Shown here in pieces: positions 1 through 64,000 of a DNA stretch of 64,000 nt. This DNA is from Verrucomicrobia bacterium UBA6176 (GTDB taxonomy: Bacteria; Verrucomicrobiota; Verrucomicrobiia; Limisphaerales; UBA9464). The translations under genes and the position numbers were made by a program. The stretch is taken from assembly GCA_002422905.1 (NCBI GenBank), contig DITU01000103.1, forward strand, positions 1,961-65,960, read 5' to 3'. Under the pieces are notes generated by a model that saw nothing but the letters and a program-made list of their open reading frames with translations, did not search any database and had not been told where the DNA came from. The number at the start of each line of letters is the position of its first letter. Position 1 is the first letter of the stretch.

Positions 1-817
1 TGAAGGCGATGAGCATCGCGATGACATTGAGGGCGAGCTTCATGCCATCGGATGCACCGTGGCACAGGGCATCGAGACCGTTGATGGTTTCGCGTTCGAT
101 GCGGGGATGGGCGCCGCCGGCGGTTTCGGAGATCTCGGTTTCGGGGACAAGAATCTTGGCGATGAGAAGGCCTGCCGGGGCGGAGAGGACGGAAGCGGTG
201 AGGAGATGTCCGGCCTCGATTCCGAAGGAGACGTAGGCGCCGAGGACGGTGCCGGCGATGGTGGCCATGCCGCCGGTCATGAGGGCCATGAGTTCGGAGC
301 GGGTCATGCGGGGGAGGTAAGGCTTGATGAGGAGAGGCGCCTCGGTCTGGCCCATGAAGACATTGGCGGCGGCGGCGAGGGTTTCGGAGCCGCTGGTGCG
401 GAGCACGCGGCGCATGAGCCAGGCCATGCCGCGGACGATCCACTGGAGGATTCCGTAGTGGTAGAGGAGGGAGGAGAAGGCCGAGATGAAGATGATGATG
501 CCGGTGATGGTGAGGGCGAGGATGAAGGCGTTGCCGGGACCGAGCTTGTCGGTGAGGAGGGGCTGATTGGCGAGGGGACCGAACACGAGGGCATTGCCTT
601 CACTGGCGAAGCTCGTGAAGCGGACGACGGCCTCCTGGAAGCCATCGAAGAGGGCGCGTCCGATGCGGGTCCGCAGGATGAGGAGGGCGAACGTGGCCTG
701 AAGGGCAAGGCCCCAGAGGACGATGCGCCAGGGGAAGAGGCGACGGTGCTCGGAGAGGGTCCACGCGATTGCCAGCATGATGAAGATGCCGGCCACACTG
801 GTCCACAGGTTGGTCAC
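1..817 (-). CDS. nupC: NupC/CNT-family concentrative nucleoside transporter; C-terminal part runs off the window
   Basis: Not in the ORF track because there is no stop in the window. Hand translation of the minus strand gives VTNLWTSVAGIFIMLAIAWTLSEHRR...NVFMGQTEAPLLIKPY...MTGGMATIAGTVLGAY...SAPAGLLIAKIL, typical CNT motifs. GTG at 817 is the most likely start (ATG at 778 is an alternative). The G/E/D-rich plus ORF 59..1024 is its antisense shadow. Confidence 0.8.
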   Translation of the reverse strand, partial: MTNLWTSVAGIFIMLAIAWTLSEHRRLFPWRIVLWGLALQATFALLILRTRIGRALFDGFQEAVVRFTSFASEGNALVFGPLANQPLLTDKLGPGNAFILALTITGIIIFISAFSSLLYHYGILQWIVRGMAWLMRRVLRTSGSETLAAAANVFMGQTEAPLLIKPYLPRMTRSELMALMTGGMATIAGTVLGAYVSFGIEAGHLLTASVLSAPAGLLIAKILVPETEISETAGGAHPRIERETINGLDALCHGASDGMKLALNVIAMLIAF

Positions 818-828
818 GGACAGCGACC

Positions 829-1581
829 CTACGGATGGGGCGGAGCGGGGGACAGCGGGGAATCGGTTGGCGAACCCGACAGGGGCGAAATGCGGGGCAG
901 GGACGGATTGGGACGGCGTTCGTGCAGCAATTCGAGGAAGTGGGGGAGGGCGTCGCGGATGGGGGAAGTGCTCAGGTACCGGGCAGCTTCAGCGAGACGA
1001 CCCCGGGCGCGAAGGCTGGCGTAGACGTGGAGTTCGAAATGGAGTTGGAGGCGCTGGGCGGGGGCGGGGAGATCGAGGACGGTAAACAGGCCGATCAAGG
1101 CTTCGACGGTGGAGAGATGGCCTTCGCCCTGTTGTTCACGGAGCCAATAACGGCTGGGGCCGGTGAGGGGCAAACCGACGGGGCGTCCCCACGATTCAAA
1201 TTCCCGGAGCATCTGCCCGGCTTCATTCCAACTGCCGTCGAGCAACAGCACCTGGATCCTGCTTGGATCAGGTTGCAGCGCGGGGTCGGACGGGAGCGGT
1301 TCGCCGCGCGGATGCAGGATCCAGAGTTCGCGGGCCGGGTCGACCACCTCGGTCGATTCGAGGGGACGGTTGCGGTCGAAGACGTGGGACCCGCTCCCGG
1401 CCAAGGCGCGGCCGATGAGTTTGCCGGTGCTGGTGGGTCGCCATTGCTCGCGTCGATGGAGGAGGACATCGATGCGGAGCGGGGTGACGACGGGATTCAA
1501 GGCGGCGCAGATGCACCAGCGCGGTGGGATCTGACAGCCGGGACATCGTTCGGTGCCGGCGAGGACGACGCTGCGCGCCAT
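829..1581 (-). CDS. DTW-domain protein (tRNA-uridine aminocarboxypropyltransferase family)
   Basis: N-terminal Cys cluster CPGCQIPPRWCICA and a DTW-type motif LLLDGSWNEA, in a 250-aa protein. ATG at 1581. Confidence 0.7.
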   Translation of the reverse strand: MARSVVLAGTERCPGCQIPPRWCICAALNPVVTPLRIDVLLHRREQWRPTSTGKLIGRALAGSGSHVFDRNRPLESTEVVDPARELWILHPRGEPLPSDPALQPDPSRIQVLLLDGSWNEAGQMLREFESWGRPVGLPLTGPSRYWLREQQGEGHLSTVEALIGLFTVLDLPAPAQRLQLHFELHVYASLRARGRLAEAARYLSTSPIRDALPHFLELLHERRPNPSLPRISPLSGSPTDSPLSPAPPHP

Positions 1582-1602
1582 GGCGGGGGCGTTGGACGGG
1601 CG

Positions 1603-2652
1603 TCAGCGGATGCCGAAGCGGTACTCGGTGGTGGAACGGAATTCCTCACCGGGCCGCAGGACGGTGGAGGGGAAATGGGGATGGTTGGGCGAATCGGGGA
1701 AGTGCTGGGTTTCGAGGCAGAATCCGCCGTGACGGAGGAAGCGGATGTTGTCGGCGCAGACGATGCCTTCGGGGGGTGCGAAGTTGAAGGTGTAGAGCTG
1801 GACGCCGGGTTCGGTGGTGCGGCATTCGAGGGTGCGCCGGCTTGTGGGATCGAAGACGAAGGCGGCGCGGACGAGGTCCGGGGAGGAGCGGTCGATGACG
1901 AAGTTGTGGTCGTAGCCGGGAACGGCGAGGCCGGCTTCCATGTTGCGGGCACCGATGGCGGCGGGTTGGGTGAAGTCGAGGGGGGTGCCGGTGACGGGCG
2001 CGAGTTCGCCGGTGGGGATCAGGCCGGGTCCGACGGGGGTGTAACGGGAAGCGTTGAGGGTGAGTTCGTGGGCGAGGATGTCGCCGTGGCCGGACAGGTT
2101 GAAGAAGCTGTGGTTGGTGACATTGAGGACGGTGGGGCGATCGGTGGTGGCGCGGTAATCGATGCGGAAGGTGTGATCGCTGGAGAAGGAGTAACGGACG
2201 GTGAGGTCGAGGGTGCCGGGATAGGATTGGTCACCGTGGGGCGAGCGGAGGAAGAATTCGGCCCAGGCGACGTGGGCATCGGCATGGGACAGGCCGGGGA
2301 TCCAGAGTTGTTTGTCGAAGCCCTTGAGCCCCCCGTGGAGATGGTTGGGACCGTTGTTGATGTCGAGTTGATGGGACTGGCCATCGAGGGTGAAGCGGCC
2401 GAGGGCGATGCGGTTGGCGTAACGGCCGGCGATGGCGCCGAAGAAGGGATGGCCCTGGAGGTATCGGGCGAGGTTGTCGAAGCCGAGGACGACATTGCCG
2501 GGGGTGCCGGAGGCGTCGGGAACCTCGAGGCGGGTGACGATGAGACCGTAGTTGGTGAAGCAGAGCCGGGCACCGGAAGGGGCGGTGAGGGTGAAAAGCC
2601 GGACATCGCGGCCATCGGGGAGTGAACCGAACGGGATATCTTCGAGGGTCAT
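1603..2652 (-). CDS. galM: Aldose 1-epimerase (galactose mutarotase)
   Basis: The C-terminal 350 aa of ORF 1603..3180 start at MTLEDIPFG (ATG 2652). Motifs NHLHGGLKGFDKQLW, NVTNHSFFNL and FCLETQHFPDSPN. The upstream part of the ORF is P/R-rich junk. Confidence 0.85.
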   Translation of the reverse strand: MTLEDIPFGSLPDGRDVRLFTLTAPSGARLCFTNYGLIVTRLEVPDASGTPGNVVLGFDNLARYLQGHPFFGAIAGRYANRIALGRFTLDGQSHQLDINNGPNHLHGGLKGFDKQLWIPGLSHADAHVAWAEFFLRSPHGDQSYPGTLDLTVRYSFSSDHTFRIDYRATTDRPTVLNVTNHSFFNLSGHGDILAHELTLNASRYTPVGPGLIPTGELAPVTGTPLDFTQPAAIGARNMEAGLAVPGYDHNFVIDRSSPDLVRAAFVFDPTSRRTLECRTTEPGVQLYTFNFAPPEGIVCADNIRFLRHGGFCLETQHFPDSPNHPHFPSTVLRPGEEFRSTTEYRFGIR

Positions 2653-3416
2653 GGGTTTGGGGAAGAGGTGGGTTGCGGGACGGGGACGCGCGGGTGTCGT
2701 TGGAGGGCGTTTTCGATCCAGAGTTTCCAGACCATCCAGAGGGCTTCGCGGACGATGCCCCCGGACATCTTGGAGGAGCCGAGGAAACGGTCGGTGAAGA
2801 TGATGGGGACTTCGGCGATGCGCCCGCCGCGCCGCCAGACGCGGTGGGTGAGTTCGATCTGGAAGCTGTAGCCGTTGGAGCGGACGGAGGGGAGATCGAT
2901 GGCGGCGAGGGCGCGGCGCCGGAAGCATTTGAAGCCGCCGGTGGGATCGGAGACGGGCATGCCGGTGATGAGGCGGACGTATTGGGCGGCGGCGAGGCTG
3001 AGGAGGAGGCGGTTGAGGGGCCAGTTGATGACGCGGATGCCGTTGAGGTAACGGGTGCCCACGACGAGATCGGTGTCTTCCTGGAGGGCGGCTTCGAGGA
3101 AGCGGGGGATGTCGGCGGGGTTGTGGGAGAAATCGGCATCCATCTCGAAGATGAATTCGTATTGGCGGGCCAGGGCCCATTCAAATCCGGCGATGTAGGC
3201 GCGGCCGAGTCCGTTCTTTTCCTGACGATGCAGGACGTGGACGTGGGGGTTTGAGGCGGCGAGTTCATCGGCGACCTGGCCGGTGCCATCGGGTGAATTG
3301 TCATCGACGACGAGGATGTCGAGGGTGACGGGCTGGGCCATGAGTCGTTTGACGAGTTGGGGAAGGTTTTCCCGCTCGTTGAAGGTGGGGACGATGATGA
3401 GGGTATCGGCGGCCAT
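2649..3416 (-). CDS. GT2 polyprenol/dolichol-phosphate mannosyltransferase-like glycosyltransferase
   Basis: Starts MAADTLIIVPTFNERENLPQL, with VVDDNSPDGT and EMDADFSHNP motifs. Its stop overlaps the galM start (ATGA at 2649-2652). Confidence 0.85.
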   Translation of the reverse strand: MAADTLIIVPTFNERENLPQLVKRLMAQPVTLDILVVDDNSPDGTGQVADELAASNPHVHVLHRQEKNGLGRAYIAGFEWALARQYEFIFEMDADFSHNPADIPRFLEAALQEDTDLVVGTRYLNGIRVINWPLNRLLLSLAAAQYVRLITGMPVSDPTGGFKCFRRRALAAIDLPSVRSNGYSFQIELTHRVWRRGGRIAEVPIIFTDRFLGSSKMSGGIVREALWMVWKLWIENALQRHPRVPVPQPTSSPNP

Positions 3417-3511
3417 GCCGGTGTGGGTGGGGAGGATGGGATCCGGAACAGGGGGGGCTGAGGTTCGGGAGCGAAAATGCGAAGTGGGATCCGGGAGGGA
3501 CTGGGATGGAT

Positions 3512-3585
3512 TGGCTGGCCGACATGGATTCGAACCATGACTAAGGGCTCCAAAGACCCCTGTGCTACCTTTACACCATCGGCCA
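3512..3585 (-). tRNA. tRNA-Gln (anticodon UUG), CCA encoded
   Basis: Hand-folded 74-nt cloverleaf. Acceptor TGGCCGA/TCGGCCA, D stem GTGT/GCAC, anticodon stem GGGGT/GCCCT with loop CTTTGGA, T arm CATGG-TTCGAAT-CCATG. It has the U1:A72 pair and G73 typical of bacterial tRNA-Gln. Confidence 0.9.
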
Positions 3586-3711
3586 GCAGCGCCGGGGAAA
3601 TTAGGGTGGGGGGCGGCAGCGGCAATCCCTAAATTCGGTTTTGGGCAATTCGTTGGCCTCGCCGGGATTGCAGTGGGGGAGGCGGTCTGGCAACAACTGC
3701 GCTCTGAAACG

Positions 3712-5130
3712 ATGAAAAACCTCGTGGTGATGGCGGTTGCGGTGCTTTTGGGGGCTGGGTGCGATTCCGGGACGGCGACGTCCACGACGCCGGCGGTGTT
3801 GGCGCGCTGGCGTTCCGCCGGTGCGGCGATTGCCATGGCGCAGACCAACGCGCCGGTCTTGAAGCAGGCGTTGACCCTGCCGGAATCGGCCGGGTTGGGA
3901 GACCGTTTCGCGACGAATCTGGCGCGGATGATCTCGCAGCGGTCGGGTGGTGGGTTGAGCGAAGGAGCGCTGTTCCCGGTGGTACGGGCTGCCGTTGAGC
4001 ATGAATCGGCCGGGGAAATCACCACGGACGGTTGGATGGTGGCGATCCGTGCGATGGGTCTGGACACGGCGCCCTGGACGGCGGCGGTGAGTGGATGGGG
4101 GAAGGCGGGGGGGACGGCGCCGGTGACGGTGGTGACCAACGGATGGTGGATGGCGGCGTCGCGGGCGGCAGGGTTGGCGCGTGCTGCATCGATGCCGGCG
4201 GCGACGCCGGGTGGATTGTTCACGGGCGAACTGGATCTGGCGGGATTGCCGGGGGGAGATCCGCGATGGCCGCGGGTGTCGATGACGTTGGGGATGAGCA
4301 ACGCCCTGGTGCGGACGGATGCCATCCTGGATTTTGCGACGGCGCCATTGGGTGAGTTGGAGGCGTGGAAGATTCCGGACGGACTCATCCATGATCCGGT
4401 GATCCGTTTCAGTGCGGCGCGGGGGATCGGTCCGGTGGTGGAACAGATGCCGTGGCTGAAGATGTTGTGCGGTGGCAAGGCACCGGGCCAAGTGACGGCG
4501 TGGGCGCAGCCGGAGGTGACCTTCAGGAACTGGTTTGCGGTGCCGGTGGATGACGGGAAGGCGCGGATCACGGAGATCCACAGATCCCTGCAATCGTATT
4601 TCGGCACGAGCAACGCGCCGGGGCAGTACATCGGGCGGTTGATCCTGAATTCAAACCGCACGGCGATGGCGGTGTTCGATCTGAAGGCGTGTACGCCGAC
4701 GATGTCGACGGTGGAGAAGGGCGGGCAGAGCTTTCTGGTGAATGGTTTCTTCGCGCCGATGCGGACGACGAACCCAATCCCGGCGGAGTTGCGGGCGCGG
4801 GTGGAGCGGCCGGAGATCGCGTGGTACGAATGGGAGATCACGGGAGAGAGTGCTCGAAACTGGAATGTGTTGGCGCAGTTCAACCGGTTGGCGCAGCGGG
4901 AGGCACCGAACCCGACCCATGCCGACGGATTGAAATGGATGATGGCGACGACGCCGAAGCTGGGGAATGCGGTGACGGAACTGAGCCGGATCACCCCGAC
5001 GCGTTACGAGTTGCATCGGAAGTCGGACATCGGGTTGAACGGACTGGAGTTGGTGATGTTGTCCCGCTGGTTGGATGGCGAGGCGAAGGTCGCGCTGCCG
5101 GTCCCTGGATTGCCGTCGAAGAACCCCTGA
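3712..5130 (+). CDS. Hypothetical lipoprotein
   Basis: ATG at 3712 gives [20 protein letters not shown], a lipobox. The 472-aa protein has non-biased composition and no domain I recognise. Confidence 0.6.
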
Positions 5131-5134
5131 CCAC

Positions 5135-5875
5135 ATGCTGCTTCTTGGAGTCAACATCGACCATGTGGCCACCCTGCGGGAGGCGCGATACCGTGGCATG
5201 CCCGAGGGCGAACCCGACCCGGTGGAGGCGGCATTGCTGGCCGAGGCGGCGGGGGCGCACGGCATCACGGCGCATCTGCGGGAGGATCGCCGGCATCTGC
5301 AGGATCGCGACGTCTACCGGTTGCGCGAGGCGATCGGCACCCGGTTGAACTTCGAGATGGCGGTGGTGCCTGAGATCATCGCGATCGCGTTGCAGGTCCG
5401 GCCGGACATCGTGTGTCTGGTGCCGGAGAAACGCACGGAGGTGACGACGGAAGGCGGACTGGATGTGGTGGGAGGCGCCGTGGGGATCCGTGAGACGACG
5501 TCACGGATGCGGGATGCGGGGATTGAGGTGAGCCTGTTCATCGATCCGGATCCGGCGCAGATCGAGGCGGCGGCCCGGACGGGGGCTGGGTTCATCGAAT
5601 TGCATACCGGGGCGTATGCGGCGGCATTTGATTCGAAGCGGGAACGGAATGTGGAACTGGAGCGGTTGGTGGCGGCGGCGAAGCAGGCGCACGGACTGGG
5701 GTTGAAGGTGAATGCGGGGCATGGATTGAACCTGAAGAACCTGCCGCTGTTGCACGTGGTCCCACACCTGGTGGAACTGAACATCGGGCATCACCTGATG
5801 AGCCGTGCGATCGCGGTGGGATTGCCGACGGCGATCCGGGAGATGCTGGGGGCGATGGCGGGGTACCCGGGTTGA
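5135..5875 (+). CDS. pdxJ: Pyridoxine 5-phosphate synthase
   Basis: [18 protein letters not shown]..., [10 protein letters not shown] and VELNIGHHL motifs. Length about 246 aa. Confidence 0.9.
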
Positions 5876-5964
5876 GGCGGGTGGAAATCAGCCGGTGTGG
5901 AATGACGCCGACGGACATCGGGGGTTTGAGTTCAGGATATCGGGCCTTGGATGGGCCGAAATTG

Positions 5965-6002
5965 CATCAACTTCGTGTTGCAGGTGCAACACGAAGTTGA
6001 TG
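5965..6002. terminator. Perfect 38-nt palindrome between convergent genes (candidate bidirectional terminator)
   Basis: catcaacttcgtgttgca-gg-tgcaacacgaagttgatg has 18-nt perfect arms. It lies between the pdxJ stop (5875) and the stop of the minus-strand gene at 6098. There is no T-run. Confidence 0.45.
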
Positions 6003-6097
6003 TGAAGGGGATCGCGAACCGCTGACCAAGAGTTCGAGTCTGGGCGCAGGCGCGGTGCGTGGATGGGGGGGTGTTCCCGGGGACGTGGAGGCCGTGA

Positions 6098-8989
6098 CTA
6101 CTTGGACTGGCCTCGGGCGGTGAGGCTGCGGGGGATGTATCCGATGGAGGTCTGGATGGCGTGGGTGCAGGAGCAACCGGCGCTGGTCTCGGGGGCGAGG
6201 AGGAATCCGCCGGCGGGAATCAGGCTGAGCCAGCAGCCGGAACGGATGCCGAGGAACTGCTGGCGTTTGTCGGATTCGAGATCCCACATGCCGTGGAAAT
6301 GGTGCCGGAAGAAGATGGCGCCCTTGGCGGCGGACATGACGCCGCATCCGCGACGTTCGGGTAGGTCCTTACTGAGGAGTTCACCGGTGACCATGTTGAA
6401 GGAGCGTTGGTCGGAATAGAAGGTGTCGCCGATGACGACGGGATGCTGGAGGTGACCGCTGTGGTGGCCCTTGTCTTCCTTGTGGGTTTCGGACCAGAGG
6501 AGACGCCCGCCGATGGCGCTGGCGATGTCGTCGCCGCCTGATTTCGGAGCCTTGGAGGAGGGGGCGTTGAAGGCAAACGTGTGGAAATGTTTGCGGCGGT
6601 CGGTACCGGTGACGACGACGGAATTGTTGCCGTAGACGAGGTAGCTCATGAATTCGAGCGAGCTGAAGTCGTGATCCTTCTCCCAGAGTTTACGACCGGT
6701 CTTGCGGTCGAGCGCGACCAGGAACTGTTCGGTCAGGACGGCGGGATCGAGTCGGGCATTGGGGGCATTGATGGCGGCAGGATTCCGGCTTTCGAGGAAG
6801 AACACCATGTCATCGCCCTGGGTGATGGTGGAGTTGAGGATGGCGCCGCCGCGGTATTCCCAGAGGACCTTTCCGGTGGCTGGATCCTGGGCGAAGAGGA
6901 GGTCGCTGGTGACCCGGCTGACCTGGTCCGAGGCGTATTCCTCGTACCATTCGCCGTCATCGCCGAGATAGGCTGAATCCCGTTTCACACGGCTGCCTAC
7001 GATGAAATCGGATCCGGCGGCGATGTAGCCCCAATCGCGTTCCAGTTGGTTGTCCGAGGTGGGGACGGCGAGTCGGATGCGGCGTTCACCGGTCTGGCCG
7101 TCGATGCCGAGACAGAAGCGACCATGGACGATGAAGAGGAGGTCGCCGGCGGCGGACATGTTGGAGCAGTCGCGGGTGACATTGGCGCGCCGGATTTCGG
7201 GGACGGAGTAATTCCAGAGGATGGCGCCGTTGTAGGAGTCGAGACCGAACAGCACGCGGTCGCCCTGGACGAAGAGGCGGCCATTGACGCTCAGGGGAGC
7301 GGGATTGCGGTTGCCGCGATCGGGCATGGGGCGTGGGCCGGGATCACCCCACCAGGCGACGTCGAGTTCGCCCTTCACGAGTTCGTCCTGGCTGCACGCC
7401 GAGTTGTCGGCGCCGCCGTATTGATGGGACCAGTCGCCGGATCCGGCGAGGCGTGGGCGGAGGAAGGCGAGACGGGTTGCGCCGGGCTTGCCGGTGGTCA
7501 GCGCGGCAAGGGGGGAATCCCCGAGCCAACGGGTCCAGGCGGCGGAATCGGGTTGGGCGGCATCGACCAGAAACGCCCCGCCGGAAGGCCGGATCAACCG
7601 ATGCACCTCGGCGGCGCTGATGAACGGCGGGCGGCCGTCCTCGACCAGGACCAGGTTGATGGAGAGATCGCCGTAGGGGAGCTCGGGAGAGGCGGCGTGA
7701 TGCACGGCGGCGCGGATGCCCTGGATCCCGGCGGCATCGAGATCGCGTCGGAGGGCGGGGATGCGGGAGGCATCGGGTTCGACGAGGATGAGATCGAATT
7801 CGCTGTGCCGGACGATTTCGATGGCGAGTGCGGCGGAGGGAGAGCCGAGGAGGAGGGCGTAGCCCTTGGAGACACCGGCGGCGGCGAGGATTTCGCGGGC
7901 GCGAGCGGCGGGACCGGTGGGAGCGGCGGGGCTGGGAGCGGGAGCGGGAGCGGGCCGGTAATAGAACGAGGTGTCGAACTGATAACGACGGGAGACGACC
8001 TTGCGGGGTCCTTCGGGCGGGGCGACGAGGCGGTAATGGTATTCGAGGTCGGGTTCGAGTTCGGTGAGCGTGATGGAATGGCGGGTCCTGGATTGGCCAT
8101 CGCCGAGGCGTTGGGTGCCGATGCCGGGACGTTCGAGCTCCAGGAGGGTGGGTTGGGGGACGGCGGATTCCCAGGTGACGACGGCCGAGTTGCGATCCTG
8201 CCAGTCGACGAAGGGACCGTATTCGGGTTTGAAGAAGCGGGGTTCGGGAGCGGGTTCGGGGAAGAGGTCCTTGCGGGCCTGGTACCGGGCGAGGAGTTCG
8301 GCGGGGGCGAGGGCGCGACGGAGCAGACGGACTTCGTGGATGGCGCCGGAGAGGCGGTAATGTTCATCTTCATCCTGGTAGGCGCCGATGACGAACGGGG
8401 CGGAGGGAGGGTAGAGGATGGGCCCGGACTGTTCGCGACTGGACCCGGCGAGGGTGCCATTGACGAAGACGCGCATCTCGGAGCCGTCATAGGTACCGGC
8501 GACGTGATACCAACGATTGGTTTCGAAGGTGGAGGTGGCGGCGAGGTAGGTGAGTCGTTGGGTGCCTTCGGAAGCGATGGCGAGGGAGAAGTGGTTGTCG
8601 ACGAAGCCGAGGAGCCAGCCGCGTTCGAAATCCCCATTGTCCTGGAGGGCGCCGATGATGCCGCCCCATTTCGAGGTGCGGTCGACGCGTACCCAGGCTT
8701 CCGCGGTCATTTCGCGGTTGGGTTGCTGGGATTTGTCGAGGGTGGACGAGATGACGATGCGTTCGTCGCGTCCGGGGAGTTCGATGCGGGCCGGGGGCGG
8801 ATCGCGGAGGACGCTGGGGGCGGCGAAGAAGGACACACCGGGACCGGAGACGGCGCGCATGCCGGAGTTCTGGGTCCGTTCCGGGGTAAATTCCCAGTGA
8901 CCGATCAGACCGGTTTCCTGGGCGTGAAGGGACAGGCCGAGGGCGAGTGCGAGGGTTGAGAATGACGAAGGGGAGGGGAGGAGGTTCAT
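6098..8989 (-). CDS. Secreted multidomain protein: LamG (concanavalin-like), FN3-like, degenerate methyltransferase-like region and PQQ-like beta-propeller
   Basis: Starts MNLLPSPSSFSTLALALGLSLHA (signal peptide, ATG 8989). LamG_3-like stretch AEAWVRVD...WYHVAGTYDGSEMRVFVNG...IHEVRLLRRAL. FN3-like stretch VVTWESAVP...YHYRLVA. Rossmann-like stretch GYALLLGSPSAALAIEIV...LILVEPD. Propeller-like repeats such as G.ILWNY and GKVLWEY. Confidence 0.75.
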   Translation of the reverse strand: MNLLPSPSSFSTLALALGLSLHAQETGLIGHWEFTPERTQNSGMRAVSGPGVSFFAAPSVLRDPPPARIELPGRDERIVISSTLDKSQQPNREMTAEAWVRVDRTSKWGGIIGALQDNGDFERGWLLGFVDNHFSLAIASEGTQRLTYLAATSTFETNRWYHVAGTYDGSEMRVFVNGTLAGSSREQSGPILYPPSAPFVIGAYQDEDEHYRLSGAIHEVRLLRRALAPAELLARYQARKDLFPEPAPEPRFFKPEYGPFVDWQDRNSAVVTWESAVPQPTLLELERPGIGTQRLGDGQSRTRHSITLTELEPDLEYHYRLVAPPEGPRKVVSRRYQFDTSFYYRPAPAPAPSPAAPTGPAARAREILAAAGVSKGYALLLGSPSAALAIEIVRHSEFDLILVEPDASRIPALRRDLDAAGIQGIRAAVHHAASPELPYGDLSINLVLVEDGRPPFISAAEVHRLIRPSGGAFLVDAAQPDSAAWTRWLGDSPLAALTTGKPGATRLAFLRPRLAGSGDWSHQYGGADNSACSQDELVKGELDVAWWGDPGPRPMPDRGNRNPAPLSVNGRLFVQGDRVLFGLDSYNGAILWNYSVPEIRRANVTRDCSNMSAAGDLLFIVHGRFCLGIDGQTGERRIRLAVPTSDNQLERDWGYIAAGSDFIVGSRVKRDSAYLGDDGEWYEEYASDQVSRVTSDLLFAQDPATGKVLWEYRGGAILNSTITQGDDMVFFLESRNPAAINAPNARLDPAVLTEQFLVALDRKTGRKLWEKDHDFSSLEFMSYLVYGNNSVVVTGTDRRKHFHTFAFNAPSSKAPKSGGDDIASAIGGRLLWSETHKEDKGHHSGHLQHPVVIGDTFYSDQRSFNMVTGELLSKDLPERRGCGVMSAAKGAIFFRHHFHGMWDLESDKRQQFLGIRSGCWLSLIPAGGFLLAPETSAGCSCTHAIQTSIGYIPRSLTARGQSK

Positions 8990-10410
8990 CGGGAGATCTC
9001 CGTGGAGGCGGTGGTGGGGGTTGAAAGGGAGGCCTGGGTGGTGCCGGTGCGGAGGCAGTGGATGGTGCCCTGGTCGGTACTGATGAAGAGGGCGCCGTCG
9101 GAGGCGGCGATGCCGTAGGCGCGACCGCGTACGGGATGACGCCAGGCGAGGGAACCATCGGTGGCATTGAGGGCGGCGACTTCGTCGGTGCCGCCGGCGA
9201 CGAGGGTAGTGCCGGCGAGGACGAGGCAATGTTGCCAGGAGGAGGGGGAACGCCAGAGCTGGCATTGGTCCATGCCCTGGGTGGCGGCATCGAGGCGTTT
9301 GCCGAGGTCGGCGAGCTGGGACTTGAGGGAGTCGCGTTCGGATTCCGTGGCGGCCTTGTTGCCGAGGGCCTTGAGTTTCTTGTTGAGGGCGGCCTGTTCG
9401 GTGCCGAGCTGTTTGCGTTCGCGGGCGAGGGCGAGGTAACGGGCGCGGTCGAGGGCGGTGAGTTCGGTGTCGGAATGGAGGAAGGACCGTTCCGGGGTGA
9501 CGATCATGTGGTTGCCCTGGAAGCTGGCGAGTTGGTCGGAACGGCCTTCCTCGACGGCACCGAGTTGACCGGTCTTGCCGGGGCCGAAGACGAGCATGTC
9601 ATCGGTGAGCAGGGCGTAGGTGCCACCGGCGCCCTCGACGACGCGGATGCGTTTGCCGGACTCGATGTCACACACGGCGGGGTTGTCGCGTCCGGCGGGG
9701 ATATAGAGGCGGGAACGGGAGGCGAGGAGATAGCCCTGGGCGGGGAGATCGTTCTGGATCTGGCGCCATTTCTCGGAGCCGTCGCGGGCATCGAGGGCGA
9801 CCAGGTGGACGCCCTCGACGGGGAACATGCCGGCGGTGGTGTAGAGGAGACCGTCCTGGACAACGATGGAAGTGCGGACGGGCCAGGCGGAGATCATGCG
9901 GCCATTGCCGGGGATGCGGCGATCCCTGGGGGTGGCGCGGACCTTCCAGGCCAGCTTGCCGGAATCGGCCTCCACGCAATACACGCAGCCATCGTCGGAA
10001 CCGAAGTAGGCGCGTCCGTTCTGGACGGTGGGGGCGAGACGGACGGGGCCTTCGGTGTGGAAGGTCCAGAGGAGCTTGCCGGAACGGGCGTCAAGACAGC
10101 GCACCTGGTCGTCGGCGGAGGAACCAAAGAACACCTTGCCGCCGGCGACGGCGACGTGGAAGGCGCGGTCGAAGGTCTGGCGCGGCTTCATGTTGAAGAC
10201 CTTGTTCCAGCCGTCCCATTTGGCTTCGCCCTGCCAGGCGGGCTGGGGCGGGTGGATGGATTGCCAGGACCAGGCCTCGGCGAGGCGGGGCGGGAGGGGA
10301 TCGGTCGAGACGCCGCTGCGGGAATAATCGCCGCGATAGGTGGGCCAATCGGTGGCCTGAATCGAGGCGAGGGTGCCGAGGAGGCAGAGGAGGGAGGAGA
10401 ACGGTTTCAC
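8986..10410 (-). CDS. Secreted PQQ-like (BamB-like) beta-propeller repeat protein with a coiled-coil insert
   Basis: MKPFSSLLCLLGTLASIQATDWPTYRGD is a signal peptide followed by a typical PQQ-repeat opening. Repeats GKLLWTF, GKLAWKV, GSEKWRQ and GSLAWRH. A coiled-coil segment reads ALNKKLKALGNKAATESERDSLKSQLADLGKRL. GTG start at 10410 overlaps the upstream stop (GTGA). Confidence 0.75.
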   Translation of the reverse strand: MKPFSSLLCLLGTLASIQATDWPTYRGDYSRSGVSTDPLPPRLAEAWSWQSIHPPQPAWQGEAKWDGWNKVFNMKPRQTFDRAFHVAVAGGKVFFGSSADDQVRCLDARSGKLLWTFHTEGPVRLAPTVQNGRAYFGSDDGCVYCVEADSGKLAWKVRATPRDRRIPGNGRMISAWPVRTSIVVQDGLLYTTAGMFPVEGVHLVALDARDGSEKWRQIQNDLPAQGYLLASRSRLYIPAGRDNPAVCDIESGKRIRVVEGAGGTYALLTDDMLVFGPGKTGQLGAVEEGRSDQLASFQGNHMIVTPERSFLHSDTELTALDRARYLALARERKQLGTEQAALNKKLKALGNKAATESERDSLKSQLADLGKRLDAATQGMDQCQLWRSPSSWQHCLVLAGTTLVAGGTDEVAALNATDGSLAWRHPVRGRAYGIAASDGALFISTDQGTIHCLRTGTTQASLSTPTTASTEISR

Positions 10411-11096
10411 GAGGCGATCAGGGGTTTTGGGGTGGAGGAAAGGGAGGAGACGATGCGGCCGGCTTCGAGTTGGACGATGCGGGTGGCGAAGGGATGGGCT
10501 TCGTGACCGTGGGTTACCACGACGACGGTGCCGCCGGCGTGGCGGAAGGCGTTGAGTTGGTTGAAGACAATGGCGCTGTTGGCGGGATCGAGGCTGCCGG
10601 TGGGTTCGTCGGCGAGGATGATCGGGGGTTGCTTGGCGAGGGCGCGGGCGAGGGCGACGCGTTGGCGTTCGCCGGCGCTGAGGGTGGTGGGGAAGGCGTC
10701 CTGACGGTCGCTCAGGCCGAGGTCACGGATCCAGGTTTCGACGCGGGCGACGGCCTCGGGGGATGCGGAGGGAAGACCGGCGAGGATGTTGTGGCGGACG
10801 TCGAGGTAGGGGACGAGGTGGAAGAGTTGGAAGACGAACCCGATGGAACGGGCGCGGAATTGGGAACGTTCGGCGGCGGACAGGGAGTAGGGATTGACTC
10901 CATCGACGGTGATGGTGCCGGAGTTGGGCCGGAGCATGCCGGCGAGGGAGAGGAGCAGGGTGGATTTGCCGCAGCCACTGGGGCCCTGGACGACGACGAA
11001 TTCGCCGCGGTCGATGTCGAGGGAGACATCGACGAGTCCGGCCACGGCATTGGAGCGGGTGGCGAACTGGCGGGTGAGGTGGGAGCAGGAGATCAC
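10407..11096 (-). CDS. ABC transporter ATP-binding protein (MacB/LolD/FtsE-like)
   Basis: Walker A GPSGCGKST, signature LSAGERQRVALARAL, Walker B ILADEPTGSLD. Start is GTG at 11096 or TTG at 11102, the latter overlapping the upstream stop at 11099-11101. Confidence 0.85.
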   Translation of the reverse strand: MISCSHLTRQFATRSNAVAGLVDVSLDIDRGEFVVVQGPSGCGKSTLLLSLAGMLRPNSGTITVDGVNPYSLSAAERSQFRARSIGFVFQLFHLVPYLDVRHNILAGLPSASPEAVARVETWIRDLGLSDRQDAFPTTLSAGERQRVALARALAKQPPIILADEPTGSLDPANSAIVFNQLNAFRHAGGTVVVVTHGHEAHPFATRIVQLEAGRIVSSLSSTPKPLIAS

Positions 11097-11098
11097 GG

Positions 11099-12253
11099 TC
11101 AATCGGCGCGTAGGGTTTCGGCGGGGTCCTGGGTGACGGCGATCATGGCCGGAAGGAACGAGGCGAGGGCGGCGAAGCCGGGGGCGAGGAGAAGGGCCCA
11201 GGGCAGGAGCAGATGTTCGGGTTGGATACCGGCAGCGGTGACGGGGAACAGGCGTGGGCCGAAGCTGAGGGCGATGCCGGTGCCGGCGAGGTAACCGAGG
11301 AGGGCGGCGACGAGGCCGAGGAGGATGGCCTTGCCGAGGAAGAGGGAGGCGATGCGGGTGGAGCTGGTACCGAGGGCGCGCCAGAGACCGAGTTCCTGGC
11401 GGCGATTGCGGACGTTGAGGATGGCGAGGGTGCAGGTCCAGGCGGCGGCGACGAGCAGGGTGAGGGGAACGGCGAAGGCGGCGACGCGTTCGGCGGCCTG
11501 ACGTTGCCGGGCGCGGGCATCGGCCATGGTGCGCATCTGGATGACGCGGGATTCGGGCAGGAGTTTCTCGAGTGCCTGCCGCAACTGGGTGAGGGGATCC
11601 TGATCGGCGGTGAGGCAGAGGCAATCGATGGCCTTGATCTCACTGATGCGGTCGGGAAGCCCGAGAATGGCCTGGGCATCGCCGAGGGAAGTGAAGAGCC
11701 GGATGTCGTCGTCGGTGCCGGCCTCGACCAGGACCCGTTCCACGGTGAGGGCGCGTCCCTGGACATTCAGGGCGAGGCCGGGCTTGGCCTGGAGACGTTG
11801 GGCGAGCACATGACCGACGTAGGCCTTGCCATCGGGGATGTTGAAGCCCATGGGCTGTTTGCCTTCGCCGGGACCGACCACGGCGCGGCCGAGTCCAGTG
11901 AGCAGGGCTTCACGGCCTTCGAGCTGGATGCGGCGTTCGAGGGAGGGAGTGAGGTGATTGAAGCTGAGGAAGGCGCCGGCGCCGGCGGCGAGGCGTTGGA
12001 CGGAGTCGGCGGGGAGGGTTCCGGAGGAGTAACCCGTGAGGAAGAACTGCTCGGGATCGGTGTCGCGCGGAATGATGCGGAGATTGAAACCGAGATCGCG
12101 GACCACGCGCCGGGTCTCGCGTTCGGCGGCGGTGGTGAGGAGGCGGACGACAACCAGCAGGGCGACCGCGGCGGTGAGGGCGAACAGGGCAAGGCCGGCA
12201 TTGAACCGGTGATGCCGCAGCTCGCGAAGGATGAGGGAGACCGGGGAGATCAT
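11099..12253 (-). CDS. ABC transporter permease, FtsX/MacB type (1 + 3 TM with a large extracytoplasmic domain)
   Basis: Starts MISPVSLILRELRHHRFNAGLALFALTAAVALLVV. A loop of about 250 aa is followed by three C-terminal TM helices (AFAVPLTLLVAAAW, ILLGLVAALLGYLAG, LLLAPGFAALASFLPAMIAV). ATGA overlap with the upstream gene at 12250-12253. Confidence 0.8.
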   Translation of the reverse strand: MISPVSLILRELRHHRFNAGLALFALTAAVALLVVVRLLTTAAERETRRVVRDLGFNLRIIPRDTDPEQFFLTGYSSGTLPADSVQRLAAGAGAFLSFNHLTPSLERRIQLEGREALLTGLGRAVVGPGEGKQPMGFNIPDGKAYVGHVLAQRLQAKPGLALNVQGRALTVERVLVEAGTDDDIRLFTSLGDAQAILGLPDRISEIKAIDCLCLTADQDPLTQLRQALEKLLPESRVIQMRTMADARARQRQAAERVAAFAVPLTLLVAAAWTCTLAILNVRNRRQELGLWRALGTSSTRIASLFLGKAILLGLVAALLGYLAGTGIALSFGPRLFPVTAAGIQPEHLLLPWALLLAPGFAALASFLPAMIAVTQDPAETLRAD

Positions 12254-13446
12254 CGGGAGGAAGACCGGAAAAAGAGCCAGGTGCCAGCGGCGAGGGCGGC
12301 GGTGATGGCACCGGCGAGGACGATCCAGGCGCGTCGGGCGCCGGAGGTTTCCGCCGCAGCAGATCCAGCCGGGGGAACTCCGATGGTAGCCGGCGGGGCA
12401 GGAGTTGTGACGACCTCGGAAGTGTCGGTGGGGTCGGAGAGATCGGTGGGAGGGGTGGAATCGGAGGGGTCGACGACGGGTTCCTCGATGGATTCCTCGG
12501 AGTAGCCGAGGGCCTGGGAGGTCGCGGGGGTGCGCTTTCGTTGATTGGCCTGGGGACCGCGTTCGATGATCCGGCTGACCTCGGCGCGGACGACGGGGTT
12601 TTCGGGGTCGAAACCGAGGGTGCGGGCGGCGGTTTGCTGGAGGGTTCGATCCCAACGTCCGGGGAGGAGAGGACCGCTGAGCCAGGCGCGATCGAGTTCG
12701 CATTCGCAATCCTGGCCGATGAGGACGAGGCGTTCGCGGAGGGCGGTCTGGGTGATGAGCGGGCCTTCGAGGGTGGAACCGAGACGACGACCGCGACCGA
12801 AGACCAGGGCCATGCGGGGTGAATCGGTGGGGGCGGGGTCGAAGCCGAGACCCCAGAGCAGGACGGATTCGGCGGCTTGTTCAGCGGGCGAAAGGCTGAG
12901 GAGGACGGGTGGGACATCCATGGGCTTGGCCATGGTGGGAAGGAGCCGGGTGATGGCCTCGATGGCGGCCTGGGCGGCGGCGCGTGCGTTCTGGTTCGCG
13001 GTGGAATCGGAACCTTCGATCAACAGGACGACGGCGTAGGCGCGGAGGGTTTCGCGGAAGAGCCGGTCGCGGGCTGGGGAGGAGGCGACGGATTCGAGGA
13101 GGCGAAGGGCGTCGGCTGGGGCGGACGGGTCGAGACGGGCGATGTCGAGGGTGCGCCGGTCGGAATCGACGAGACGCAGGCCGGGACCCTGACCGGGAGC
13201 CGGGGCGGGTCCGTTGGGATCGAAGGCGATGTTGGAATCGAGGAGGAGGGCGGCGGCGGCCTGTTGAAAGGTCTGGCGCAGGGTATTGGGAAAGGCGGGA
13301 TCAGCGACGAGTTCGAGCCGGTAGGCGGAGGTGCCGAGGTCGATGAAGCCGGTGTCGCGCACCGAATAACGGCAGGCAACGGCGATGGAATGCGGACTGA
13401 TCGCGAGGAAGAGTCCCAGCAGGAGGATGAAGTGGCGCCCCGACAT
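12250..13446 (-). CDS. Hypothetical secreted / C-terminally membrane-anchored protein (CRYSVRDTGF motif)
   Basis: ATG 13446 gives MSGRHFILLLGLFLAISPHSIAVACRYSVRDTGF (signal peptide). Internal DCECE motif. A disordered P/S/T/D/E-rich linker precedes a C-terminal TM helix AWIVLAGAITAALAAGTWLFF. I recognise no domain. Confidence 0.6.
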   Translation of the reverse strand: MSGRHFILLLGLFLAISPHSIAVACRYSVRDTGFIDLGTSAYRLELVADPAFPNTLRQTFQQAAAALLLDSNIAFDPNGPAPAPGQGPGLRLVDSDRRTLDIARLDPSAPADALRLLESVASSPARDRLFRETLRAYAVVLLIEGSDSTANQNARAAAQAAIEAITRLLPTMAKPMDVPPVLLSLSPAEQAAESVLLWGLGFDPAPTDSPRMALVFGRGRRLGSTLEGPLITQTALRERLVLIGQDCECELDRAWLSGPLLPGRWDRTLQQTAARTLGFDPENPVVRAEVSRIIERGPQANQRKRTPATSQALGYSEESIEEPVVDPSDSTPPTDLSDPTDTSEVVTTPAPPATIGVPPAGSAAAETSGARRAWIVLAGAITAALAAGTWLFFRSSSR

Positions 13447-13460
13447 TTCGACCTGAGAGA

Positions 13461-14246
13461 CTACAAGCCGGCGCAGTCCGGACAATCCACAATCCGGTGG
13501 AGTCGCAGCATTTTCACACGATAGGAACGCAGATCCCACGTGAGGAGGCGGGATTCGAGGGTGGGAGTGATCCCGGTGACGAGTTTGATGGTTTCGAGGG
13601 CGGCGAGGGAGCCGGCGACACCGGGTACGGCGCCGAGGACGGGGAAGCGACGGGTCCAGGTGGTACTGGGCTGGGGATAGAGACAGCGGAGACAGCCGGA
13701 TCGGCCCGGGATGAAGGAAGTCAGGTGCAGATCGAAATCATGGACGGCGGCCTCGACCATGGGTTTCCGGGAGGCCATGGCGTGGTGATTGAGGAGATAC
13801 CGTTCGGAGAAGAGGGGGGCGCAATCGACGACGACATCGGCCTGGGCGACGAGGCGGGCGACGTTGTCGGGTTGGATGTTGTGGGGTTCGGCGACGATTT
13901 CGAGGCGTGGGTTGAGGGCCTTGAGACGGGCGACGGCGCTGTCGATGCGGGGTTTCCCGATGTGATCATGGGTCATCAGGAGCTGGCGATTGAGGTCGGA
14001 GGGCCGGAGCAGGCCGCCATGGGCGAGGATGAGACGTCCGACACCGGCGGCGGCGAGTTCGAAGGCGACCATCCCGCCGAGGCCGCCGACGCGGGAGACG
14101 AGGACAGAGGCGCCCTTCAGGCGGCGTTGGGCGGATTCGCTGAAGCCGGAGACATCGGACTGCCATTCGTAGGTGGCGATTTCCTCCGGGGAGAGCTCGG
14201 GCAGATCGGGATCAGGTGCGGAGGGAACGGGATTCGATGTGGCCAT
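13461..14246 (-). CDS. ThiF/MoeB/HesA-family E1-like adenylyltransferase
   Basis: Nucleotide-binding loop VSRVGGLGGMVAFELAAAGVGRL. Zinc motifs GCLRC and CPDC at the C-terminus. Proposed ATG 14246 (MATSNPVPSAPDPDLPELSPEEIATYEWQ) overlaps the upstream ABC ATPase gene by 35 nt. Confidence 0.8.
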   Translation of the reverse strand: MATSNPVPSAPDPDLPELSPEEIATYEWQSDVSGFSESAQRRLKGASVLVSRVGGLGGMVAFELAAAGVGRLILAHGGLLRPSDLNRQLLMTHDHIGKPRIDSAVARLKALNPRLEIVAEPHNIQPDNVARLVAQADVVVDCAPLFSERYLLNHHAMASRKPMVEAAVHDFDLHLTSFIPGRSGCLRCLYPQPSTTWTRRFPVLGAVPGVAGSLAALETIKLVTGITPTLESRLLTWDLRSYRVKMLRLHRIVDCPDCAGL

Positions 14247-14862
14247 CGGTGAGGACGAGGATGCGGTCGGCGAGACGTTCGGCCTCGGACCGGTTGTGGG
14301 TGATGTGGAGCAGGGTGATGCCGGTGCGGGCGCGGATATCGGCGAGGACCTGGCAGATATCGGACCGGGTTTCGTCGTCGAGGGCGGAGAGGGGTTCGTC
14401 GAGGCAGAGGACGGACGGTTGGAAGGAGAGGGCGCGACCGAGGGCGACGCGTTGGGATTCGCCGCCGCTGAGGCCGTGGGGACGGCGGTCGAGGATGGTA
14501 TCGAGCTGGAGCCAGAGGCTGAGTTCGGCGACGCGTTGGCAGATGCGGTCAAGGGGCCAGCGCCGGAGTTCGAGGGCGAAGGACAGGTGTTGTCGGACGG
14601 TGAGATGTTCGAAGAGGGCGCCGTCCTGGGGGACGAAGCCGAGACCGCGTTGGCCTGGAGGGGCGAGGGTGACATCGGAGCCATCGACGAAGATGCGGCC
14701 GGCGGAGACGGGACGGAGTCCGCAGATGGCTTCGAGGAGGGTGGTCTTGCCGGAGCCGGTACGGCCCATGAGGGCGGTGTGGCTGCCGGTGGGGATCTCG
14801 AAGGAGACCCTGGCGAGGGAAAAGGTGCCGGCATGAACGGTGACCTGGTCGAGGGCGATCAT
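14212..14862 (-). CDS. ABC transporter ATP-binding protein, ModC-like (short, no TOBE domain)
   Basis: Walker A GRTGSGKTT, signature LSGGESQRVALGRAL, Walker B LCLDEPLSALD. Sits next to ModB-like and ModA-like genes. Confidence 0.8.
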   Translation of the reverse strand: MIALDQVTVHAGTFSLARVSFEIPTGSHTALMGRTGSGKTTLLEAICGLRPVSAGRIFVDGSDVTLAPPGQRGLGFVPQDGALFEHLTVRQHLSFALELRRWPLDRICQRVAELSLWLQLDTILDRRPHGLSGGESQRVALGRALSFQPSVLCLDEPLSALDDETRSDICQVLADIRARTGITLLHITHNRSEAERLADRILVLTDGHIESRSLRT

Positions 14863-14863
14863 G

Positions 14864-15748
14864 TCAGCTCGGGGGGTGGGAGTGGGTGGCGGGGAGGCCG
14901 AGGGTGCGGATGAGGACGAGGACGGCGACGGCGGCGAAGATCATGAGGAGGGAGACGGCGACGGCGGCCTCGATGTTGCCGATGGAGAGTTCGAGGAAGA
15001 CGGTGGTGGGAAGGACCTCGGTCTTCATGCGGGTGGCACCGGAGAAGATGAGGATGGGGCCGAATTCACCGAGGGCGCGGGCCCAGGCGAGGGTGGCGGC
15101 GGTGAGGATCCCGCGGCGTGCGGAAGGGAGGACGACGCGCCAGAAGGCCTGGGAACGGGAGCAACCGAGGGTCAGGGCGACCTGTTCGTGTCGGGGACTG
15201 AGTTGTTCGAAGGTGGCGCGCATGGTGCGGACGGCGAAGGCGCAGGCGACCATGAACTGGGCGAGGATGATGGAGGGAATGGCGTAGGTGATGGGGAAGA
15301 TCCGTTCGAGGGCGCGGAGTGGTGGGGCCTGGAACAGGATGAGGAGGCTGAGCCCGATGACGAGGGGAGGCAGGACGATGGGGATGTCGAGGATGGCATC
15401 GAGGAGGGCGCGCCCGGGGAAGCGGAAGCGGGCGAGGAGATAACCGACGGGAACGGCGACCCAGAGGGAGAGGATGGTGGTGAGGGTGCAACTCAGGAGG
15501 CTCAGGCGGATGGAGTACTGGATCTCGGGACTCTTGAGGGCGCGCCACAGGTGGCCGGGGGTGGTGTAGAAGAGGTCGGCTGCGACGGTGGCGAGGAGGA
15601 GCAGGACGTAGGTGCCGGCGAGGATCCCGAGACACAGGTAGAACACCCTGTCCGAACCGCCCCGTGGGAGCGGAGTTTGTGGAGCGGGCTTGGAAGTGGA
15701 CGGGGACGGATCACCGGGCATCGGGAACCTTCCATCGGAAACCGGCAT
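14864..15748 (-). CDS. ABC transporter permease, ModB/CysTW type
   Basis: Multi-TM protein with the EAA-type loop region TLGCSRSQAFWRVVLPSARRGI. ATG at 15748, with an alternative ATG at 15721. Overlaps the upstream ModA-like gene. Confidence 0.8.
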   Translation of the reverse strand: MPVSDGRFPMPGDPSPSTSKPAPQTPLPRGGSDRVFYLCLGILAGTYVLLLLATVAADLFYTTPGHLWRALKSPEIQYSIRLSLLSCTLTTILSLWVAVPVGYLLARFRFPGRALLDAILDIPIVLPPLVIGLSLLILFQAPPLRALERIFPITYAIPSIILAQFMVACAFAVRTMRATFEQLSPRHEQVALTLGCSRSQAFWRVVLPSARRGILTAATLAWARALGEFGPILIFSGATRMKTEVLPTTVFLELSIGNIEAAVAVSLLMIFAAVAVLVLIRTLGLPATHSHPPS

Positions 15749-17213
15749 TGAGGAAACGGTCGCGGGACGCCTGGGCGCGAAGCTTTTCGTAGAGGCGCGA
15801 CATCAGTTGGGCGTGATCGGATTCGAGGCCGACGGCATAGGGTTGGATGGCGATGGCACCGGGGCTGGAGACGGCGATGACGTCGAGGTGATCGAGGACC
15901 TGGGAAGCATTGACGGCGTAGACGAGGGCGACATCGAGGCCGCCGGAGCGGAGTTGGTTGACGAGGAGATCGCCGGTGGGGGATTGGACGGAGACATTGC
16001 CGGAGACGGATTCGTGGAGGCCGACATTGCGGAGGAGACGGGCGGTGAGGGCGCCGAGAGCGCTCTGTTGTTCGTGACAGAGGCCTACCTTGAGGCCGGG
16101 TCGGGCGAGATCGGCGAGGCTGGAGATTTTGGCCGGGTTGCCTTTCTGGACGAGGAGGACGAGGTCGGTTTCGGCGAGGGCGACGGCGGGTTGGAAGCCG
16201 GACTGGACGGTTTCCATGAAGGAGACATCGCAGGCGAAGTAGGCGTCGGGCCGTTGCCCGGCGCGGATCTGGGCGGTGAGGATGCCGCAACCATTGTAGA
16301 CGCGGGTGACCTGGACCCCTTCGCGCAGTTCGAATTCGCGGAGGGATTCCTCGATGGCGACGCGGTTGACGGTCCCGCTGTAGAGGAGGACGGAAGGGTT
16401 GGGTTGCCAGACGTCACCGGTCACCGGGGTGAAACCGGCCGTGGCGAAGTGGGGCAGGCCTCGGTCGCGTGCGGCGAGGTAGCGGGCGAAGCGAAGGGCG
16501 TCGGTGGGTTGATCGCAGGAACGGAGGACGCAGACCGAGACGTGGGACGGGTGGGGGACGAGTTCGGCGGCGGGGACGGCTTCGAGTTCCGGGTATTGGC
16601 GGACGGTGGCATCCCAGAGGATCCCGGCGTCGACGGAGCCGATCTTGATGTCATTGGCGACGTCGGTGACGGTGGGTTTGAAGACGAGGGCGCGGGTGGA
16701 AAGGGCGTCCCAGGTGCCGGCCTGGGAAAGGGCGGAGCGGGTGAGGGAACCGCTGGCGGTGGCGTCGGGATTGGGGAGGGCGACCCGGACACCGGGTTGG
16801 AGGAGGCTGGAGATGCCGGAGACCTGGCGGGGATTGCCTTTGGGAACGCCGATGACCGCGGTCATGCGGGCTAGTGGGAGGACTTCGTCGATGAGGTTGT
16901 TGGAACGGGCGAGGTCGACGAAGGAAGAATCGGCGGCGATGAAGAGGTCGCCGCGTTGGGCGACGCGGAGGTTGTTGAGGAGGGTGCCGGAGCCTCCGAA
17001 CTGGAGTTGGATGGGGGTGCCGTATTCGCGTTCGTATTCGCGGGCGGCGGCTTCGACGGGGGCGCGGATGCCGGCGGCGCAAAAGACGACGAGGGGACGG
17101 GAGACGGTGGTGCGGGAGGTGTTGGAGGGACTGGATTGATTCCAGACCATCAGGGCGATAAGGAGCCCGATGGCTCCGAGGGAACCGAGGATGACGCCGC
17201 GTGCGGAAAACAT
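15711..17213 (-). CDS. Tandem (duplicated) ModA-like periplasmic substrate-binding protein
   Basis: Two consecutive ModA-type halves. The first is LVVFCAAGIRAPVEAAAREYEREYGTPIQLQFGGSGTLL...DAGILWDAT. The second is VLLYSGTVNRVAIEESLREFELREGVQVTRVYNGCGILTAQI...DVALVYAVNA. N-terminal signal anchor VILGSLGAIGLLIALMVW. ATG 17213; the ORF is open to a GTG at 17258. Confidence 0.75.
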   Translation of the reverse strand: MFSARGVILGSLGAIGLLIALMVWNQSSPSNTSRTTVSRPLVVFCAAGIRAPVEAAAREYEREYGTPIQLQFGGSGTLLNNLRVAQRGDLFIAADSSFVDLARSNNLIDEVLPLARMTAVIGVPKGNPRQVSGISSLLQPGVRVALPNPDATASGSLTRSALSQAGTWDALSTRALVFKPTVTDVANDIKIGSVDAGILWDATVRQYPELEAVPAAELVPHPSHVSVCVLRSCDQPTDALRFARYLAARDRGLPHFATAGFTPVTGDVWQPNPSVLLYSGTVNRVAIEESLREFELREGVQVTRVYNGCGILTAQIRAGQRPDAYFACDVSFMETVQSGFQPAVALAETDLVLLVQKGNPAKISSLADLARPGLKVGLCHEQQSALGALTARLLRNVGLHESVSGNVSVQSPTGDLLVNQLRSGGLDVALVYAVNASQVLDHLDVIAVSSPGAIAIQPYAVGLESDHAQLMSRLYEKLRAQASRDRFLNAGFRWKVPDAR

Positions 17214-17285
17214 GAGCCGGAAACAGGGTGTGGTGGTGTCCCATGGAGATCCTGCCACCGCTCCGGCGAGCCTTTCATGGGGCGT

Positions 17286-17852
17286 TCAGCGTGGCCAGCG
17301 TACGTGTTCGAAATCCGGTGTCGGTCGGGTGAAGATTCCTTCGGGGACCGCATTGGAATCGATGGAAAGGAACTCGATGCGGTAGGTGACCCCGGCGCGG
17401 AGGAGGAAGGTCTGGGGGAGGATGGGCGTCTGGTCGGTGACGGGGTTCCCGGGACCGGGTTGGGCGCCACCGAAACCGGCCACGACGGGGGTCTGCTTGG
17501 ACCTTGGAGTGCCTGGGGCGAGGGGATCGGGTTGACGCAGGACGGCGGTGACGGCGAGTACGGCGAGGCCGGCGGCGATGAGGGCATTTGCGCCGGCGAA
17601 GGCGGGTCGGGTGCGGAGGGAGTCGAGGAAGCGTGTGAAGGGGGACGCGTTGCGACGGGCCTGGGTCTCGGCCTCGATCTGGCGCCGTACCTGGCGTTGG
17701 AAGTCCCGGAAGAAGCCTGGCGGCGGTGTTTCGTGGCGTTTGAGGGCGAGGAGGCGACCGACGGCCTCCAATTGGGCTTCGGATGTTTCCGGATTGGGTT
17801 CCGGGTGGGTGGCCGGGGATGTTTCCGGATCTCTTTCTGGGGTGCTTTCCAT
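17286..17852 (-). CDS. Putative anti-sigma factor (single-pass membrane protein)
   Basis: Starts 3 nt after the ECF sigma stop. Central TM helix ALIAAGLAVLAVTAVL. The call is based on position and topology, not on a recognised domain. Confidence 0.5.
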   Translation of the reverse strand: MESTPERDPETSPATHPEPNPETSEAQLEAVGRLLALKRHETPPPGFFRDFQRQVRRQIEAETQARRNASPFTRFLDSLRTRPAFAGANALIAAGLAVLAVTAVLRQPDPLAPGTPRSKQTPVVAGFGGAQPGPGNPVTDQTPILPQTFLLRAGVTYRIEFLSIDSNAVPEGIFTRPTPDFEHVRWPR

Positions 17853-17855
17853 GGC

Positions 17856-18515
17856 TCAACGCAAATAGTCCGAAAGCAGCGCCTGCAATTGCTGGCGTGC
17901 GTAGAACAGTCGTGAACGGACGGTCCCGGGATTGCATTCGAGGATCTGGGCGATCTCGTCGTGGGGCATTCCCTGGATGTCGTGCAGCGTCACCACCGTT
18001 CTGTGTTCCTCCGACAGCCTCATCATGGCCTCGTTCAAATGCTGGCCGAGTTCGCGGAGGTTGACGTCCCGACGGGGTGTCTTGTCGGAGATGAGCTGGA
18101 CCAGGCCGGGATCGTTTTCCGCGTTGAAATCGAGATCGTTGAGGGAGAGGTGCTGGGTGCGTTGCCGACGGGATTTGAGGTGATTGAGGGTGTGATTGAC
18201 GGCGATGCGGTAGACCCAGGTGTAGAAGCTGGAATCGCCCTTGAAATTGCGGAGGGCCTTCCATGCCTTGACGAACGCCTCCTGGGCGAGGTCGGTGGCG
18301 TCCTCGTGATTGGAGGTCATGTGGTATACCAGTGCGTAGATCCTTTCCTGGTAGCGCACGATGAGTTCGTCGAAGGCGTCGAGGTCACCGGACTGGGCGC
18401 GCCGCACCAGTTGCCGGTCCCCTGAATCCTCGGAGGGAGGAGAGGAAATCCCCGACAAGGGGACGGGGGCGGGGATGTGCGCGGGGATATCCATGAGCGG
18501 TGCGACTCCGGTCAT
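17856..18515 (-). CDS. ECF-type RNA polymerase sigma factor (sigma-70 family)
   Basis: Region 2 reads FDELIVRYQERIYALVYHMTSNHEDATDLAQEAFVKAW and FYTWVYRIAVN. Region 4 reads VVTLHDIQGMPHDEIAQILECNPGTVRSRLFYARQQL. Confidence 0.85.
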   Translation of the reverse strand: MTGVAPLMDIPAHIPAPVPLSGISSPPSEDSGDRQLVRRAQSGDLDAFDELIVRYQERIYALVYHMTSNHEDATDLAQEAFVKAWKALRNFKGDSSFYTWVYRIAVNHTLNHLKSRRQRTQHLSLNDLDFNAENDPGLVQLISDKTPRRDVNLRELGQHLNEAMMRLSEEHRTVVTLHDIQGMPHDEIAQILECNPGTVRSRLFYARQQLQALLSDYLR

Positions 18516-18521
18516 GGGCGG

Positions 18522-19568
18522 TCAGACACCAAGGGCCGCGGTTTGTTGCGTAAGAAATCCGGGCAGGGCATCCAGCGCGCGGGATTCGGCGGAATCAGGC
18601 AGGATGGTGAGGGATTCGCGGGCCTGGACGAGGAGGGAATCGATGGTGCGCCTGGATTCGCCGAGGGCATCGACCTGGTCGAGGAGCGAGCGGACGCCGA
18701 CGAAGTAGCAAGGGTCCCATGCTTCGAGCCATTGGATCATCTGCTGCTGATCGGTGGGGGAAGCGCGCTCGAAGAAGACGAGGAGGGGCAGGGTGACCTT
18801 GCCCTTGGCGAGGTCGGTGCCGAGGGATTTCCCGGCATCATCCTCGGCTCCGTACAGGTCGAGGATGTCGTCGTAGATCTGGTAGGCGGTGCCGAGGAGG
18901 ACGCCGTAGCGACGGAGGGCGTTTTGCTGGGGGGTGCTGGCGCCGGAGAGGCGACCGCCGAGGTCGCAGGCGAGGGCGAACAGTTCGGCCGTCTTCATTT
19001 CGAGCACCTTGAAGTAGTCGGTGCGGTCGAGGTTCCAGCGGCGGCGCCGATGGGACTGGAGGATTTCGCCGGCACAGACCACATGGGTGGAGAGGGCGAC
19101 GGCGCGGCAGATGTCGACGGTGGCGAACCCGGCGGCGAGCTTGAGGGCGTGGGCGAAGAGGCAATCCCCGACGAGGACGGCGATGTCATTGCCCCAGCGG
19201 GTGGCGAGGGTGGAGCGTCCGCGGCGGAGGGAGGCGCCATCCATGATGTCGTCGTGGACCAGGGTGGCCAGGTGGATCATCTCGATGATGGCGGCGAGGG
19301 AGATGTGATCATCGGTCAACCGCCCGCAGGAGCCGCCGGCGAGGGCGACGAGAGCGGGTCGGAGTTGTTTACCCTGATTGTCGAGGGCGTAACGGGCGTA
19401 CTCGGCGATCTCGGGTTCGAAATCGCGCACCTGATCGACGAGGCGGACCGAGACATCGCCAAGGAAGGATTTGACCGGCGACACGACTTCCTCCCAAGCG
19501 GCGCGAACGCGGCCATTGGGATCGGTGAGGATGCCTGAGGTAAGGAATTGGGGCGCGGGAACCGCCAT
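18522..19568 (-). CDS. Long-chain trans-polyprenyl diphosphate synthase (IspB-like)
   Basis: Two aspartate-rich motifs, LVHDDIMD and QIYDDILD, plus GKQLRPALV. Length 348 aa. Confidence 0.85.
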   Translation of the reverse strand: MAVPAPQFLTSGILTDPNGRVRAAWEEVVSPVKSFLGDVSVRLVDQVRDFEPEIAEYARYALDNQGKQLRPALVALAGGSCGRLTDDHISLAAIIEMIHLATLVHDDIMDGASLRRGRSTLATRWGNDIAVLVGDCLFAHALKLAAGFATVDICRAVALSTHVVCAGEILQSHRRRRWNLDRTDYFKVLEMKTAELFALACDLGGRLSGASTPQQNALRRYGVLLGTAYQIYDDILDLYGAEDDAGKSLGTDLAKGKVTLPLLVFFERASPTDQQQMIQWLEAWDPCYFVGVRSLLDQVDALGESRRTIDSLLVQARESLTILPDSAESRALDALPGFLTQQTAALGV

Positions 19569-19677
19569 TGTGTGGGCACCCTATGGTGGGTCGGGTGGGG
19601 GGTCAACCCGGCTGGCGTCCGGTTGGTGTCCGGGGCTTGGCGGAACGGATGGGGATGGGCAGGGTGCGGGTGTGTCG

Positions 19678-20442
19678 GTGAATTCAGACGGACCAGCAGG
19701 GGAAGGACTGGTGTTTGCCACCACGCGATGGAGCGTGGTGCTGCGTGCCGGCGACCTGGCGACGACGGATTCGGCGCGGGCGTTGGAGGCACTTTGCACG
19801 ACCTATTGGATGCCGTTGTACGCCTATGTGCGGAAGCAGGGTTTTGGTCCGACGGACGCCGAAGACCTGACGCAGGCGTTCTTCGAGCGGGTGTTGGAGC
19901 GCAATGACGTGGGAAAGGCGGACCGGATGAAGGGCCGGTTCAGGTCCTTCCTCTTGACGGCGCTGCGGCATTTCATCGCAGACGAGATGGATCGGGTGCA
20001 GGCGTGGAAGCGTGGGGGTCGGGTGCAGTGGGTGCATCTGGACACGCGGGAAGCGGAGCATTGGCTGGATCGGATGCCGGACGGGGCGGGTGGGGCGGAC
20101 CTGTGGATGGACCGGGCGTGGGCGCAGGTCCTGATGCGGCGGGTGGGTGAACGGTTGGAGAGCGAAGCACGGGCTGCGGGGCGCGGAGACCTTTTCGAGG
20201 CGTTGGGGGTGACGGGAAGCGAGGGAGCCCGGGAATCGCTGGAACAGATCGGGCGCCGGTTTCAGATGAGCGAAGGTGCGGTGAAACTGGCTTCCTACCG
20301 GTTGCGCCAGCGATATCGCGAACTCATCCGGGAAGAGGTGGCGGAGACGGTGGCGGATGCCTCCGAACTGGAGGATGAACTGCGTCATCTCTACGCCGTG
20401 CTGTTGTCTGAAGGTGTGGGAGACGTGGTGCAACCGGGTTGA
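19678..20442 (+). CDS. ECF sigma factor of the Ser/Thr-kinase-associated type
   Basis: N-terminal FATTRWSVVLRAG motif, region 2 DAEDLTQAFFERVLE, C-terminal HTH IGRRFQMSEGAVKLASYRLRQRYR. The start is uncertain (GTG at 19672, 19678 or 19711). The gene ends 9 nt before the kinase gene. Confidence 0.75.
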   Translation: MNSDGPAGEGLVFATTRWSVVLRAGDLATTDSARALEALCTTYWMPLYAYVRKQGFGPTDAEDLTQAFFERVLERNDVGKADRMKGRFRSFLLTALRHFIADEMDRVQAWKRGGRVQWVHLDTREAEHWLDRMPDGAGGADLWMDRAWAQVLMRRVGERLESEARAAGRGDLFEALGVTGSEGARESLEQIGRRFQMSEGAVKLASYRLRQRYRELIREEVAETVADASELEDELRHLYAVLLSEGVGDVVQPG

Positions 20443-20451
20443 ACCTGGATC

Positions 20452-23400
20452 ATGAGCACGCCGATTGATCCGGTGGAACGGGCGCGCTGCCCGGATTGCG
20501 GTCAGCCTCTGGGGAAGGGCGTGCGACCGGAGTTCTGTCCCATCTGCCTGCTGGGTGAGGCGGCGGAGATGGAGGATGTCGAACCGTACCTGCCGGAGGA
20601 GATGCGGGTGATCGGGGATTACGAACTGATGGAGGAGGTGGCCCGGGGCGGGATGGGGGTGGTGTTCCGGGCGCGTCAACGGAGCCTGGGCCGGATTGTG
20701 GCGGTGAAGCTGATGTTGGGCGGGGACTTTGCGACGCCTGAAGCCCGGACACGGTTCCGGGGTGAGGCGGCTGCCGCGGCCCGGATCCAGCATCCGAACA
20801 TCGTCGCCATCCACGAGATTGGAGAGCACGAGGGTCAACCCTACTTCTCGATGGATTTCATCGAAGGGCAGACCCTGGCCGAACGGGTTCTTGCCGGCCC
20901 ATTGCCGGCCCTGGTCGCGGCCCGATACATCGCCCGGGTGGCGGCTGCGGTCGACCATGCGCATCGGCAGGGGGTGCTGCATCGCGATCTGAAGCCATCC
21001 AACGTGATGGTCGATGGGCAGGATGAACCGCGGGTGACGGATTTCGGTCTGGCCAAGGAATTGCACGGTTCTTCCGCGTTGACGATGACGGGGGCGATGC
21101 TGGGGTCGCCGTCGTATGCGGCGCCGGAGCAGGTGCGGGGCGAAGGTTCGGCGGTCGGCGTGGGGGCCGACATCTATGCGTTGGGGGCGTTGCTTTATCA
21201 TCTGTTGACCGGACGTCCCCCGTTCCAGGGCGGGACCGTCCAGGCGGTGTTGCATCAGGTGCTGGAGACCGATCCGATCTCGCCGCGCACCTTGAATCCT
21301 TCGGTACCGGCCGACCTGGAGACGGTGTGTCTGAAGTGTCTCGAAAAGGAGGCGGTACGGAGGTATCCGAGCGCGCTTGAGGTGGGTGAGGAACTCGGTC
21401 GATTCCTGGCGGGCGAACCGGTCCATGCCCGCCCCCTGGGCTGGGCCGGTCGACTCAACCGATGGGCGCATCGACGTCCGGCGGTGGCGGGGTTGGCGGT
21501 GGCGCTGGTGTTGGCCCTGCTGGGGTTGGGTGTGGTGGGGGCGGTGGCGGCGGTGCGGATTGTCCGGGCCGAGCAGGTGGCCATCCGCAATCTCCGGGAT
21601 TCGTTGCTGGTCCAGGCGCGGTCATTGCGGTTGGCGGGTGGGCCGGGCCAGCAGACGGCGAGCCTTGCGGCCATTGAACAGGCGCTGGCCCGTGAACCGG
21701 ACGATCCGGTCCGGGAACGTGCCGCCCGCGAAGTGATCGCCGCGCTGGCGCAATCCGACGTCGAGTTCATGCCCGGGGCGGAGCTGCCCTGGGATCCGCA
21801 TCGGCTGATGTCGATCGCCGGCGGTGACCGGTGGCGAAGCATGGGGACGGATGGGATCGTGGGCGACTTCCGCGGCAACGACGTGGTTGCCGGGCGCAAC
21901 TGGCAATTGCCGGAATCCATGTCACGGGCGCGTTTGGGGATGGCGTCGGTGGAGGGTGACGTACAGGTGTTTGAAGATGGGGACCGGTTGTGGGTGCTGG
22001 AACTGGGGGAAGGGGAACTCCGGAGTCTGGCGACGCTGAAACCGAAGCCGCGGCATCATGCGTTGTCCCCCGACGGACGCTGGTTGGTGACGGCGGATGA
22101 AGGATCGGCGCTGGTGTGGGAAGATCTCCGGGGCGGCGCGCGGCATCGGATCGAGACCGGGTTGGCGGGTTGGCGACACCTGGGGTTCACCCCGGATGGA
22201 AAGCGGTTGGCAGCAGCACCGTTGCTGACCAATTCGGTGGACCTGTACCTGACGGAGTCGCGGGGCCTGGAAGCACGCCTGATCCAGCCGGGACCGGCCT
22301 CGATGGTGGCGTGGTCGCCGGACAGCCAACGGTTCGTGGTGGCGACCCAGGATGGCCGGTTGTTCTACCACGACCTGATGGCCCGTGGCCGGATCCTGTC
22401 GTTCACCTTCGCCCCGGCGCAACCGCGGGGAATGGTGATGGATCCGACGGGACGATTGCTGGCGACGGCGTGGGATGATCGGACGGTGCGGTTATGGGAT
22501 CTGCATGGGGGACGATTGCTGGTGGAGGCGCATGGAGACGCGGCCCGGATGGGATTCCGTTCCAACACGGCGGCGTTCGGTCCCGTGCAGCAGCGGGGTC
22601 GGGTGGGATGGTATCGGATGATTCCTGCGAAGGGGTTTGAGGAGACCCTGGCGGGGTACCTGGGCAGTTCGGAGTTGGACGTGCGTTTCAGTGCGGATTC
22701 CAGATGGATGGCGGGCCGGTATCAGTTGGGGGTGCGGGTGTTTGAGACCGGGGCACCGGATGGCGGATGGATTCTGGGAACGGAGTTTCCCAAGGCGATG
22801 GCCTTCAGCCGGGGCGGGACCTCTCTGGCGGTGGTGGATCGGGCCGGGGTGGGAATGTGGACGCTCGAATCCGGCCAGGGAGTTGCCCGGGGGCGATGGG
22901 GAATGCGATCAGCACCGGGATTGGTGGCGGTGGCCGCGTGCTATCAGGATGTCGGCTGGTGGGTGGGCGGCTTGGATGGGTCCATTGAAAAAATTGACCA
23001 GATGACCGGGATGCCAATGCGGCAATTGGGAATCCATCCCGGCCTGGATTCCATGGTGACGGATCCCCAGGGCATCTGGTTGGTTTCGCTCAATTCGGCA
23101 TCGGGCGAGACGCGGATCTGGGATATCGAGGCCGGGACGGAGGTGCATCGGATCCGATCGGGAGCGGGGGCGGGAGCGGGAGCGCAGTTCAGTCCGGACG
23201 GCGCACGACTGGCGATCTGGGGGGATGGCCTGGTGATGTTGGAGACGGAAGGGTGGAAGCCGGTGCGCCTTCCATTGGAAGCGGGTGGACCGGTGCTGGG
23301 CGCGGCGGCGTTTTCACCGGATGGAACGCGGTTGGCGGTGGTGTCGGACGTTTACGGCATCCTGTTGATGGACCTGGCGGGGAATCGGATCACCATGTGG

Positions 23401-23583
23401 ATAGATCCGCCGAGCCCGTTGCGGATCCATGCCCTGGCGTGGAGCCCGGACGGCACGCGATTGGCGGCGGCCACGGCGCAGGGAAAGATCCGGGTCTGGG
23501 ATCTGCCGGTATTGGCCGGGGAACTGGTGAAACGGGGACTGGACCCGGGAGTGATCGATCCGGTGGACCGTCGGCAGCGCTGA
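20452..23583 (+). CDS. Ser/Thr protein kinase with N-terminal Cys4 motif, TM helix and C-terminal WD40-like beta-propeller repeats
   Basis: CPDCGQ...CPICL. Kinase motifs GGMGVVFRARQ, VAVK, HRDLKPSNVMV, DFGLA and SPSYAAPE. TM helix AVAGLAVALVLALLGLGVVGAVAAV. Repeats include DRTVRLWDL, GETRIWDI and GKIRVWDL. Confidence 0.88.
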   Translation: MSTPIDPVERARCPDCGQPLGKGVRPEFCPICLLGEAAEMEDVEPYLPEEMRVIGDYELMEEVARGGMGVVFRARQRSLGRIVAVKLMLGGDFATPEARTRFRGEAAAAARIQHPNIVAIHEIGEHEGQPYFSMDFIEGQTLAERVLAGPLPALVAARYIARVAAAVDHAHRQGVLHRDLKPSNVMVDGQDEPRVTDFGLAKELHGSSALTMTGAMLGSPSYAAPEQVRGEGSAVGVGADIYALGALLYHLLTGRPPFQGGTVQAVLHQVLETDPISPRTLNPSVPADLETVCLKCLEKEAVRRYPSALEVGEELGRFLAGEPVHARPLGWAGRLNRWAHRRPAVAGLAVALVLALLGLGVVGAVAAVRIVRAEQVAIRNLRDSLLVQARSLRLAGGPGQQTASLAAIEQALAREPDDPVRERAAREVIAALAQSDVEFMPGAELPWDPHRLMSIAGGDRWRSMGTDGIVGDFRGNDVVAGRNWQLPESMSRARLGMASVEGDVQVFEDGDRLWVLELGEGELRSLATLKPKPRHHALSPDGRWLVTADEGSALVWEDLRGGARHRIETGLAGWRHLGFTPDGKRLAAAPLLTNSVDLYLTESRGLEARLIQPGPASMVAWSPDSQRFVVATQDGRLFYHDLMARGRILSFTFAPAQPRGMVMDPTGRLLATAWDDRTVRLWDLHGGRLLVEAHGDAARMGFRSNTAAFGPVQQRGRVGWYRMIPAKGFEETLAGYLGSSELDVRFSADSRWMAGRYQLGVRVFETGAPDGGWILGTEFPKAMAFSRGGTSLAVVDRAGVGMWTLESGQGVARGRWGMRSAPGLVAVAACYQDVGWWVGGLDGSIEKIDQMTGMPMRQLGIHPGLDSMVTDPQGIWLVSLNSASGETRIWDIEAGTEVHRIRSGAGAGAGAQFSPDGARLAIWGDGLVMLETEGWKPVRLPLEAGGPVLGAAAFSPDGTRLAVVSDVYGILLMDLAGNRITMWIDPPSPLRIHALAWSPDGTRLAAATAQGKIRVWDLPVLAGELVKRGLDPGVIDPVDRRQR

Positions 23584-23613
23584 GCTGCAAGCCCGCTCAT
23601 CGACCTCGTGCCC

Positions 23614-23642
23614 AACGGCGACCGGACGTCGCCGCTCCGAAC
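23614..23642. repeat. Short dispersed hairpin motif, copy 1 (aacGGCGACcggacGTCGCCgctccgaac)
   Basis: 6-bp stem GGCGAC/GTCGCC followed by GCTCC, between the convergent kinase and mlaD-like genes. Near-identical copies lie at 32220-32248 and 38225-38255. Diverged copies lie at 35771-35803, 57004-57030 and 50296-50326. Confidence 0.7.
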
Positions 23643-23649
23643 CGCGGGG

Positions 23650-24642
23650 TTAGAACAGGGTCTGGACGGCGGTGCCGAGGACGTTGAGGGGGCCGGTGTC
23701 TTCGAGGCCTTCCGTGGCCTTGTCGACCTTCTGGAGGGTCATCTTGATGTTGCGGAGGAAGGTCTCGTCATTGACGAGCTTGCCGACGCTTCCCTGGCCG
23801 CTGTTGATCTTGACCAGGATCTCGCGGAGGGCGGTGGACGCGGAGGTGAGTTCGCGCGCCAGGGTGTCGTCACGGAGCAACTTGCCGACACTTCCCTCAC
23901 CGCGATCCACGGCGCCCACCACCTTCCGGGTGTCGTCCACCAGCGCCCGCGTATCCGTCATCATCGCCTTCGCATCGGCGGTGAGGTCATTGAGGTTGGT
24001 GGTCATCCCGAGGGCATTGCGGTGCAGGGTGTCGTCGAAGATGAGGCGGCCGACGGTGCCTCGACCTTCGGCGACCTGGACGGCGACGGACTGGACATTG
24101 GAGAGGATGGAGGTGATGCGGGGTTGATTGTCCTTGAGGAGCTCGGTGACGGGGCCGAGGAGCTTGGAAAAGTCTTCGCCAGAAAACGATTTGGTCATGT
24201 TCTGGACGCCGTCGGCGACGCCCTGGAGCCGGTCCATGAGCGAGGCGAGATCGGGTTGTTCGCGGGAGGCGAGGAGGGCATCGGCTTCGGCGAGCGGGGC
24301 GCCCGGGGTGCCGAAGTCGAGGGCGACGAAGTTCTGTCCCATGAGCCCGGTGAACCGGATGGTGGCGGAGCTGTCGGTCCGGACCTGGGCATCGGGATCG
24401 ATGCGCAGGGTGACTTCGACCTTGTCTTCGGCGAGGGCGATGCGGGAGACGCGGCCGACGGGAACGCCACCGAGTTTGACGGGGTCGCCGGGTTTCAGGT
24501 CCTGGACGGAACTGAAGCGGGCGCGGACGGAGCGGCCGCCCTTGAACCAGTTGAGGCCGCCGCCGACTTCGAGGAGGAGGAAGGCACCGACAACGATCAG
24601 GGCGGCGAAGATGCCGAGCCGGGTTTCAAGCGAGTTGCGCAT
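23650..24642 (-). CDS. mlaD: MlaD/MCE-family substrate-binding protein
   Basis: N-terminal TM helix followed by an MCE domain (SSVQDLKPGDPVKLGGVPVGRVSRIAL). The long helical C-terminus has repeated G.GSVGKL motifs. Confidence 0.8.
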   Translation of the reverse strand: MRNSLETRLGIFAALIVVGAFLLLEVGGGLNWFKGGRSVRARFSSVQDLKPGDPVKLGGVPVGRVSRIALAEDKVEVTLRIDPDAQVRTDSSATIRFTGLMGQNFVALDFGTPGAPLAEADALLASREQPDLASLMDRLQGVADGVQNMTKSFSGEDFSKLLGPVTELLKDNQPRITSILSNVQSVAVQVAEGRGTVGRLIFDDTLHRNALGMTTNLNDLTADAKAMMTDTRALVDDTRKVVGAVDRGEGSVGKLLRDDTLARELTSASTALREILVKINSGQGSVGKLVNDETFLRNIKMTLQKVDKATEGLEDTGPLNVLGTAVQTLF

Positions 24643-24687
24643 GGTGACAGACGTAGGGAGGAAAAAGGGTTCCCGCGGGGGAGTACA

Positions 24688-25464
24688 TCACTGCGGGGTG
24701 AAATCTGCGGCAAGGAATTGTTGGAGGAGGGGAAGGGGATGGGCCCGGATCACGTCGGGGGTGCCGACGGCGAGGATGCGACCCTCGACGAGGAAGCCGA
24801 TGCGATGGGCGATGCCGAAGGCGAGGTCGCGGTCATGGGTGACGACGAGGGTGGTGGCGTGGGTCCGGCGGTTGAGGGCGACGATTTCGCGTCCGATGGC
24901 GAGGGCGACGAGGGGATCGAGTTCGGCGGTGGGTTCGTCGAACAAGATCAACTGGGGGTCGATGGTGAGGGCGCGGGCGATGGCGACGCGCCGGCGCATG
25001 CCGCCGGAGAGTTCGGTGGGGTATTTGTTGGCGGTACCGTCGGGCAACTGGACCAAGGCGAGTTTTTCGGCGACGACGGCATCGATTTCGGCGGGGGAAC
25101 GGAGCCGGTGTTCGGAGAGGTAGAGTCCAACGTTCTGGGCGACGGTCAGGGAGTTGAGCAGGCCACCGCTCTGGAAGACCATGGCCATGCGGAAACGGTC
25201 CCGGAAATCGTCGGCGAGCAACTCACCCTCGATGCGCACCTCGCCGCTGTCGGGCGATTCGAGTCCGATGAGATGGCGGAGGAAGACGGACTTGCCGGAG
25301 CCGCTGGGGCCCATGAGGACGAATATTTCGGCGGGGGCGATCTCGAGGTCGACGCCGCGGAGGACTTCCTGGGTGTGGTAGCGCTTGCGCAGGTCACGGA
25401 CAGCGACCCGGAGGCCGGGATGGGCTGGGGCGACGGATGGGGCCGGGCTGGGTGCGGGCGTCAT
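24688..25464 (-). CDS. mlaF: ABC transporter ATP-binding protein, MlaF-like
   Basis: Walker A GPSGSGKS, signature LSGGMRRRVAIARAL, Walker B ILFDEPTAELD. ATGA overlap with the permease gene at 25461-25464. Confidence 0.85.
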   Translation of the reverse strand: MTPAPSPAPSVAPAHPGLRVAVRDLRKRYHTQEVLRGVDLEIAPAEIFVLMGPSGSGKSVFLRHLIGLESPDSGEVRIEGELLADDFRDRFRMAMVFQSGGLLNSLTVAQNVGLYLSEHRLRSPAEIDAVVAEKLALVQLPDGTANKYPTELSGGMRRRVAIARALTIDPQLILFDEPTAELDPLVALAIGREIVALNRRTHATTLVVTHDRDLAFGIAHRIGFLVEGRILAVGTPDVIRAHPLPLLQQFLAADFTPQ

Positions 25465-26207
25465 GCGTCGAAGGGTTGGAGGAGGCGGGTGAGGACGTAG
25501 TCGAGGAGCAGGACGAGGACGATGGAATTGGTGACGGCCTTGGTGACGGAACGGCCGACTCCACGGGGACCGCCGCGGGTCTGGAGGCCCTGATGACAGC
25601 AGACGGTGCCGACGGCCATGGCGAAGACGAAGGCCTTGATCAGGCCGTGGGCGATGTCCCAGGTGTCGACGACTTCGCGGAGGTTGGAGAAGAAGGTGGC
25701 GGTGGGAATGCCGATGTCGGAATTGAAGCTGGCGACAGCGGCGCCACCGAGCCATCCGACGAGGTTTGAAAAGACGACGAGGGCGGGGAGGGCGATGGTG
25801 ATGGCGACGATGCGGGGCAGGACGAGGTAATCGATGGGTTCGATGTTGAGGGTGCGGAGGGCATCGACTTCCTGGTAGACCTGCATGGAACCCAGTTCGG
25901 CGGCCATGGCGGATCCGACGCGGCCGGCGATGAGGATGGCCATCATGACGGGGGCGAGTTCCTTGCAGAGGGAGATGCCGACCAGGCCGCCGAGCTGGGA
26001 GCCGAGACCGCGTTCGACAAGGACGGAGCCGGCCTGGAGGACGAGGACGCCGCCGATGAAGAACGAGAGCATGCAGGCCATGAGCAGGCTGGCATTGCCG
26101 ATCTCGAAGATCTGTTCGCCGATGGAACGGCGGCGACGGAGGAATCCCGGGAGAGCCCGAAGGGTGGCGCCGAAGAGGACGAGCATCTGGCCGAGTTCGC
26201 GAAACAT
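25461..26207 (-). CDS. mlaE: ABC transporter permease, MlaE-like
   Basis: Starts MFRELGQMLVLFGATLRAL... The 248-aa multi-TM protein ends in the typical GGPRGVGRSVTKAVTNSIVLVLLLDYVLT. Confidence 0.85.
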   Translation of the reverse strand: MFRELGQMLVLFGATLRALPGFLRRRRSIGEQIFEIGNASLLMACMLSFFIGGVLVLQAGSVLVERGLGSQLGGLVGISLCKELAPVMMAILIAGRVGSAMAAELGSMQVYQEVDALRTLNIEPIDYLVLPRIVAITIALPALVVFSNLVGWLGGAAVASFNSDIGIPTATFFSNLREVVDTWDIAHGLIKAFVFAMAVGTVCCHQGLQTRGGPRGVGRSVTKAVTNSIVLVLLLDYVLTRLLQPFDA

Positions 26208-26208
26208 G

Positions 26209-27774
26209 TCAGTGACCGTTGAAGACAAGCAGATGTCGGGGCATTTGCCCATTCCGGGATGATGTCGCGGCGGGCGGAACCGTGTCGGAAGGTTTTGCCG
26301 GGGCGGGTGGGACGGGGCGCGGACCGAGGCCGAACACGCGCCAGGTGCGGCGTTGATCGGTGGCTTTTGAAGTCTGGACCGCCCCGAAGAACAGGCTGGT
26401 TCGGGAATGCCCGGCACGCTGTTCACGTCGCCAGAGGTTCCAAAGGAAGGATTGGGAACGGGACTCGGTGGCGGGCTGGGTTTCCTGACGCCAGATCGAC
26501 CAGAGGGGGCTGTAGAGTCGTTCGATGCTCTTGTTGTGGGGAAGGATTCCCTCAAGGGGAGCGAGCACCTGCAGGCGTTCGCTTCCGTCCTTCTCATGGC
26601 GCCAGGTGAACAGGGGCCAGAGATCGCGTCGACGGAAGGCGCGACCGGTCTCCATGTCTTCCTCGCGGAGGTTGCTGTAGGCGAAGTAGAGGAAACGGTG
26701 GCGTTCGCGTTCGAGCGGGGGTGAATCCAGCTTCTTATGGACGTAGAACGGCCAGGCGATGAAGTCGCTGGTCAGGGTACCGGAGGTGGCGTGACCCCAG
26801 AGGGGCCAGAACCGCAGCGCCCGTTTGCCGGGGCCCCGCGCCTTCCCAATGAACGGCCAGGGAGCAGCCCATTCCTCGTATCGGGCGACGCGATTGGTGC
26901 GATGACTGAAAAAGAGGCGCCAATCGTAGTCCATGGCCGGCGACCGGGTACGCAGGTAGAACGGGAAGGCGTAGAGATTGGTCGCCGGGTTGGCACTGCC
27001 GATCCCGGTGGTCTCATTGAAGAACAACGGCCATGCGAAGAAATGTCGGCGATGGCCCGGGACCGGTTCGAGTTCATCCAGGACATTGGTCCGGAGGGTG
27101 ATGACCTTGGTCTCCGTTCCCAGCACGGGCCAGAACTGCCAGCCCTTCACCCCGCCGCCGTGCCGGACGTGGAAGAACGGGAGAAGATAATTGTCGGTGG
27201 TGACGCCCCGTTTCCGGGTCTGGGCCCAGAGCGGCACCAGCAGGAATCTGACTTCATCCCGGAACAACCGGTTGCGCAGGTGCCCGTAGATGGGGAGGAC
27301 CGCGAGGTAATCATTGGTTCCGGAGGAGGTCTGCTGGCGGAAATAGATCGGGAACAGGGTCTGCCGACGTTTGACCTCGCCATCCAGGGATTCGGATCCG
27401 GCGAAGTTGAGCATCTGGAAGATCTGAAGCCGCCATTCCGTCCCGAACCGGTCGTAGGTGGCCAATGGATAGAGGATCTCCCATTCGGTCCGTTCGAGAT
27501 CCGGTTCCTGCACTCCCGAGATCAACGGTGAGATGCGCCAGAGCGACAGTTCATCGGTCGTCTCGCTGCCCCAGATCGGGCCCAATGCTTCCTGGCCCCG
27601 GCCCGGGTTCACCGTGAGTTCGAACTCGCTGAACAACGGACCCCACCAACGATCCGCTTCCGAAGCGGCTACGTGGGGCTGGTCGACCGCCAACAACAAG
27701 GCAGTGGCCCAGCCCAGACTGGATGGAATGAAACGCAAGGCGCCGACGCTCGCGGAGGTCGCCTGAGGAATCAA
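26209..27774 (-). CDS. Hypothetical aromatic/proline short-repeat protein with a putative signal peptide
   Basis: The stop lies 1 nt upstream of the mlaE-like start. Recurrent motifs LFPIYF, VLPIYGH, LLPFFH, AWPLFF, AFPFYL, PWPFIG, FWPLWGH, AWPFYVH, LWPLFTW and YSPLWSIW. The start is uncertain; TTG 27774 gives LIPQATSASVGALRFIPSSLGWATALLLAV. Confidence 0.55.
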   Translation of the reverse strand: MIPQATSASVGALRFIPSSLGWATALLLAVDQPHVAASEADRWWGPLFSEFELTVNPGRGQEALGPIWGSETTDELSLWRISPLISGVQEPDLERTEWEILYPLATYDRFGTEWRLQIFQMLNFAGSESLDGEVKRRQTLFPIYFRQQTSSGTNDYLAVLPIYGHLRNRLFRDEVRFLLVPLWAQTRKRGVTTDNYLLPFFHVRHGGGVKGWQFWPVLGTETKVITLRTNVLDELEPVPGHRRHFFAWPLFFNETTGIGSANPATNLYAFPFYLRTRSPAMDYDWRLFFSHRTNRVARYEEWAAPWPFIGKARGPGKRALRFWPLWGHATSGTLTSDFIAWPFYVHKKLDSPPLERERHRFLYFAYSNLREEDMETGRAFRRRDLWPLFTWRHEKDGSERLQVLAPLEGILPHNKSIERLYSPLWSIWRQETQPATESRSQSFLWNLWRREQRAGHSRTSLFFGAVQTSKATDQRRTWRVFGLGPRPVPPAPAKPSDTVPPAATSSRNGQMPRHLLVFNGH

Positions 27775-27895
27775 GCCGCGCCGACGGATGGGAATCGGGA
27801 CGGCGAATGGCTGGAGCGGCGACGTTGGGTGGCCTTGCCGGCATCCCACGGCGCGGTCTTCCCTCGCTGCCACCGTTCTGGTCCCCTGCGGGTGG

Positions 27896-28993
27896 ATGTT
27901 GCGATTCGCACTGTTGCTGGGTCTGGGTCTGCTCTGGGGTGGTTGCGCCACCGGCATTGGGCCGAGCCTCATCCGCAGCGAGAACCTCGATTACAACCAG
28001 CAGATCGTCCGTTCGCTGGACGAACAACTCCTGCTCAATCTCGTCCGGACCCGTTATGTCGACACCCCCCTCTTCCTCGAGATGGGAAATGTCGTCGTCC
28101 AGTATTCCCTCGAAGGACGCGGCAACATCGGGGCCGATCCCATCATCAGCGGACCCCGTTCCACCCAACGCCTGCCGGTCGGCGCCGGCTTCACCTATGC
28201 CGAGCGCCCGACCATCACCTACACCCCGCTTCAAGGTGAACAGTTCGCGCGCCGTCTCCTCTCCCCGATCCCGGCCGAGACCATCGTGCTCCTTTCCCAG
28301 TCGGGTTGGCCCATCGATCTCCTGCTGATGGTCTGTGTCCAGCGGATCAATGGCGTGGAGAATGCCGTCGAATCCGCCGGACTCGCCCCTTCGGATCATC
28401 CCCGATTCGAGGTGTTCGAGAATGTCGCCCGGAAACTCCGGACCTTCCAGCGCATGGGTGAACTCAGTCTGAGCCTGGAAATGGCCACCAATGGGGGTGG
28501 TCATCGGATCCGGTTGTTTCCCCGGGCAATCACCAACAACGCCGTCATACCGGATGCCTTCTACATCCGGGACGCGCTGAAGATGGACATGGAGCGGAAG
28601 GATTTCCTGCTGCGGAACGGCGGGCATGCGCAGGGACCGGACGAGATCGCCATCGATGCCCGGTCATTGGCGGCGGTGATGGGTTTCATGGCGAAGGGGA
28701 TCGAGGTTCCGCCCGCCCACGCCGCCGCGGGGTTCGTTCCGATGTTGCGGGGGATCGACGGTCAGGCGGTCCCGTTTCTGGAGCCCGCCCTGCGCTACTT
28801 CCACATCCGGCAATCCGCTTCCCGCCCAAGCCAGGCCGCCGTGAAGATCTTTCATCGGGACCACTGGTTCTACCTGGAGGAGAATGATGTCCAATCGCGG
28901 GTCGCGTTTGCGCTGTTGCACACGTTGTTCTCGCTCCAGACGGCCACCGGCAACGGGCGTCAACCCTTGCTGACGATCCCGACCGGGCCGTGA
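27896..28993 (+). CDS. Hypothetical lipoprotein
   Basis: ATG 27896 gives MLRFALLLGLGLLWGGCATG, a lipobox. The 365-aa protein has balanced composition and is divergent from the Mla-like operon. Confidence 0.6.
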   Translation: MLRFALLLGLGLLWGGCATGIGPSLIRSENLDYNQQIVRSLDEQLLLNLVRTRYVDTPLFLEMGNVVVQYSLEGRGNIGADPIISGPRSTQRLPVGAGFTYAERPTITYTPLQGEQFARRLLSPIPAETIVLLSQSGWPIDLLLMVCVQRINGVENAVESAGLAPSDHPRFEVFENVARKLRTFQRMGELSLSLEMATNGGGHRIRLFPRAITNNAVIPDAFYIRDALKMDMERKDFLLRNGGHAQGPDEIAIDARSLAAVMGFMAKGIEVPPAHAAAGFVPMLRGIDGQAVPFLEPALRYFHIRQSASRPSQAAVKIFHRDHWFYLEENDVQSRVAFALLHTLFSLQTATGNGRQPLLTIPTGP

Positions 28994-29171
28994 CGGGTTG
29001 CGGCTGGATGAGTCACCTGAGGTTGACTGCCACGGTGCAGATGGGGTTGGTGGTGCATGGTTCCGGTTGAAATCCTTCATGGCGGGTATCGGGACGTCGC
29101 TTTGACAAAAAGGGTCACCCCTGCAAGCTATCGCCCTTGGCGCCCGGCCCTCCGGCTGGACTCTTTCAAAA

Positions 29172-29753
29172 ATGGATATCCGACTGTCCCCCCGTCGTGC
29201 CGCCGGATCGGCTGGCGTTACCGTCCTCATCCTGCTCGCCCTCGGACTGTGCGCGTTATGCGCCTATCAGTGGGTGCGCGAAACGCGATTGCGCATCCGG
29301 GTGGACGGGCTCCAGGCCGAACGGCAGAAACTGAATGACGAGAAGGCGTCGGTGGAGGCGCAGGGCCGCCGGTTCCAGGAAGAGATCCAGCGGGTGGAGC
29401 GGGAGCGGGCCGAACTCTTCAAGAGTGTCCAGACCAACAACGAGGCGTTGGTGAAGATCCGGTCGGAGTCGTTGAAGGCCCAGATGGAGGCGGATCGGAA
29501 TCAGCGCCAGGCCGAGGCGTACAAGGAGGTCCTGGACAAGGCCAATGACAGCATCCGGCAGCAGAACGAGGTCGTGATGAAGCTCAACACCGACTACAAG
29601 AAGCTCGCTGAAGAGCGCAATTCCATGGTCGCCAAATACAACGATCTGGTGAAGGAAATGGATGGGACGCTCAAGCAGTACAATGAGCTGGTGGAAAAGT
29701 GGAATGCCCAGCAGGAGACGTTGAAGGCGCAGGCTGAGGCGGCGAAGAAGTAG
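29172..29753 (+). CDS. Membrane-anchored coiled-coil protein
   Basis: N-terminal TM helix VTVLILLALGLCALCAY followed by about 150 aa of heptad-like E/K/Q-rich sequence. Codon usage matches the neighbouring genes. Confidence 0.6.
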   Translation: MDIRLSPRRAAGSAGVTVLILLALGLCALCAYQWVRETRLRIRVDGLQAERQKLNDEKASVEAQGRRFQEEIQRVERERAELFKSVQTNNEALVKIRSESLKAQMEADRNQRQAEAYKEVLDKANDSIRQQNEVVMKLNTDYKKLAEERNSMVAKYNDLVKEMDGTLKQYNELVEKWNAQQETLKAQAEAAKK

Positions 29754-29782
29754 GGGCGGGCACTGCCTGACCTGCCCGCCCC
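29753..29782 (+). terminator. GC-rich hairpin directly after the coiled-coil gene
   Basis: GGGGCGGGCA-ctgcctgacc-TGCCCGCCCC, a 10-bp perfect stem. It starts at the last base of the stop codon. There is no clear T-run. Confidence 0.45.
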
Positions 29783-29800
29783 TGATGAACCCGATGGACG

Positions 29801-29823
29801 GACGGCAACGGTCTGTTGCCGTC
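29801..29823 (-). terminator. Hairpin downstream of the convergent sugar dehydrogenase gene
   Basis: GACGGCAAC-ggtct-GTTGCCGTC, a 9-bp perfect stem, lying between convergent stops at 29753 and 29910. Confidence 0.4.
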
Positions 29824-29909
29824 CCACGACTTGCCTTCGCATCGACCCGTTGCCGGTGACCCTTGGTCACCGTTGCGCCCTGCGGTTTCCAGATGCGCCC
29901 GGGTCGGGA

Positions 29910-31541
29910 TCAGCGGCCGGCGTTGCCCTTACCGGCGTACTCGATGCGGACGATCTTGGTGTCCTTGTTGTTGCCCCAGTCCTTGCCGAACTCGATCAGG
30001 TAAAGGCAGCCATCAGCGCCCAGTTCCATGTCCATGGGACGGCGGAACTTGGTGGACGGCATGAAACGCTTCATGAGGGGTTTGCCGTCGGCGGACTTCG
30101 CGATCTGATGATCGGCGTCGAGCTTCACGGCAATGATCCAGTCCCGGCTCCACTCATAGATGAAGAGGGTGCGATCGAACTCCTTGGGAAGCTTGGTGGG
30201 GGAGGGGTTGGCGGGATCGAAGTAATAGACCGGACCCGCCATGGCGGTGCGACCTCCGGAACCGACTTCCGGGAAACGGGTGGAGGCGCTGGCGGGATAA
30301 TAGATGAACGCGGGTTGTGCCGGGGGCAGTTCCTGGATCCCGGTATTGTGCGGGGAACGGTTCATGGGATGGGCGGCGTCCCAGAAATCACCCGAGGGTT
30401 CCCAACCCGCGGGCTTGGCAGGCAACTCGGGGAGGTTGGCGGTCTCGCCCTTCTTTTCCATCTCCTCACGCTGCTTGCGGACCTTGTCATAGGCGGCCTG
30501 CTCTTCCTGATGCTTCTGGCGCTCGGTGAAATCGATGCGGCGGTAGGGCCGGTTGTCACCGACGAACAGGGGCCATCCAAAGAAACCAGCCTTCCGTGCC
30601 TGGTTCACCTCGTCGAAGCCCGCGGGTCCACGTTTCGGATTGGGACCTCCGGCATCGGGTCCAACCTCACCCCAGTAGAGGTAACCGGTACGGGGATCGA
30701 TGGAGATGCGGAAGGGATTGCGATTGCCCATCACGAAGATCTCGGGCCGGGTCCTGGCGGTGCCGGGAGGGAACAGGTTGCCTTCGGGAATGGTATAACC
30801 TCCGTCGGCCTTGGGCTTGATGCGGAGGATCTTTCCGACCAGGGAATTGGGGTTGGCGGCGGTACCCTGGGCATCCCACGGATACCGGCCCTTGCGTTCG
30901 TCACTGGGGCTGAATCCGTCGGAGTCGAAGGGGTTGGTGTTGTCGCCAATGGAGATATAAAGGTTGCCCTGTTTGTCGAACGTGAGGGAACCGCCGACGT
31001 GACAGCATTGCTCGCGTTGGACTTCGATCTCGATGATGACCTTTTCGGAGGCGATATCGAGTTGTTCGCCCTTGAGGGTGAAGCGGGCGATGCGGATCTT
31101 GCCGGCCTTGCCCCGGCCATCGTTATAGGTTTCGGGCAGGGACCGGTTCAGATAGATCCAACCGTTCTGGTCGAAGGCGGGGTCGAGGGTGATGCCGAGC
31201 ATGCCCTCTTCGAGACCGGTGAAGGTGGGCAGGGTACCGATGACAACGGTCTTTTTGGACTCGGGATTCCACATCTTGACCACCCCGGCGCGTTCGGCCC
31301 AGAAGACGCGGCCCTTGTGGGACACGGCGAGTTCCATGGGATCAATGATGGTGTCGGTGGCCTCGCCGTTGACCACGGTATCCTCGTCGAGGATCACCTT
31401 CCTGAAATCCGACTCGGGAGGGAACCAGGCATCGCCGGTGGCGGCTCCGGCCGATCCGGTCGTGGGTGTCTGGGCCTGTTGGGCGTGGGCGACGGACCAC
31501 AGGAGCACGGCGGCGCCTGTGACAAGGTGGGAGAACTTCAT
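29910..31541 (-). CDS. Secreted PQQ-dependent sugar (glucose/sorbosone) dehydrogenase-family beta-propeller
   Basis: Signal peptide MKFSHLVTGAAVLLWSVAHA. Motifs GMLGITLDPAF, CCHVGGSLTFDKQGNLYISIGDNTNPF, GKILRIKPKADGGYTIPEGNLF and MGNRNPFRISIDPRTGYLYWGEVGPD. Confidence 0.8.
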   Translation of the reverse strand: MKFSHLVTGAAVLLWSVAHAQQAQTPTTGSAGAATGDAWFPPESDFRKVILDEDTVVNGEATDTIIDPMELAVSHKGRVFWAERAGVVKMWNPESKKTVVIGTLPTFTGLEEGMLGITLDPAFDQNGWIYLNRSLPETYNDGRGKAGKIRIARFTLKGEQLDIASEKVIIEIEVQREQCCHVGGSLTFDKQGNLYISIGDNTNPFDSDGFSPSDERKGRYPWDAQGTAANPNSLVGKILRIKPKADGGYTIPEGNLFPPGTARTRPEIFVMGNRNPFRISIDPRTGYLYWGEVGPDAGGPNPKRGPAGFDEVNQARKAGFFGWPLFVGDNRPYRRIDFTERQKHQEEQAAYDKVRKQREEMEKKGETANLPELPAKPAGWEPSGDFWDAAHPMNRSPHNTGIQELPPAQPAFIYYPASASTRFPEVGSGGRTAMAGPVYYFDPANPSPTKLPKEFDRTLFIYEWSRDWIIAVKLDADHQIAKSADGKPLMKRFMPSTKFRRPMDMELGADGCLYLIEFGKDWGNNKDTKIVRIEYAGKGNAGR

Positions 31542-31672
31542 GAGCGCGAGTGGACGATGAAAGCCCGGGCATAATCAAACGCGTTTCTTGAAGAGTCCCG
31601 GAATGAAAGCGGGCCGGGAACGACACCGCGGGCTGGCGGTCTGCCTCGGCTCCGGGCGAGGCTCGGCCGTGG

Positions 31673-32197
31673 ATGGAGCGCGCATGGAAACCGTGGAAGC
31701 TGTGGATGCCGGTGGGGATCTGGGCCGGGCTTATCTTTCTGGGATCAACCGACCTGCTGTCGGCATCCCGGACATCGGGATTCCTGAGCGGCCTGTTGAA
31801 CTGGCTGGTGCCCGGGATTGAATCGGAGACGGTGGCACTGATCCGCACGTTGATCCGCAAGTGCGGGCATCTGACCGAGTACGCGGTGTTGGCGATGCTG
31901 TTGGGGCGTGCGCTGCGGGTGAGACGTCCACCGGGGGAGGAACGGGGAGATGGCGCGGTGCTGGGCTGGGGTTGGTTGTGGGCCACGTGTTATGCGGTGA
32001 GCGATGAGTTCCATCAGTCGTTCCATCCGAGCCGGCAGGGATCGGTGTTGGACGTGATGATTGATGGGGCTGGGGCGATGCTGGGGTTGTTGTTGCTGAT
32101 CGGGTATCGGCGTTGGCGGGCGGGTAGGAGGTTGAAGGAGGGAGGGGTGCAAATGGTGACATCGCCCCCGCCAAGGAACCCGCTGGACGGGCGGTAA
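31673..32197 (+). CDS. VanZ-family membrane protein
   Basis: Small 4-TM protein with KCGHLTEYAVLAMLL and SDEFHQSFHPSRQGSVLDVMIDGAGA, a typical VanZ-like core. Confidence 0.7.
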   Translation: MERAWKPWKLWMPVGIWAGLIFLGSTDLLSASRTSGFLSGLLNWLVPGIESETVALIRTLIRKCGHLTEYAVLAMLLGRALRVRRPPGEERGDGAVLGWGWLWATCYAVSDEFHQSFHPSRQGSVLDVMIDGAGAMLGLLLLIGYRRWRAGRRLKEGGVQMVTSPPPRNPLDGR

Positions 32198-32219
32198 CGG
32201 TGGATGGACATCCACGCGC

Positions 32220-32248
32220 CACCGGCGACCGAACGTCGCCGCTCCAAT
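32220..32248. repeat. Short dispersed hairpin motif, copy 2
   Basis: caccGGCGACcgaacGTCGCCgctccaatg, preceded by a second small hairpin gtggatg-gac-atccac. Lies between the VanZ-family gene and serS. Confidence 0.7.
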
Positions 32249-32294
32249 GAACTTCCGGATTGCCGGCGACGGACTCCTTCCCATGCTCGCCCGC

Positions 32295-33611
32295 ATGTTG
32301 GACATCCGTTTGATGAGGGAGAAACCGGAGTGGGTGCGCGAACGCCTCGCGTCCCGCCATGGCGGGGACGAATTGAAGGTGGCGGAGGTGTTGGAGTGGG
32401 ATGAGAAACGCCGGGCGGCATTGGCCGAGGTGGAGTTGCTCAAGGCCCGACGCAATGCGGCGTCGAAGGAGATCGGGGCGTTGATGGGGCGCAAGGAATT
32501 CGCCGAGGCGGAAAGCCGGAAGGCCGAAGTCCGGACCATCGGTGAGCGCATCACCGAATTGGATCGGGCAGTCGCGGAGGCGGAGACGAAGCGGGATGAG
32601 CTGATGTTGACCCTGCCGAACCTGCCGCATGCGAGTGTGGCCCTGGGCAAGACGGCGGAGGAAAACCCGGAGATCCGGCGATGGGGAACGCCGCGTGGAT
32701 TCGACTTCAAGCCGTTGAACCATGTGGAGCTGTGCGAGCGCCTCAAGCTGGTGGACTTCGCGCGTGGCACGAAGCTGAGCGGTTCCGGATTCCTTCTTTA
32801 TACCGGGTGGGGTGCGCGGTTGGAGCGGGCGTTGATCAATTTCCTCCTCGACCTGCATCAACGGGAACATGGGTACCGGGAAGTGGCGCCGCCCTACATC
32901 GTGGGGGAGCACTGCATGGTGGGCGTGGGTCAGTTCCCGAAGTTCCGTGACCAGGCCTATGCCGTGCAGGAAGGGTTGGATACGTCGTCGCTGGGCCGGT
33001 TGTACCTGTTGCCCACGGCAGAGGCGCCGGTCGCGAACATCCATCGGGAGGAAATCCTGCCCGAACAACAGTTGCCGGTGAAGTACGTGGCCTATTCCCC
33101 GTGTTTCCGTGCGGAAGCCGGTGCGGCCGGCCTGGGCACGCGGGGCATGATCCGGGTTCACCAGTTCGACAAGGTGGAGTTGATCAAGCTGGTCACGCCG
33201 GAGAACGGTTATGCCGAACTGGAAGCCATGGTGGGCAATGCCGAGACCGTGCTTCAACGGCTCGGGCTCCATTACCGCGTCATCAACCTGTGCACCGGTG
33301 ACATGGGATTTGCCTCGGCCAAGACCTATGACATCGAGGTGTGGGCGCCCGGTCAGGACCAGTTCCTGGAGGTGTCCAGTTGTTCCAACTGCGAGGATTT
33401 CCAGGCGCGCCGCATGAATCTCCGGTACCGGACCGAGGGAGGAGAGAACCGGATGCCGCACATCCTCAACGGCAGCGGCACGGCACTGGCGCGGTTGTTC
33501 GTGGCGTTGGTGGAAACCCATCAACAGGCCGATGGCTCGGTGCTGATTCCCGAACCGCTGCGTCCGTACCTGGGCACCGACCGGATCCCGCTGGACCAGA
33601 CGACGGCTTGA
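32295..33611 (+). CDS. serS: Seryl-tRNA synthetase
   Basis: MLDIRLMREKPEWVRERL; class II motifs GSGFLLYTGWGARLERALINFLLD, TAEAPVANIHREEIL, RVHQFDKVE and NGSGTALARLFVALVE. Confidence 0.92.
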   Translation: MLDIRLMREKPEWVRERLASRHGGDELKVAEVLEWDEKRRAALAEVELLKARRNAASKEIGALMGRKEFAEAESRKAEVRTIGERITELDRAVAEAETKRDELMLTLPNLPHASVALGKTAEENPEIRRWGTPRGFDFKPLNHVELCERLKLVDFARGTKLSGSGFLLYTGWGARLERALINFLLDLHQREHGYREVAPPYIVGEHCMVGVGQFPKFRDQAYAVQEGLDTSSLGRLYLLPTAEAPVANIHREEILPEQQLPVKYVAYSPCFRAEAGAAGLGTRGMIRVHQFDKVELIKLVTPENGYAELEAMVGNAETVLQRLGLHYRVINLCTGDMGFASAKTYDIEVWAPGQDQFLEVSSCSNCEDFQARRMNLRYRTEGGENRMPHILNGSGTALARLFVALVETHQQADGSVLIPEPLRPYLGTDRIPLDQTTA

Positions 33612-33619
33612 AGCGCGAT

Positions 33620-33649
33620 GCGCCGTCGACGAATGGCTCGGGACGGCGC
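33620..33649 (+). terminator. Hairpin after serS
   Basis: GCGCCGTC-(14 nt)-GACGGCGC, an 8-bp stem followed by gtcggTTTac. Weak terminator candidate. Confidence 0.35.
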
Positions 33650-33688
33650 GTCGGTTTACACCGGATCACGGCAGGGGCAGGGTACGAC

Positions 33689-34606
33689 ATGGCACGCGCG
33701 GCGCGGATTCCGGTTCCGGCATTGGTGGAGACCCATCAGGTGGGAGAGGACTCGCGTGAATGGATCGTTCGCGCGTCCGAATGTCCTGCGCTGGGGCCGC
33801 ATCATCTGGCGCATGTCGGTATCGTGGATGCCGCGGTGCCGTACACCATGGTCCGCACCGATCTGACCGGGAGCCATTTCCTGGCGTGTTTTGCCGGGGA
33901 AGGCCGGATCCTGCTGGATGGGCGTTGGCAGAAGTGCGGGGCGGGGCAGGCATGTCTGGCGCCGCCCCATGCCTTGCACGCCTTCCACGCCGTGCCAGGC
34001 AAACGCTGGAGCTTTGCCTGGGCCCGCTACGATTCCGAAGCCGGCAAGGGCCCGTTGGGGACGTCCATAGCGCCGGTGTTGGCCCGGTTCAATTCCGAGG
34101 CTTTCGCCGCCGCGGTACGCGGTCTTTACCACGAGCAACAGTCGGATCCCCGGCCCGCCGCCCTGCATCATTGGATCGAACTGGTCCACGGTTATGTGGT
34201 GCGCTTCGCCCAACCGTGGCATGTCGAGGATCGGTTGACCCAACTCTGGGAAGCGGTCGCCAAGAAGCCCGGTGAACCCTGGCACCTGGGCGAACTCGCG
34301 CGGCGCGCCCATTGCAGTGGCGAACACCTGCGTCGCCTCTGTCGCAGTCAACTCGGCCGGTCCCCCATGCAACACGTGACCTATCTCCGGATCCGTCATG
34401 CCGCCGGGCTCCTGACCGAGACCAGCCTCAAGCTGGAGGCGATTGCCGATGAAGTGGGCTATGCCAATCCCTTTGTCTTTTCGAACACGTTCAAGAAATG
34501 GACCGGTTGGCGTCCCAGCGAATACCGGTCGCGGCCCCAGGGAACTTCCATCGGTAAACCCGGTTCGCCCGCCACCCGTGAACGGCGTCGGATCGGTCCC
34601 GGATGA
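33689..34606 (+). CDS. AraC-family transcriptional regulator
   Basis: ATG 33689 (MARAARIPVPALVE). The C-terminal HTH_18 region reads LGELARRAHCSGEHLRRLCRSQLGRSPMQHVTYLRIRHAAGLL...ADEVGYANPFVFSNTFKKWTGWRPSEYR. Confidence 0.8.
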   Translation: MARAARIPVPALVETHQVGEDSREWIVRASECPALGPHHLAHVGIVDAAVPYTMVRTDLTGSHFLACFAGEGRILLDGRWQKCGAGQACLAPPHALHAFHAVPGKRWSFAWARYDSEAGKGPLGTSIAPVLARFNSEAFAAAVRGLYHEQQSDPRPAALHHWIELVHGYVVRFAQPWHVEDRLTQLWEAVAKKPGEPWHLGELARRAHCSGEHLRRLCRSQLGRSPMQHVTYLRIRHAAGLLTETSLKLEAIADEVGYANPFVFSNTFKKWTGWRPSEYRSRPQGTSIGKPGSPATRERRRIGPG

Positions 34607-34672
34607 CGATTGCCCGTCGTCCGCGGTCGGGGGAGGATGAAGGGGTTCAACCACCGCATTTTCCCCGATCCC

Positions 34673-35308
34673 ATGAAGGATTCACGGACCCGTCCGTTGT
34701 TGGTCACCCTCGCCATCCTGCTCGGAATCCTGGCCGTGTCCGGCATCCGACCGTACGACCGGCTCACGTGGTTTCTGGAAGTGTTGCCGGTGTTGATTGC
34801 CATCCCGATCCTCTGGGGCACTTACCGTCGGTTTCCCCTCACGACATTGCTCTACGGGCTGATCTTCTTCCATTCCCTCGTCCTGATCCTGGGTGCCGTC
34901 TATACGTACGCCCGCGTGCCGCTCGGCTTCCTCATCGCCGACTGGTTGAACCTCGAGCGGAATCCCTATGACCGGATCGGGCATCTGGTCCAGGGATTCG
35001 TCCCGGCGATCGTGGCGCGTGAAATCCTGATCCGGGGCGATCATGTCCGCGGCCCAAAGATGCGCGTGTACATCATCGTGAGCATCGTCCTGGCCATCAG
35101 CGCGGCCTATGAGTTCATCGAGTGGTGGGTGGCCCTGGCGGCGGGGCAGGGGGCCGACCAATTCCTCGGCACCCAGGGGGATCAGTGGGACACGCAATGG
35201 GACATGTTCTGCGCGGTGATCGGAGCGGTGACCGCCTTGCTGACGTTGTCGGGGATCCACGACCGGCAGATGCGGACGTTGCCCGGGGCGAAGGTGTCGG
35301 GGGCGTGA
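34673..35308 (+). CDS. DUF2238/YjdF-like inner membrane protein
   Basis: Multi-TM protein with NPYDRIGHLVQGFVPAIVAREILIR and AYEFIEWWVA. Alternative starts at 34610 (TTG) and 34637 (ATG). Confidence 0.65.
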   Translation: MKDSRTRPLLVTLAILLGILAVSGIRPYDRLTWFLEVLPVLIAIPILWGTYRRFPLTTLLYGLIFFHSLVLILGAVYTYARVPLGFLIADWLNLERNPYDRIGHLVQGFVPAIVAREILIRGDHVRGPKMRVYIIVSIVLAISAAYEFIEWWVALAAGQGADQFLGTQGDQWDTQWDMFCAVIGAVTALLTLSGIHDRQMRTLPGAKVSGA

Positions 35309-35805
35309 GCCGCAGATTCAACCGGGGAACCGGAAGGGGAGAGCCGCAGATTTCGCAGATTTCGCAGATGGAGAGGGGCTGGAACTTCGACTGAGGAGGC
35401 GCGCGCAGCCCACCAGCAAAGGGTCCGATGATCCCTCGGAACGCCTGGATCCCTTTCGTGTGTTTCGTGGTTCAACAACCGATGGGGAAGGCGGACCACG
35501 AAATACACGAAAGGACACGAAAAGGGAGGGATCGGAGCGGCGAGGGTTGCTCGCCGTCTGGTCGGGGGAAGATCTGGGATCCACGGCAATGGGAGCAGCG
35601 GTGGTCCCACCTGAATCGGGTCGGATGTTGGGTCGGGAATGCCGGGCTCCCTTTCGTGTGTTTCGTGTGTTTCGTGGTTCAACCACCGATGGGGAAGGCG
35701 GACCACGAAATACACGAAAGGACACGAAAAGGGAGGGATCGGAGCGGCGAGGGTTGCTCGCCGTCTGGATGGGACGGCGACCGGAGATCGTCGCTCCGCG
35801 GGTTT
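35307..35805. repeat. Modular intergenic repeat block I (modules A-B-C, then B-C-D)
   Basis: Module A is gagccgcagatttcgcagatttcgcagatgg (9-nt tandem). Module B is a 20-bp inverted repeat, cctttcgtgtgtttcgtggt...accacgaaatacacgaaagg, present at 35451 and 35649 (198-bp period). Module C is ggagcggcgagggttgctcgccgtctgg. Module D is gggacggcgaccggagatcgtcgct. Confidence 0.8.
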
Positions 35806-35938
35806 CGCGCGGAGGCGTCGGGAACGGGGAGAACGCAAAAGAGTGTCGGGTTGGGTCGCATTTTCGCGGGTGAACCCACCAGGTTCTGGGCCCGGAACAG
35901 ACCTGGCGGTTCACCGGGTCGTCAAAGGGCGGATCACT

Positions 35939-37435
35939 TCATTTGGCGGGGGCGGAGGTTTCGGGAAGACAACCGAGGCAGCGTGGGAGGTTGGCCATGT
36001 GTTTCTGCCAGATCGTCACCGGGAGCTTCTGCTTTTCCACCGCGGTGCGCATGCGATCGACGCGTTGGTAGACGTCCCGGCGGATGGCCGGGAAGTCGTG
36101 ATGGACGAAACTGCCGTCGCGGTAGACGCAGTTTCCGCCGACATAAACGGCGGTGAGATTGCGTGAGCTGCAACACATGACAACGGAAGCGATGACGTCG
36201 AAGAGCGGGCCGATATCGGGTTCGAGGGGGTCCAGGAGAAGGAAGTCGGCGAACTTGCCCTTGGTCAGGCTGCCCACGCGATCGGCGACCTTCATGACTT
36301 CGGCGCTGCGGATGGTGTGTTGGGCGAGGATGTCGTGGGTGGACATGGCTCCTGCGGACTGATGCTTCATGCGGGTGGCGTACAGACCCATGCGCATGTT
36401 CTCGAAGGGATCCGACAGGTCGGAACTGGCCTGGCCATCGAGTCCCATGCCCACGGGAATGCCGAGCTTGCGATAGCCGGGGATGTCGGCGAGGCCCGAG
36501 GCGAGGCGTCCGTTGGAGAGGGGATTCCACACCATGCGGGCGCCGGCGGCGGCGGTATCCCTGAGGATGCGTTCATCGGGATGGATGAAATGCGCGAACA
36601 TCATGTTGGTGCCGACCAGGCCGGCTTCCTTGAGGATGTTCCACTGGGCGCGTTGCTGGACCTGGATGGAGGGATCCTCGAGGTAGTGCGATTGGGCATC
36701 GAGGCCGAACTCCTTGAGCCAGCGTCCTTCCCACTGTGGAAACGGTTCGGGACCGCGCAGCAATCCCAGCGCGCTGAGGGAGACATCGAGCAGGCTGCCC
36801 TGACCCACGAGCGGACGGGCATAGGCAAGGAATTCGGACAGGTTGCGGTGGTTGGTGGCTTCGTCGAGACGGGCGTCGAGGGCCCAGCCGAAGACGAACC
36901 GCTGTTCCAGTCCGCGTTGGGCTTCGAACTGTTCGAGGAAGTAGGCCTGGGGAAAGCCGTCGTTCCACACCCAGTTGTAGCAGGTGGTGATGCCGTGCGA
37001 GAGGAAGTCGAGGGCTCCGTAGCGGGTGTAGGCTGCGAAGTCGCCCTTCTGGTAATGCTCACTGAAGGGGGCATGTGCCGCGGCGAGCCATCCGAGGAGA
37101 TTCTGGTCGGCGGCAATTCCCCGGAACGGTGCCGACCACAGATGGCTGTGGGCGGAGACCATTCCCGGGATGACAATCTTCCCGGTGGCATCGAGTCGGT
37201 TGGTGGCGCGCAGGGATTCGGGAGGGTGTCCTGCCCCGATCCCGGCGATGCGCCCGGATCCATCGACGCTGAACCATCCGAGGAATGGTTCGGGCGATGA
37301 ATCGTCCATGGTGACGAGAATGGCGTTTTCGACGATCAACGCGACCTGTGCAGCGGCTCTTTGGGACAACAATCCGATGATCAACAGGAGGTGGAGCCAT
37401 GATCCGATTGGATGGCAGGGGCGACGATTCCTCAT
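35939..37435 (-). CDS. Secreted amidohydrolase-family metallohydrolase (chlorohydrolase/deaminase-like)
   Basis: Signal peptide WLHLLLIIGLLSQRAAA. Metal-binding HxH in PGMVSAHSHLW. Later motifs FAHFIHP and GMGLDGQASSD. Length 498 aa. Confidence 0.8.
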   Translation of the reverse strand: MRNRRPCHPIGSWLHLLLIIGLLSQRAAAQVALIVENAILVTMDDSSPEPFLGWFSVDGSGRIAGIGAGHPPESLRATNRLDATGKIVIPGMVSAHSHLWSAPFRGIAADQNLLGWLAAAHAPFSEHYQKGDFAAYTRYGALDFLSHGITTCYNWVWNDGFPQAYFLEQFEAQRGLEQRFVFGWALDARLDEATNHRNLSEFLAYARPLVGQGSLLDVSLSALGLLRGPEPFPQWEGRWLKEFGLDAQSHYLEDPSIQVQQRAQWNILKEAGLVGTNMMFAHFIHPDERILRDTAAAGARMVWNPLSNGRLASGLADIPGYRKLGIPVGMGLDGQASSDLSDPFENMRMGLYATRMKHQSAGAMSTHDILAQHTIRSAEVMKVADRVGSLTKGKFADFLLLDPLEPDIGPLFDVIASVVMCCSSRNLTAVYVGGNCVYRDGSFVHHDFPAIRRDVYQRVDRMRTAVEKQKLPVTIWQKHMANLPRCLGCLPETSAPAK

Positions 37436-37601
37436 GGCGGGCTGCGGGCAGAATCGGTGCCAAGGGACCCGGGCAAAGGTGTGGGGATGGAAGCGCTCCG
37501 GTTGTCTGGTGCGTGGCGCACTTCTTCACTCACGGTGCGTGTTATGGCGCAGTGGGATTGGCGAAAGCTGTGCGGTGTCCGCGGATGGCACCGGGATGGG
37601 T

Positions 37602-37745
37602 GAGCCGCAGATTTCGCAGATTCCGCAGATGGGGAGGGACCTGAACTTCCCCGGTGCGTGCCGGGCTTCCTTTCGTGTGTTTCGTGTGGTTCGTGGTTCA
37701 ACCACCGATGGGGGAGGGGGACCGTGAAAGGACACGAAAAGGGAC
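37602..37745. repeat. Modular intergenic repeat block II (modules A-B, B partly deleted)
   Basis: gagccgcagatttcgcagattccgcagatgg...cctttcgtgtgtttcgtgtggttcgtggttcaaccaccgatggggg...ggaccgtgaaaggacacgaaaaggg. This closely matches block I. Confidence 0.8.
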
Positions 37746-37815
37746 TTGTTCTGAGGGAAGGGTCGTTGTCTTCGTTAATGCCCGAAGCTACGGGGCTCCT
37801 AACTGAAGGGAGGGG

Positions 37816-38109
37816 TCATGGGTTGGAGTCGGCGGCCTGCTGCCGCCTGTCCTCATCGGCTTTGGCTATGCCATCCTCGACGAGTTGCTGATCGGTGCTG
37901 CGGCCGTCTTCATCCTCGTCTTCACTGGGGTTGATGGGTGTCGGGTGACCGCTGGATCCGGGCAGCGGATTCCAGCGCTCGGACTCGGGCCGCGTTTCAA
38001 GGGTGTCTTGCATCGGATCCGGGCCGCGATCTTCGGGTGCCACGGGCGAGGCAAGGTTCGGATCCGGTTGGGGGGATTTTTGGGGCTGTGAGGCTTTGAT
38101 CATGGGCAT
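37816..38109 (-). CDS. Possible small acidic, disordered protein
   Basis: ATG 38109 gives MPMIKASQPQKSPQPDP...SEDEDEDGRSTDQQLVEDGIAKADEDRRQQAADSNP. Low complexity and no recognisable domain, so it may be non-coding. Confidence 0.3.
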   Translation of the reverse strand: MPMIKASQPQKSPQPDPNLASPVAPEDRGPDPMQDTLETRPESERWNPLPGSSGHPTPINPSEDEDEDGRSTDQQLVEDGIAKADEDRRQQAADSNP

Positions 38110-38214
38110 GTTTCGGGTGGGAAAAGTTTCTGTTGTGCCCTTTGAAGCTAATCGGCGCGACCGCTCCATCGCCATGGGGTTTGCACCGGGCAAAGATTGG
38201 GAATGAGGTCGCTG

Positions 38215-38460
38215 GGGATGATGTCCGACGGCGACCGAACGTCGCCGCTCCGTGGGAGGGTGTTTCACGCGAAGAGGAGAAATGGGGGTGAGAGTCTGTC
38301 CCTTCGAACGTCTTGCAGGCGTTGCGCCGTTGCGCCGTTGCGTGAGGAAAAGGGAGGAGGGACGGGGCAGGTTTCGCGCAGAGACGCTGAGAACGCGGAG
38401 GTGGGAAAAGCGGGGGGTAGAGGAGCGGTGAGGGTTGCTTGCTGTATCGTCGCGGCACCA
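38215..38460. repeat. Modular intergenic repeat block III (hairpin motif copy 3 plus module C variant)
   Basis: Contains ccgacGGCGACcgaacGTCGCCgctccgtgg (38225-38255), the tandem cgttgcgc x3 (about 38320-38345) and ggagcggtgagggttgcttgc (a module C variant). Confidence 0.7.
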
Positions 38461-38640
38461 ACCGCGATGGGGTTGAAATTCGTCAGGAAGGGGTCTGCAG
38501 CAGAACCTCCATTTGACAGGTCAAGGGTGGATTGGATGGAGTCGGTGGAAGGATGTCATTCTTGGCTGGTGGTTGATCCGTTCGCTGCAACTTTCGAGTC
38601 AGCGCGATTGGTGGGCCGCGGGTCGTGCCTGGGAAATCAA

Positions 38641-40911
38641 ATGAGTTCACAGCGATTTATCCGGATATCGATATTGGCCACAGGCCTGTGGGTGGCGGTA
38701 CTTGCTCTGGGTGCTGGTCGTACGAACTCGGTGATCATCAGTCCCATATCGACCCCTGGATTCGGGTCGTCACTCGCTGGTGGCGATTTCAATGGTGACG
38801 GACGGGGTGACCTTATGATCGCCGAAACCGATCCAGAGGCATCGGGGGTCCAGCCGGGAACCTTGCGGCTGCATTTTGGGACATTTGAGGGGATTGAATC
38901 GGAGCCGGCCGTCACCCTTTCCGGACTGGTCTTCGACAGGATTCATCAACTTAAAGCCGAGCCCGGCAGCACGGATTTCGACGGGGACGGCTGTGCCGAC
39001 CTTGCGTTGACGAGTCGGCGATGGGTGTTGCCGGACGGAACGGTCACGACCCACCCAACGGCCGTCATACTTTCCGGACGCGCCCTGGCGGACGGACGGG
39101 TTGAGACGCTGTGGGTGGGTGAAGAGGTGGATTGGGCCGACTCGGGTCTTCCGTTTGCCCTGGGCGATCTCAACCACGACGGCTTGGCCGAGTTCGCTTT
39201 TGCGTATATCTCGGGAACGGATCGGTCCGAGGTGGTGATTGTTTGGGGCATTGAAGCCGGGTCGGGTGCGCCTCGCGTAATCCGGCTTGCGGGCGAATCG
39301 GGGCCCAGTTTTGGAAATGTTGTTGCCCCTTGGCCGGATCGGGATGGTGACGGGGTCAGGGATCTGGTCATTGGGGCTCCGAACACACGGACCCGGGTTC
39401 CTGGCGGGGGCGCAGTCGAGTTCTGGGCCTTGGATGCCGATCTTTCGGCACGACGCCTGCCTGAAACCCTGGAGACGCCGATGCCTCCTCTCCGACCACC
39501 GTCCGATCATCGGGAACAGTTGTTCGGAACGAGCATCGCCGTGTTGGAAGCGCACCGGGGAGCCCGGACTGCGACACTCCTTGCCGCATCCCCCTGGGCC
39601 GAGGATGGCGACGTGGATGAAGGCGTTGTCCGGGGCTTTCGTGCGGATGCACCGGGGCGTCTTCTCAGGGAGCGGTTTCTTCTGGAGGGTGACCGCGCCT
39701 ACGGACTCTTCGGTTTGCAATTGGATGTGGTGGGCGACATCAACGGCGACGGCCTGCCGGATGCGTTGATTGCGGCACCGGAGATGGAACATGGCCAGAT
39801 TCAGGAGGGGCTTGTGTTCCTTTTCGCGGGCAAAGTGGACGGAATCCGGACCAAACCGGTCTGGGCCTTCCAGGGCGAGTCCACCCGCGCCCGATTCGGA
39901 ACAAGCCTGGCTGCGTTGGGCGACGTCAATGGCGACAGCTATGCGGACTTCGCGGTGAGTGCTCCGGGTTATCGGGCCCCCGGGGGGCGCCTGGGTCAGG
40001 TTCAGGTGTTCTACGGTTCGCCCGAATGGCCGGTCAGCTTCGAGCCGATCCGCTGGGGCAAACCCAGGTCGCGTCGTCTCGCCGACTGGTGGTTGACCCG
40101 ATGGTGGTGGGAGCAGGCCGGACTGGCCTTTGTCGCGTTCGCCTTTGCAGTGGCATCGGGCGTGGTGGCGCAGCGTCAGTGGCAGAAACGAACCGTGGTG
40201 CTCGTGGAACGTCGGGACAGTCAGGCCAGAATCGAGGAACGCGAACGCCTCGCCCGGAATCTGCACGACGATGTCGGTCCCCACCTCAGCCGCATCCATG
40301 TCATCGCTGAACACTTGAACCGCGCGGGTGGCCCCAACGGTCCGGTCACCCGGGTTCAATCGGATCAGCTCTCCGCTACCGCCCGCGACCTTCGGGGTGC
40401 GCTTGAAGAGCTCGTCACCTCGCTTCGCAAGGGACCTGATTCGATGGAAGCCCTCATGGAAATCCTCAGCCGCCAGGCCGACGAATTCTTCTCGGGAACA
40501 GGTGTCCGTTGTCTCCAACGGATTCCCATCGGGCTCCCGACCTGTTCCGTGCCCGAATCCATCCGATCCGAACTCGTCCCCTGTGTGCGTGAAGCCTTGA
40601 ACAACGTGCTGCGCCATTCGAAAGCCCGCGAAGTCTGGGTTCGGATCACCTGGGACGCACCTCGGCTCTCGGTCTGCATCGAGGACGATGGCGTTGGATT
40701 CCGGGAATCGAAGATCCGACCCGGGAACGGTCTCGCCAATCTCCGCGCCCGGATGCACGCCGTGAATGGGGTGTGCGCCATTGAAACCGCGCCAGGCAGG
40801 GGATGCCGTGTCCAGTTCCAGGTGGAACTGCCCGTCGAAGCTGGCCCAGTCCCCGAAGCTGGGATAGAGCGTCCGTCAATCCCCGTATCCGACACCCAGG
40901 TTCCCTCATGA
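38641..40911 (+). CDS. Sensor histidine kinase (HisKA_3/NarX type) with an extracytoplasmic FG-GAP/integrin-alpha-like propeller domain
   Basis: ATG 38641 (MSSQRFIRISILATGLWVAVLALGA). Six Ca-binding-like FG-GAP motifs: GDFNGDGRGDL, TDFDGDGCADL, GDLNHDGLAEF, PDRDGDGVRDL, GDINGDGLPDA and GDVNGDSYADF. TM helix AGLAFVAFAFAVASGVV. H-box ERERLARNLHDDVGPHL, N-box EALNNVLRHS, G-boxes EDDGVGF and GNGLANL. Confidence 0.85.
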   Translation: MSSQRFIRISILATGLWVAVLALGAGRTNSVIISPISTPGFGSSLAGGDFNGDGRGDLMIAETDPEASGVQPGTLRLHFGTFEGIESEPAVTLSGLVFDRIHQLKAEPGSTDFDGDGCADLALTSRRWVLPDGTVTTHPTAVILSGRALADGRVETLWVGEEVDWADSGLPFALGDLNHDGLAEFAFAYISGTDRSEVVIVWGIEAGSGAPRVIRLAGESGPSFGNVVAPWPDRDGDGVRDLVIGAPNTRTRVPGGGAVEFWALDADLSARRLPETLETPMPPLRPPSDHREQLFGTSIAVLEAHRGARTATLLAASPWAEDGDVDEGVVRGFRADAPGRLLRERFLLEGDRAYGLFGLQLDVVGDINGDGLPDALIAAPEMEHGQIQEGLVFLFAGKVDGIRTKPVWAFQGESTRARFGTSLAALGDVNGDSYADFAVSAPGYRAPGGRLGQVQVFYGSPEWPVSFEPIRWGKPRSRRLADWWLTRWWWEQAGLAFVAFAFAVASGVVAQRQWQKRTVVLVERRDSQARIEERERLARNLHDDVGPHLSRIHVIAEHLNRAGGPNGPVTRVQSDQLSATARDLRGALEELVTSLRKGPDSMEALMEILSRQADEFFSGTGVRCLQRIPIGLPTCSVPESIRSELVPCVREALNNVLRHSKAREVWVRITWDAPRLSVCIEDDGVGFRESKIRPGNGLANLRARMHAVNGVCAIETAPGRGCRVQFQVELPVEAGPVPEAGIERPSIPVSDTQVPS

Positions 40912-41561
40912 AATCGCCCCAGTCCGAGCCAGTCTCCGTCCTGTTGGTCGAAGACGACCCAGCCGATGCCGCACGCATCGAGCAGGAGATCAATCGGAGT
41001 CCTTCCTTCCGTTGCATTGCACGGGCTGCCGATGTCGAAGAAGCGATGCGCCTGACCCGACAGCATCGTCCGGGCATTGTTCTCCATGATCTTCATCTCC
41101 AGGGCCGGTTTCGTCCCGACGGCATTGCCGCGATCCGGGAATTGCTTCCCGAGATCGTGGTGTTGGTGCTGTCCCATTATGAGGACACGGAACTGATCTT
41201 TGAATCGCTGCGTCACGGGGCGGACGGCTACGTGCTGAAGAGCGATGCAAGACACCCGGTTGTCGAAGCCCTCGCGGAAGCCATCTCGGGCGACGCTCCC
41301 TTGAGCCGCAGTGTGGCCCGACGCATCCTCACCCATTTCCGTAAGCCATCGGTTCGGTCCGTCGGATCAACCCCGGCATTGTCACCCCGACAACGGGAGG
41401 TCGTGGACTTCATCTGCGAAGGCTGGACCAACAAGGAGATCGCCGGCCGGATGAACATCAGCAGCGATGCCGTGAAACAGCACATTGCGGCGGTGAAACG
41501 GAAGCTGCGGGTCCGAAGCCGAACGCAGATCTCAGGTTGGTTTGGCCGGGGAGGATCTTGA
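40908..41561 (+). CDS. Response regulator, REC + LuxR/NarL HTH
   Basis: VLLVEDDPADA, acceptor region IVLHDLHL, and HTH LSPRQREVVDFICEGWTNKEIAGRMNISSDAVKQHI. ATGA overlap with the kinase stop at 40908-40911. Confidence 0.85.
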   Translation: MKSPQSEPVSVLLVEDDPADAARIEQEINRSPSFRCIARAADVEEAMRLTRQHRPGIVLHDLHLQGRFRPDGIAAIRELLPEIVVLVLSHYEDTELIFESLRHGADGYVLKSDARHPVVEALAEAISGDAPLSRSVARRILTHFRKPSVRSVGSTPALSPRQREVVDFICEGWTNKEIAGRMNISSDAVKQHIAAVKRKLRVRSRTQISGWFGRGGS

Positions 41562-41571
41562 ACCGCCCGTG

Positions 41572-41595
41572 GGGGTGAACGCTGCCGGTCACCCC
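41572..41595 (+). terminator. Hairpin after the response-regulator gene
   Basis: GGGGTGA-acgctgccgg-TCACCCC, a 7-bp stem starting 11 nt after the stop. GC content starts to fall immediately downstream. Confidence 0.4.
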
Positions 41596-42092
41596 GATCC
41601 CGCCGAACCGTGTGGGTTGGGAAGGGGAAATACCTGAATCACCGGGCCATCCTCCTGGCGTCTGATCCCGATGCATGGATTCGGACAAAATTCCCAAAGA
41701 ACTTCAGTAAGGACATCGCCCGGCAGGCGTGTGATCCCGTGAATGCACTTCACGGTGCCACTTCGTGTCAGTCGACCCGATCCCGGGGAAACCCGCCGGA
41801 AAGCAGCAATGTCAGGCAATCAAACACAAACTCAAGGTCCGCAGCCGCACCCAGATCCCGGGCCGGCATGGGAGGGAAGGGGAATGATGAGGGTGTCAGG
41901 GCAATTGGATCGACCGTGAAGTGGACCGGATGACGGATACATCCCCTTCTGGGGAGGTGGACGGATCCAAAGAAGCTCTGTGATGATGAGCGAGAAGTAC
42001 TCGTCCCCCCCTCCTTGCAACGAGCCCAAAGTCTACTAAACACTCCGAAAGGGCGCGCTCCAGAAAACCAGGCCAAAATCCGCAAAGAAATA

Positions 42093-42854
42093 ATGCAATC
42101 ATCTTTGTGTAGCCAAAGCACCAACCCGGTTACCATGCCCTCACCATCACCATTCCAACTCCACAAATTCCTCGTTATGATTGTCGATGGTGACATCGCC
42201 GCGTCTCAACGCCTCGCCGACGAGATCCGTAATGACGCCAGGTTCATTCTTCTGCCACCACAAACTAATGCCAAAAAGGCCTTGATGCTTGGTCGGCGAG
42301 AGCGGCCTGCCGTGATCATCCAAGATTTGTACCCAGATGGCAGCATTTCGATGGATACCATGGCCAAGTTCAGGCAACTCCTTCCTCACGCGAAAATACT
42401 TATCCGCACCGACTGCCAACAGATAGAACCACTACTCATGGCATTGCGCCTTGGATGTGATGGAATTCTCCTCAAGCAGGATCAATCGACGAGAATGACT
42501 GATGCTCTGGCGTGTCTCTTGGATGGCCAGATACAGCTCAGTGTGGAGGTCATCCGATTGATTCATCGCCATATCCGCAATTCTTTCATACTTGTGGGCA
42601 ACGACCGTATGACAGAGCGGCAGCGCCTTGTGTTGCAAATGGTAGCAGACGGAAAAATGGACAAGGAGATAGCGAACGTCTTGCGACTCAGCGTTGACCG
42701 AATAAAAAAGCACATTGCTGAGCTGAAGACCATTCTCGGCGCAACAACTCGAACAGATCTTGCGCGCAGGACAATCCCACAAACGCACACCGATCAATGT
42801 CAGCTGAACCAAAATTTACACCAAAGTGCAATCGATTCCAATGTCCACTCCTGA
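42093..42854 (+). CDS. REC-like + LuxR-type HTH regulator (low-GC island)
   Basis: REC-like stretch FLVMIVDGDIAASQRL...AVIIQDLYPDG...ILIRTD...GCDGILLKQ. HTH reads MTERQRLVLQMVADGKMDKEIANVLRLSVDRIKKHI. Possible starts at 42015 (TTG), 42093 (ATG) or 42135 (ATG). Confidence 0.7.
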   Translation: MQSSLCSQSTNPVTMPSPSPFQLHKFLVMIVDGDIAASQRLADEIRNDARFILLPPQTNAKKALMLGRRERPAVIIQDLYPDGSISMDTMAKFRQLLPHAKILIRTDCQQIEPLLMALRLGCDGILLKQDQSTRMTDALACLLDGQIQLSVEVIRLIHRHIRNSFILVGNDRMTERQRLVLQMVADGKMDKEIANVLRLSVDRIKKHIAELKTILGATTRTDLARRTIPQTHTDQCQLNQNLHQSAIDSNVHS

Positions 42855-42866
42855 TTGAATTCAAGT

Positions 42867-43316
42867 ATGCGCAAAACCTTACTTACCCTAACAATGCTGG
42901 TGGGACTACAGTTCGTATCCCGTGCTGACCTTGTTATTGCCTACTCAGCGGCACGAATTGCTGTATGGCCTGCAACTGCGGATGGGGCTCAGTGGACAAG
43001 AATGGAAGCGAATGCTCTCCGAAAGATCAAAATGAGGCGACAAGACGTCTCCGCGGGCCGGGCGGGTATATATCGCGTGAAAACAAACAGTCGAATGGTG
43101 AAGAAATGGATCGGAGTAGCGCTACTTGAAAAGCCGGGTGGTGGGGGCGTTCAACTCCGCATCGCCGGAAGAGAATACCCCAACTTCGGAATCGGTATTC
43201 CCCACCTTACTCGGACAAATGCCCGACAGGCTGTAAACCGGAAGGTTAGTGGCATGGCATACCGCCGCATCATACGAATTGATGGCTTTGTTGACTATGG
43301 ATATAGGGCACGATGA
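42867..43316 (+). CDS. Small basic secreted protein (hypothetical)
   Basis: MRKTLLTLTMLVGLQFVSRA is a signal peptide. The protein is K/R-rich and about 149 aa. Its stop overlaps the start of the large repeat protein (ATGA at 43313-43316). Confidence 0.55.
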   Translation: MRKTLLTLTMLVGLQFVSRADLVIAYSAARIAVWPATADGAQWTRMEANALRKIKMRRQDVSAGRAGIYRVKTNSRMVKKWIGVALLEKPGGGGVQLRIAGREYPNFGIGIPHLTRTNARQAVNRKVSGMAYRRIIRIDGFVDYGYRAR

Positions 43317-46300
43317 CTGGCTGGATTGCGGAACGTTCCAGCGTCGCCAGTCTACTAATAGTTATTATGCAGCCTCTTGATTACTATATAACCAAGCTAC
43401 TGGTAAGGCTGATTATCACCGCGTTGATGGTATCCAATGTCATCAAGGCTGATGTGTCGATAACTCGCCTGCCCAGCAACCTCATTCGCTTGACATTGAC
43501 GGCTTCACCTCAAACACCGGTCACCCTGCTGGAGACATCTGATTTGGTGAATTGGACAACCAACAGTCTGACTTCAGTGCCAACCTCCGGAATGCTCAGC
43601 ATTGAGTTGCCAACTTCTGGCCAATTGAAGTTCTTCCGGGTCGATGGTGGAAATACTGGACCTATTGGCGTTGTGGTGGCAAAGGCGTCGGGATTCGGGG
43701 CGGCGGACATTGTATGGACTCGCGATGCCCTCGGATGGGCTGGAATCAGCATCTACAGAATGGACCTATCCAAGCCAGAGAACGTCCCTGAGCTGATTGG
43801 AGATAGCGATTCCGAAGCGCTTGAATTTACGGATGAGAACGTTCCACTTGGAACATTCAAGTATCTCGTCAGTGCCTTTAGCGTCATAGGGAATGAGGAG
43901 TTGAATTCGGCAAGCATTCCGTCGAACCCGATTCAAGTGGACGGTCTTCCCACGCTAGGAGTTGCAAATTCGGTTTCTGCCACCAACTCGGCGTTTGGGG
44001 AAGTCCGGGTGATATGGAACTATGAGGGGCCCAGTGTTGATGGCTTCAAGATATACAGGGGTCAGGTCGATCCAACGGTGTCAGAACCAGACGACGCCCT
44101 GACAGTCTTCGACGAGATTGGCATCACCGATTCCATTGACCGGGTCTTCATCGATGAGGATTTGGTGGCGGGAAGGTACTTCTACGCCGTCGCAACCTTC
44201 CGGGGTGAAGATGATGCTGAAGAGGAAGGAGAATATGCAATTTCGTCATGGCTGACGGTTAACGGAATGTCTCCTATCTTCCCACCGTGGGAGGTTCGTG
44301 CCCAGGCAGTGGGGTTTGGTACAGTGGAAATCAAGTGGGAAGACACCAATTCTGGTAGAACCGCTTATAATGTGTATCGGCTAAGGGTTTTGAGGGTCGA
44401 GGAACCTTTGCTGGAGGAAGGCGATGATGAGGAAAGCGAAGACATTTCTTCACTCTGGGACGAAGTTGTGAATGTTGGCGAGACGGATAGAGGCAAGAAG
44501 GAGTTCATTGACCGAATGGTGCCTCGTGGCAACTACCAGTATCTGGTGGCTCCAGTTCTTACAGAGGGAGACGAGTCAGTGGAAGGAGAGCACGAGTTTT
44601 CCAATGCTGTCATGGTTAATGGTCGACCAGTCCTGACACCTCCCAACGGTGTAATTGCAACAAATTTCGGGTTTGGGAGGGTTAGGATAACTTGGGAAGA
44701 TAGTGCTGAGGACGAAGAAGGCTTCAGGGTGTATCGCGTGTCGTTAGACTTCTCTAGTAATGACTACATAGAAGATGAAGATGAGGATGAGGATGTTGCC
44801 TTAGAGCTGTTTGAAGCAGGCGTTGTAGGTTCCAATCAAACGGTATTCGAGGACGCCAACGTTCCAGAGGGCAGCTATCGCTACCTGGTAACGGCATTCA
44901 GGTCTGTTGAGGATGAGGAGGAAGAAAGTGATTTTGGTGAGTCCGAGGATTTGGCGGTAATGGGTTTGCCACGACCCGCCAGGCCTGTGGTGCTTCTGTC
45001 GGGCTTAGGAACAGATGATCTTATGCCACTCCATCGATGGCAGTCGTTGCCTGGGGCGGATCGCATTGAGTTAGAGGTGGCGGTGCTCCGTGAGGATGGT
45101 TATGCAACCATTGAAGAGCGCAGGATCGTTCTGGCGGGTAATGCTACGTCCTACAAGACGTCTCGTGCCTATACACGCCCCCCAAGAACTCTTCGGTGGA
45201 GAATTCGAGGTCACAATCGAGCCGGGGCGGGGCAATGGTCTGAATGGGCTGATCTTTTCTTGGTTGTCGCACCGACAACGAGGGATTGTGGAATTAGTTC
45301 TCCGAATCTGTCTCCAACTCATCGCTGGGACCCAATACCGGACGCCAGACTGATTGAATTTGAGGTTCAGGTCCTGCGGAATGGAGTCTGGGACACTGTG
45401 GAATCTCGCAGGCGGGTAGATATTCCCGGATCGAGTACCGAGTACAGAGAGCCGCCTTACACAAATCCGCCCCGGAGCCTGCGTTGGCGTGTCCGTGGTG
45501 TCTATGTGCATGGGTCTAGTCCTTGGAGTGATTGGTGTGGTTACGACCTTCTGATTGATGTGCCAGCCAAGCCGATCTTGCTCGGGTGTGGGCAGACGAC
45601 TGATGATCTGACACCGCTTCACCGATGGGAGCCGGTGGCAAGGGCTGAGAGCATCGAGTTTGAGGTGGCAGTGCTTAGACATGAAGGCTGGGTTTCCATT
45701 GAGGAACGTCGGACTAATTTGCTAGGGAGCGCGGTCTCGTTCCAGACAAGCAGGGCGTACACATCTCCGCCGAGGGTGCTGCGGTGGAGGATCAGAGGTC
45801 TCAATACCACGGGTCGTGGTGATTGGTCGGATTGGTGCGATCTCAACCTGGTTCTGCAGCCGCCGGTCACCTTGGACTGTGGGCGAACCTCAACAAGCAT
45901 GACGCCGACCTATCGATGGCAACAGATAAAGGATGCAAACCTTGTGGAGTTTGAGGTCCAGGTGCTCAGTCAAGGAGTATGGTTGACGATTGATTCAAGG
46001 AGCAGGGCAGATATCTCTGGAGCGGCTACGTCGTACACAGAGTCTGTCGCCTACACCAGACCTCCACGGAGCCTCCGGTGGAGAGTACGTGGAAGGTTCT
46101 CTTGGGGGAATGGTCCGTGGTCAAATTGGTGTGGTCTGGAGTTGGCTTTGCAACCGCCAGTTACTTCGGATTGTGGGAAGACATCGTCTGATGCAACCCC
46201 TACCCATCGCTGGCAGAGGATTCCCGAAGCAAGCTTCGTGGAGTTTGAAGTTCAAGTGTTGAGTCAGGGGGTATGGTCAACAATCGAGTCTAGAAGCAGA

Positions 46301-46447
46301 ACGGACATTTCAGGGTCGGCAACGTCCTACACAGAGTCGGTTGCTTACACTAGGCCTCCACGGAGTCTTAGGTGGAGGGTGCGCGGAAGATTCTCCTGGG
46401 GTTCGGGTCCTTGGTCGGATTGGTGCGAATATAATCTGATTCAGTAG
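43313..46447 (+). CDS. Large acidic secreted/surface repeat protein: N-terminal beta-sandwich-like domain, four FN3-like modules and five Cys-clamped ~98-aa modules
   Basis: 1044-aa ORF in the low-GC region. The N-terminal hydrophobic segment is followed by ...LLETSDLVNWTT...GQLKFFRVDG. Four modules follow the pattern GFG..V.W....GF.IYR, with D/E-rich inserts. Five repeats carry TP.HRW, EFEVQVL, LRWRVRG and WS.WC. Confidence 0.8.
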   Translation: MTGWIAERSSVASLLIVIMQPLDYYITKLLVRLIITALMVSNVIKADVSITRLPSNLIRLTLTASPQTPVTLLETSDLVNWTTNSLTSVPTSGMLSIELPTSGQLKFFRVDGGNTGPIGVVVAKASGFGAADIVWTRDALGWAGISIYRMDLSKPENVPELIGDSDSEALEFTDENVPLGTFKYLVSAFSVIGNEELNSASIPSNPIQVDGLPTLGVANSVSATNSAFGEVRVIWNYEGPSVDGFKIYRGQVDPTVSEPDDALTVFDEIGITDSIDRVFIDEDLVAGRYFYAVATFRGEDDAEEEGEYAISSWLTVNGMSPIFPPWEVRAQAVGFGTVEIKWEDTNSGRTAYNVYRLRVLRVEEPLLEEGDDEESEDISSLWDEVVNVGETDRGKKEFIDRMVPRGNYQYLVAPVLTEGDESVEGEHEFSNAVMVNGRPVLTPPNGVIATNFGFGRVRITWEDSAEDEEGFRVYRVSLDFSSNDYIEDEDEDEDVALELFEAGVVGSNQTVFEDANVPEGSYRYLVTAFRSVEDEEEESDFGESEDLAVMGLPRPARPVVLLSGLGTDDLMPLHRWQSLPGADRIELEVAVLREDGYATIEERRIVLAGNATSYKTSRAYTRPPRTLRWRIRGHNRAGAGQWSEWADLFLVVAPTTRDCGISSPNLSPTHRWDPIPDARLIEFEVQVLRNGVWDTVESRRRVDIPGSSTEYREPPYTNPPRSLRWRVRGVYVHGSSPWSDWCGYDLLIDVPAKPILLGCGQTTDDLTPLHRWEPVARAESIEFEVAVLRHEGWVSIEERRTNLLGSAVSFQTSRAYTSPPRVLRWRIRGLNTTGRGDWSDWCDLNLVLQPPVTLDCGRTSTSMTPTYRWQQIKDANLVEFEVQVLSQGVWLTIDSRSRADISGAATSYTESVAYTRPPRSLRWRVRGRFSWGNGPWSNWCGLELALQPPVTSDCGKTSSDATPTHRWQRIPEASFVEFEVQVLSQGVWSTIESRSRTDISGSATSYTESVAYTRPPRSLRWRVRGRFSWGSGPWSDWCEYNLIQ
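44975..46444 (+). repeat. Intragenic tandem array of five 97-99-aa modules (R1 44975-45268, R2 45269-45559, R3 45560-45856, R4 45857-46150, R5 46151-46444)
   Basis: There are two subtypes in the order A-B-A-B-B. R2-R5 each have one Cys near the start (DCG/GCG) and one near the end (WS.WC). R1 has Ser/Ala at both positions. Confidence 0.85.
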
Positions 46448-47167
46448 AAGACTCTTTTGGAATTGCATAAGGGAGGGTGTTGCCCTAGAAAGTTCAGATT
46501 GGTTTGTAATATAATGTGTGAGGTATGCCATCAGATAGAGTTTGAAGGAGATGAAAAGACCAAATCCGACCCAAACTCCGGGTGATGCAGGAAGGTGCCG
46601 GTCGGCGTTGTATCAAGGGGAGGTTAGAAGATATAGCGCGACATCCTTTGTGTTCTGTGGGCCTCGATTTCTCTTGGAGGCTTCAGTACTTGTCGTATTC
46701 TTGTAGCGAATGTTGAAGTTGGGAGGGCGCAACGGAATCCTTTGCAGGTGGAATCTGACAAGAGTGGAGGTGTGCGAATCCGAATCAACCCGTTGAGGAT
46801 CTTTGAACGCAATACGTCAGAGGGAGACGATGTGCGTAGCAACTCAATCGGTAAGGTGGGAGTTTGGTCTCGGCGTGGAGATGGCGCTTTGAACATGCGC
46901 TTTGAGAGTGAGGGTCCATGGACCCAGGGAAGGGTTGGTGATCCACTTTTAGCTGCGGCAATGAAGATCATGAACCCTGGTATAAACACTACTGCCAATC
47001 CCACTGGGTTTCGGGACCTCTTGGCGTACGCGTTGAATATCGACGTGGTCAATGATGGGTCAATGGAGCGCTTGGTCATTCGTACGCCAGAGTATATTGA
47101 TTGCAGGGGGGCAATGGGGCAGTCCCATATGTTTGACAATTTACCGCCGACGCTCACCCATCGCCCG

Positions 47168-47606
47168 ATGGCACGACCGCTTCGCATCCACGCTGTCGAT
47201 GGTTGGTATCCTGTGATGAGCCGTGGGAACGGGGGGACGACGATCGCCAGGCGTTCCTCGGGTTGGCTTCGGAACTTCCGGAGCGTTATGGGACCGAAGT
47301 TCACGCCGTTGTCCTGACGGAGCACCGTGCGACTTGCTGGGGCAGTCCGGGTGAATCGACCTCAGCGAGACGTTGCGGTGGCTGCAGACGAGATGCTCCG
47401 TGCGGTTCGATCAGGGGCACCGGCGACGGAGGCCCCGCTTCCAAAGGGGGAGCAAGCAGGTGCTGATTCGGGATGATTCCCGGTTGGTGAACGTGGCGGA
47501 GCCTGGGCGCGCGAGTACAGAACGGGATTGCTCGTTGAATCCGGTCCACTTGGTCGGGGCTCCGAACGCGGATTGCAACCAGGTCGGGCTGGGCAGGGGA
47601 TGCTAA
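47168..47606 (+). pseudogene. Degraded RayT/IS200-like (Y1, HUH) transposase gene
   Basis: The family signature is spread over three frames. MARPLRIHAVDGWYPVMSRGNGG starts at ATG 47168. Then DDDRQAFLGLASELPERYGTEVHAVVL. Then LSETLRWLQTRCSVRFDQGHRRRR.RFQRGSKQVLIRDDSRLVNVAE...SLNPV, with an in-frame TGA. The HUH and catalytic Tyr regions are not intact. Confidence 0.7.
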
Positions 47607-47631
47607 CAGTGGAACCGCCCGGATCCACCCT

Positions 47632-48010
47632 ATGGCCCGTCGCCTCGCTTCCACCCTGCCAGCAGACGTTGATCGACTTTGTGAGCTTCCAAGGAGTCTC
47701 CGAAGCCGCGTGTGCGGCCAGTCCGATGCCATCAATCGGCTTTTGGGCGGCCGTCCAGCGGCGGGAACTGGGGGCGGTTCCGTCTCTCGGACGAGAGCGT
47801 TGCCTGATCTTTGCCAGGCCGACGGGTGTCGGGAAGACGGAGACGGCCCGGGCGTTGGCGGAGTTGATCCTCGGCGAAGGGCATCTGCACCGATTCGACT
47901 GTGGGGAGTTCCGGACGGCTGAAGCGGGGGCGTCGCTGTTGGGGGATCGGGCAGGGGATCGGGGGCGATTCGGGCAGGCCTTTGACGCGGTGCCGAAGGC
48001 TTGGGTTGAT
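47632..48010 (+). pseudogene. Fragment of a ClpA/ClpB-like AAA+ ATPase (frameshifted, truncated)
   Basis: One frame reads LRSRVCGQSDAINRLL. A second frame reads CLIFARPTGVGKTETARALAELILGEGHLHRFDCGEF...ASLLG (Walker A and a Clp D2-like context). Only about 120 aa of an expected protein of more than 700 aa is present. Confidence 0.55.
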
Positions 48011-48068
48011 AACCCTCGATCCGTCCCGAGGTCGCAAAGGTACTTGGCGACTTCCACGAAACCGGGAA

Positions 48069-48588
48069 CTAGTCCAACACCCCACGTTCGCAGTCTTCCC
48101 AGCAAATGGGCTCGTCGGGTTCGGGGGCGGGGCCGGGATTTTCCGGGGGGTTGGTCGGGAAGGCCGGAATCGAAGCGGGGGAGGAGTTCGCCTGGGTCCT
48201 CGAGGGAGTCTCCATACTGGCCCACATATCCCTCCCACATTCCGGCAGGGAGTTCGGTAATGAGGCGACGGAGCTGGTCGGGATTCCGGCGGAGGCGGAC
48301 CAGACGGCGTCGGCGGAAGGAATAGTGCCGGGCGAGCTCCAGAAGAACAGTGGCGGTTCGGACGACTTTCGGGGCGGGGTGTTGGGTGAGGGATAGGAGT
48401 CGGCTCTGGTTCTTTGCCGAGATGTGGGACTGGTGGAGCATCCGTTCGAGTTCGCTGAGGATTTCGAACTCCCTCCGCGTCTCGCGCGGGAGCCGGGCGC
48501 AGTCCTTGCAGACATGGTCTCGGTGTCCCCTGCTGCTGAAACGCTCGTTGGCGCGGAGCCGTTGGCAGATGTAGCAGAAGCGACCCAT
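48069..48588 (-). pseudogene. Zn-ribbon hypothetical gene, apparently frameshifted at a homopolymer tract
   Basis: MGRFCYICQRLRANERFSSRGHRDHVCKDCARL... looks protein-like for about 150 aa. The frame then stays open only as P/S/R-rich antisense of the Clp/RayT fragments down to 47362. A 1-nt shift at the G6 run (about 48140-48147, plus strand) would give an acidic C-terminus ...EPDEPICWEDCERGVLD, ending at 48069. Confidence 0.4.
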
Positions 48589-48710
48589 CGATCAGGCGCG
48601 AGAATGCGGCGGGTGACGTTCGGGTTCGAGGTGGTAGTTGGGGGCGCGGTTTTCTCACGCGGAGCCGCATGCGAAGGCCAGTGGGGTCAAACCGAGAAAG
48701 CCGCGGTAGT

Positions 48711-49157
48711 CTAGCCCAACCGAATGAGCGCCAGTCCGGCCGCTTCAGCCAGCGCGATCTGCTCGTCATCGAATGAAAGAGAAGCGTCGTCGGCGGTCTC
48801 GATGGCGATGGCAACGTGGAACAGGTCCATCTCGCGCATAACCATCTTCAGGGAATGCTCGGCGGCCAGCTCACACGCCGTGCGGACGGCATCGGTCCAG
48901 TCGAACTCCAGATGCGGCCAGTAACCGAGGCGCACCTCCTGTTCGAGCAGGCGCAGGAGTGAGCGTGAGTCACCGGGCGCGACCAGTCCGGCGCGCTCGG
49001 CCTGGCGAAAAGTGTTGAGCACTTCGACGCGCTGCCACGGCGTCCACACTACCTGCGCGTGCGGCTCGCGGTCGAACAGGTTGACGGCGCGGGGATGATG
49101 CACGTCGCGGCGGCATTGGTAAGCGAGCCACCACGAGGTGTCCGCATAAACCCTCAT
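48711..49157 (-). CDS. vapC: PIN-domain toxin (VapC-like)
   Basis: MRVYADTSWWLAY has an acidic residue at position 5-6. The 148-aa size and the ATGA overlap (49154-49157) with a small upstream ORF fit a type II toxin-antitoxin (TA) arrangement. Confidence 0.75.
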   Translation of the reverse strand: MRVYADTSWWLAYQCRRDVHHPRAVNLFDREPHAQVVWTPWQRVEVLNTFRQAERAGLVAPGDSRSLLRLLEQEVRLGYWPHLEFDWTDAVRTACELAAEHSLKMVMREMDLFHVAIAIETADDASLSFDDEQIALAEAAGLALIRLG

Positions 49158-49311
49158 TTCTTGAGGGTGCGAAGGAAGGCCACACCATCAAACTTGGGCG
49201 CTTTGGGATCGCCCACGGCGCGCTTTTCGGCGAGTTGCCGGATCATTCGTAAACTGCCGGTTTTCGCCTGGGCTTTCGAGCGTCCGTTGGCTGAAGTTGT
49301 TGCGATTTTCA
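49154..49311 (-). CDS. Putative antitoxin (52 aa)
   Basis: ATG 49311 gives MKIATTSANGRSKAQAKTGSLRMIRQLAEKRAVGDPKAPKFDGVAFLRTLKK. Assigned only by size and translational coupling to the PIN gene. Confidence 0.45.
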
Positions 49312-49593
49312 TGGAAAAAGTAGCCCCGGCTGGAGGCGGGAGCGAGGGATTTATGGGCCTCTGGCGTAGGAGCGGAGTGCCCCTGCCTCTTTCCGCGAGC
49401 TCTGTGTCCTCTGGAAAGCGCGGTGGTCCGATGAGGACCGTCGACCCGAACCGGGACACGATAACCGTGGGAGGGGCTGGAGCGAGGAGTCGGATGGGTT
49501 CGTAGTAGCGTTGAGCTGCCGATCAAGTCGGCAGGGAGCGAAGGAGCCCTGGTCGGGACCAAGCCGAGTGAGAGACAACTGGAGCTGATTGGA

Positions 49594-50308
49594 ATGGAAA
49601 TTCCTACGACAGCCCAAGCGGTGAGGCGGTTGTACATCCCGAAGGCGAACGGGAAGTTGCGGCCGTTGGGAATCCCGACGGTGAGGGACCGAGTGGTTGC
49701 AGGCGGCGGTGAAGCTGATCCTGGAGCCGATCTTCGAGGCAGACTTCGAGGATTGCTCCCACGGGTTTCGATCCGGACGATCGGCACACGACGCCCTGCG
49801 AATCATCCACCAGCACCTGAAGGCAGGACGCAACGACCGGGGCACTCCGCAAGGAGGGGTCCTGAGTCCGCTGCTGGCGAATATGTATCTGCACTGGTTC
49901 GACCACCTGTTTGAACGGGCGGACGGACCCTCCCGATGGGCTGGAGCGAAGCTGGTGCGCTATGCGGACGACTTCGTGGTGATGGCGCGATACATCGGAC
50001 CCCGACTCAAGGACTGGATCGAAGGGAAGTTGGAGGGGTGGCTGGAACTCACGATCAACCGGGAGAAGACCCGGGTGATCCGAGTGACGGAGACCGGGGA
50101 GTCCCTGGATTTCCTTGGCTACCGCTTCCGCTATGACCGGGATCTACTGGGACGGGACCGAAGGTATTGGAATTGGGAACCCTCTCCCAAAGCGCAGGCC
50201 CGGGAACGGGAGGCGCTGAGGGAGATGACGAATGCGAAGCAGTGCATGACGCCGGTGGTGGAGTTGATCGAGCGGATCAACCGACATCGTCTGGGTTGGG
50301 GACGGTGA
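49594..50308 (+). pseudogene. Group II intron-type reverse transcriptase/maturase remnant (N-truncated, frameshifted, internally deleted, C-truncated)
   Basis: One frame reads [26 protein letters not shown] second frame reads [33 protein letters not shown]...[17 protein letters not shown]...[11 protein letters not shown]...FLGYRF. The block between the HDAL region and GTPQGG is missing, and the maturase region ends abruptly at LGWGR. Confidence 0.8.
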
Positions 50309-50326
50309 CCGGATGGCGCCGCTGCG
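50296..50326. repeat. Diverged copy of the short hairpin motif at the reverse-transcriptase truncation point
   Basis: gacggtgaccggatggcgccgctgcgtggga, compared with gacggcgaccgaacgtcgccgctccgtggga at 38.2 kb. Lies between the remnant ORF end (50308) and the czcC-like stop (50338). Confidence 0.5.
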
Positions 50327-50337
50327 TGGGATTGGGG

Positions 50338-51627
50338 TCAGGATTTGCCGCGGGGGCCGAGGTAGGCGGAGACTTCGACCCAGGCCTGCATCACTTCGCG
50401 CAGGGTTTCCAGGTAGTCGAGGTGGAGTCGGGCCCACTCGCGGCGAAGGGGCAGGATCTCGGTGAGGCTGGTGTCGCCGGCGGAAAGGCGGAGCTCGGCG
50501 GATTGGAGGACGGTGTCGGCGTGGGGCAGGATTTCCTCACGGAAGGAGCGGGCGCGGTCGAGGGCGGAGACGAGTGCGGCATGGGATTGCTGCAGGTGCA
50601 GGGCAAGCTCCTGGGTGGTCATGCGGGACCGGGCTTCGGCAGCGAGGGCATCGGAACGGGCGGCCTGGATGCGGCCCTGGTTCCGGTTGAAGAGCGGGAG
50701 CGGGATGTTGAGGCCGATGTCGAAGGTGTTCTGGCCGGTAACTTCGAGTCGGCGATAGAGGGCTTCGACCTGGATGTCGGGAATGCGCTCGGCCTTGGCG
50801 AGATCGATGCGGGCGACGCTCGCCCGGACATCGGCTTCGGCGATCCGGGCGGCGGGTTGGGTCGAGAGTGAGGCGGCGAGGGATTCCAGGGTGGGGACTT
50901 CAAAGGCGTCGTCGAGGCGGCCTTCAACAGAGCTGATGGTGAGGCCGGGTTCACCGATGGCGCCGGCGAGGGCGACAAGACCCTGTTCCCGGAGCGATGC
51001 AATGCGGCGTGATTCGATCCCGGCCCGGGCCAGTTCCAGTTCGGTGCGGGCGAGGTCGGACGGGATGGCATCGCCGGCGAGGAGTCGGGCGCGGGTGGAC
51101 TGTTGGTCGAGGGTGAGGGAGGAGAGGATGCGGGCGTGGGTCTGGAGGGCGGATTCGTGATGGAGGGCGGTGGCGAAGGCGGCGTGGACACGGCGATGCA
51201 GGGAGCGCAGGGCGGATTCGAGTCCGCGCAGCTGGACTTCGCGTTCGAGCCATTCGGCTTCACGGGCCTTGGCGAGACGATTGCCGAGGGGAATGCGTTG
51301 GCCGAACCCGGCGATGTATTGGCGGTCGGGAACGGTCTCGCGCTGCACCGGGATCTGCTGGGCGCCGACGATCAGTTCCGGATTGGGGAAGGTCCCGGCC
51401 TGACGGGCGAGACCGGCGGCGGCATCGACACGGGCGCGGGCTTCGGCGAGGGCGGGATGACTGCGTTCGGCACGTTCGAAGGCCTGGTCGAGCGTCAGGA
51501 CGACGGGTGGGACGGAGGCGGTGGGATCGGAGGCGTGGAGACGGAGTACGGCCCAGACGACGGTGAGGAGGACGAGTGCGCCGGGGCGGCGATGGCGCGG
51601 GGAATGGAAGGGATGGGGCGAGGTCAT
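50338..51627 (-). CDS. czcC: Outer-membrane efflux protein, TolC/CzcC family
   Basis: 429-aa protein with a signal peptide and two helical OEP-type repeats. It is the last gene of an RND operon. ATGA overlap with the RND pump stop at 51624-51627. Confidence 0.8.
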   Translation of the reverse strand: MTSPHPFHSPRHRRPGALVLLTVVWAVLRLHASDPTASVPPVVLTLDQAFERAERSHPALAEARARVDAAAGLARQAGTFPNPELIVGAQQIPVQRETVPDRQYIAGFGQRIPLGNRLAKAREAEWLEREVQLRGLESALRSLHRRVHAAFATALHHESALQTHARILSSLTLDQQSTRARLLAGDAIPSDLARTELELARAGIESRRIASLREQGLVALAGAIGEPGLTISSVEGRLDDAFEVPTLESLAASLSTQPAARIAEADVRASVARIDLAKAERIPDIQVEALYRRLEVTGQNTFDIGLNIPLPLFNRNQGRIQAARSDALAAEARSRMTTQELALHLQQSHAALVSALDRARSFREEILPHADTVLQSAELRLSAGDTSLTEILPLRREWARLHLDYLETLREVMQAWVEVSAYLGPRGKS

Positions 51628-54600
51628 GGGATGGCCGGGGTTGGGGTGGAGGAGGAGCGTCCGAAGCGGAGGTAAAGGGCGGGGACGATGACCATGTTGA
51701 GGACCATGGAGGTGAGGAGGCCGAAGAGGATGACGATGGCCATGGGGGTCTGGATTTCGTTGCCGGGTTTGTCGCCACCGAGGGCGAGGGGGATGAGGGC
51801 GAGACCTGAGGCGAGCGCGGTCATGAGGATGGGCACGAGACGTTCGAGGGCGCCGCGTCGGACGGCTTCGCGGAGGTCGGGGACGCCCTCGTGTTGTTGG
51901 AGGTGCCGGATGTGGGACACGAGCATGATGCCGTTGCGGGTGGCGATGCCGAACACGGTGATGAAGCCGATGATGGAAGCGACGCTGAGGATGCCGCCCC
52001 CGGCGAAGACACCGGCGACACCGCCGATGAGGGCGAGGGGAAGGTTGAGCATGATCAGGGCGGCATCGCGCAGGGAACCGAAGGCGAGGTGAAGGAGGAG
52101 GCCGATGCCGATGACGACCCCGATGCCGACGAGGGCGAGGGTCCGGGAAGCGGCGGCGGCGCTTTCGAACTGGCCACCGTACTCGACGCGATAGCCGGGG
52201 GCCTCATCGATGATCTGGTCGACCTGGCGCCGGATGTCCTGGACGACATCGGTGACACCGCGACCGGCGACGTTGCATTGGACGACGATCTTCCGTTCGA
52301 CCTGTTCGCGGAGGATCTGGTTGGGGCCGGTACCGGGCTGGATGCGGGCGAGTGAATGGAGTGGGACCCGTGCACCGGAGGGGGTGTCGACCGCGACATT
52401 GCCGAGGGTTTCGAGGGATTGTTCGCCGGCGTTGTCGAGGCGGACGACGAGATCGTAGGAGGATTGGCCTTCGAGGATGCGGGAAGCGACGACGCCCTGG
52501 AGGGAGGCCTGGAGGGTGCGGGAGACATCGCGCACGGTGAGTCCGTGTCGGGCCATGCCGGCACGGTCGAATCGGACCTGGAGGACGGGCACCTCGGATT
52601 GGGTATCGACGGAGAGATCGACGATGCCGGGGACGGCTTCCATGGCCTTGCGGGCGGACTCGGCGAGGGTGCGGAGTTGGTGAAGGTCCGGGCCGAAGAT
52701 CTTGACGGCGATATTGGCGCGGGTGCCGGAGAGCATGTGATCGATGCGATGGGAGATGGGTTGGCCGATGGTGATGTTCATGCCGGGAACATTGGCGAGG
52801 GCGATGCGCAGGGCCTGGAGGAACTCGGCCTGGGAACGGTCACGACGGGTGATGCTGACATCGATCTCGGCGGACTCGACGCCGAGGGCGTGTTCGTCGA
52901 GTTCGGCGCGACCGGTGCGGCGGGCGACGGAAACGACTTCCGGGAATTCCATGAGGATGCCTTCGACGGCGCGCCCGAGGGTGTCGGATTCGGCGAGGGA
53001 CGTGCCGGGAAGGGTGACGACGCTGATGGTGAGGGAGCCTTCGTTGAAGTCGGGGAGGAAGGCGCGATCCATGCGGAGGGTGGTGAGCAGGGCGATGCCG
53101 AGGGCGATGACGGCGGGCAGGGTGAACTTCGCGGGATGGGCGAGGGCGACGTCGAGGATGGGTTCGTAACGGGACTTCAGCCAGCGGACGAGGGCGGGTT
53201 CGTGTTCGGCGATGACGCCCTTGCTGCCGGGAAGCAGGAGGAGGCAGAGGACGGGCGTGACCGTGACGGCGACGATGAGGGAGGCGCCGAGGGCGACGAG
53301 GTAGGCGACGCCGAGGGGTTGGAGCAGGCGCCCTTCGACACCGTCGAGGAAGAAGATGGGGACGAAGACGAGGGCGATGATGAGGGTGGCGAAGACGATG
53401 GAACTGCGGATCTCGACACTGGCATCGAAGACGACCTTCAGGAGGGGCGGACGGTTGGCGGCGGGACGCCGATGATGTTCTCGCAGGCGACGGAAGACGT
53501 TTTCGACATCGATGACGGCGTCATCGACGAGGGCGCCGATGGCGATGGCCATGCCGCCGAGGGTCATGGTGTTGATGGAGGCATCGAACCATTGGAGGGT
53601 GAGGACGGCGGTGAGGAGGGACAGGGGGATGGCGGTGAGGGTGATGAGGGTGGCGCGCAGGTTGGCGAGGAAGAGCAGCATGACGAAGGTCACGAGGATC
53701 ACGCCTTCCAACAGCGCCTTCTGCACATTGCGAACGGCGACCGAGATGAAGTCGGATTGCCGGAAGATGTCGGTCCGGAGCTTCATGCCGGGCGGCAGGT
53801 TGGCCTTGAGGATGTCGAGTTCGGCATCCAGGCGGCGGGTCAGGTCGAGGGTGTTGGCTCCTGGCTGTTTCTGGATGCCGAGGATGACCGCGGGTTGACC
53901 CATGGCGGATCCTTCGCCGCGTTTCTGGGCCTGGCCGATGCGGACCTCGCCGAGGTCGCGGATGAGGACGGGGACATCCTTGCGGGCGGCGACGACGGTG
54001 GAGCTGATGTCGTTGGTGGAGCGGAGACGGCCCATGCCGGTGACGAGCCATTCGGAACCGCGTTGGTTGAGGATGCCGGCGGAGACATTTTCGTTTCCTT
54101 CGGCGAGTGCGCGCACGACGTGGTCGAGGGTGATGTCCTGGGCCTGCAAGGCGGCCGGGTTGATCAACACTTCGAACTGCTTCTGCCCGCCACCGATCGG
54201 CGTGACCTGGGAAACTCCGGGTACGGCCAACAGTCGACGTCGCAGGTGGACATCGGCATGGGAACGGAGTTCGGTGGGGGAATGGCGGTCGGAGGTCAGG
54301 GCGATGAAAAGGATTTCGCCCATGATGGAGGAAGGCGGGGCGAGGACGGGACGTTCGACCTCGGGCGGGAGGGTGGCGGCAATGGTTCCGATCCGTTCCC
54401 CGACGGTCTGGCGGGCGTCGCGCAGGTCGGTGCCCCAGTCGAATTCCACCCAGACCACGGAGATGCCGACGCTGGTGGCGGACCGGACGCGTCGGACACC
54501 GGCGGACCCGTTGACGGCGGTCTCGACGGGAATGGTCACCTGGGTCTCGACCTCGGTGGGCGACATGCCATGGGCCTCGGTCAGGATGGTGACGCTGGGG

Positions 54601-54728
54601 GCGGTGAGGTCCGGGAAGACATCGACCGGCATGTGGGAGACGGATCGGAAGCCGGCCACGGTGAGCACCAGGGCGGCGACCAGCACGAGGGTGCGGTTGG
54701 TCAGGGCCCAATGGATGAGTCGGTCCAT
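51624..54728 (-). CDS. czcA: Heavy-metal efflux RND transporter, CzcA/CusA family
   Basis: ATG 54728 gives MDRLIHWALTNRTLVLVAALVLTVAGFRSVSHMPVDVFPDLTAPSVTILTEAHGMSPTEVE. About 1034 aa with 12 TM-type hydrophobic blocks. Confidence 0.9.
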   Translation of the reverse strand: MDRLIHWALTNRTLVLVAALVLTVAGFRSVSHMPVDVFPDLTAPSVTILTEAHGMSPTEVETQVTIPVETAVNGSAGVRRVRSATSVGISVVWVEFDWGTDLRDARQTVGERIGTIAATLPPEVERPVLAPPSSIMGEILFIALTSDRHSPTELRSHADVHLRRRLLAVPGVSQVTPIGGGQKQFEVLINPAALQAQDITLDHVVRALAEGNENVSAGILNQRGSEWLVTGMGRLRSTNDISSTVVAARKDVPVLIRDLGEVRIGQAQKRGEGSAMGQPAVILGIQKQPGANTLDLTRRLDAELDILKANLPPGMKLRTDIFRQSDFISVAVRNVQKALLEGVILVTFVMLLFLANLRATLITLTAIPLSLLTAVLTLQWFDASINTMTLGGMAIAIGALVDDAVIDVENVFRRLREHHRRPAANRPPLLKVVFDASVEIRSSIVFATLIIALVFVPIFFLDGVEGRLLQPLGVAYLVALGASLIVAVTVTPVLCLLLLPGSKGVIAEHEPALVRWLKSRYEPILDVALAHPAKFTLPAVIALGIALLTTLRMDRAFLPDFNEGSLTISVVTLPGTSLAESDTLGRAVEGILMEFPEVVSVARRTGRAELDEHALGVESAEIDVSITRRDRSQAEFLQALRIALANVPGMNITIGQPISHRIDHMLSGTRANIAVKIFGPDLHQLRTLAESARKAMEAVPGIVDLSVDTQSEVPVLQVRFDRAGMARHGLTVRDVSRTLQASLQGVVASRILEGQSSYDLVVRLDNAGEQSLETLGNVAVDTPSGARVPLHSLARIQPGTGPNQILREQVERKIVVQCNVAGRGVTDVVQDIRRQVDQIIDEAPGYRVEYGGQFESAAAASRTLALVGIGVVIGIGLLLHLAFGSLRDAALIMLNLPLALIGGVAGVFAGGGILSVASIIGFITVFGIATRNGIMLVSHIRHLQQHEGVPDLREAVRRGALERLVPILMTALASGLALIPLALGGDKPGNEIQTPMAIVILFGLLTSMVLNMVIVPALYLRFGRSSSTPTPAIP

Positions 54729-54735
54729 GAGGTGA

Positions 54736-56322
54736 TCAGTGGTTGTGGCCGTGGGCGGGGATGACGCCGGAGATGGAGGCGAGCCGGATGGCATAGGCGC
54801 CCCGGGTGACCACGCGTTCGCCGACCTTGAGGCCGTCGAGGATCTGGACGCGACCGGCGTCGCGGATCCCGGTCCGGACGGTGCGTTTGGCGAAGGTCTC
54901 TCCGGACACGTGGACGAAAGCGACCAGTTCATCGCCTTCATCGACCAGGGCGCTCTCGGGAACGGCGACGGCTTCCTCCACGCGGGCGGTGCCGATCTGC
55001 AACGTCACGCTCTGGCCGGGACGCAGCAGGCCTTGGCGGTTGTGGACCTCGTAGGTCAGGGGAACGGTGCGGGTGTGGGGATCGACCGTGCCACCGAGGG
55101 CGAGCACGCGGCCGATGCCGTCACCGGTCACGGGGATGGAGGAACCGCGTTGGCCGGGGAACTGGAGGATGGCGTGATGATTGGTGCCGAGTTGGTGAAG
55201 GCTGGACTCGGGAATACGGGCTTCGATCCAGACCGTCCGCGAATCGAGCACGTGGAACAGGGGTTGGTCGGCGGCGACGACTTCGCCCACGCCGGCGAGA
55301 TGTGAGTCGAGGATGCCGCCGATGGGGGCGCGCAGTTCGATGAGGAGGGGTGCGCCGGTGGGGCGTTCGCTGTTGGAGGATTGAAACGTGTTCAGCAATC
55401 CGAGGGCGGCGGTGTGCCGGGAGCGGGCGGATTCGAGGGTGGCGGCGGATTCCTGGACTTCGCGGAGTGATTTCGCCTGGCTGGCGGCGAGTTGCTGGAT
55501 GCGGGCATGGGCGGTTTCGGCCTGGTCGAGGGCGGCCTGGGTGGAGGCGACGGCGGCGCGGGCGTCGATCAGGCGGGCGGCGGCCTCGGAGAAATTGGGG
55601 CGAAGGAGACCCAGCAATTCGCCGGCTTCAACCGGATCGCCGAGTTGGATCGGGGGGGCGGGGTCGGTGGAGATCAGTTGACCGGAGATCGGGGCGACAA
55701 CCGTCGCGGAGGAACCGGGTCGGGTGCGGACCTGGGCGGAGACCTCCATTCGTGCGGTGAGGGGGCGTTGGGTGACGGGTTCGGTGCGGACGAGGATCCG
55801 CCATTGCTGTTCCTTGAGGAAGGGGACGCCTTCCGGGGGGGCGGGCAGGGTGGAACGTGCGGCGGCGGTGGGATCGGCGTGTACCTGGAGGGAACCCAGT
55901 TCGAGGATTGTCGGGGCGTTGGTGCCGGGGATGATCAGGGTGACCTGCCAGATGCCGGGCTTGGGAAACAGGATCGCGGGTCGGTAGATGCCGGGATCGG
56001 TGGGGTTGGCCTGTTGGTTGTCGACAACGACTTCGCCCTGGCTGAAGCGGAAGGTGACGGGTCCATCGCGGCGGGGTTCCTGGGTGAGGAGATCGGTGAC
56101 ATGGGTGATGAACGGGGTGGGCTTGCCGGCGACCGGGATCGGATGTTCAGCGAAGACTTCAAAGGCATCGGTCCAGACGGTGATCTGGGCAGTGCGATCC
56201 GCGGGTTGGTTGCGCCGGGAATCGTTGACGGCGTCGGATGGACTACAACCGCCGATCAGGACAGCACCGGTCAACAGGAGGAGGCCGGTGGAACGCCACC
56301 GGGCCAAGGGGAGACACTTCAT
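54736..56322 (-). CDS. czcB: RND periplasmic adaptor (CzcB/CusB, HlyD family) lipoprotein with an N-terminal extension and His-rich C-terminus
   Basis: Lipobox LLLLTGAVLIGGCSPS. An extra N-terminal domain of about 190 aa. Coiled-coil hairpin (AALDQAETAHARIQQLAAS...), beta-barrel and MP domains. The C-terminus is PAHGHNH. Confidence 0.8.
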   Translation of the reverse strand: MKCLPLARWRSTGLLLLTGAVLIGGCSPSDAVNDSRRNQPADRTAQITVWTDAFEVFAEHPIPVAGKPTPFITHVTDLLTQEPRRDGPVTFRFSQGEVVVDNQQANPTDPGIYRPAILFPKPGIWQVTLIIPGTNAPTILELGSLQVHADPTAAARSTLPAPPEGVPFLKEQQWRILVRTEPVTQRPLTARMEVSAQVRTRPGSSATVVAPISGQLISTDPAPPIQLGDPVEAGELLGLLRPNFSEAAARLIDARAAVASTQAALDQAETAHARIQQLAASQAKSLREVQESAATLESARSRHTAALGLLNTFQSSNSERPTGAPLLIELRAPIGGILDSHLAGVGEVVAADQPLFHVLDSRTVWIEARIPESSLHQLGTNHHAILQFPGQRGSSIPVTGDGIGRVLALGGTVDPHTRTVPLTYEVHNRQGLLRPGQSVTLQIGTARVEEAVAVPESALVDEGDELVAFVHVSGETFAKRTVRTGIRDAGRVQILDGLKVGERVVTRGAYAIRLASISGVIPAHGHNH

Positions 56323-56469
56323 TGGGGAACAGGGAAAACCGCATCAGGATTCTCCGCTCGATTCACCCGGAAACCGGGCCGTGACCCGGAGCGGATGCGG
56401 GTCGACGTGTCGTGTGTGGGAAACGCTTCGGACGGGGGAAGGTGACCGAAGGCCGTCCAGGAAGGACGG

Positions 56470-56937
56470 TCAGGAAGCAAAAGAGGGAGACCGGACCGGG
56501 AGGGAAACGCGGAGGTCGAAACGCCAGCGGGGAGTGAGATCGGGCGGAGCTGTGCTGGGCGGCGCCAATCCGGAATGGAGTTGGTCCACCGGATGATCCG
56601 CTGGTTCGACACCGGTGATGCCAGGAAAAGCGGCTGTCAGCAGGATCGGGGGACAGAAGCCGGAGGTTGGATCGGTCAGGTCAAGGAGACAGGCGCCATC
56701 GGCGAGGGTGTGATTGCTGTCGTTGTGCTCGTGTGGCCCGGAGGATTCGTGGGGGCACCCCGAATCAATCCCTGCTGCCGGCTCAGGCACGGCATGTCCG
56801 ACATGCTGGACATGGATGAGGCCGGCGAACTGGAGGAAGGCGTGCGAGGAACCGGGCACCCAGAAGGTGACCAACAGGAACGTCAGGATGAACCGGGCGC
56901 GTCGCAACGTGAGTGTTCTAGTCGGGCGGCAGGGCAT
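56470..56937 (-). CDS. Small His/Cys-rich protein upstream of the czc-like operon (hypothetical)
   Basis: ATG 56937 gives MPCRPTRTLTLRRARFILTFLLVTFWVPGSSHA (signal/TM segment), then HVQHVGH, CPHESSGPHEHNDSNH and DGACLL. The ORF portion upstream of 56937 is repeat-derived. Confidence 0.45.
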   Translation of the reverse strand: MPCRPTRTLTLRRARFILTFLLVTFWVPGSSHAFLQFAGLIHVQHVGHAVPEPAAGIDSGCPHESSGPHEHNDSNHTLADGACLLDLTDPTSGFCPPILLTAAFPGITGVEPADHPVDQLHSGLAPPSTAPPDLTPRWRFDLRVSLPVRSPSFAS

Positions 56938-56967
56938 TTCAAGAACGCTTCGGTCCTGCGGCCACTT

Positions 56968-57062
56968 TCGGTCGGAGCGGCGAGGGTTGCTTGCCGTCTG
57001 GATGGGACGGCGACCGGAGATCGCCGCTTTTGTGGGACACGAAAGGACACGAAAGGGGAAGG
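56968..57062. repeat. Modular intergenic repeat block IV (modules C-D-partial B)
   Basis: tcggtcggagcggcgagggttgcttgccgtctggatgggacggcgaccggagatcgccgc...gggacacgaaaggacacgaaagggg. This matches modules of block I in a different order. Confidence 0.75.
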
Positions 57063-57223
57063 GCGATGCATCCCGAGGGTGTTGGCGGGTGCGAGAACGA
57101 GGGGTGGGACCGGCAGGCGCGCAGGAGGCGTCATTTGCTGGCCATTCCGTTGTTTCAATCGGCAGCACCGATCCCTAGCGTCCAAAACATGATGGTCAGG
57201 CCCGGTTCCTGACCTTGTCGGAG

Positions 57224-57565
57224 ATGCCGAAGTTACCCCAGCTGAAAGTCATCGAAGGGCCTGCGCTCAGCCTCCATGACCTGACGCGGGGCGAGTTGGT
57301 TGCAGGTCGGGGACCCGAGTCAGAGATCCCGCTCGCAGACCGTGGCGTGAGTCGCCGCCATTTCCTGATACGCCTGAGGGAGGGTCGATGGTATGTGGAG
57401 GATCTCGGCAGCAGCAATGGGACCTACGTCAACGGCCTTCGGATCCTCCAACCCTGGGTGTTGCGCAACGGTGATCAGATCAAGGCTGGCCCCTTCACGC
57501 TCGTGTTCAGCTCCGGCGAGGAAGAGGACGACGTCACCCTGCTCAGCCTGAGGTTGCCGCACTGA
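57224..57565 (+). CDS. FHA-domain protein
   Basis: GRGPESEIPLADRGVSRRHFLIRLREGRWYVEDLGSSNGTYVNGLRI is a canonical FHA core. About 113 aa. Confidence 0.8.
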   Translation: MPKLPQLKVIEGPALSLHDLTRGELVAGRGPESEIPLADRGVSRRHFLIRLREGRWYVEDLGSSNGTYVNGLRILQPWVLRNGDQIKAGPFTLVFSSGEEEDDVTLLSLRLPH

Positions 57566-57663
57566 CGCCGCTTCCGCGCAGGTGCGGTTGACCTCACGTT
57601 TCTCCGAGGGTTGGCATCCGGGCGGCTTACGGGGCGGGATTGAAATCGAGCGTTGTCGTGCCG

Positions 57664-58560
57664 ATGTCGGATGTGGTCCGGATGTTGATCGTCGGGACGA
57701 TGTGGGGATTGCACGGGCCCTTGCTGAAGATGGGGTTTGCGGCGGGGTTGAGTTTTCCACAGGCGGCATTGGGGGAATACGTGGTGGGCGCGACGGCATT
57801 CGGGGTGGCGTGCTGGGCGCGGCGGACGGGTTGGCCGCCGGCGACGTTGCGATTCTGGGGGGCGATGCTGGCGTGCGGGGTGGTGGGGAGCGGGGTGGCG
57901 TTGTTCCTGTTCTGGTCGTATCAGCTGGGGCCGGTGCCGGTGGGGGCGACGCTGTTGTTCCTATATGTGCCGTTCACGACGGTGTTGCAGGCGATGCTGG
58001 CGCGACGGATGCCGCCGGTGAGCCGATGGATCTCGGTGATCCTGGTGACGGCGGGAGCGTTTGTGGCGACGGATTTCATCGGGGTGGCGGGGCGGGACAA
58101 CCTGGCTGGGGCGCCGCAGGCGATCCTGGCGGCGCTGTGTTTCGCGCTTTTCTTCCTGATGTCAGCGCGGTTGGGAGACCAGGCGACGCCGGAGTGGCGG
58201 TCCTTCCTGTTTTCGGTGCTTTCCGGGTTGGTGGTGCTGGGGGTGGCCTGGGGAGTGGGTTGGGGGTTGGAGCCGGCGGGAGGATGGGGACGGGTTCAGG
58301 TGGGATGGGTGCTGGTGTTGGGGGGGATCGGGCAGATCGTGCCGGTGTTCCTGTTGGTGAAGGCGGCGCCGAAAGTGGGCGGTGGACTGGGGAGCATCCT
58401 GACCTCGGTGGAATTGCCGGTGGCGGTGGGGATGTCGGCGTGGCTGCTGGGAGAGGGGATCCGGGGTGTGCAGGTGTTGGGAGTGCTGCTGATCCTGGGA
58501 GGGATAGCGGTACCGGCGATGATGTCGGGTCCGGTTTCTGCTGCGGGGAAACCTGAATGA
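57664..58560 (+). CDS. DMT-superfamily (EamA-like) transporter
   Basis: About 10 hydrophobic helices in two halves. ATG 57664 (the ORF is open from a TTG at 57640). The stop overlaps the next gene's start (ATGA at 58557-58560). Confidence 0.65.
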   Translation: MSDVVRMLIVGTMWGLHGPLLKMGFAAGLSFPQAALGEYVVGATAFGVACWARRTGWPPATLRFWGAMLACGVVGSGVALFLFWSYQLGPVPVGATLLFLYVPFTTVLQAMLARRMPPVSRWISVILVTAGAFVATDFIGVAGRDNLAGAPQAILAALCFALFFLMSARLGDQATPEWRSFLFSVLSGLVVLGVAWGVGWGLEPAGGWGRVQVGWVLVLGGIGQIVPVFLLVKAAPKVGGGLGSILTSVELPVAVGMSAWLLGEGIRGVQVLGVLLILGGIAVPAMMSGPVSAAGKPE

Positions 58561-59486
58561 CTGACGAGGTTCCAGTGATTGATTTCGCCCCGTTCTTTGA
58601 GGGGTCGGAGGGGCGGCGGCGGGTGGGTGCGGAGGTGTATCGGGCGGCGCATGAGACGGGGTTCATGTATCTGCGGGGGCATGGGATTGGAGAGGACGAA
58701 GTGGACCGGGCATTTGCGATGGCCCGGGAATTCTTTGCGTTGCCGGCGGAGATGAAGGCCCGGTGCCTGCGGACTTCGGGGAATTTTGGGTATCAGGCGG
58801 TGGCCCAGGAGGCGTTGGATCCGGGACAACCGCCGGACCTGAAGGAAGATTTCACGTTGCGGGATGCGCCGCGTTGGGAGGCGACGGATCCGCGCTGGCC
58901 TTCGGAGGAGTTTCGGCAGGGGGCATTGGCGATTTACGGGCGGTGCCGGGAACTGGCGGGGCAGGTGATGCGGGCATTTGGGGTGGCCCTGGAATTGCCG
59001 CCGGAATTCTTTGATGAACGGCACACGGGCCTGACGCAGACGTTGCGGCTCCTGCATTATCCACCGAGCCGACAATGGCAGGCGGGACAACTGGGGGCGG
59101 GCGCGCACACGGATTACGGGACCCTGACGGTGTTGTTCCAGGACATGGCCGGGGGGTTGGAGGTGGAGAACGCGGCGGGACAATGGATTCCGGCACCGCC
59201 GATACCGGGGACGGTGGTGGTGAACACCGGAGACCTGCTGGCGCGCTGGAGCAACGGGGTGTTCCGGTCGACGCCGCACCGGGTCCAGATCCGGCCGGCG
59301 GGCGCGGCGGCGGGGAGGCTTTCGATGGCGTTCTTCAGTGACCCGGATCCGGACGTGCTGGTGGAGACGATTCCCTCCTGCGTGACGTCGGAGCGGCCGG
59401 TGGGATATCCGCCAATCCGGGCGGGGCAACATATCGAGGAACGGATCCGGATCTCGATGCAACAGGCGGCGGCGCGGCAGGGATGA
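58557..59486 (+). CDS. 2-oxoglutarate/Fe(II)-dependent oxygenase (isopenicillin N synthase-like family)
   Basis: VPVIDFAPFF, LLHYPP, GAHTDYGTLTVLFQD and GGLEV. The facial triad residues are in AHTD and STPHRV. Confidence 0.85.
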   Translation: MTDEVPVIDFAPFFEGSEGRRRVGAEVYRAAHETGFMYLRGHGIGEDEVDRAFAMAREFFALPAEMKARCLRTSGNFGYQAVAQEALDPGQPPDLKEDFTLRDAPRWEATDPRWPSEEFRQGALAIYGRCRELAGQVMRAFGVALELPPEFFDERHTGLTQTLRLLHYPPSRQWQAGQLGAGAHTDYGTLTVLFQDMAGGLEVENAAGQWIPAPPIPGTVVVNTGDLLARWSNGVFRSTPHRVQIRPAGAAAGRLSMAFFSDPDPDVLVETIPSCVTSERPVGYPPIRAGQHIEERIRISMQQAAARQG

Positions 59487-59508
59487 GGTGGAAGGAGTGA
59501 GGAACCAG

Positions 59509-60882
59509 ATGAAGATCGAGGAATTGCCAAGTTACGAATCATTGGGGTTGCCGGTGGAACGGGACGGACTGGAGCAGTTCGACCATCTGCAGGCGTATCG
59601 GCGGCTGGGACCCATTTACCGGTTGCAGTTCCGGGGAGAGGAACATGTGGTGATCGGGGGCATGGATGCGAACGAGGCGGCGTGGCGGAATCCGGACCTG
59701 TGGTCGTATGAGGATGCGCTGGTGCCGTTCCGGGAGATGATGGGGCCGACGCATGTGACCCAGTTGGATCGCGAGGTGCATCGGCGCAAGCGACGCAACC
59801 TGAGGAACGGGTTCGCGATGAGCGCGTTGGTGCGGCACCTGGAGACGTTGGACCGGGTGTTGGCGACGGAGTTTGCGGCGCATGCGGGTCGTCCGATCCG
59901 GCTTCATGATTTCCTGATGACGGCATTGACGTTGGCGAACAGCCGGACGGTGTTGCATTGCGAGCTGGATGCGGAGGCATTGCGGCATTTCGTGGTGTTC
60001 GAGGAGGAGTTCATCCAGGGCATCTCGATGGGTGAGGCGCGGCATGCGCACTATGGGCGACCGGGATTTGTGGAGCATCGGGAGTATGTGTTTGGATTCC
60101 TGCGGCAGTTGGTGGAGCGACGGTTGGGTGGGGAAACCCAGCCGGACAATTTCCAGGAGATGCTGGAGGATCGGCGGGAGCGTGGGGAACCGTTGGATGC
60201 CGGTGAGTTGGTGCCGGAAGCGTATCTGCTGTTGATGGCCGGCACGGGCAACACGGCGAAGATGTTGAACTGTGGGTTGCAGAACCTGTGGGAGGATCCG
60301 GCCTGGCTGGGGGTGTTGGAGGAGGAACTTGCCGGGTACAGTGCATCGGGATTGATGTCGGGGATGGGTCGATTCCCGCGGTTGAAGGCGACGTTGATGG
60401 AGATGGAACGGATGTTTCCGGCGGCACCGGTGATGTCGCGGGTGGTGCATGAGGCGTTTGAGTTTGGGGGATATGAACTGCCGAAGGGCACGCGGGTGCT
60501 GCATTTGCAGACGTTGCCGCACTTCCTGGAAGAGGTTTATGAAGAGCCGTACCGGTTCCGACCGGCGCGCTGGCTGGAACGGGAGTATCCGAAGAAGGCC
60601 CATGGCACGTTTGGGGGCAGCACGCACATCTGTCTTGGGATGAACCTGGTCCGGTTGCATGGGCCGGTGGTGGTGGGCAATCTGGTGCGGGATTACCGGC
60701 TGGAGTTGCGTGGGGAGGGAAAGATCGAGGTGAACCTCAACTATGGCGTACCGCAGGTGGCGGATCTGGAGGCCGTCTGGACGCCGCGTTCGGACAACGG
60801 GAATCTTGCGGTGACAACAACCGATGCCCTGTCCGTTGCTGGCCGGTCCGGGCAAAATCCGACAGCATCCCTCCGCCACTGA
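59509..60882 (+). CDS. Cytochrome P450
   Basis: Heme-binding loop FGGSTHICLGMNL and ExxR motif EMERMF. The putative I-helix LLLMAGTGNTAKM lacks the usual acid-Thr pair. A GGAGG-like RBS lies about 12 nt upstream of ATG 59509. Confidence 0.85.
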   Translation: MKIEELPSYESLGLPVERDGLEQFDHLQAYRRLGPIYRLQFRGEEHVVIGGMDANEAAWRNPDLWSYEDALVPFREMMGPTHVTQLDREVHRRKRRNLRNGFAMSALVRHLETLDRVLATEFAAHAGRPIRLHDFLMTALTLANSRTVLHCELDAEALRHFVVFEEEFIQGISMGEARHAHYGRPGFVEHREYVFGFLRQLVERRLGGETQPDNFQEMLEDRRERGEPLDAGELVPEAYLLLMAGTGNTAKMLNCGLQNLWEDPAWLGVLEEELAGYSASGLMSGMGRFPRLKATLMEMERMFPAAPVMSRVVHEAFEFGGYELPKGTRVLHLQTLPHFLEEVYEEPYRFRPARWLEREYPKKAHGTFGGSTHICLGMNLVRLHGPVVVGNLVRDYRLELRGEGKIEVNLNYGVPQVADLEAVWTPRSDNGNLAVTTTDALSVAGRSGQNPTASLRH

Positions 60883-60889
60883 TTTTCCA

Positions 60890-61915
60890 ATGCGCATTCC
60901 ACATTACATGGCGTCCGGGGAATTCACCCGGTTCGTCCGGGCATTGCCCAAGACTGAAACGCACCTGCACCTGGAAGGCTCGACCCCGATCGAGCTGTTG
61001 AAGGAACTGGAGCCGGCGAAGTTTGCCGAGGCGCCGCCGTTCTGGTCGCCGGAATACCGGTACCGGGATTTCGACCAGTTCATGAAGTTGTACGACGAGT
61101 ATTGCCTGACGTTCTACACGACGGCGCAGCGGTACCATGACGCGGCGAAGATCGTGTTGGCGACGTGTCGGGAGCAGGGCTGCCGCTATGTGGAGACGAG
61201 CATTCACCTGCCTGGGTTGGCGTATGTGAAGGACAGCGGTCCCGAGGTTCTGGCAGCCATCCGCGAGGCGGCCCCGGCGGGGATGGAAGTGCGGATCTTC
61301 GCCGGCATGTGCCACAACGATTATGCCCAGCACGGCGCCTTGATCGAGTCGGCCCTCGGCTGGGACGACCTGGCCGGGGTGGACCTGCATGGGCCGGAGT
61401 ATTGGCCGATGGAATCGTGGACGGCGGGGGTATGGGAACGGGCGCGGGCGGCGGGCAAGGCGACCAAGGCGCATGCGGGAGAGTTCATGCCGGCGAGCTA
61501 TGTGAGCTGGGTGCTCGACAACCTCGGGGTGCGTCGGGTTGAGCACGGGGTGCGGTCGGTGGAAGATCCGGATTTGGTCCAGCGGTTGGTCCGGGACGAC
61601 ATCACGTTGGACGTCTGCCCGATCAGCAATGTGAAATTGGCGGTGCAGGGGGTGCCGGAAATGAAGGCCCACCCGATCCGGCGCCTGTTCGATGCCGGGG
61701 TTCGGGTGACCCTCAATTCGGATGACACGTTCTTCTTCGGGAACCGGTTGGAGGAGGAGTACATCGCGCTCAACCAGGAGCTGGGTTTCACCCGATGGGA
61801 ACTGGCGCGGATGGCCCGCAACGGATTTGAAATTGCGCTGGTGGACGAAGCGGTACGCGCGCGGTTGCTTGCGGAATGGGATGGCTTCGTGGCGGCGCAG
61901 GGTTTGAAACCGTAA
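60890..61915 (+). CDS. Adenosine/AMP deaminase-family metallohydrolase
   Basis: PKTETHLHLEGS, KAHAGEF, VEHGVR and VTLNSDD are the metal and catalytic motifs of the adenosine deaminase fold. ATG 60890, 8 nt after the P450 stop. Confidence 0.8.
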   Translation: MRIPHYMASGEFTRFVRALPKTETHLHLEGSTPIELLKELEPAKFAEAPPFWSPEYRYRDFDQFMKLYDEYCLTFYTTAQRYHDAAKIVLATCREQGCRYVETSIHLPGLAYVKDSGPEVLAAIREAAPAGMEVRIFAGMCHNDYAQHGALIESALGWDDLAGVDLHGPEYWPMESWTAGVWERARAAGKATKAHAGEFMPASYVSWVLDNLGVRRVEHGVRSVEDPDLVQRLVRDDITLDVCPISNVKLAVQGVPEMKAHPIRRLFDAGVRVTLNSDDTFFFGNRLEEEYIALNQELGFTRWELARMARNGFEIALVDEAVRARLLAEWDGFVAAQGLKP

Positions 61916-61958
61916 GCAATCCCCGGGTCATCCGGGAGCGCGGGGATTCATCCGGCGG

Positions 61959-63542
61959 TCATACTGGCGGATGTTCCGAACGTTCCATCACCACCGGCAC
62001 CAGCAGCATCAGGCCGGACATCGAGAGGTACCCGAGCACCCATTTCCAGCCCGGGCGCAGGGAGCCGACGATGTCGCCGGGGATGTAATCGAAGGTGTGG
62101 ATGAAGCCGATGGCGGCGAGGCCGGCGCCGCCGGCGAACCAGAGTGCGGCGTGGCGGAAACGCTGGTCGATGATGGCCACGGTGGCGGCGGCGAGGATCA
62201 GGCAGCTGAGGAAGTAGCCCTGGTCGAGGGCGAAGAGGCCTTCGGCATAGAAGTTTCTGGCCTTGAGGATCGATTCGATCAGTTCGGGGTTCCACGGCTT
62301 TTCCGGGGTGCCCACGCCGGCCCCGGCGAGGACGTTGCGGGCGACGAGTGCGCAGTACCCGGCAATGGCGGGGAAGAGTCCGACGATGACGGCGGGGATG
62401 TGGCGCCTGGGGACGGCTTCAAAGGCCTGGGTGCCCATGGAGATGCCGATCCAGATGAGGATGGCCATGCCGGCCTCCACCGGGATCGACCAGGCGAGCA
62501 GGCTGAGCGAGCCGGTCAGGCAGATGAGGGCGACGAACACCGCGTTCAGGGTCGAGTATCCCGCCCGGGACCCGATCGCTTTCCAACCCGGATGTCCGAT
62601 GTAGAGGGTGGTGGGATACGGCGATCCGAACAGGGCCGAGATGAGGGTTCCGACGCCGTTGATGATCAGCGACGGACGGGTTTCATAGGAATCGCCAGCG
62701 GCTTCGGCGGAAGCCAGGACCTGCATGGATCCCACCACGTTCACCACACCCATGGGCAGGATGATGCTGAAGAAAGGCAGCAGGTAAGGAAGGCTGTCCC
62801 ATACCGCTCCCAGTGCCGGGCGCGGCAGGTGGAATCCGAGGTGGCTCAGGTCGAGCGGATAGGCCGGTGCCGGCGACGGTTGCCCGATCCAATGCAGTCC
62901 CCAGGCCCCCAGAGTTCCCATGAGCAACACCACCAACCCTCCAGGAATACCCCATTTGAACCGGTGTCCGCCGTAGTAGACCACCAGCGCAACCGCCAGG
63001 GTGCTCATCCCGATCAACGGATATACCCAGGCGCGAAACAGGAAATCCATGGCGATGAAGAACACTCCAATGCCCGCCAGGGCGGCGAGCAACGCCGCCA
63101 GAGGGGTGATCCGTCGCAGATGATGCAGGATAAAGGCGCCACCCAGTTCGATCAGGCCGGATCCGATACATGCCGCGATGCCGGCGTACCAAGCGATTTC
63201 ATCGGCCCGGGCTTTCTCCAATCCCTGGGCGAGGCCGAGTTGCTGCGCCGGATACATCACCAGGAGGGAATAGATGATGACGGTGATGAGGTTGAATCCG
63301 TAGGGAAGGGCACAGACATCGGTACGTCCCTCCCGCGCGGCGAGTCGGAGGGCTTGCCGGGCATAAAGAAGGTTGCCAAAGACGAGGCCGACAGCGGAGG
63401 CGGGAAGGATGCGGCCGTAGTAGAGTTCGGGTGAAAAGCCCAGCAACCCGAGACAGAACCCGGTCATCAGGAGCAGGTTCACCAGGCTGTCGAGACCCAG
63501 CGCGAAGAACCCGTCCAGATCTCCTTTGACGAAAGCTTTCAT
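61959..63542 (-). CDS. NCS2/AzgA-like nucleobase (xanthine/uracil-type) permease, putative
   Basis: 527-aa polytopic membrane protein starting MKAFVKGDLDGFFALGLDSLVNLLL. The family assignment rests on overall pattern only. Confidence 0.6.
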   Translation of the reverse strand: MKAFVKGDLDGFFALGLDSLVNLLLMTGFCLGLLGFSPELYYGRILPASAVGLVFGNLLYARQALRLAAREGRTDVCALPYGFNLITVIIYSLLVMYPAQQLGLAQGLEKARADEIAWYAGIAACIGSGLIELGGAFILHHLRRITPLAALLAALAGIGVFFIAMDFLFRAWVYPLIGMSTLAVALVVYYGGHRFKWGIPGGLVVLLMGTLGAWGLHWIGQPSPAPAYPLDLSHLGFHLPRPALGAVWDSLPYLLPFFSIILPMGVVNVVGSMQVLASAEAAGDSYETRPSLIINGVGTLISALFGSPYPTTLYIGHPGWKAIGSRAGYSTLNAVFVALICLTGSLSLLAWSIPVEAGMAILIWIGISMGTQAFEAVPRRHIPAVIVGLFPAIAGYCALVARNVLAGAGVGTPEKPWNPELIESILKARNFYAEGLFALDQGYFLSCLILAAATVAIIDQRFRHAALWFAGGAGLAAIGFIHTFDYIPGDIVGSLRPGWKWVLGYLSMSGLMLLVPVVMERSEHPPV

Positions 63543-64000
63543 GGCGGACGACTGCGACGACGCGGGAGCAACTCATGTGCCGGTGGTTTCAGTCCATGGC
63601 CACAGGCAGGTGTATGGAAGTGGGCGGGGAGGTCTCGCGCGGAGGCGTGGGGAATGCGGAGGAGGAATAGTCCAGTCGTCTGGATTTTCCCGGTCCGGTC
63701 CGATGCCGGCCATCGGCGAGGTGTGAAGGGAGGGTGGACCAGTTGGGTTCTCTCGGCGCTTTCGGCGGTTCGGCGCCAGACGTTTCCGGCGGAGCTTTTT
63801 CTTGTCGGTACTTTCGGTGGAAACCCCAGCTGGGCTTTGATGGATCACAGCACGATCAAGGAACAGATCGCGGTGTTCTGTGAGTGACATCATCGCCGGT
63901 GCCTGTACTGCCTGGACCTGACCTTTGTCTGCACGGGTCGGCCTGGGGCGAAGCGGTGAGTTTGGGAAATGGTGGAACCTGTCCCTGGTCATCCTTTCTC

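Follow-up and report, generated by a model that had tools for sequence, protein, structure and literature searches.

There is precedent for type VII ABC systems, the MacB/FtsX class, working with periplasmic partners (PMC12646458 and PMC7668044). The window analysed here, a 64-kb stretch of Verrucomicrobial DNA, holds five minus-strand genes (g1 to g5, 6098-13446) which a sequence-only reading had described as a tightly coupled operon linking such an ABC pair to three exported proteins, without a match to any described system. All five open reading frames were found within the limits proposed, and the four junctions between them are 4-nt stop/start overlaps (Table 1). The MacB/FtsX-type assignment also held: g2 matched the Pfam FtsX family (E 5.6e-12) and g3 matched ABC_tran (E 3.7e-34), and judged by their profiles they form an ABC pair of the type VII class. 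The LolCE, FtsX, MacB, YbbP and ADOP models all scored far under their curated cut-offs, so that the system containing the pair appears, as had been suggested, to fit no described family.

A nine-gene operon around a type VII ABC pair

The unit is not limited to the five genes first proposed, since the operon continues upstream through ThiF, ModC-like, ModB-like and tandem ModA-like (SBP2) genes. The gap between the ThiF stop and the g1 start is 14 nt, and the ModC/ThiF and SBP2/ModB pairs overlap. We therefore regard g1-g5, with high confidence, as the downstream portion of a minus-strand operon of nine genes that runs from 17258 to 6098; confidence in the architecture and extent of the whole unit is equally high.

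Table 1. Genes, junctions, domains and motifs of the operon, in the order of transcription (positions are those of the window)
Feature	Position	Strand	Remarks
SBP2, tandem ModA-like substrate-binding protein	15711..17258	-	515 aa; alternative start ATG 17213
SBP2 Cys60	17079-17081		
SBP2 Cys324	16287-16289		
SBP2 Cys343	16230-16232		
ModB/CysT-type ABC importer permease	14864..15748	-	profile matches to ModB and CysT
ModC/WtpC/CysA-type importer ATPase	14212..14862	-	216 aa; profile matches
MoeB/ThiF-type E1-like adenylyltransferase	13461..14246	-	261 aa; start ATG 14246
g1, new family	12250..13446	-	398 aa; no Pfam, NCBIfam or PDB sequence match
g1 CRYSVRDTGF motif	13345-13374		Cys25 codon 13372-13374
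g1 D-C-E-C	12700-12711		
g1 LGYSE motif	12496-12510		
g1 C-terminal TM helix	12268-12324		residues 375-393
g1/g2 overlap	12250-12253		ATGA
g2, FtsX/MacB-type permease	11099..12253	-	384 aa; Pfam FtsX
g2 D-C211-L-C213	11615-11626		periplasmic loop
g2/g3 overlap	11099-11102		TTGA
g3, LolD/FtsE/MacB-clade ABC ATPase	10407..11102	-	231 aa; ABC_tran; alternative start GTG 6 nt further downstream
g3/g4 overlap	10407-10410		GTGA
g4, exported BamB-like/PQQ_2 beta-propeller	8986..10410	-	474 aa; PQQ_2
g4/g5 overlap	8986-8989		ATGA
g5, exported LamG/FN3-like/methyltransferase-like/propeller protein	6098..8989	-	963 aa; Pfam and AlphaFold
g5 LamG domain	residues 28-223	-	Laminin_G_3
g5 FN3-like beta-sandwich	residues 257-339	-	AlphaFold model
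g5 Rossmann-type alpha/beta, class I methyltransferase-like	residues 359-510; 7460-7915	-	AlphaFold model
g5 BamB-like propeller	residues 540-953	-	model, Foldseek
g5 G-C-S-C	6167-6178		flexible, low-confidence loop

A TM scan of g2, whose orthologues match MacB_PCD, gave four TM helices and, on the periplasmic side, a loop of ~215 aa, whose D-C-L-C is invariant in 69 homologues. The families nearest to g3 are FtsE (E 1.6e-49), LolD (E 1.3e-48), both under the curated cut-off, and MacB, and its closest solved chains include members of the same three. Walker A and the D-E-P of Walker B are both preserved across 59 homologues.

SBP2 has an N-terminal membrane anchor and exceeds the cut-off of the NCBIfam modA model TIGR01256 (79 bits versus 62.5) over two matched stretches; both halves align with solved ModA structures. 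Cys60, Cys324 and Cys343 are conserved in 28 out of 28 sequences, Planctomycetota included, and cysteines lie in the putative anion pockets. In the solved ModA structures the residue at the position of Cys324 is a Ser, probably Ser39, which binds the anion in E. coli ModA. The ModB-like permease, which accompanies SBP2 in related loci, scored 205.2 against a cut-off of 210.3 with TIGR01581 (Mo_ABC_porter), and the ModB and CysT family models each gave about E 1e-45. For the ModC-like ATPase the hierarchy was WtpC (E 1.5e-59), sulfate ABC ATPase (E 9e-56) and ModC (E 2.4e-50), all under cut-off; it covers only the first ~213 of the 347-353 WtpC/ModC positions and thus is without the C-terminal regulatory domain. 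The PhnU/PhnT models scored much lower than the molybdate/tungstate/sulfate ones, which places the importer by homology in the latter clade, unlike known phosphonate transporters. The E1-like protein matched the MoeB model NF006444 (E 1.6e-56, under cut-off), and 41 homologues show no change in its CxxC...CxxC cysteines.

The exported proteins

The hydrophobic leader (read as a signal peptide), the CRYSVRDTGF motif and the C-terminal TM helix previously noticed in g1 are all present. No match was found in Pfam, NCBIfam or PDB sequences, and literature searches on the family returned nothing, so that g1 appears to be a genuinely uncharacterised, new protein family, with relatives in 852 representative clusters (50% identity) at E<=1e-3. 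C25, R30, D31, C247, E248 and C249 are invariant in the family alignment, and the D-C-E-C is near-universal. Position -1 of the cleavage site is Ala in 227 of the 242 sequences and position -3 is small or aliphatic, while at -2 there is W in 70 of them and a charged residue in many. Such residues fit signal peptidase I (AxA) and form no lipobox. g1 is secreted and most probably cut at the AxA site, so that Cys25 would be the first mature residue (CRYSVRD). Exactly three cysteines are found in 131/242 sequences. The AlphaFold model (pLDDT 84.8) consists of tandem thioredoxin-like (PDI b-b') domains, the best Foldseek matches being ERp57 bb', PDI and calsequestrin. There is no canonical thioredoxin CxxC site; the D-C-E-C sits, in the model, in a helical extension beyond the two domains. 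A long disordered linker ending in the C-terminal helix anchors g1 in the inner membrane. The periplasmic cysteines may be ordinary disulfide partners.

Both g4 and g5 were only partly as first described. The propeller of g4 was recovered (PQQ_2, E 6.8e-26), but the proposed coiled-coil insert did not pass a simple heptad test; the ~65-aa insert (about residues 315-380) is of helical type and glycine-punctuated. For g5, Pfam gave Laminin_G_3 (E 7.9e-28) and PQQ_2, and the AlphaFold model (pLDDT 83.6, below 50 at residues 937-939) added the FN3-like and methyltransferase-like folds and the propeller, the latter matching BamB in Foldseek (E 2.8e-12, TM 0.65). The methyltransferase-like region has no Pfam methyltransferase match even at E<=10 and its SAM loop is not intact: motif I is degenerate (GSPSA), the canonical form occurring only in distant homologues. 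Cys882, Cys919 and Cys939-Ser-Cys941 are invariant in the g5 family alignment.

Distribution and genomic context

Co-occurrence was assessed in 98 loci, corresponding to 54 non-redundant lineages, and split the proposed unit in two. FtsX adjoins g1 in 45/45 lineages and the ATPase is present with it in 42/42: the g1-FtsX-ATPase triad is the constant core of the operon. The propellers are less constant (g4 in 25/36 lineages, g5 in 22/34), and they are missing in 11-12 of about 35 triad-keeping lineages. The frequency with which the upstream genes accompany g1 is close to that of the propellers, and this across two phyla; ModC is present in 27/42 lineages, and ThiF is directly upstream of g1 in 34/49, overlapping it by 4 nt in loci L003 and L101. 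Tight coupling itself was borne out, since the five-gene order with identical overlaps recurs in >20 independent loci with proteins 44-60% identical, which rules out a chance arrangement; about 22 Verrucomicrobial lineages retain this order. Locus L098 is an independent rearrangement, with a propeller gene inserted between g1 and FtsX. A canonical exported methyltransferase is encoded near that locus.

At least 13 Verrucomicrobial sister lineages carry the nine genes embedded, through overlapping stop/start codons, among bona fide phnW, pbfA, phnA and phnY genes, which lie on both sides of the block; in L102 and L103 it is the stop of the aminotransferase gene that overlaps the start of SBP2. 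Scores in the sister loci were 493 bits for PhnW (cut-off 296), 650 for PbfA (525), 498 for PhnA (408) and, just under its cut-off of 635.65, 631.6 for PhnY. No phn gene was found anywhere within the 64-kb window, nor within 10 kb in about 8 of the 21 full-length Verrucomicrobial loci. The aminoethylphosphonate catabolic genes flanking the block in sister genomes are, although outside the window, the most informative context.

In Planctomycetota, seven genes are retained in permuted order together with MoaD-like and TauE genes; in L016 and L018 the MoaD-like gene lies beside a MoeB-like one and TauE adjoins g1. This setting speaks for the chemistry of sulfur or molybdenum, not of phosphorus. 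Both g4 and g5 are absent from the three loci of Planctomycetota and from the sampled marine lineages, the latter carrying only the triad, beside DUF4126 and PSCyt2/PSD1 genes.

A possible cysteine relay and its alternatives

Our best reading, a tentative one, is a new type VII ABC mechanotransmission system in which a periplasmic cysteine relay feeds an oxyanion-type importer; confidence is moderate for mechanotransmission to a cysteine-based partner and low for the identity of the cargo. As in MacB, LolCDE, FtsEX and YbbAP, ATP hydrolysis by g3 would not be spent on transmembrane solute carriage; it would move the periplasmic domain of g2, and this motion would load or strip a thiol-bound cargo between the g2 D-C-x-C site and the g1 cysteine triad. 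The cargo would then be handed to the cysteine-bearing pockets of SBP2 and enter the cytoplasm through the ModB/ModC-like transporter, where the MoeB/ThiF-type E1, together with the MoaD-like carrier in Planctomycetota, would deal with it. The two BamB-like propellers would be Verrucomicrobial add-ons for substrate capture or scaffolding at the envelope, g4 possibly docking via its helical insert and g5 contributing its LamG lectin domain, degenerate methyltransferase fold and flexible CxC loop.

The reading that comes next, though rather unlikely, is a periplasmic cofactor relay with a logic akin to that of NosDFY-NosL: a thiophilic metal, or a metal-sulfur or sulfane-sulfur species, would be transferred between g2 and g1 under ABC power and delivered to exported clients such as g5, with the ModA-like importer and MoeB/MoaD supplying or recycling molybdenum, tungsten or sulfur. 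It would account for the Asp-Cys-x-Cys common to g1 (where the site is acidic) and g2, the usually odd cysteine number of mature g1, the four invariant g5 cysteines with a flexible CxC among them, the modA match of SBP2 and the MoaD/MoeB/TauE neighbourhood, a HesA/MoeB-family protein being tied to Mo and S handling (PMC6361004). However, the g4/g5 proteins are missing in a third of lineages and also occur without the triad, genes for metal resistance, chaperones or client enzymes do not recur nearby, no Moco riboswitch was found and the phnW/phnA/phnY embedding is left unexplained. Furthermore, type I ModB-like permeases transport oxyanions and not cations.

Three other readings are improbable. 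In the first, g1 is a PDI-like thiol-disulfide oxidoreductase or folding chaperone, its b-type thioredoxin domains holding exported Cys clients that the FtsX pair releases, while the CxC forms or shuffles their disulfides; the matches to the substrate-binding bb' domains of ERp57 and PDI and the CxC motifs of g1, g2 and g5 agree with it. Since the canonical CxxC is absent from g1, any redox centre would be the CxC, which can be likened to that of Mia40. Yet no DsbB- or DsbD-like source of oxidising or reducing equivalents is linked, the triad is kept where g4/g5 are missing, and the constant link to ThiF and an SBP-dependent importer, like the SBP pocket cysteines, is left unexplained. We give similarly little credence to MacB-like efflux of a thiol-reactive toxin or metalloid out of the periplasm or membrane, with g1 as adaptor or sink: the type VII architecture and MacB_PCD similarity are in its favour, as are the Cys triads, which presumably resemble As(III)-type sites, but none of the loci inspected has a gene for a membrane-fusion protein or an outer-membrane channel within 10 kb, the genes coupled to the module are importer and catabolic ones, not resistance genes, and g1 has no similarity to MacA-type adaptors. 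The literal form of the sequence-only reading, an obligate five-gene machine whose three exported proteins are all driven by the ABC pair, is just as doubtful. The four overlaps, the order kept in Verrucomicrobia and the L098 propeller speak for it, and by analogy the g4 insert could dock on FtsX as EnvC does; against it are the loss of g4/g5 from triad lineages, the four upstream genes, at least as tightly linked, and g4/g5-like proteins that occur as a pair or a fusion without the triad, being alone in Fuerstiella and one other Planctomycetota contig. Finally, a Lol-like lipoprotein sorter with g1 as substrate or carrier is very improbable: the invariant Cys behind a hydrophobic leader, the LolD-like ATPase and the weak LolCE similarity of the permease are outweighed by the AxA-type site without lipobox (often W at -2), a LolCE score of 27 bits against a cut-off of 362, and a g1 with a C-terminal anchor and a thioredoxin-like rather than a LolA fold.

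To return to the cysteine relay, the embedding of the nine genes in PhnW/PbfA/PhnA/PhnY operons leads us to see in them a machine for acquiring a nutrient of the tetrahedral oxyanion type. In phn-bearing genomes the leading candidate is aminoethylphosphonate or a conjugate of it; the alternative, from transporter homology and the Planctomycetota MoaD/TauE genes, is a group-6 or chalcogen oxyanion. A cytoplasmic E1 is not known to take part in phosphonate use. As the marine lineages carry the triad alone, the function of the core must be wider than that of this operon; the core is an ATP-driven envelope module that has no described counterpart and is common in both Verrucomicrobiota and Planctomycetota.

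Extent of the operon and its constant core

The five open reading frames noted at 6098-13446 were all present, in the order g1 to g5 and on the minus strand, and consecutive genes are joined by 4-nt stop/start overlaps (ATGA at 12250-12253, TTGA at 11099-11102, GTGA at 10407-10410 and ATGA at 8986-8989). Family searches recovered the domains named in the sequence-only reading: an FtsX-type permease for g2, an ABC ATPase nearest to FtsE, LolD and MacB for g3, a PQQ_2/BamB-like propeller for g4, and a LamG domain plus a PQQ_2 propeller for g5. The coiled-coil insert attributed to g4 gained no support from a simple heptad test. Four further genes directly upstream (see table) extend the block to nine, with a tandem ModA-like binding protein (SBP2 or ModA2), ModB-like and ModC-like proteins and a ThiF/MoeB-like E1 enzyme preceding g1.

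Features located in the window and in two Planctomycetota loci (L016, L018)
Feature	Positions	Strand	Remark
Ser/Thr protein kinase domain, then WD40-type propeller repeats, 1043 aa	20452-23583	+	
ECF-type sigma factor	17856-18515	-	identity read off the translation
Membrane anti-sigma-like protein	17286-17852	-	identity read off the translation
515-aa protein of two ModA-like domains (SBP2)	15711-17258	-	directly upstream block
ModB/CysT-like permease	14864-15748	-	directly upstream block
ModC/WtpC/CysA-like ATPase	14212-14862	-	directly upstream block
MoeB/ThiF-type E1	13461-14246	-	stop 14 nt from g1 start
pdxJ-like gene	5075-5875	+	convergent, bounds the operon downstream; identity read off the translation
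91-aa ThiS/MoaD-family protein with GG end	L016:15892-16167; L018:15947-16219		between ModC-like and ThiF; Planctomycetota only

Gene co-occurrence was scored by running the window's proteins in tblastn against 98 related genomic and metagenomic loci. Grouping these at 90% g1 identity left 54 lineages, and only loci with enough flanking DNA were counted. FtsX adjoined g1 in 45 of 45 lineages and the ATPase was found at the g1 locus in 42 of 42. The other genes were less regular: ThiF (34/49), ModC (27/42), ModB (25/36), ModA2 (24/30), g4 (25/36) and g5 (22/34). Since only g1, FtsX and the ATPase are constant across lineages, these three (the triad) form the core, and the neighbourhood conservation that the earlier reading proposed as a check holds for them and breaks down for g4 and g5. 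All genes beyond the triad are modular; the association with the propellers is real and lineage-restricted.

The arrangement also varies. In the Planctomycetota loci L016 and L018 the order is TauE-g1-FtsX-ATPase-ModA2-ModB-ModC-MoaD-like-ThiF, the seven shared genes being permuted, and in the distant locus L098 a propeller gene sits between g1 and FtsX. A marine lineage has the triad alone of the block: in L085 (6069-9011), and at the same positions in L079, L086, L091 and L073, it always precedes a gene for a DUF4126 membrane protein and one for a PSCyt2/PSD1 (DUF1549/DUF1553) protein, with what looks by sequence like a Rex-type regulator after the latter and a divergent integrase-family (XerC/D-like) gene upstream of the triad. 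The nearest relative of the window, L004 (CAZDYB010000001.1), has about 93-98% protein identity across the nine genes; it is labelled 'uncultured Akkermansia sp.', and the other relatives are labelled Pedosphaera, Limisphaerales or Verrucomicrobiales. The Akkermansia label looks doubtful.

A few other features of the window were recorded. The putative sigma and anti-sigma genes immediately precede the operon, in the same orientation, and L004 alone shares them; in L003, L042 and L045, weak sigma-factor matches (25-28% identity) were found downstream of g5 instead. The 329-aa frame 'u5' (17275-18264, minus strand) was rejected as a gene: its translation is Pro/Arg-rich nonsense, it is one of many long spurious frames in a 65% G+C sequence, and it matches L004 by tblastn because real genes lie there in another frame. 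No riboswitch, for Moco or otherwise, was found upstream of the operon or anywhere in the window, and the sites returned by a promoter/terminator scan did not exceed the number in shuffled sequence. The plus strand has a very strong positive GC skew, between +0.20 and +0.33 for most 4-kb windows. This skew greatly exceeds what is usual in bacteria and is independent of gene strand, as over the plus-strand kinase gene. It collapses to about 0 only at 40-44 kb, within a segment (40001-48000) which may be an acquired island and whose G+C content is 0.55-0.56 versus 0.62-0.67 elsewhere.

The ABC pair and its extracytoplasmic partner

The g2 protein matched the Pfam FtsX family (E 5.6e-12) and its orthologues MacB_PCD; hydropathy places TM segments at about 21-39, 253-282, 301-319 and 348-366, with a large extracytoplasmic domain between the first two. 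The g3 protein matched the NCBIfam models for FtsE (E 1.6e-49) and LolD (E 1.3e-48), its best PDB matches include LolD, MacB and FtsE, and its Walker A and Walker B (D-E-P) motifs are conserved in 59 sequences. With a four-TM permease and a nucleotide-binding domain of intact motifs, the pair can be assigned, on sequence, to the type VII ABC (MacB/FtsX fold) superfamily. Four such systems are described in E. coli, serving efflux, lipoprotein release, cell-wall hydrolase control and lipid extraction (PMC12646458, PMC7668044). The window's pair resembles MacAB-TolC, LolCDE-LolA, FtsEX-EnvC and YbbAP-TesA in its separate LolD/FtsE-like ATPase, in the topology of its permease with the big periplasmic domain (MacB_PCD-like in orthologues), and in having an extracytoplasmic partner of its own, encoded by an adjacent gene.

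Unlike those systems, however, it scored far under the cut-off of every curated family model, and membership of the Lol, FtsEX, MacAB, YbbP and ADOP groups was rejected on these scores. For FtsEX, TIGR00439 gave 17.8 bits against 255; the helical insert of g4 was not confirmed as a coiled coil, and a Pfam scan of the five proteins found no peptidoglycan-hydrolase or LytM-type family. The remark in the sequence-only reading that the system could not be matched to a described one was borne out against the known Lol, FtsEX and MacAB systems. Three more differences set it apart. The periplasmic loop of g2 carries a D-C-x-C motif (D-C211-L-C213) which never varies among 69 homologues drawn from all lineages; the genes of the module are coupled to those of a binding-protein-dependent importer and an E1-like enzyme; and the partner, g1, is a C-terminally anchored protein with predicted tandem thioredoxin folds, whereas the partners elsewhere are a membrane-fusion protein, LolA, a coiled-coil activator or an SGNH hydrolase. 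This partner family and the cysteine signature have not been described before within type VII ABC machines, and we found no published account of the gene combination, nor of machines of this class in either phylum.

The g1 family comprises 852 representative clusters (50% identity, E<=1e-3), seen only in Verrucomicrobiota and Planctomycetota and annotated as hypothetical wherever source names were given. No Pfam, NCBIfam or PDB-sequence match was obtained down to E<=1, for g1 alone or as a 33-member set; none of the 33 members had a consistent Pfam match at E<=1 or any match to a Pfam thioredoxin model, and profile searches found no solved structure. AlphaFold modelled g1 with confidence (pLDDT 84.8), and Foldseek against the PDB ranked ERp57 bb' first (E 1.5e-4), followed by PDI, QSOX, ERp44 and calsequestrin, with TM-scores kept low by domain orientation. 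The protein is therefore predicted to have a thioredoxin-like fold in tandem, non-catalytic domains. That g1 is an unknown protein, as first suspected, agrees with these searches, which placed it in no family and gave it a fold by model.

The invariant residues of g1 include C25, R30, D31, C247, E248 and C249. Helix 1 lacks the catalytic CxxC expected at its N-terminus, the three invariant cysteines lying outside any CxxC, and more than half of 242 members have exactly three cysteines. The residue preceding the first of them is Ala in 227 of the 242, position -3 is small or aliphatic and -2 is often Trp or charged; on these statistics the lipoprotein reading was rejected, and they fit an AxA signal-peptidase-I site, so that the mature protein should start with Cys. 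Past the fold come a conserved LGYSE, a low-confidence linker rich in Pro, Ser, Thr and Asp, and, at the C-terminus, a TM helix that has a basic tail.

Importer, E1-like enzyme and propellers

SBP2 passed the modA equivalog cut-off (TIGR01256, 79 bits versus 62.5, in two matched stretches; 88.1 for its orthologue in L102) and, as in ModABC, both its halves align to solved ModA structures. The oxyanion ligands of ModA are Ser12, Ser39 and Tyr170 (E. coli numbering). Their counterparts in domain 1 are, by our mapping of the alignments, Gly, Ser and Trp. In domain 2, Cys324 and Cys343 align with Ser and Ala of solved structures, presumably Ser39 and Ala58 in our own mapping, so that, unlike in ModA, both the presumed ligand position and a neighbouring pocket residue are Cys; these two and Cys60 are the three SBP2 cysteines that are invariant in 28 sequences. 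SBP2 also departs from ModA in fusing two domains in one anchored protein. The permease is nearest to a 'Mo ABC porter' model, but the ModB (155.3 versus 182.6) and ModC (171.8 versus 285) models both failed their cut-offs. The match of the 216-aa ATPase to the ModC model (353 positions) spans only positions 6-214; nothing in the protein thus corresponds to the C-terminal third, the regulatory domain of ModC. For these genes the automatic label 'molybdate transporter' is probably wrong or incomplete.

The E1 had only family-level MoeB/ThiF matches, all under equivalog cut-offs, and its four cysteines (CxxC...CxxC) are invariant. It shares these putative Zn-binding cysteines with the MoeB/MoaD systems, here taken to include the HesA-type MoeB-family proteins encoded in nif clusters. 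A MoaD-like partner occurs in the Planctomycetota versions, where a GG-terminated ThiS-family gene lies beside ThiF only in L016 and L018; a TauE/SafE-family gene is directly upstream of g1 in L016, L017 and L018. The window's locus, unlike MoeB/MoaD systems, has no MoaD gene, and tblastn found neither ThiS/MoaD nor TauE homologues in the window.

In the model of g5 (pLDDT 83.6), a LamG domain and an FN3-like sandwich precede a Rossmann alpha/beta domain, which is followed by a BamB-like propeller. The propeller fold matched BamB (Foldseek E 2.8e-12, TM 0.65), whereas TIGR03300 gave 61.4 bits for g4 and 16.8 for g5 against a cut-off of 285.2; they share the fold and are not BamB orthologues. 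The signal peptide of g5 is conserved and four of its cysteines are invariant, two within a G-C-S-C loop left flexible by the model.

The description of g5 as methyltransferase-like held in part. The Rossmann domain (residues 359-510) descends from class I SAM-dependent methyltransferases: distant homologues have Pfam methyltransferase matches and a canonical motif I (DYGCGEG in P0323, DYGCGDG in P0353). The acidic residue ending strand 2 and the LRPxGG motif are still present. Motif I is LGAxDG in Verrucomicrobial relatives and LLGSPSAA in the window, short of (D/E)xGxGxG, and the domain has no Pfam match at E<=10; the SAM-binding loop of the window's g5 is therefore not intact. We know of no periplasmic SAM pool. 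In L098, the second gene upstream of g1 (8137-8922, +) encodes 261 aa, with a lipoprotein-like signal peptide ahead of a canonical SAM methyltransferase domain (Methyltransf_11, E 1.7e-17); exported methyltransferases are unusual.

Proteins like g4 and g5 also occur without the triad, as a pair or a fusion, in Fuerstiella marisgermanici and on another contig. In the former (CP017641.1, L099:10001-14086) a 1361-aa chain of g4-like and g5-like parts stands alone, with no triad nearby; this cultured planctomycete could serve for experiments on the propeller part.

Phosphonate context and possible function

In gene tables of long contigs, genes for 2-aminoethylphosphonate (AEP) catabolism border the nine-gene block at either end and share its strand. 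The flanking PhnW (493 versus 296), PbfA (650 versus 525) and PhnA (498 versus 408) exceeded their equivalog cut-offs, and PhnY fell just short (631.6 versus 635.65). At least 13 non-redundant full-length loci have such flanks, in several different arrangements. Within AEP operons (PhnW-PhnY-PhnA, PbfA), the block takes the place of the transporter in at least 13 Verrucomicrobial lineages, in the same orientation and with genes overlapping or near-abutting; in L102 and L103 an upstream class III aminotransferase gene ends in a stop codon that overlaps the start of the gene for the binding protein. In phosphonate-linked loci a second class III aminotransferase gene (L102:4948-6237; orthologues in L001, L005, L012, L040 and L103) recurs just ahead of the binding-protein gene. 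Its product is nearest to glutamate-1-semialdehyde aminomutase and GntE, under cut-off, and corresponds to none of the named phosphonate enzymes. At family level, neither the binding protein nor the permease is homologous to those of AepXVW, AepSTU or PhnSTUV, and described phosphonate loci have no counterpart of the block's E1, type VII ABC module and pair of exported propellers; the phosphonate papers searched make no mention of the module. About eight full-length loci have no phn genes nearby, nor any other recurrent neighbour in their flanks. The window's own locus, unlike AEP catabolic operons, likewise lacks phn genes: a search of the entire window at E<=1e-30 gave none.

As to mechanism, the strongest internal clue is the Asp-Cys-x-Cys shared by two adjacent, always co-inherited periplasmic components, g1 and g2, which suggests thiol-bound ligand exchange, or thiol chemistry, between them. 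The triad would be a new type VII mechanotransmission system performing periplasmic work through the cysteines of the FtsX loop and of g1, and the operon would link it with an importer of oxyanion type and a cytoplasmic E1 in the acquisition of a nutrient. Tentatively, and with considerable doubt, we propose that the triad is an unrecognised type VII class of ATP-driven periplasmic cysteine chemistry, in which an N-terminal-Cys/CxC protein and a CxC FtsX loop capture or process a substrate, and which, with the cysteine-lined tandem ModA-like importer and the MoeB-type E1, makes up a new route of phosphonate or oxyanion acquisition in both phyla. Because of the phosphonate gene context, AEP or its conjugates are the leading cargo candidate in Verrucomicrobiota. 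Molybdenum, sulfur or a chalcogen is another possible cargo, given the homology of the transporter (molybdate/tungstate/sulfate clade) and the MoaD and TauE genes of Planctomycetota.

Several rival explanations were weighed. A metal or sulfur cofactor relay has a precedent in NosDFY-NosL, the copper/sulfur delivery system of N2O reductase, where cytoplasmic ATP hydrolysis likewise drives cofactor hand-over among periplasmic proteins; that system differs in permease fold (ABC-2) and in partner (the beta-helix NosD), and no homology to the window's was detected. A PDI-like folding device would fit the tandem thioredoxin-like folds that g1 has in common with PDI b-b' and calsequestrin. Like Sco, g1 is predicted to be a membrane-tethered periplasmic thioredoxin-fold protein with functional cysteines. 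Unlike all three, it has no CxxC or CxxxC at the canonical site, has its cysteines at the start of the mature chain and in an extension at the C-terminal side, and has no sequence similarity to them. An efflux pump would suit the MacB-like matches, but the permease scored 15.6 bits against 966 with the MacAB-TolC model NF007826, and no membrane-fusion-protein gene lies within 10 kb of the block in L001, L003, L101, L102 or L103. The five-gene envelope machine first proposed was right as to tight linkage; as an obligate unit it fits poorly, the block having widened to nine genes and the constant core narrowed to three. A Lol-like sorter, in spite of the LolD-like ATPase, is the weakest, with 27.3 bits against 362.45 for TIGR02212 and a g1 leader that fits AxA and has no lipobox.

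A fifth type of type VII machine, whose periplasmic cysteines are invariant and whose partner has a new fold, would extend the known uses of mechanotransmission, and the g1 family itself is large, has no Pfam or NCBIfam entry and comes from two environmentally dominant, poorly studied phyla. Its embedding in AEP operons provides a concrete, testable physiological handle. If the acquisition route is real, it would represent a further, mechanistically different class of AEP uptake system beyond those described, and the module may show how the Verrucomicrobiota that abound in fresh water and soil draw phosphorus from phosphonates.

Follow-up and report, generated by a model that had tools for sequence, protein, structure and literature searches.

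A probable foreign-composition accessory cassette in an uncultured Verrucomicrobiales genome, comprising a NarL-type regulator, a small basic orphan ORF and a putatively exported FN3-repeat protein

NarL/FixJ (LuxR-type) regulators join a receiver (REC) domain to a GerE helix-turn-helix, and the regulator considered here (RR2) shares with them both domains, a full-length alignment to NarL and NarP, and a nearby kinase of the HisKA_3 type. Bacterial FN3 repeat proteins (Pfam fn3, PF00041, and Ig_Rha78A_N, PF25788), whose repeat types occur in secreted hydrolases and in cargo proteins of type IX secretion, are built of tandem FN3-core modules of ~95–119 residues; the large protein of this locus shares that construction, and its relatives are likewise multi-repeat and exported. 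Genomic islands have in common with the present locus a sharp deviation in GC, codon and dinucleotide usage, products without close relatives and, with partial support, a position beside decayed mobile-element genes. We hold with moderate confidence that the low-GC island in the 64-kb window (the whole stretch of DNA that was analysed) is a ~5.2-kb accessory cassette of foreign composition in an uncultured Verrucomicrobiales genome, made up of RR2, a small basic, putatively exported orphan and a putative exoprotein consisting of a string of FN3 domains (Table 1). The cassette is real, but it is a fairly ordinary kind of accessory gene block.

Table 1. Features of the low-GC island and its upstream neighbours (coordinates are positions in the window)
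Feature	Coordinates	Strand	Basis or remark
Sensor histidine kinase: FG-GAP beta-propeller sensor domain, HisKA_3, HATPase_c	38536..40911	+	Pfam
RR1, canonical NarL/FixJ-type response regulator (REC + GerE HTH)	40908..41561	+	Pfam
GC-rich hairpin 3' of RR1 (GGGGTGAACG / CGGTCACCCC)	41572..41595	+	Inverted repeat I2
Low-GC island	41950..47150		~5.2 kb, GC ~0.52 vs 0.65 in flanks
9-bp direct repeat CTGTGATGA, left copy	41978..41986	+	At left GC transition
RR2, LuxR/NarL-type regulator, divergent receiver domain	42135..42854	+	Pfam, NCBIfam, alignment
Small basic orphan ORF, 149 aa, pI 11.6	42867..43316	+	ORF list, composition
Large FN3-repeat protein, putatively exported, 1044 aa, pI 4.6	43313..46447	+	ORF
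Hydrophobic N-terminus (residues 1–46), putative signal peptide or anchor	43313..43450	+	Predicted by reading the sequence
D0, beta-rich N-terminal domain, ~65 aa, motif ...ETSDLVNWT...KFFRV	43448..43648	+	Motif common to relatives
F1–F4, four FN3 domains, 100–119 aa each (residues 113–552)	43649..44968	+	Alignments A3 and A4
R1–R5, five FN3 domains, ~98 aa each (residues 553–1044)	44969..46444	+	Alignment A1, identity matrix, AlphaFold, Foldseek
Low-GC tail of island	46448..47200		GC 0.45–0.52, no recognisable gene
9-bp direct repeat CTGTGATGA, right copy	47211..47219	+	At right GC transition

The low-GC island proposed in a preliminary description of this DNA is borne out by its composition, GC3s, CAI, codon preferences and dinucleotide delta* all being outliers relative to the flanks. 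Windows of 1 kb between 42.0 and 47.0 kb have a mean GC of 0.522 (maximum 0.555), against 0.649 (sd 0.021, minimum 0.594) for those beyond, and the island is the sole dip of such size in the window. Pooled synonymous GC3s is 0.517 in the island versus 0.773 in flanking genes (per gene, 0.45–0.54 versus 0.66–0.85 in nine flanking genes); CAI relative to the flanking genes is 0.27–0.37 for island genes and 0.49–0.81 for the flanking genes themselves; the codons AGG, AGA, ACA and TCT are common in the island and rare in the flanks; and delta* reaches 126, other 5.2-kb windows giving 50 ± 19 (maximum 93). The GC edges are sharp, ~200 bp wide, and the left one lies further downstream than had been described: GC stays at ~0.60 up to ~41.85 kb and drops at ~41.9–42.0 kb, not right after the hairpin that follows RR1. 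That hairpin exists, but the earlier designation as terminator-like does not hold in the sense of a canonical intrinsic terminator; it has no U-tract, it folds no more stably than shuffled sequence does (z = −0.28), and a terminator scan of 41–48 kb returned zero terminator-like sites. The CTGTGATGA pair is a weak candidate insertion scar, since chance alone would give ~2.2 such matches of 9 nt between the two boundary windows. Two overlapping antisense ORFs in the island tail, 46742–47317 (+) and 46624–47325 (−), have zero Pfam or NCBIfam matches.

Upstream lies a two-component system whose regulator, as had been described, has the same REC-LuxR architecture as RR2. The kinase matches Pfam FG-GAP (5e-30), HisKA_3 (3e-08) and HATPase_c (4e-10), with weak, NarX/UhpB/LiaS-like NCBIfam matches in its core; the GC of its gene is host-like (0.625), and a close relative was absent from the collections scanned. 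RR1, whose start overlaps the kinase stop, is 33% identical to RR2 over the full length, matches Response_reg (1.5e-13; 51.3 bits, cutoff 30.2) and GerE (3.6e-15), and in alignment keeps the acidic pair, the phospho-acceptor Asp, the Ser and the Lys. As judged from its alignment, RR2 is a NarL/LuxR-type transcription factor in which one residue of the receiver's Mg2+-binding acidic pair has been lost. It matches GerE (2e-10) and gives weak full-length NCBIfam matches to NarL, NarP and MctR; unlike the NarL/FixJ regulators, it has a receiver below the Pfam threshold (Response_reg, 21.5 bits, under the 30.2 cutoff) and Gly as the second acidic-pocket residue (VDGD instead of VEDD, the acceptor Asp, Thr and Lys being retained). 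It also departs from them in its C-terminal tail of ~28 residues and in having no directly paired kinase gene, standing ~0.5 kb after a complete kinase-RR1 pair. Its candidate starts are a TTG at 42015 and ATGs at 42090, 42135 and 42177, the gene caller having chosen the last.

Three co-directional ORFs are present in the island, as reported earlier, and they tile precisely: 12 nt separate RR2 from the small ORF, which overlaps the large gene by 4 nt at the ATGA already noted (43313–43316). If the true start of the large protein were the second possible one, M19 at 43367, translational coupling with the small ORF would fall away. The small protein is indeed basic (K+R 18%) and of no recognised family, Pfam, NCBIfam and homologue searches yielding zero matches; its N-terminus appears by eye to be signal-peptide-like (MRKTLLTLTMLVGLQFVSRA/DL), and its single-sequence AlphaFold model (pLDDT 34) is unusable. 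Lacking a homologue or a confident structure, this ORF may not be a gene.

The large gene is an intact 3,135-nt ORF, free of internal stops, in DNA of 52% GC. Its putative signal (possible cleavage at IKA/DV) precedes D0, which has zero Pfam matches and whose motif is also N-terminal in the relatives P0021, P0023 and P0034, with weak pairwise similarity. The C-terminal modules, previously assigned to no characterised family, prove to be of a known kind: according to profile comparisons and a structural model, both module sets have the FN3 fold, an assignment that is transitive and structural because single modules give zero direct matches to Pfam models. Profile A4, of the acidic modules, matches FN3 domains of titin, fibronectin, RPTP and chitinase A1 (E down to 3.5e-41), and the relatives sharing F-type modules are Pfam fn3 multi-repeat proteins. 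For the R repeats, with their subtype pattern 'PxxRW...YxWRVRG...WSxWC', the R5 AlphaFold model is a seven-strand beta-sandwich (pLDDT 94, pTM 0.83) for which every top Foldseek match is FN3 (TM ~0.7, probability 1.0), profile A2 finds FN3 domains of titin, RPTP, contactin and neogenin in the PDB (E 1e-27 to 1e-10), and relatives carry Pfam Ig_Rha78A_N and fn3. Core residues are retained in 9/9 FN3 modules. Strictly, the modules match no well-characterised adhesin family, since the FN3 fold serves as a general scaffold and does not define an adhesin family. The R repeats follow the order A-B-A-B-B, with a DNA period of ~294 nt and 77% identity between R4 and R5. A Cys pair is present in R2–R5 (4/5 R repeats); across aligned repeat rows, both Cys occur in 10, a single Cys in 0 and neither in 21, an all-or-none pattern that fits a disulfide and hence an extracytoplasmic location. 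The description of the protein as strongly D/E-rich holds for residues ~150–550 only, where F1–F4 have acidic insertions at the C-C' and F-G regions (D+E 21–27% in F2–F4, 14% in F1); in the C-terminal 490 residues, K+R is at least equal to D+E. The surface location described earlier is putative: an N-terminal signal or anchor is seen, but Pfam and NCBIfam recognise zero catalytic, carbohydrate-binding, sorting or anchoring domains. In an exhaustive search of 1.84 billion representatives, the sole match of >50% identity to the large protein was itself, and 711 distant relatives shared its repeats at E<=1e-3.

NarL-type regulators, joined at one locus by an FG-GAP kinase, recur beside the closest of these relatives. 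Among the four with Cys-clamped repeats (P0021, P0023, P0034 and P0098), P0023 and P0034 adjoin such regulators. P0023 is the best Cys-clamped relative (36–38% identity in the repeats); at its locus (L090), the P0023 gene overlaps at its start the end of the preceding gene, which encodes a GerE-only regulator; it runs divergently to the genes for a REC-GerE regulator and an FG-GAP/HisKA_3 kinase, and lies in a patch of GC 0.57 versus 0.66–0.68 in the flanks. A REC-GerE regulator is directly 3' of P0034, where a GC drop is absent, and no two-component system was found near P0021 and P0098 (Cys-type) or P0086 and P0112 (non-Cys). By analogy with L090, the placement of the island beside a two-component system may not be accidental. 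The exoproteins P0021, P0023 and P0034, which are uncharacterised, are probably of Verrucomicrobiota origin.

From composition alone, horizontal transfer from a lower-GC donor is the most likely origin of the island. The earlier proposal of a horizontally acquired module thus stands as to foreign composition and gene content (regulator, small protein and large repeat protein) and finds no counterpart in mobility features: in or at the island, neither an integrase nor a transposase was found, nor a tRNA or a significant repeat in the flanks, and plasmid, phage and viral collections yielded zero similar DNA or relatives. There is zero shared synteny with the nearest genome at species level, whose SerRS is 84% identical. 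Decayed mobile-element genes had been placed immediately downstream; a PIN toxin gene (48.7–49.2 kb) and a truncated group II intron-type RT (49.7–50.3 kb) are there, together with an AAA fragment and ORFs without a family, but 47.2–48.7 kb has no recognisable gene. One could instead envision native, lineage-specific, fast-evolving accessory genes within an FG-GAP kinase/NarL regulon, whose GC would be low because codons are weakly selected, expression is low or mutation is locally biased. The homologous layout at L090, with a like GC drop limited to the gene of the exoprotein and the one downstream of it, beside a like kinase and regulator, would suit such an origin, as would the lack of mobility genes and att-like repeats, the intermediate GC3s of the kinase and RR1 genes themselves (0.66–0.68), and the identity of RR2 to the adjoining RR1 (33%), which is somewhat higher than its identity to the NarL-type regulators of the other loci that were fetched (23–28%). 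However, a 25-point fall in GC3s combined with switched codon preferences and outlying dinucleotides is large for purely local effects, the island edges are sharp, the RR2, small and large proteins have zero relatives of >50% identity in very large databases, and the GC of the P0034 gene is normal, so that membership of the Cys-clamped-FN3 family does not in itself entail low GC. We therefore regard native origin as improbable, though far from negligible.

Because the source contig was assembled from a metagenome, one might also suspect a chimera of two organisms' DNA, produced by assembly or binning, and indeed the JGI contig stops inside the large-gene repeat region and the Logan contig at 47.8 kb. 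Yet single contigs carry high-GC flanks on both sides, and the junctions recur at 99.98–100% identity, the right one in the ENA and Logan assemblies and the left one in these and in the JGI assembly as well; the assemblies are independent and come from different samples, and the left junction is identical in all three. Since independent assemblies reproduce the junctions, we take the island not to be a chimera and give that explanation almost no credence. A further view, which we consider quite unlikely, is that the island is a gene graveyard, in which the large gene is the decaying remnant of a secreted protease-FN3 protein without its catalytic domain and the small ORF and the 46.4–47.2 kb tail are debris. 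The closest relatives with D0 and Cys-clamped repeats (P0021, P0023 and P0034) all have a peptidase domain and the large protein has none, the small ORF and tail have no homologues, and the fragmentary genes downstream are in keeping with decay; against this stand an uninterrupted large ORF, the retained FN3 core residues and Cys pairs, the highly confident R5 model, and the precise tiling of RR2, small ORF and large gene.

Within the island, the small and large genes are probably co-transcribed, and their transcription could be controlled by the FG-GAP kinase with RR1, by RR2, or by both. The small, very basic orphan protein would be exported via Sec, as would the large protein, a predicted string of beta-sandwich domains (D0, four acidic-loop FN3 and five R-type FN3) in which the R-type domains are probably clamped by a disulfide between the A and G strands. 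Ten domains of ~3.5–4 nm would give a length of ~35–40 nm. Because a catalytic domain was not found, the large protein most likely serves outside the cytoplasm as a scaffold or binding protein of elongated shape, whose acidic FN3 loops the basic small protein may bind electrostatically.

Compared with other genomic islands, this one is small (5.2 kb) and without an integrase, a tRNA target or significant direct repeats. Compared with other bacterial FN3 repeat proteins, the large protein has no attached catalytic, carbohydrate-binding or sorting domain, four of its modules bear long Asp/Glu insertions, and the Cys pair of its R repeats is seen in few relatives. It shares with P0021, P0023 and P0034 an N-terminal signal followed by a 'STDLxxW...FFRV' domain, the 'W.D.s..E.gF.i.R' type of FN3, and C-terminal 'CG...PTxRW...RWRxR...WSxWC' repeats (30–38% identity). 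Those proteins, however, combine a peptidase domain (S8 in P0021 and P0034; an M43-like HExxHxxGxxH motif in P0023) with only 2–3 Cys-clamped repeats, whereas the large protein, without a peptidase, has five such repeats and acidic loop insertions.

We found that the block carrying RR2 (a LuxR/NarL-type regulator) and two further co-directional ORFs is indeed a low-GC island, as the preliminary description had it: 1-kb windows between 42.0 and 47.0 kb have a mean GC of 0.522 (maximum 0.555) as compared to 0.649 (sd 0.021, minimum 0.594) outside it, and GC falls below 0.59 nowhere else in the 64-kb window. Codon and dinucleotide statistics deviate too. Synonymous GC3 is 0.45–0.54 in the three island genes versus 0.66–0.85 in nine Pfam-supported flanking genes; CAI, with those nine genes as reference, is 0.27–0.37 versus 0.49–0.81; the codons AGG, AGA, ACA, TCT, CCA, and ATT are frequent in the island but seldom used in the flanks; and the island's dinucleotide signature lies at a distance of 126, where other 5.2-kb windows give 50±19 (maximum 93). 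Judged by GC3, CAI, codons, and dinucleotides, the deviation exceeds amino-acid composition effects. In 200-bp windows, the GC transitions lie at ∼41.85–42.0 kb on the left and ∼47.0–47.2 kb on the right; GC therefore falls some 300–400 bp past the hairpin at 41572–41595 rather than immediately after it, as had been reported. The hairpin itself, described earlier as terminator-like, is a genuine inverted repeat, but it has no U-tract, its stability does not exceed that of shuffled sequence (z = −0.28), and a terminator scan of 41–48 kb found nothing.

Features of the island and its surroundings (window coordinates; residues for modules of the large protein)
Feature	Position	Strand	Basis or remark
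Sensor kinase, FG-GAP repeats + HisKA_3 + HATPase_c	38536–40911	+	Pfam
RR1, canonical REC-GerE regulator; start overlaps kinase stop	40908–41561	+	Pfam
RR2	start uncertain, between 42015 and 42177; stop 42854	+	GerE match
Small ORF, 149 aa	42867–43316	+	pI 11.6, K+R 18%
Large ORF, 1044 aa	43313–46447	+	pI 4.6
D0, ∼65 residues, follows the N-terminus of the large protein	43448–43648		...LLETSDLVNWT...LKFFRV
F1–F4, four modules of 100–119 residues each	residues 113–552		
R1–R5, five modules of ∼98 residues each	residues 553–1044		
Low-GC tail, ORF of 233 aa (gene caller's choice)	46624–47325	−	no Pfam/NCBIfam match
Low-GC tail, ORF of 191 aa	46742–47317	+	no Pfam/NCBIfam match
ORFs without family, one with a weak Clp-like AAA fragment	47.2–48.7 kb		
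Gene caller's 408-aa ORF	47362–48588	−	CxxC...CxxC start, then low-complexity
Weak Clp-like AAA fragment	47528–48325	+	ClpA 2e-06, ∼50 residues
PIN-domain gene	48711–49157	−	Pfam PIN 1.2e-05, 26.4 bits (cutoff 23.6)
52-aa ORF, 5' of PIN gene, 4-nt overlap	49154–49312	−	no family match
Group II intron-type reverse transcriptase (RT), C-terminal half	49697–50308	+	TIGR04416 8e-48 (model 175–322 of 353); RVT_1 116–205 of 205
RND efflux operon	downstream of the island	−	

The C-terminal modules of the large protein, for which no characterised family had been recognised, can now be assigned. At thresholds as lax as E≤10, Pfam assigned no family to the entire protein or to its individual modules, none of R1–R5 (the five C-terminal modules) matched the FN3 clan directly at the gathering score, and a word-indexed homology search gave, among the candidates up to its cap, only the query. 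Exhaustive phmmer against 1.84 billion representatives yielded 711 proteins at E≤1e-3 (11 at E≤1e-30), 24–38% identical and all aligned via the repeats. The relatives that match R1–R5 are exported and built of multiple repeats, which Pfam classes as Ig_Rha78A_N or fn3, and many of them have peptidase domains or type IX secretion tails; because it runs via these relatives, the FN3 assignment of R1–R5 is transitive. A profile made from the window R repeats alone gave only marginal gp130 matches in the PDB (E 0.18), and one built from the 5 window repeats and 26 related repeats (31 sequences) matched titin (1e-27, summed over domains) as well as RPTP, contactin, neogenin, and FN3con (1e-11 to 1e-8). 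From the same 31 sequences, AlphaFold2 modelled R5 as a seven-strand sandwich (pLDDT 94, pTM 0.83), and all among the 50 Foldseek PDB matches listed for this model are FN3 domains or FN3-containing receptor ectodomains (TM 0.6–0.75, probability 1.0), including BOC, CDO, LAR, contactin, and FN3con; R1–R5 are thus supported as FN3 by both fold and profile similarity. For F1–F4, the acidic-loop modules, the assignment has a sequence and profile basis: their relatives are Pfam fn3 proteins; they fit the bacterial FN3 consensus P..L.A......i.L.W.D.s..E.GF.IyR ... Y.Y.V.A, on which their invariant Trp, 'YR', and 'Y.Y.V.A' motifs fall; and their profile matches FN3 domains of titin, fibronectin, RPTP, and chitinase A1 (E 3.5e-41 to 5e-9). 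We treat the F and R types as two subtypes because hhalign between their profiles was not significant, and conclude that the unrecognised modules of the large protein are divergent FN3 domains of these two subtypes.

The two subtypes differ in charge. The protein had been called strongly D/E-rich, and this holds for F1–F4, where D+E reaches 21–27% in F2–F4 and 14% in F1 (at most 17 acidic residues per 50-residue window), the acidic stretches being inserted behind the C strand and within the F-G hairpin; it does not hold for R1–R5, in which K+R equals or exceeds D+E. Each of R2–R5 carries a Cys pair, one residue near the A strand and the other in the G strand, and R1 has lost both. Across the 31-sequence alignment, 10 rows have both cysteines, 21 have neither, and no row has just one, a co-occurrence that a disulfide clamp would predict and that fits an extracytoplasmic location. 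The R repeats fall into a type A (R1 and R3, 60% identical) and a type B (R2, R4, and R5, 57–77%) in the order A-B-A-B-B, and the 77% protein and 74% DNA identity of R4 and R5 points to recent tandem duplication. At the other end of the protein, ∼46 hydrophobic residues could form a signal peptide cut after IKA, or a signal anchor, and are followed by D0, for which no Pfam or NCBIfam model matched. Neither Pfam nor NCBIfam revealed a catalytic, carbohydrate-binding, or sorting domain in the large protein, and PEP-CTERM, type IX secretion C-terminal, LPXTG, autotransporter, and RTX/BAP-like sorting, anchor, or passenger domains were likewise not found; several distant relatives carry a Por_Secre_tail, which the window protein lacks, and its C-terminus (...WSDWCEYNLIQ) is the last strand of R5. 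The earlier term 'surface protein' is therefore too strong, and 'exported FN3 scaffold' fits the data.

The regulator placed here downstream of a two-component system with a REC-LuxR regulator of its own is supported: the GerE helix-turn-helix of RR2 scores 40.5 bits in Pfam (2.1e-10; cutoff 23.5), and RR2 is 33% identical to RR1 over 199 residues. Its receiver is more divergent, since Response_reg scores 21.5 bits, below the Pfam cutoff of 30.2, and NCBIfam alignments to NarL, NarP, and MctR are full-length but weak; a word-indexed search found only the query itself. When RR2 is aligned with RR1 and two further NarL-type regulators, the acceptor Asp, the Thr, and the Lys are conserved, roles that we take from general knowledge of CheY and NarL. 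RR2 has VDGD in place of the VEDD/VEDH of canonical regulators, and one acidic-pocket residue is therefore Gly. The HisKA_3 kinase found 1.2 kb upstream has RR1 as its paired regulator, and no convincing motif is shared between the regions upstream of RR2 and of the kinase. Kinase and RR1 (38536–41561) have synonymous GC3 of 0.66–0.68 and CAI of 0.49–0.53, intermediate between the values for the island and those for the remaining flanking genes; either an earlier acquisition or mere weak expression may account for this.

The small ORF starts 12 nt past the RR2 stop and ends in an ATGA overlap with the large gene. As previously noted, it is rich in K and R and the overlap is present, although coupling would vanish if the large gene used its alternative start M19; its secretion is read by eye from an N-terminus, MRKTLLTLTMLVGLQFVSRA/DL, that resembles a Sec signal peptide. 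No Pfam or NCBIfam family matched it, neither viral contigs nor 5.8 billion proteins searched by word index yielded a relative, and its profile showed no similarity to the FN3 profile. A single-sequence AlphaFold model (pLDDT 34) was unusable, and a codon-model coding test gave no discrimination for this ORF or the tail ORFs, nor even for RR2. We thus regard it as an orphan of uncertain reality, though its exact tiling between two genes and its apparent signal peptide would favour a real gene.

Past the large gene, the last 750 bp of the low-GC block (46448–47325 region) contain no recognisable gene, and the two antisense ORFs found there, which overlap each other, both straddle the GC transition. 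Downstream of the island GC is host-like, and the high-GC segment 47200–48700, without a convincing gene, may be pseudogene debris. Decayed mobile-element genes had been placed from 47.2 kb onward; the description is supported for ∼49.6–50.3 kb, where the RT is truncated. A possible N-terminal piece of this RT lies in another frame at 49594–49914, where it has no Pfam support, and Rfam found no group II intron RNA. We considered a diversity-generating retroelement, given an RT fragment near a repeat protein, and rejected it: the RT is truncated and of group II intron type, and no template/variable repeat pair lies between the RT region and the large gene. Between these segments, the PIN gene and its 52-aa upstream ORF (48711–49312) have the layout of a VapBC-type toxin-antitoxin pair. 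The whole window (1–64000) shows very strong strand asymmetry, with an overall GC skew of +0.21 and much of it at 0.25–0.35; the skew is near zero at 40–43.5 kb (the kinase C-terminus, RR1, RR2, and the small ORF), and in the minus-strand RND efflux genes the plus-strand skew at third codon positions is +0.56 to +0.63, a strong preference for C-ending codons. GC skew is high as well in two related loci (L003 and L005).

Only four proteins among the best 150 of the 711 relatives have repeats of the Cys-clamped subtype. Three of them (P0021, P0023, and P0034) share with the window protein a signal sequence and an N-terminal STDLxxW...FFRV motif, so that the motif occurs in all four proteins compared (at ∼990–1170 in the P0023 contig, L090), although pairwise D0 similarity is weak (E 0.06); the window protein thereby joins this motif to C-terminal Cys-clamped FN3 repeats. 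The fourth, P0098, is a 263-aa ORF consisting only of Cys-clamped repeats, which adjoins a transposase and a PIN gene. The best repeat match, at 36–38% identity, is P0023, on an 11.6-kb contig from a second organism (Logan SRR10823802); the window repeats are 30–38% identical to those of P0023. There, a GerE-only regulator gene precedes P0023, its end overlapping the P0023 start; a REC-GerE regulator and an FG-GAP/HisKA_3/HATPase kinase are encoded divergently from P0023, and over 736 residues this kinase shares 27% identity with that of the window. P0023 and the next gene, which encodes a 342-aa protein with a signal peptide and a C-terminal zinc ribbon, together span 621–4322 of L090 and have a GC of 0.57 and GC3 of 0.56–0.64, as compared to 0.66–0.68 and 0.74–0.82 for the kinase, the regulator, and other flanking genes; a patch encoding a metzincin-FN3 exoprotein beside an FG-GAP kinase and a NarL-type regulator of GC 0.67–0.68 thus mirrors the window layout. 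Elsewhere, P0034 has a REC-GerE regulator 58 nt downstream, on a short contig with no GC dip, and no two-component system lies near P0021. Two relatives that lack the Cys pair are of the reprolysin-FN3 type and lie in glycosyltransferase neighbourhoods, and no FG-GAP kinase occurs in ∼1.1 Mb of other loci. Of the five Cys-clamped-repeat proteins (the window protein and the four from the best 150 of 711), three have a NarL-type regulator next to them and two an FG-GAP kinase; small as this sample is (n = 5), it suggests that the island's place beside a kinase-regulator pair is functional and not accidental.

The island is not an assembly artefact: its left junction is found in three contigs assembled from different samples (a 98-kb ENA contig, one from JGI, and one from Logan) and its right junction in two of them, at 99.98–100% identity to the window with zero differences inside the island. 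All other contigs with island genes come from the same strain. Foreign origin is argued by the composition and codon usage, which are off the host norm, and nothing else bears on it. Pfam and NCBIfam found no integrase or transposase in the island; a tRNA scan found none nearby, the sole tRNA of the window lying at 3.5 kb; Rfam found nothing near it; plasmid and phage collections contained no DNA similar to it; and viral contigs held no relatives of its genes. A 9-bp direct repeat, CTGTGATGA, occurs at both GC transitions (41978–41986 and 47211–47219), but chance alone should give ∼2.2 nine-mer matches between the boundary windows, and it is therefore only a lead, a weak candidate insertion scar; mobility genes, a tRNA site, and convincing flanking direct repeats are thus all wanting.

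Alternatively, the island could consist of native, fast-evolving genes. The SerRS encoded 10 kb upstream shares 84% identity with its counterpart in a pond Verrucomicrobiales MAG and 65–74% with those of other Verrucomicrobiota, yet in this nearest species-level genome there is no synteny with the window beyond SerRS, and none of the 80 SerRS-anchored loci found is syntenic with it. The kinase has no relatives in GTDB genomes and no close relative in a metagenome scan, and a metagenome scan with the repeat profile gave nothing useful. The GC dip at the analogous place in L090 allows two readings: similar loci may have received such DNA more than once, or low GC may be intrinsic to accessory genes of this sort. 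A third, less likely possibility is that the large gene is the decaying remnant of a protease gene. In favour of this, the three relatives with the STDLxxW...FFRV motif have a peptidase (S8 in P0021 and P0034, and an M43-like enzyme with HEVGHCIGLWH in P0023), and the window protein matches no peptidase family, has no HExxH motif, and thus carries neither an S8 nor a metzincin domain between D0 and the FN3 modules. It looks like an enzyme-less member of the exoproteins built from D0, peptidase, FN3, and Cys-clamped FN3. We nevertheless prefer acquisition of an FN3 scaffold module, of which the preliminary account was largely right in description and only partly so in interpretation.

Under that reading, the island would have come from a lower-GC donor, and RR2, alone or with the resident FG-GAP kinase and RR1, would control the small and large genes, which are probably co-transcribed and possibly translationally coupled. 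Both products would be Sec-exported. The large one would be a rod ∼35–40 nm long of about ten beta-sandwich domains (R5 modelled, the other eight FN3 strongly supported, and D0 presumed), four of them highly acidic and the last four probably disulfide-clamped, with a role not in catalysis but in scaffolding or binding. The small protein, being basic, could plausibly act as an electrostatic partner of the acidic FN3 loops. One could further envision that the FG-GAP kinase and NarL-type pair forms a recurrent Verrucomicrobiota slot for exchanged foreign cassettes, and that the small protein docks on the acidic loops; we consider this improbable. Each cassette would bring an auxiliary LuxR-type regulator of its own together with a Cys-clamped-repeat D0/FN3 exoprotein, which could bear a protease or, as here, be all-FN3 with acidic loops, and the cassette would become integrated into the signalling pathway already in place.

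Should the main reading hold, a small accessory island provides an uncultured Verrucomicrobiales bacterium with a regulated FN3 scaffold that is exported, an unsurprising outcome. The gain for annotation is that three 'hypothetical' genes receive a fold and an architecture. In addition, a small, basic, putatively secreted orphan apparently coupled to an acidic FN3-loop protein makes a simple and testable candidate for a charge-driven pair, and the NarL-type neighbours of related exoproteins, one with an FG-GAP kinase and a low-GC patch, hint at a testable conserved link from signalling to exoprotein. A literature search found nothing relevant to the island or its proteins. The components are all of known kinds: an FN3-repeat exoprotein, a NarL/LuxR-type regulator, and a small compositional island. 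Set against these, the acidic-loop FN3 modules, the Cys-clamped FN3 subtype, the orphan basic partner, and the possible FG-GAP kinase link are variations and constitute no new category.
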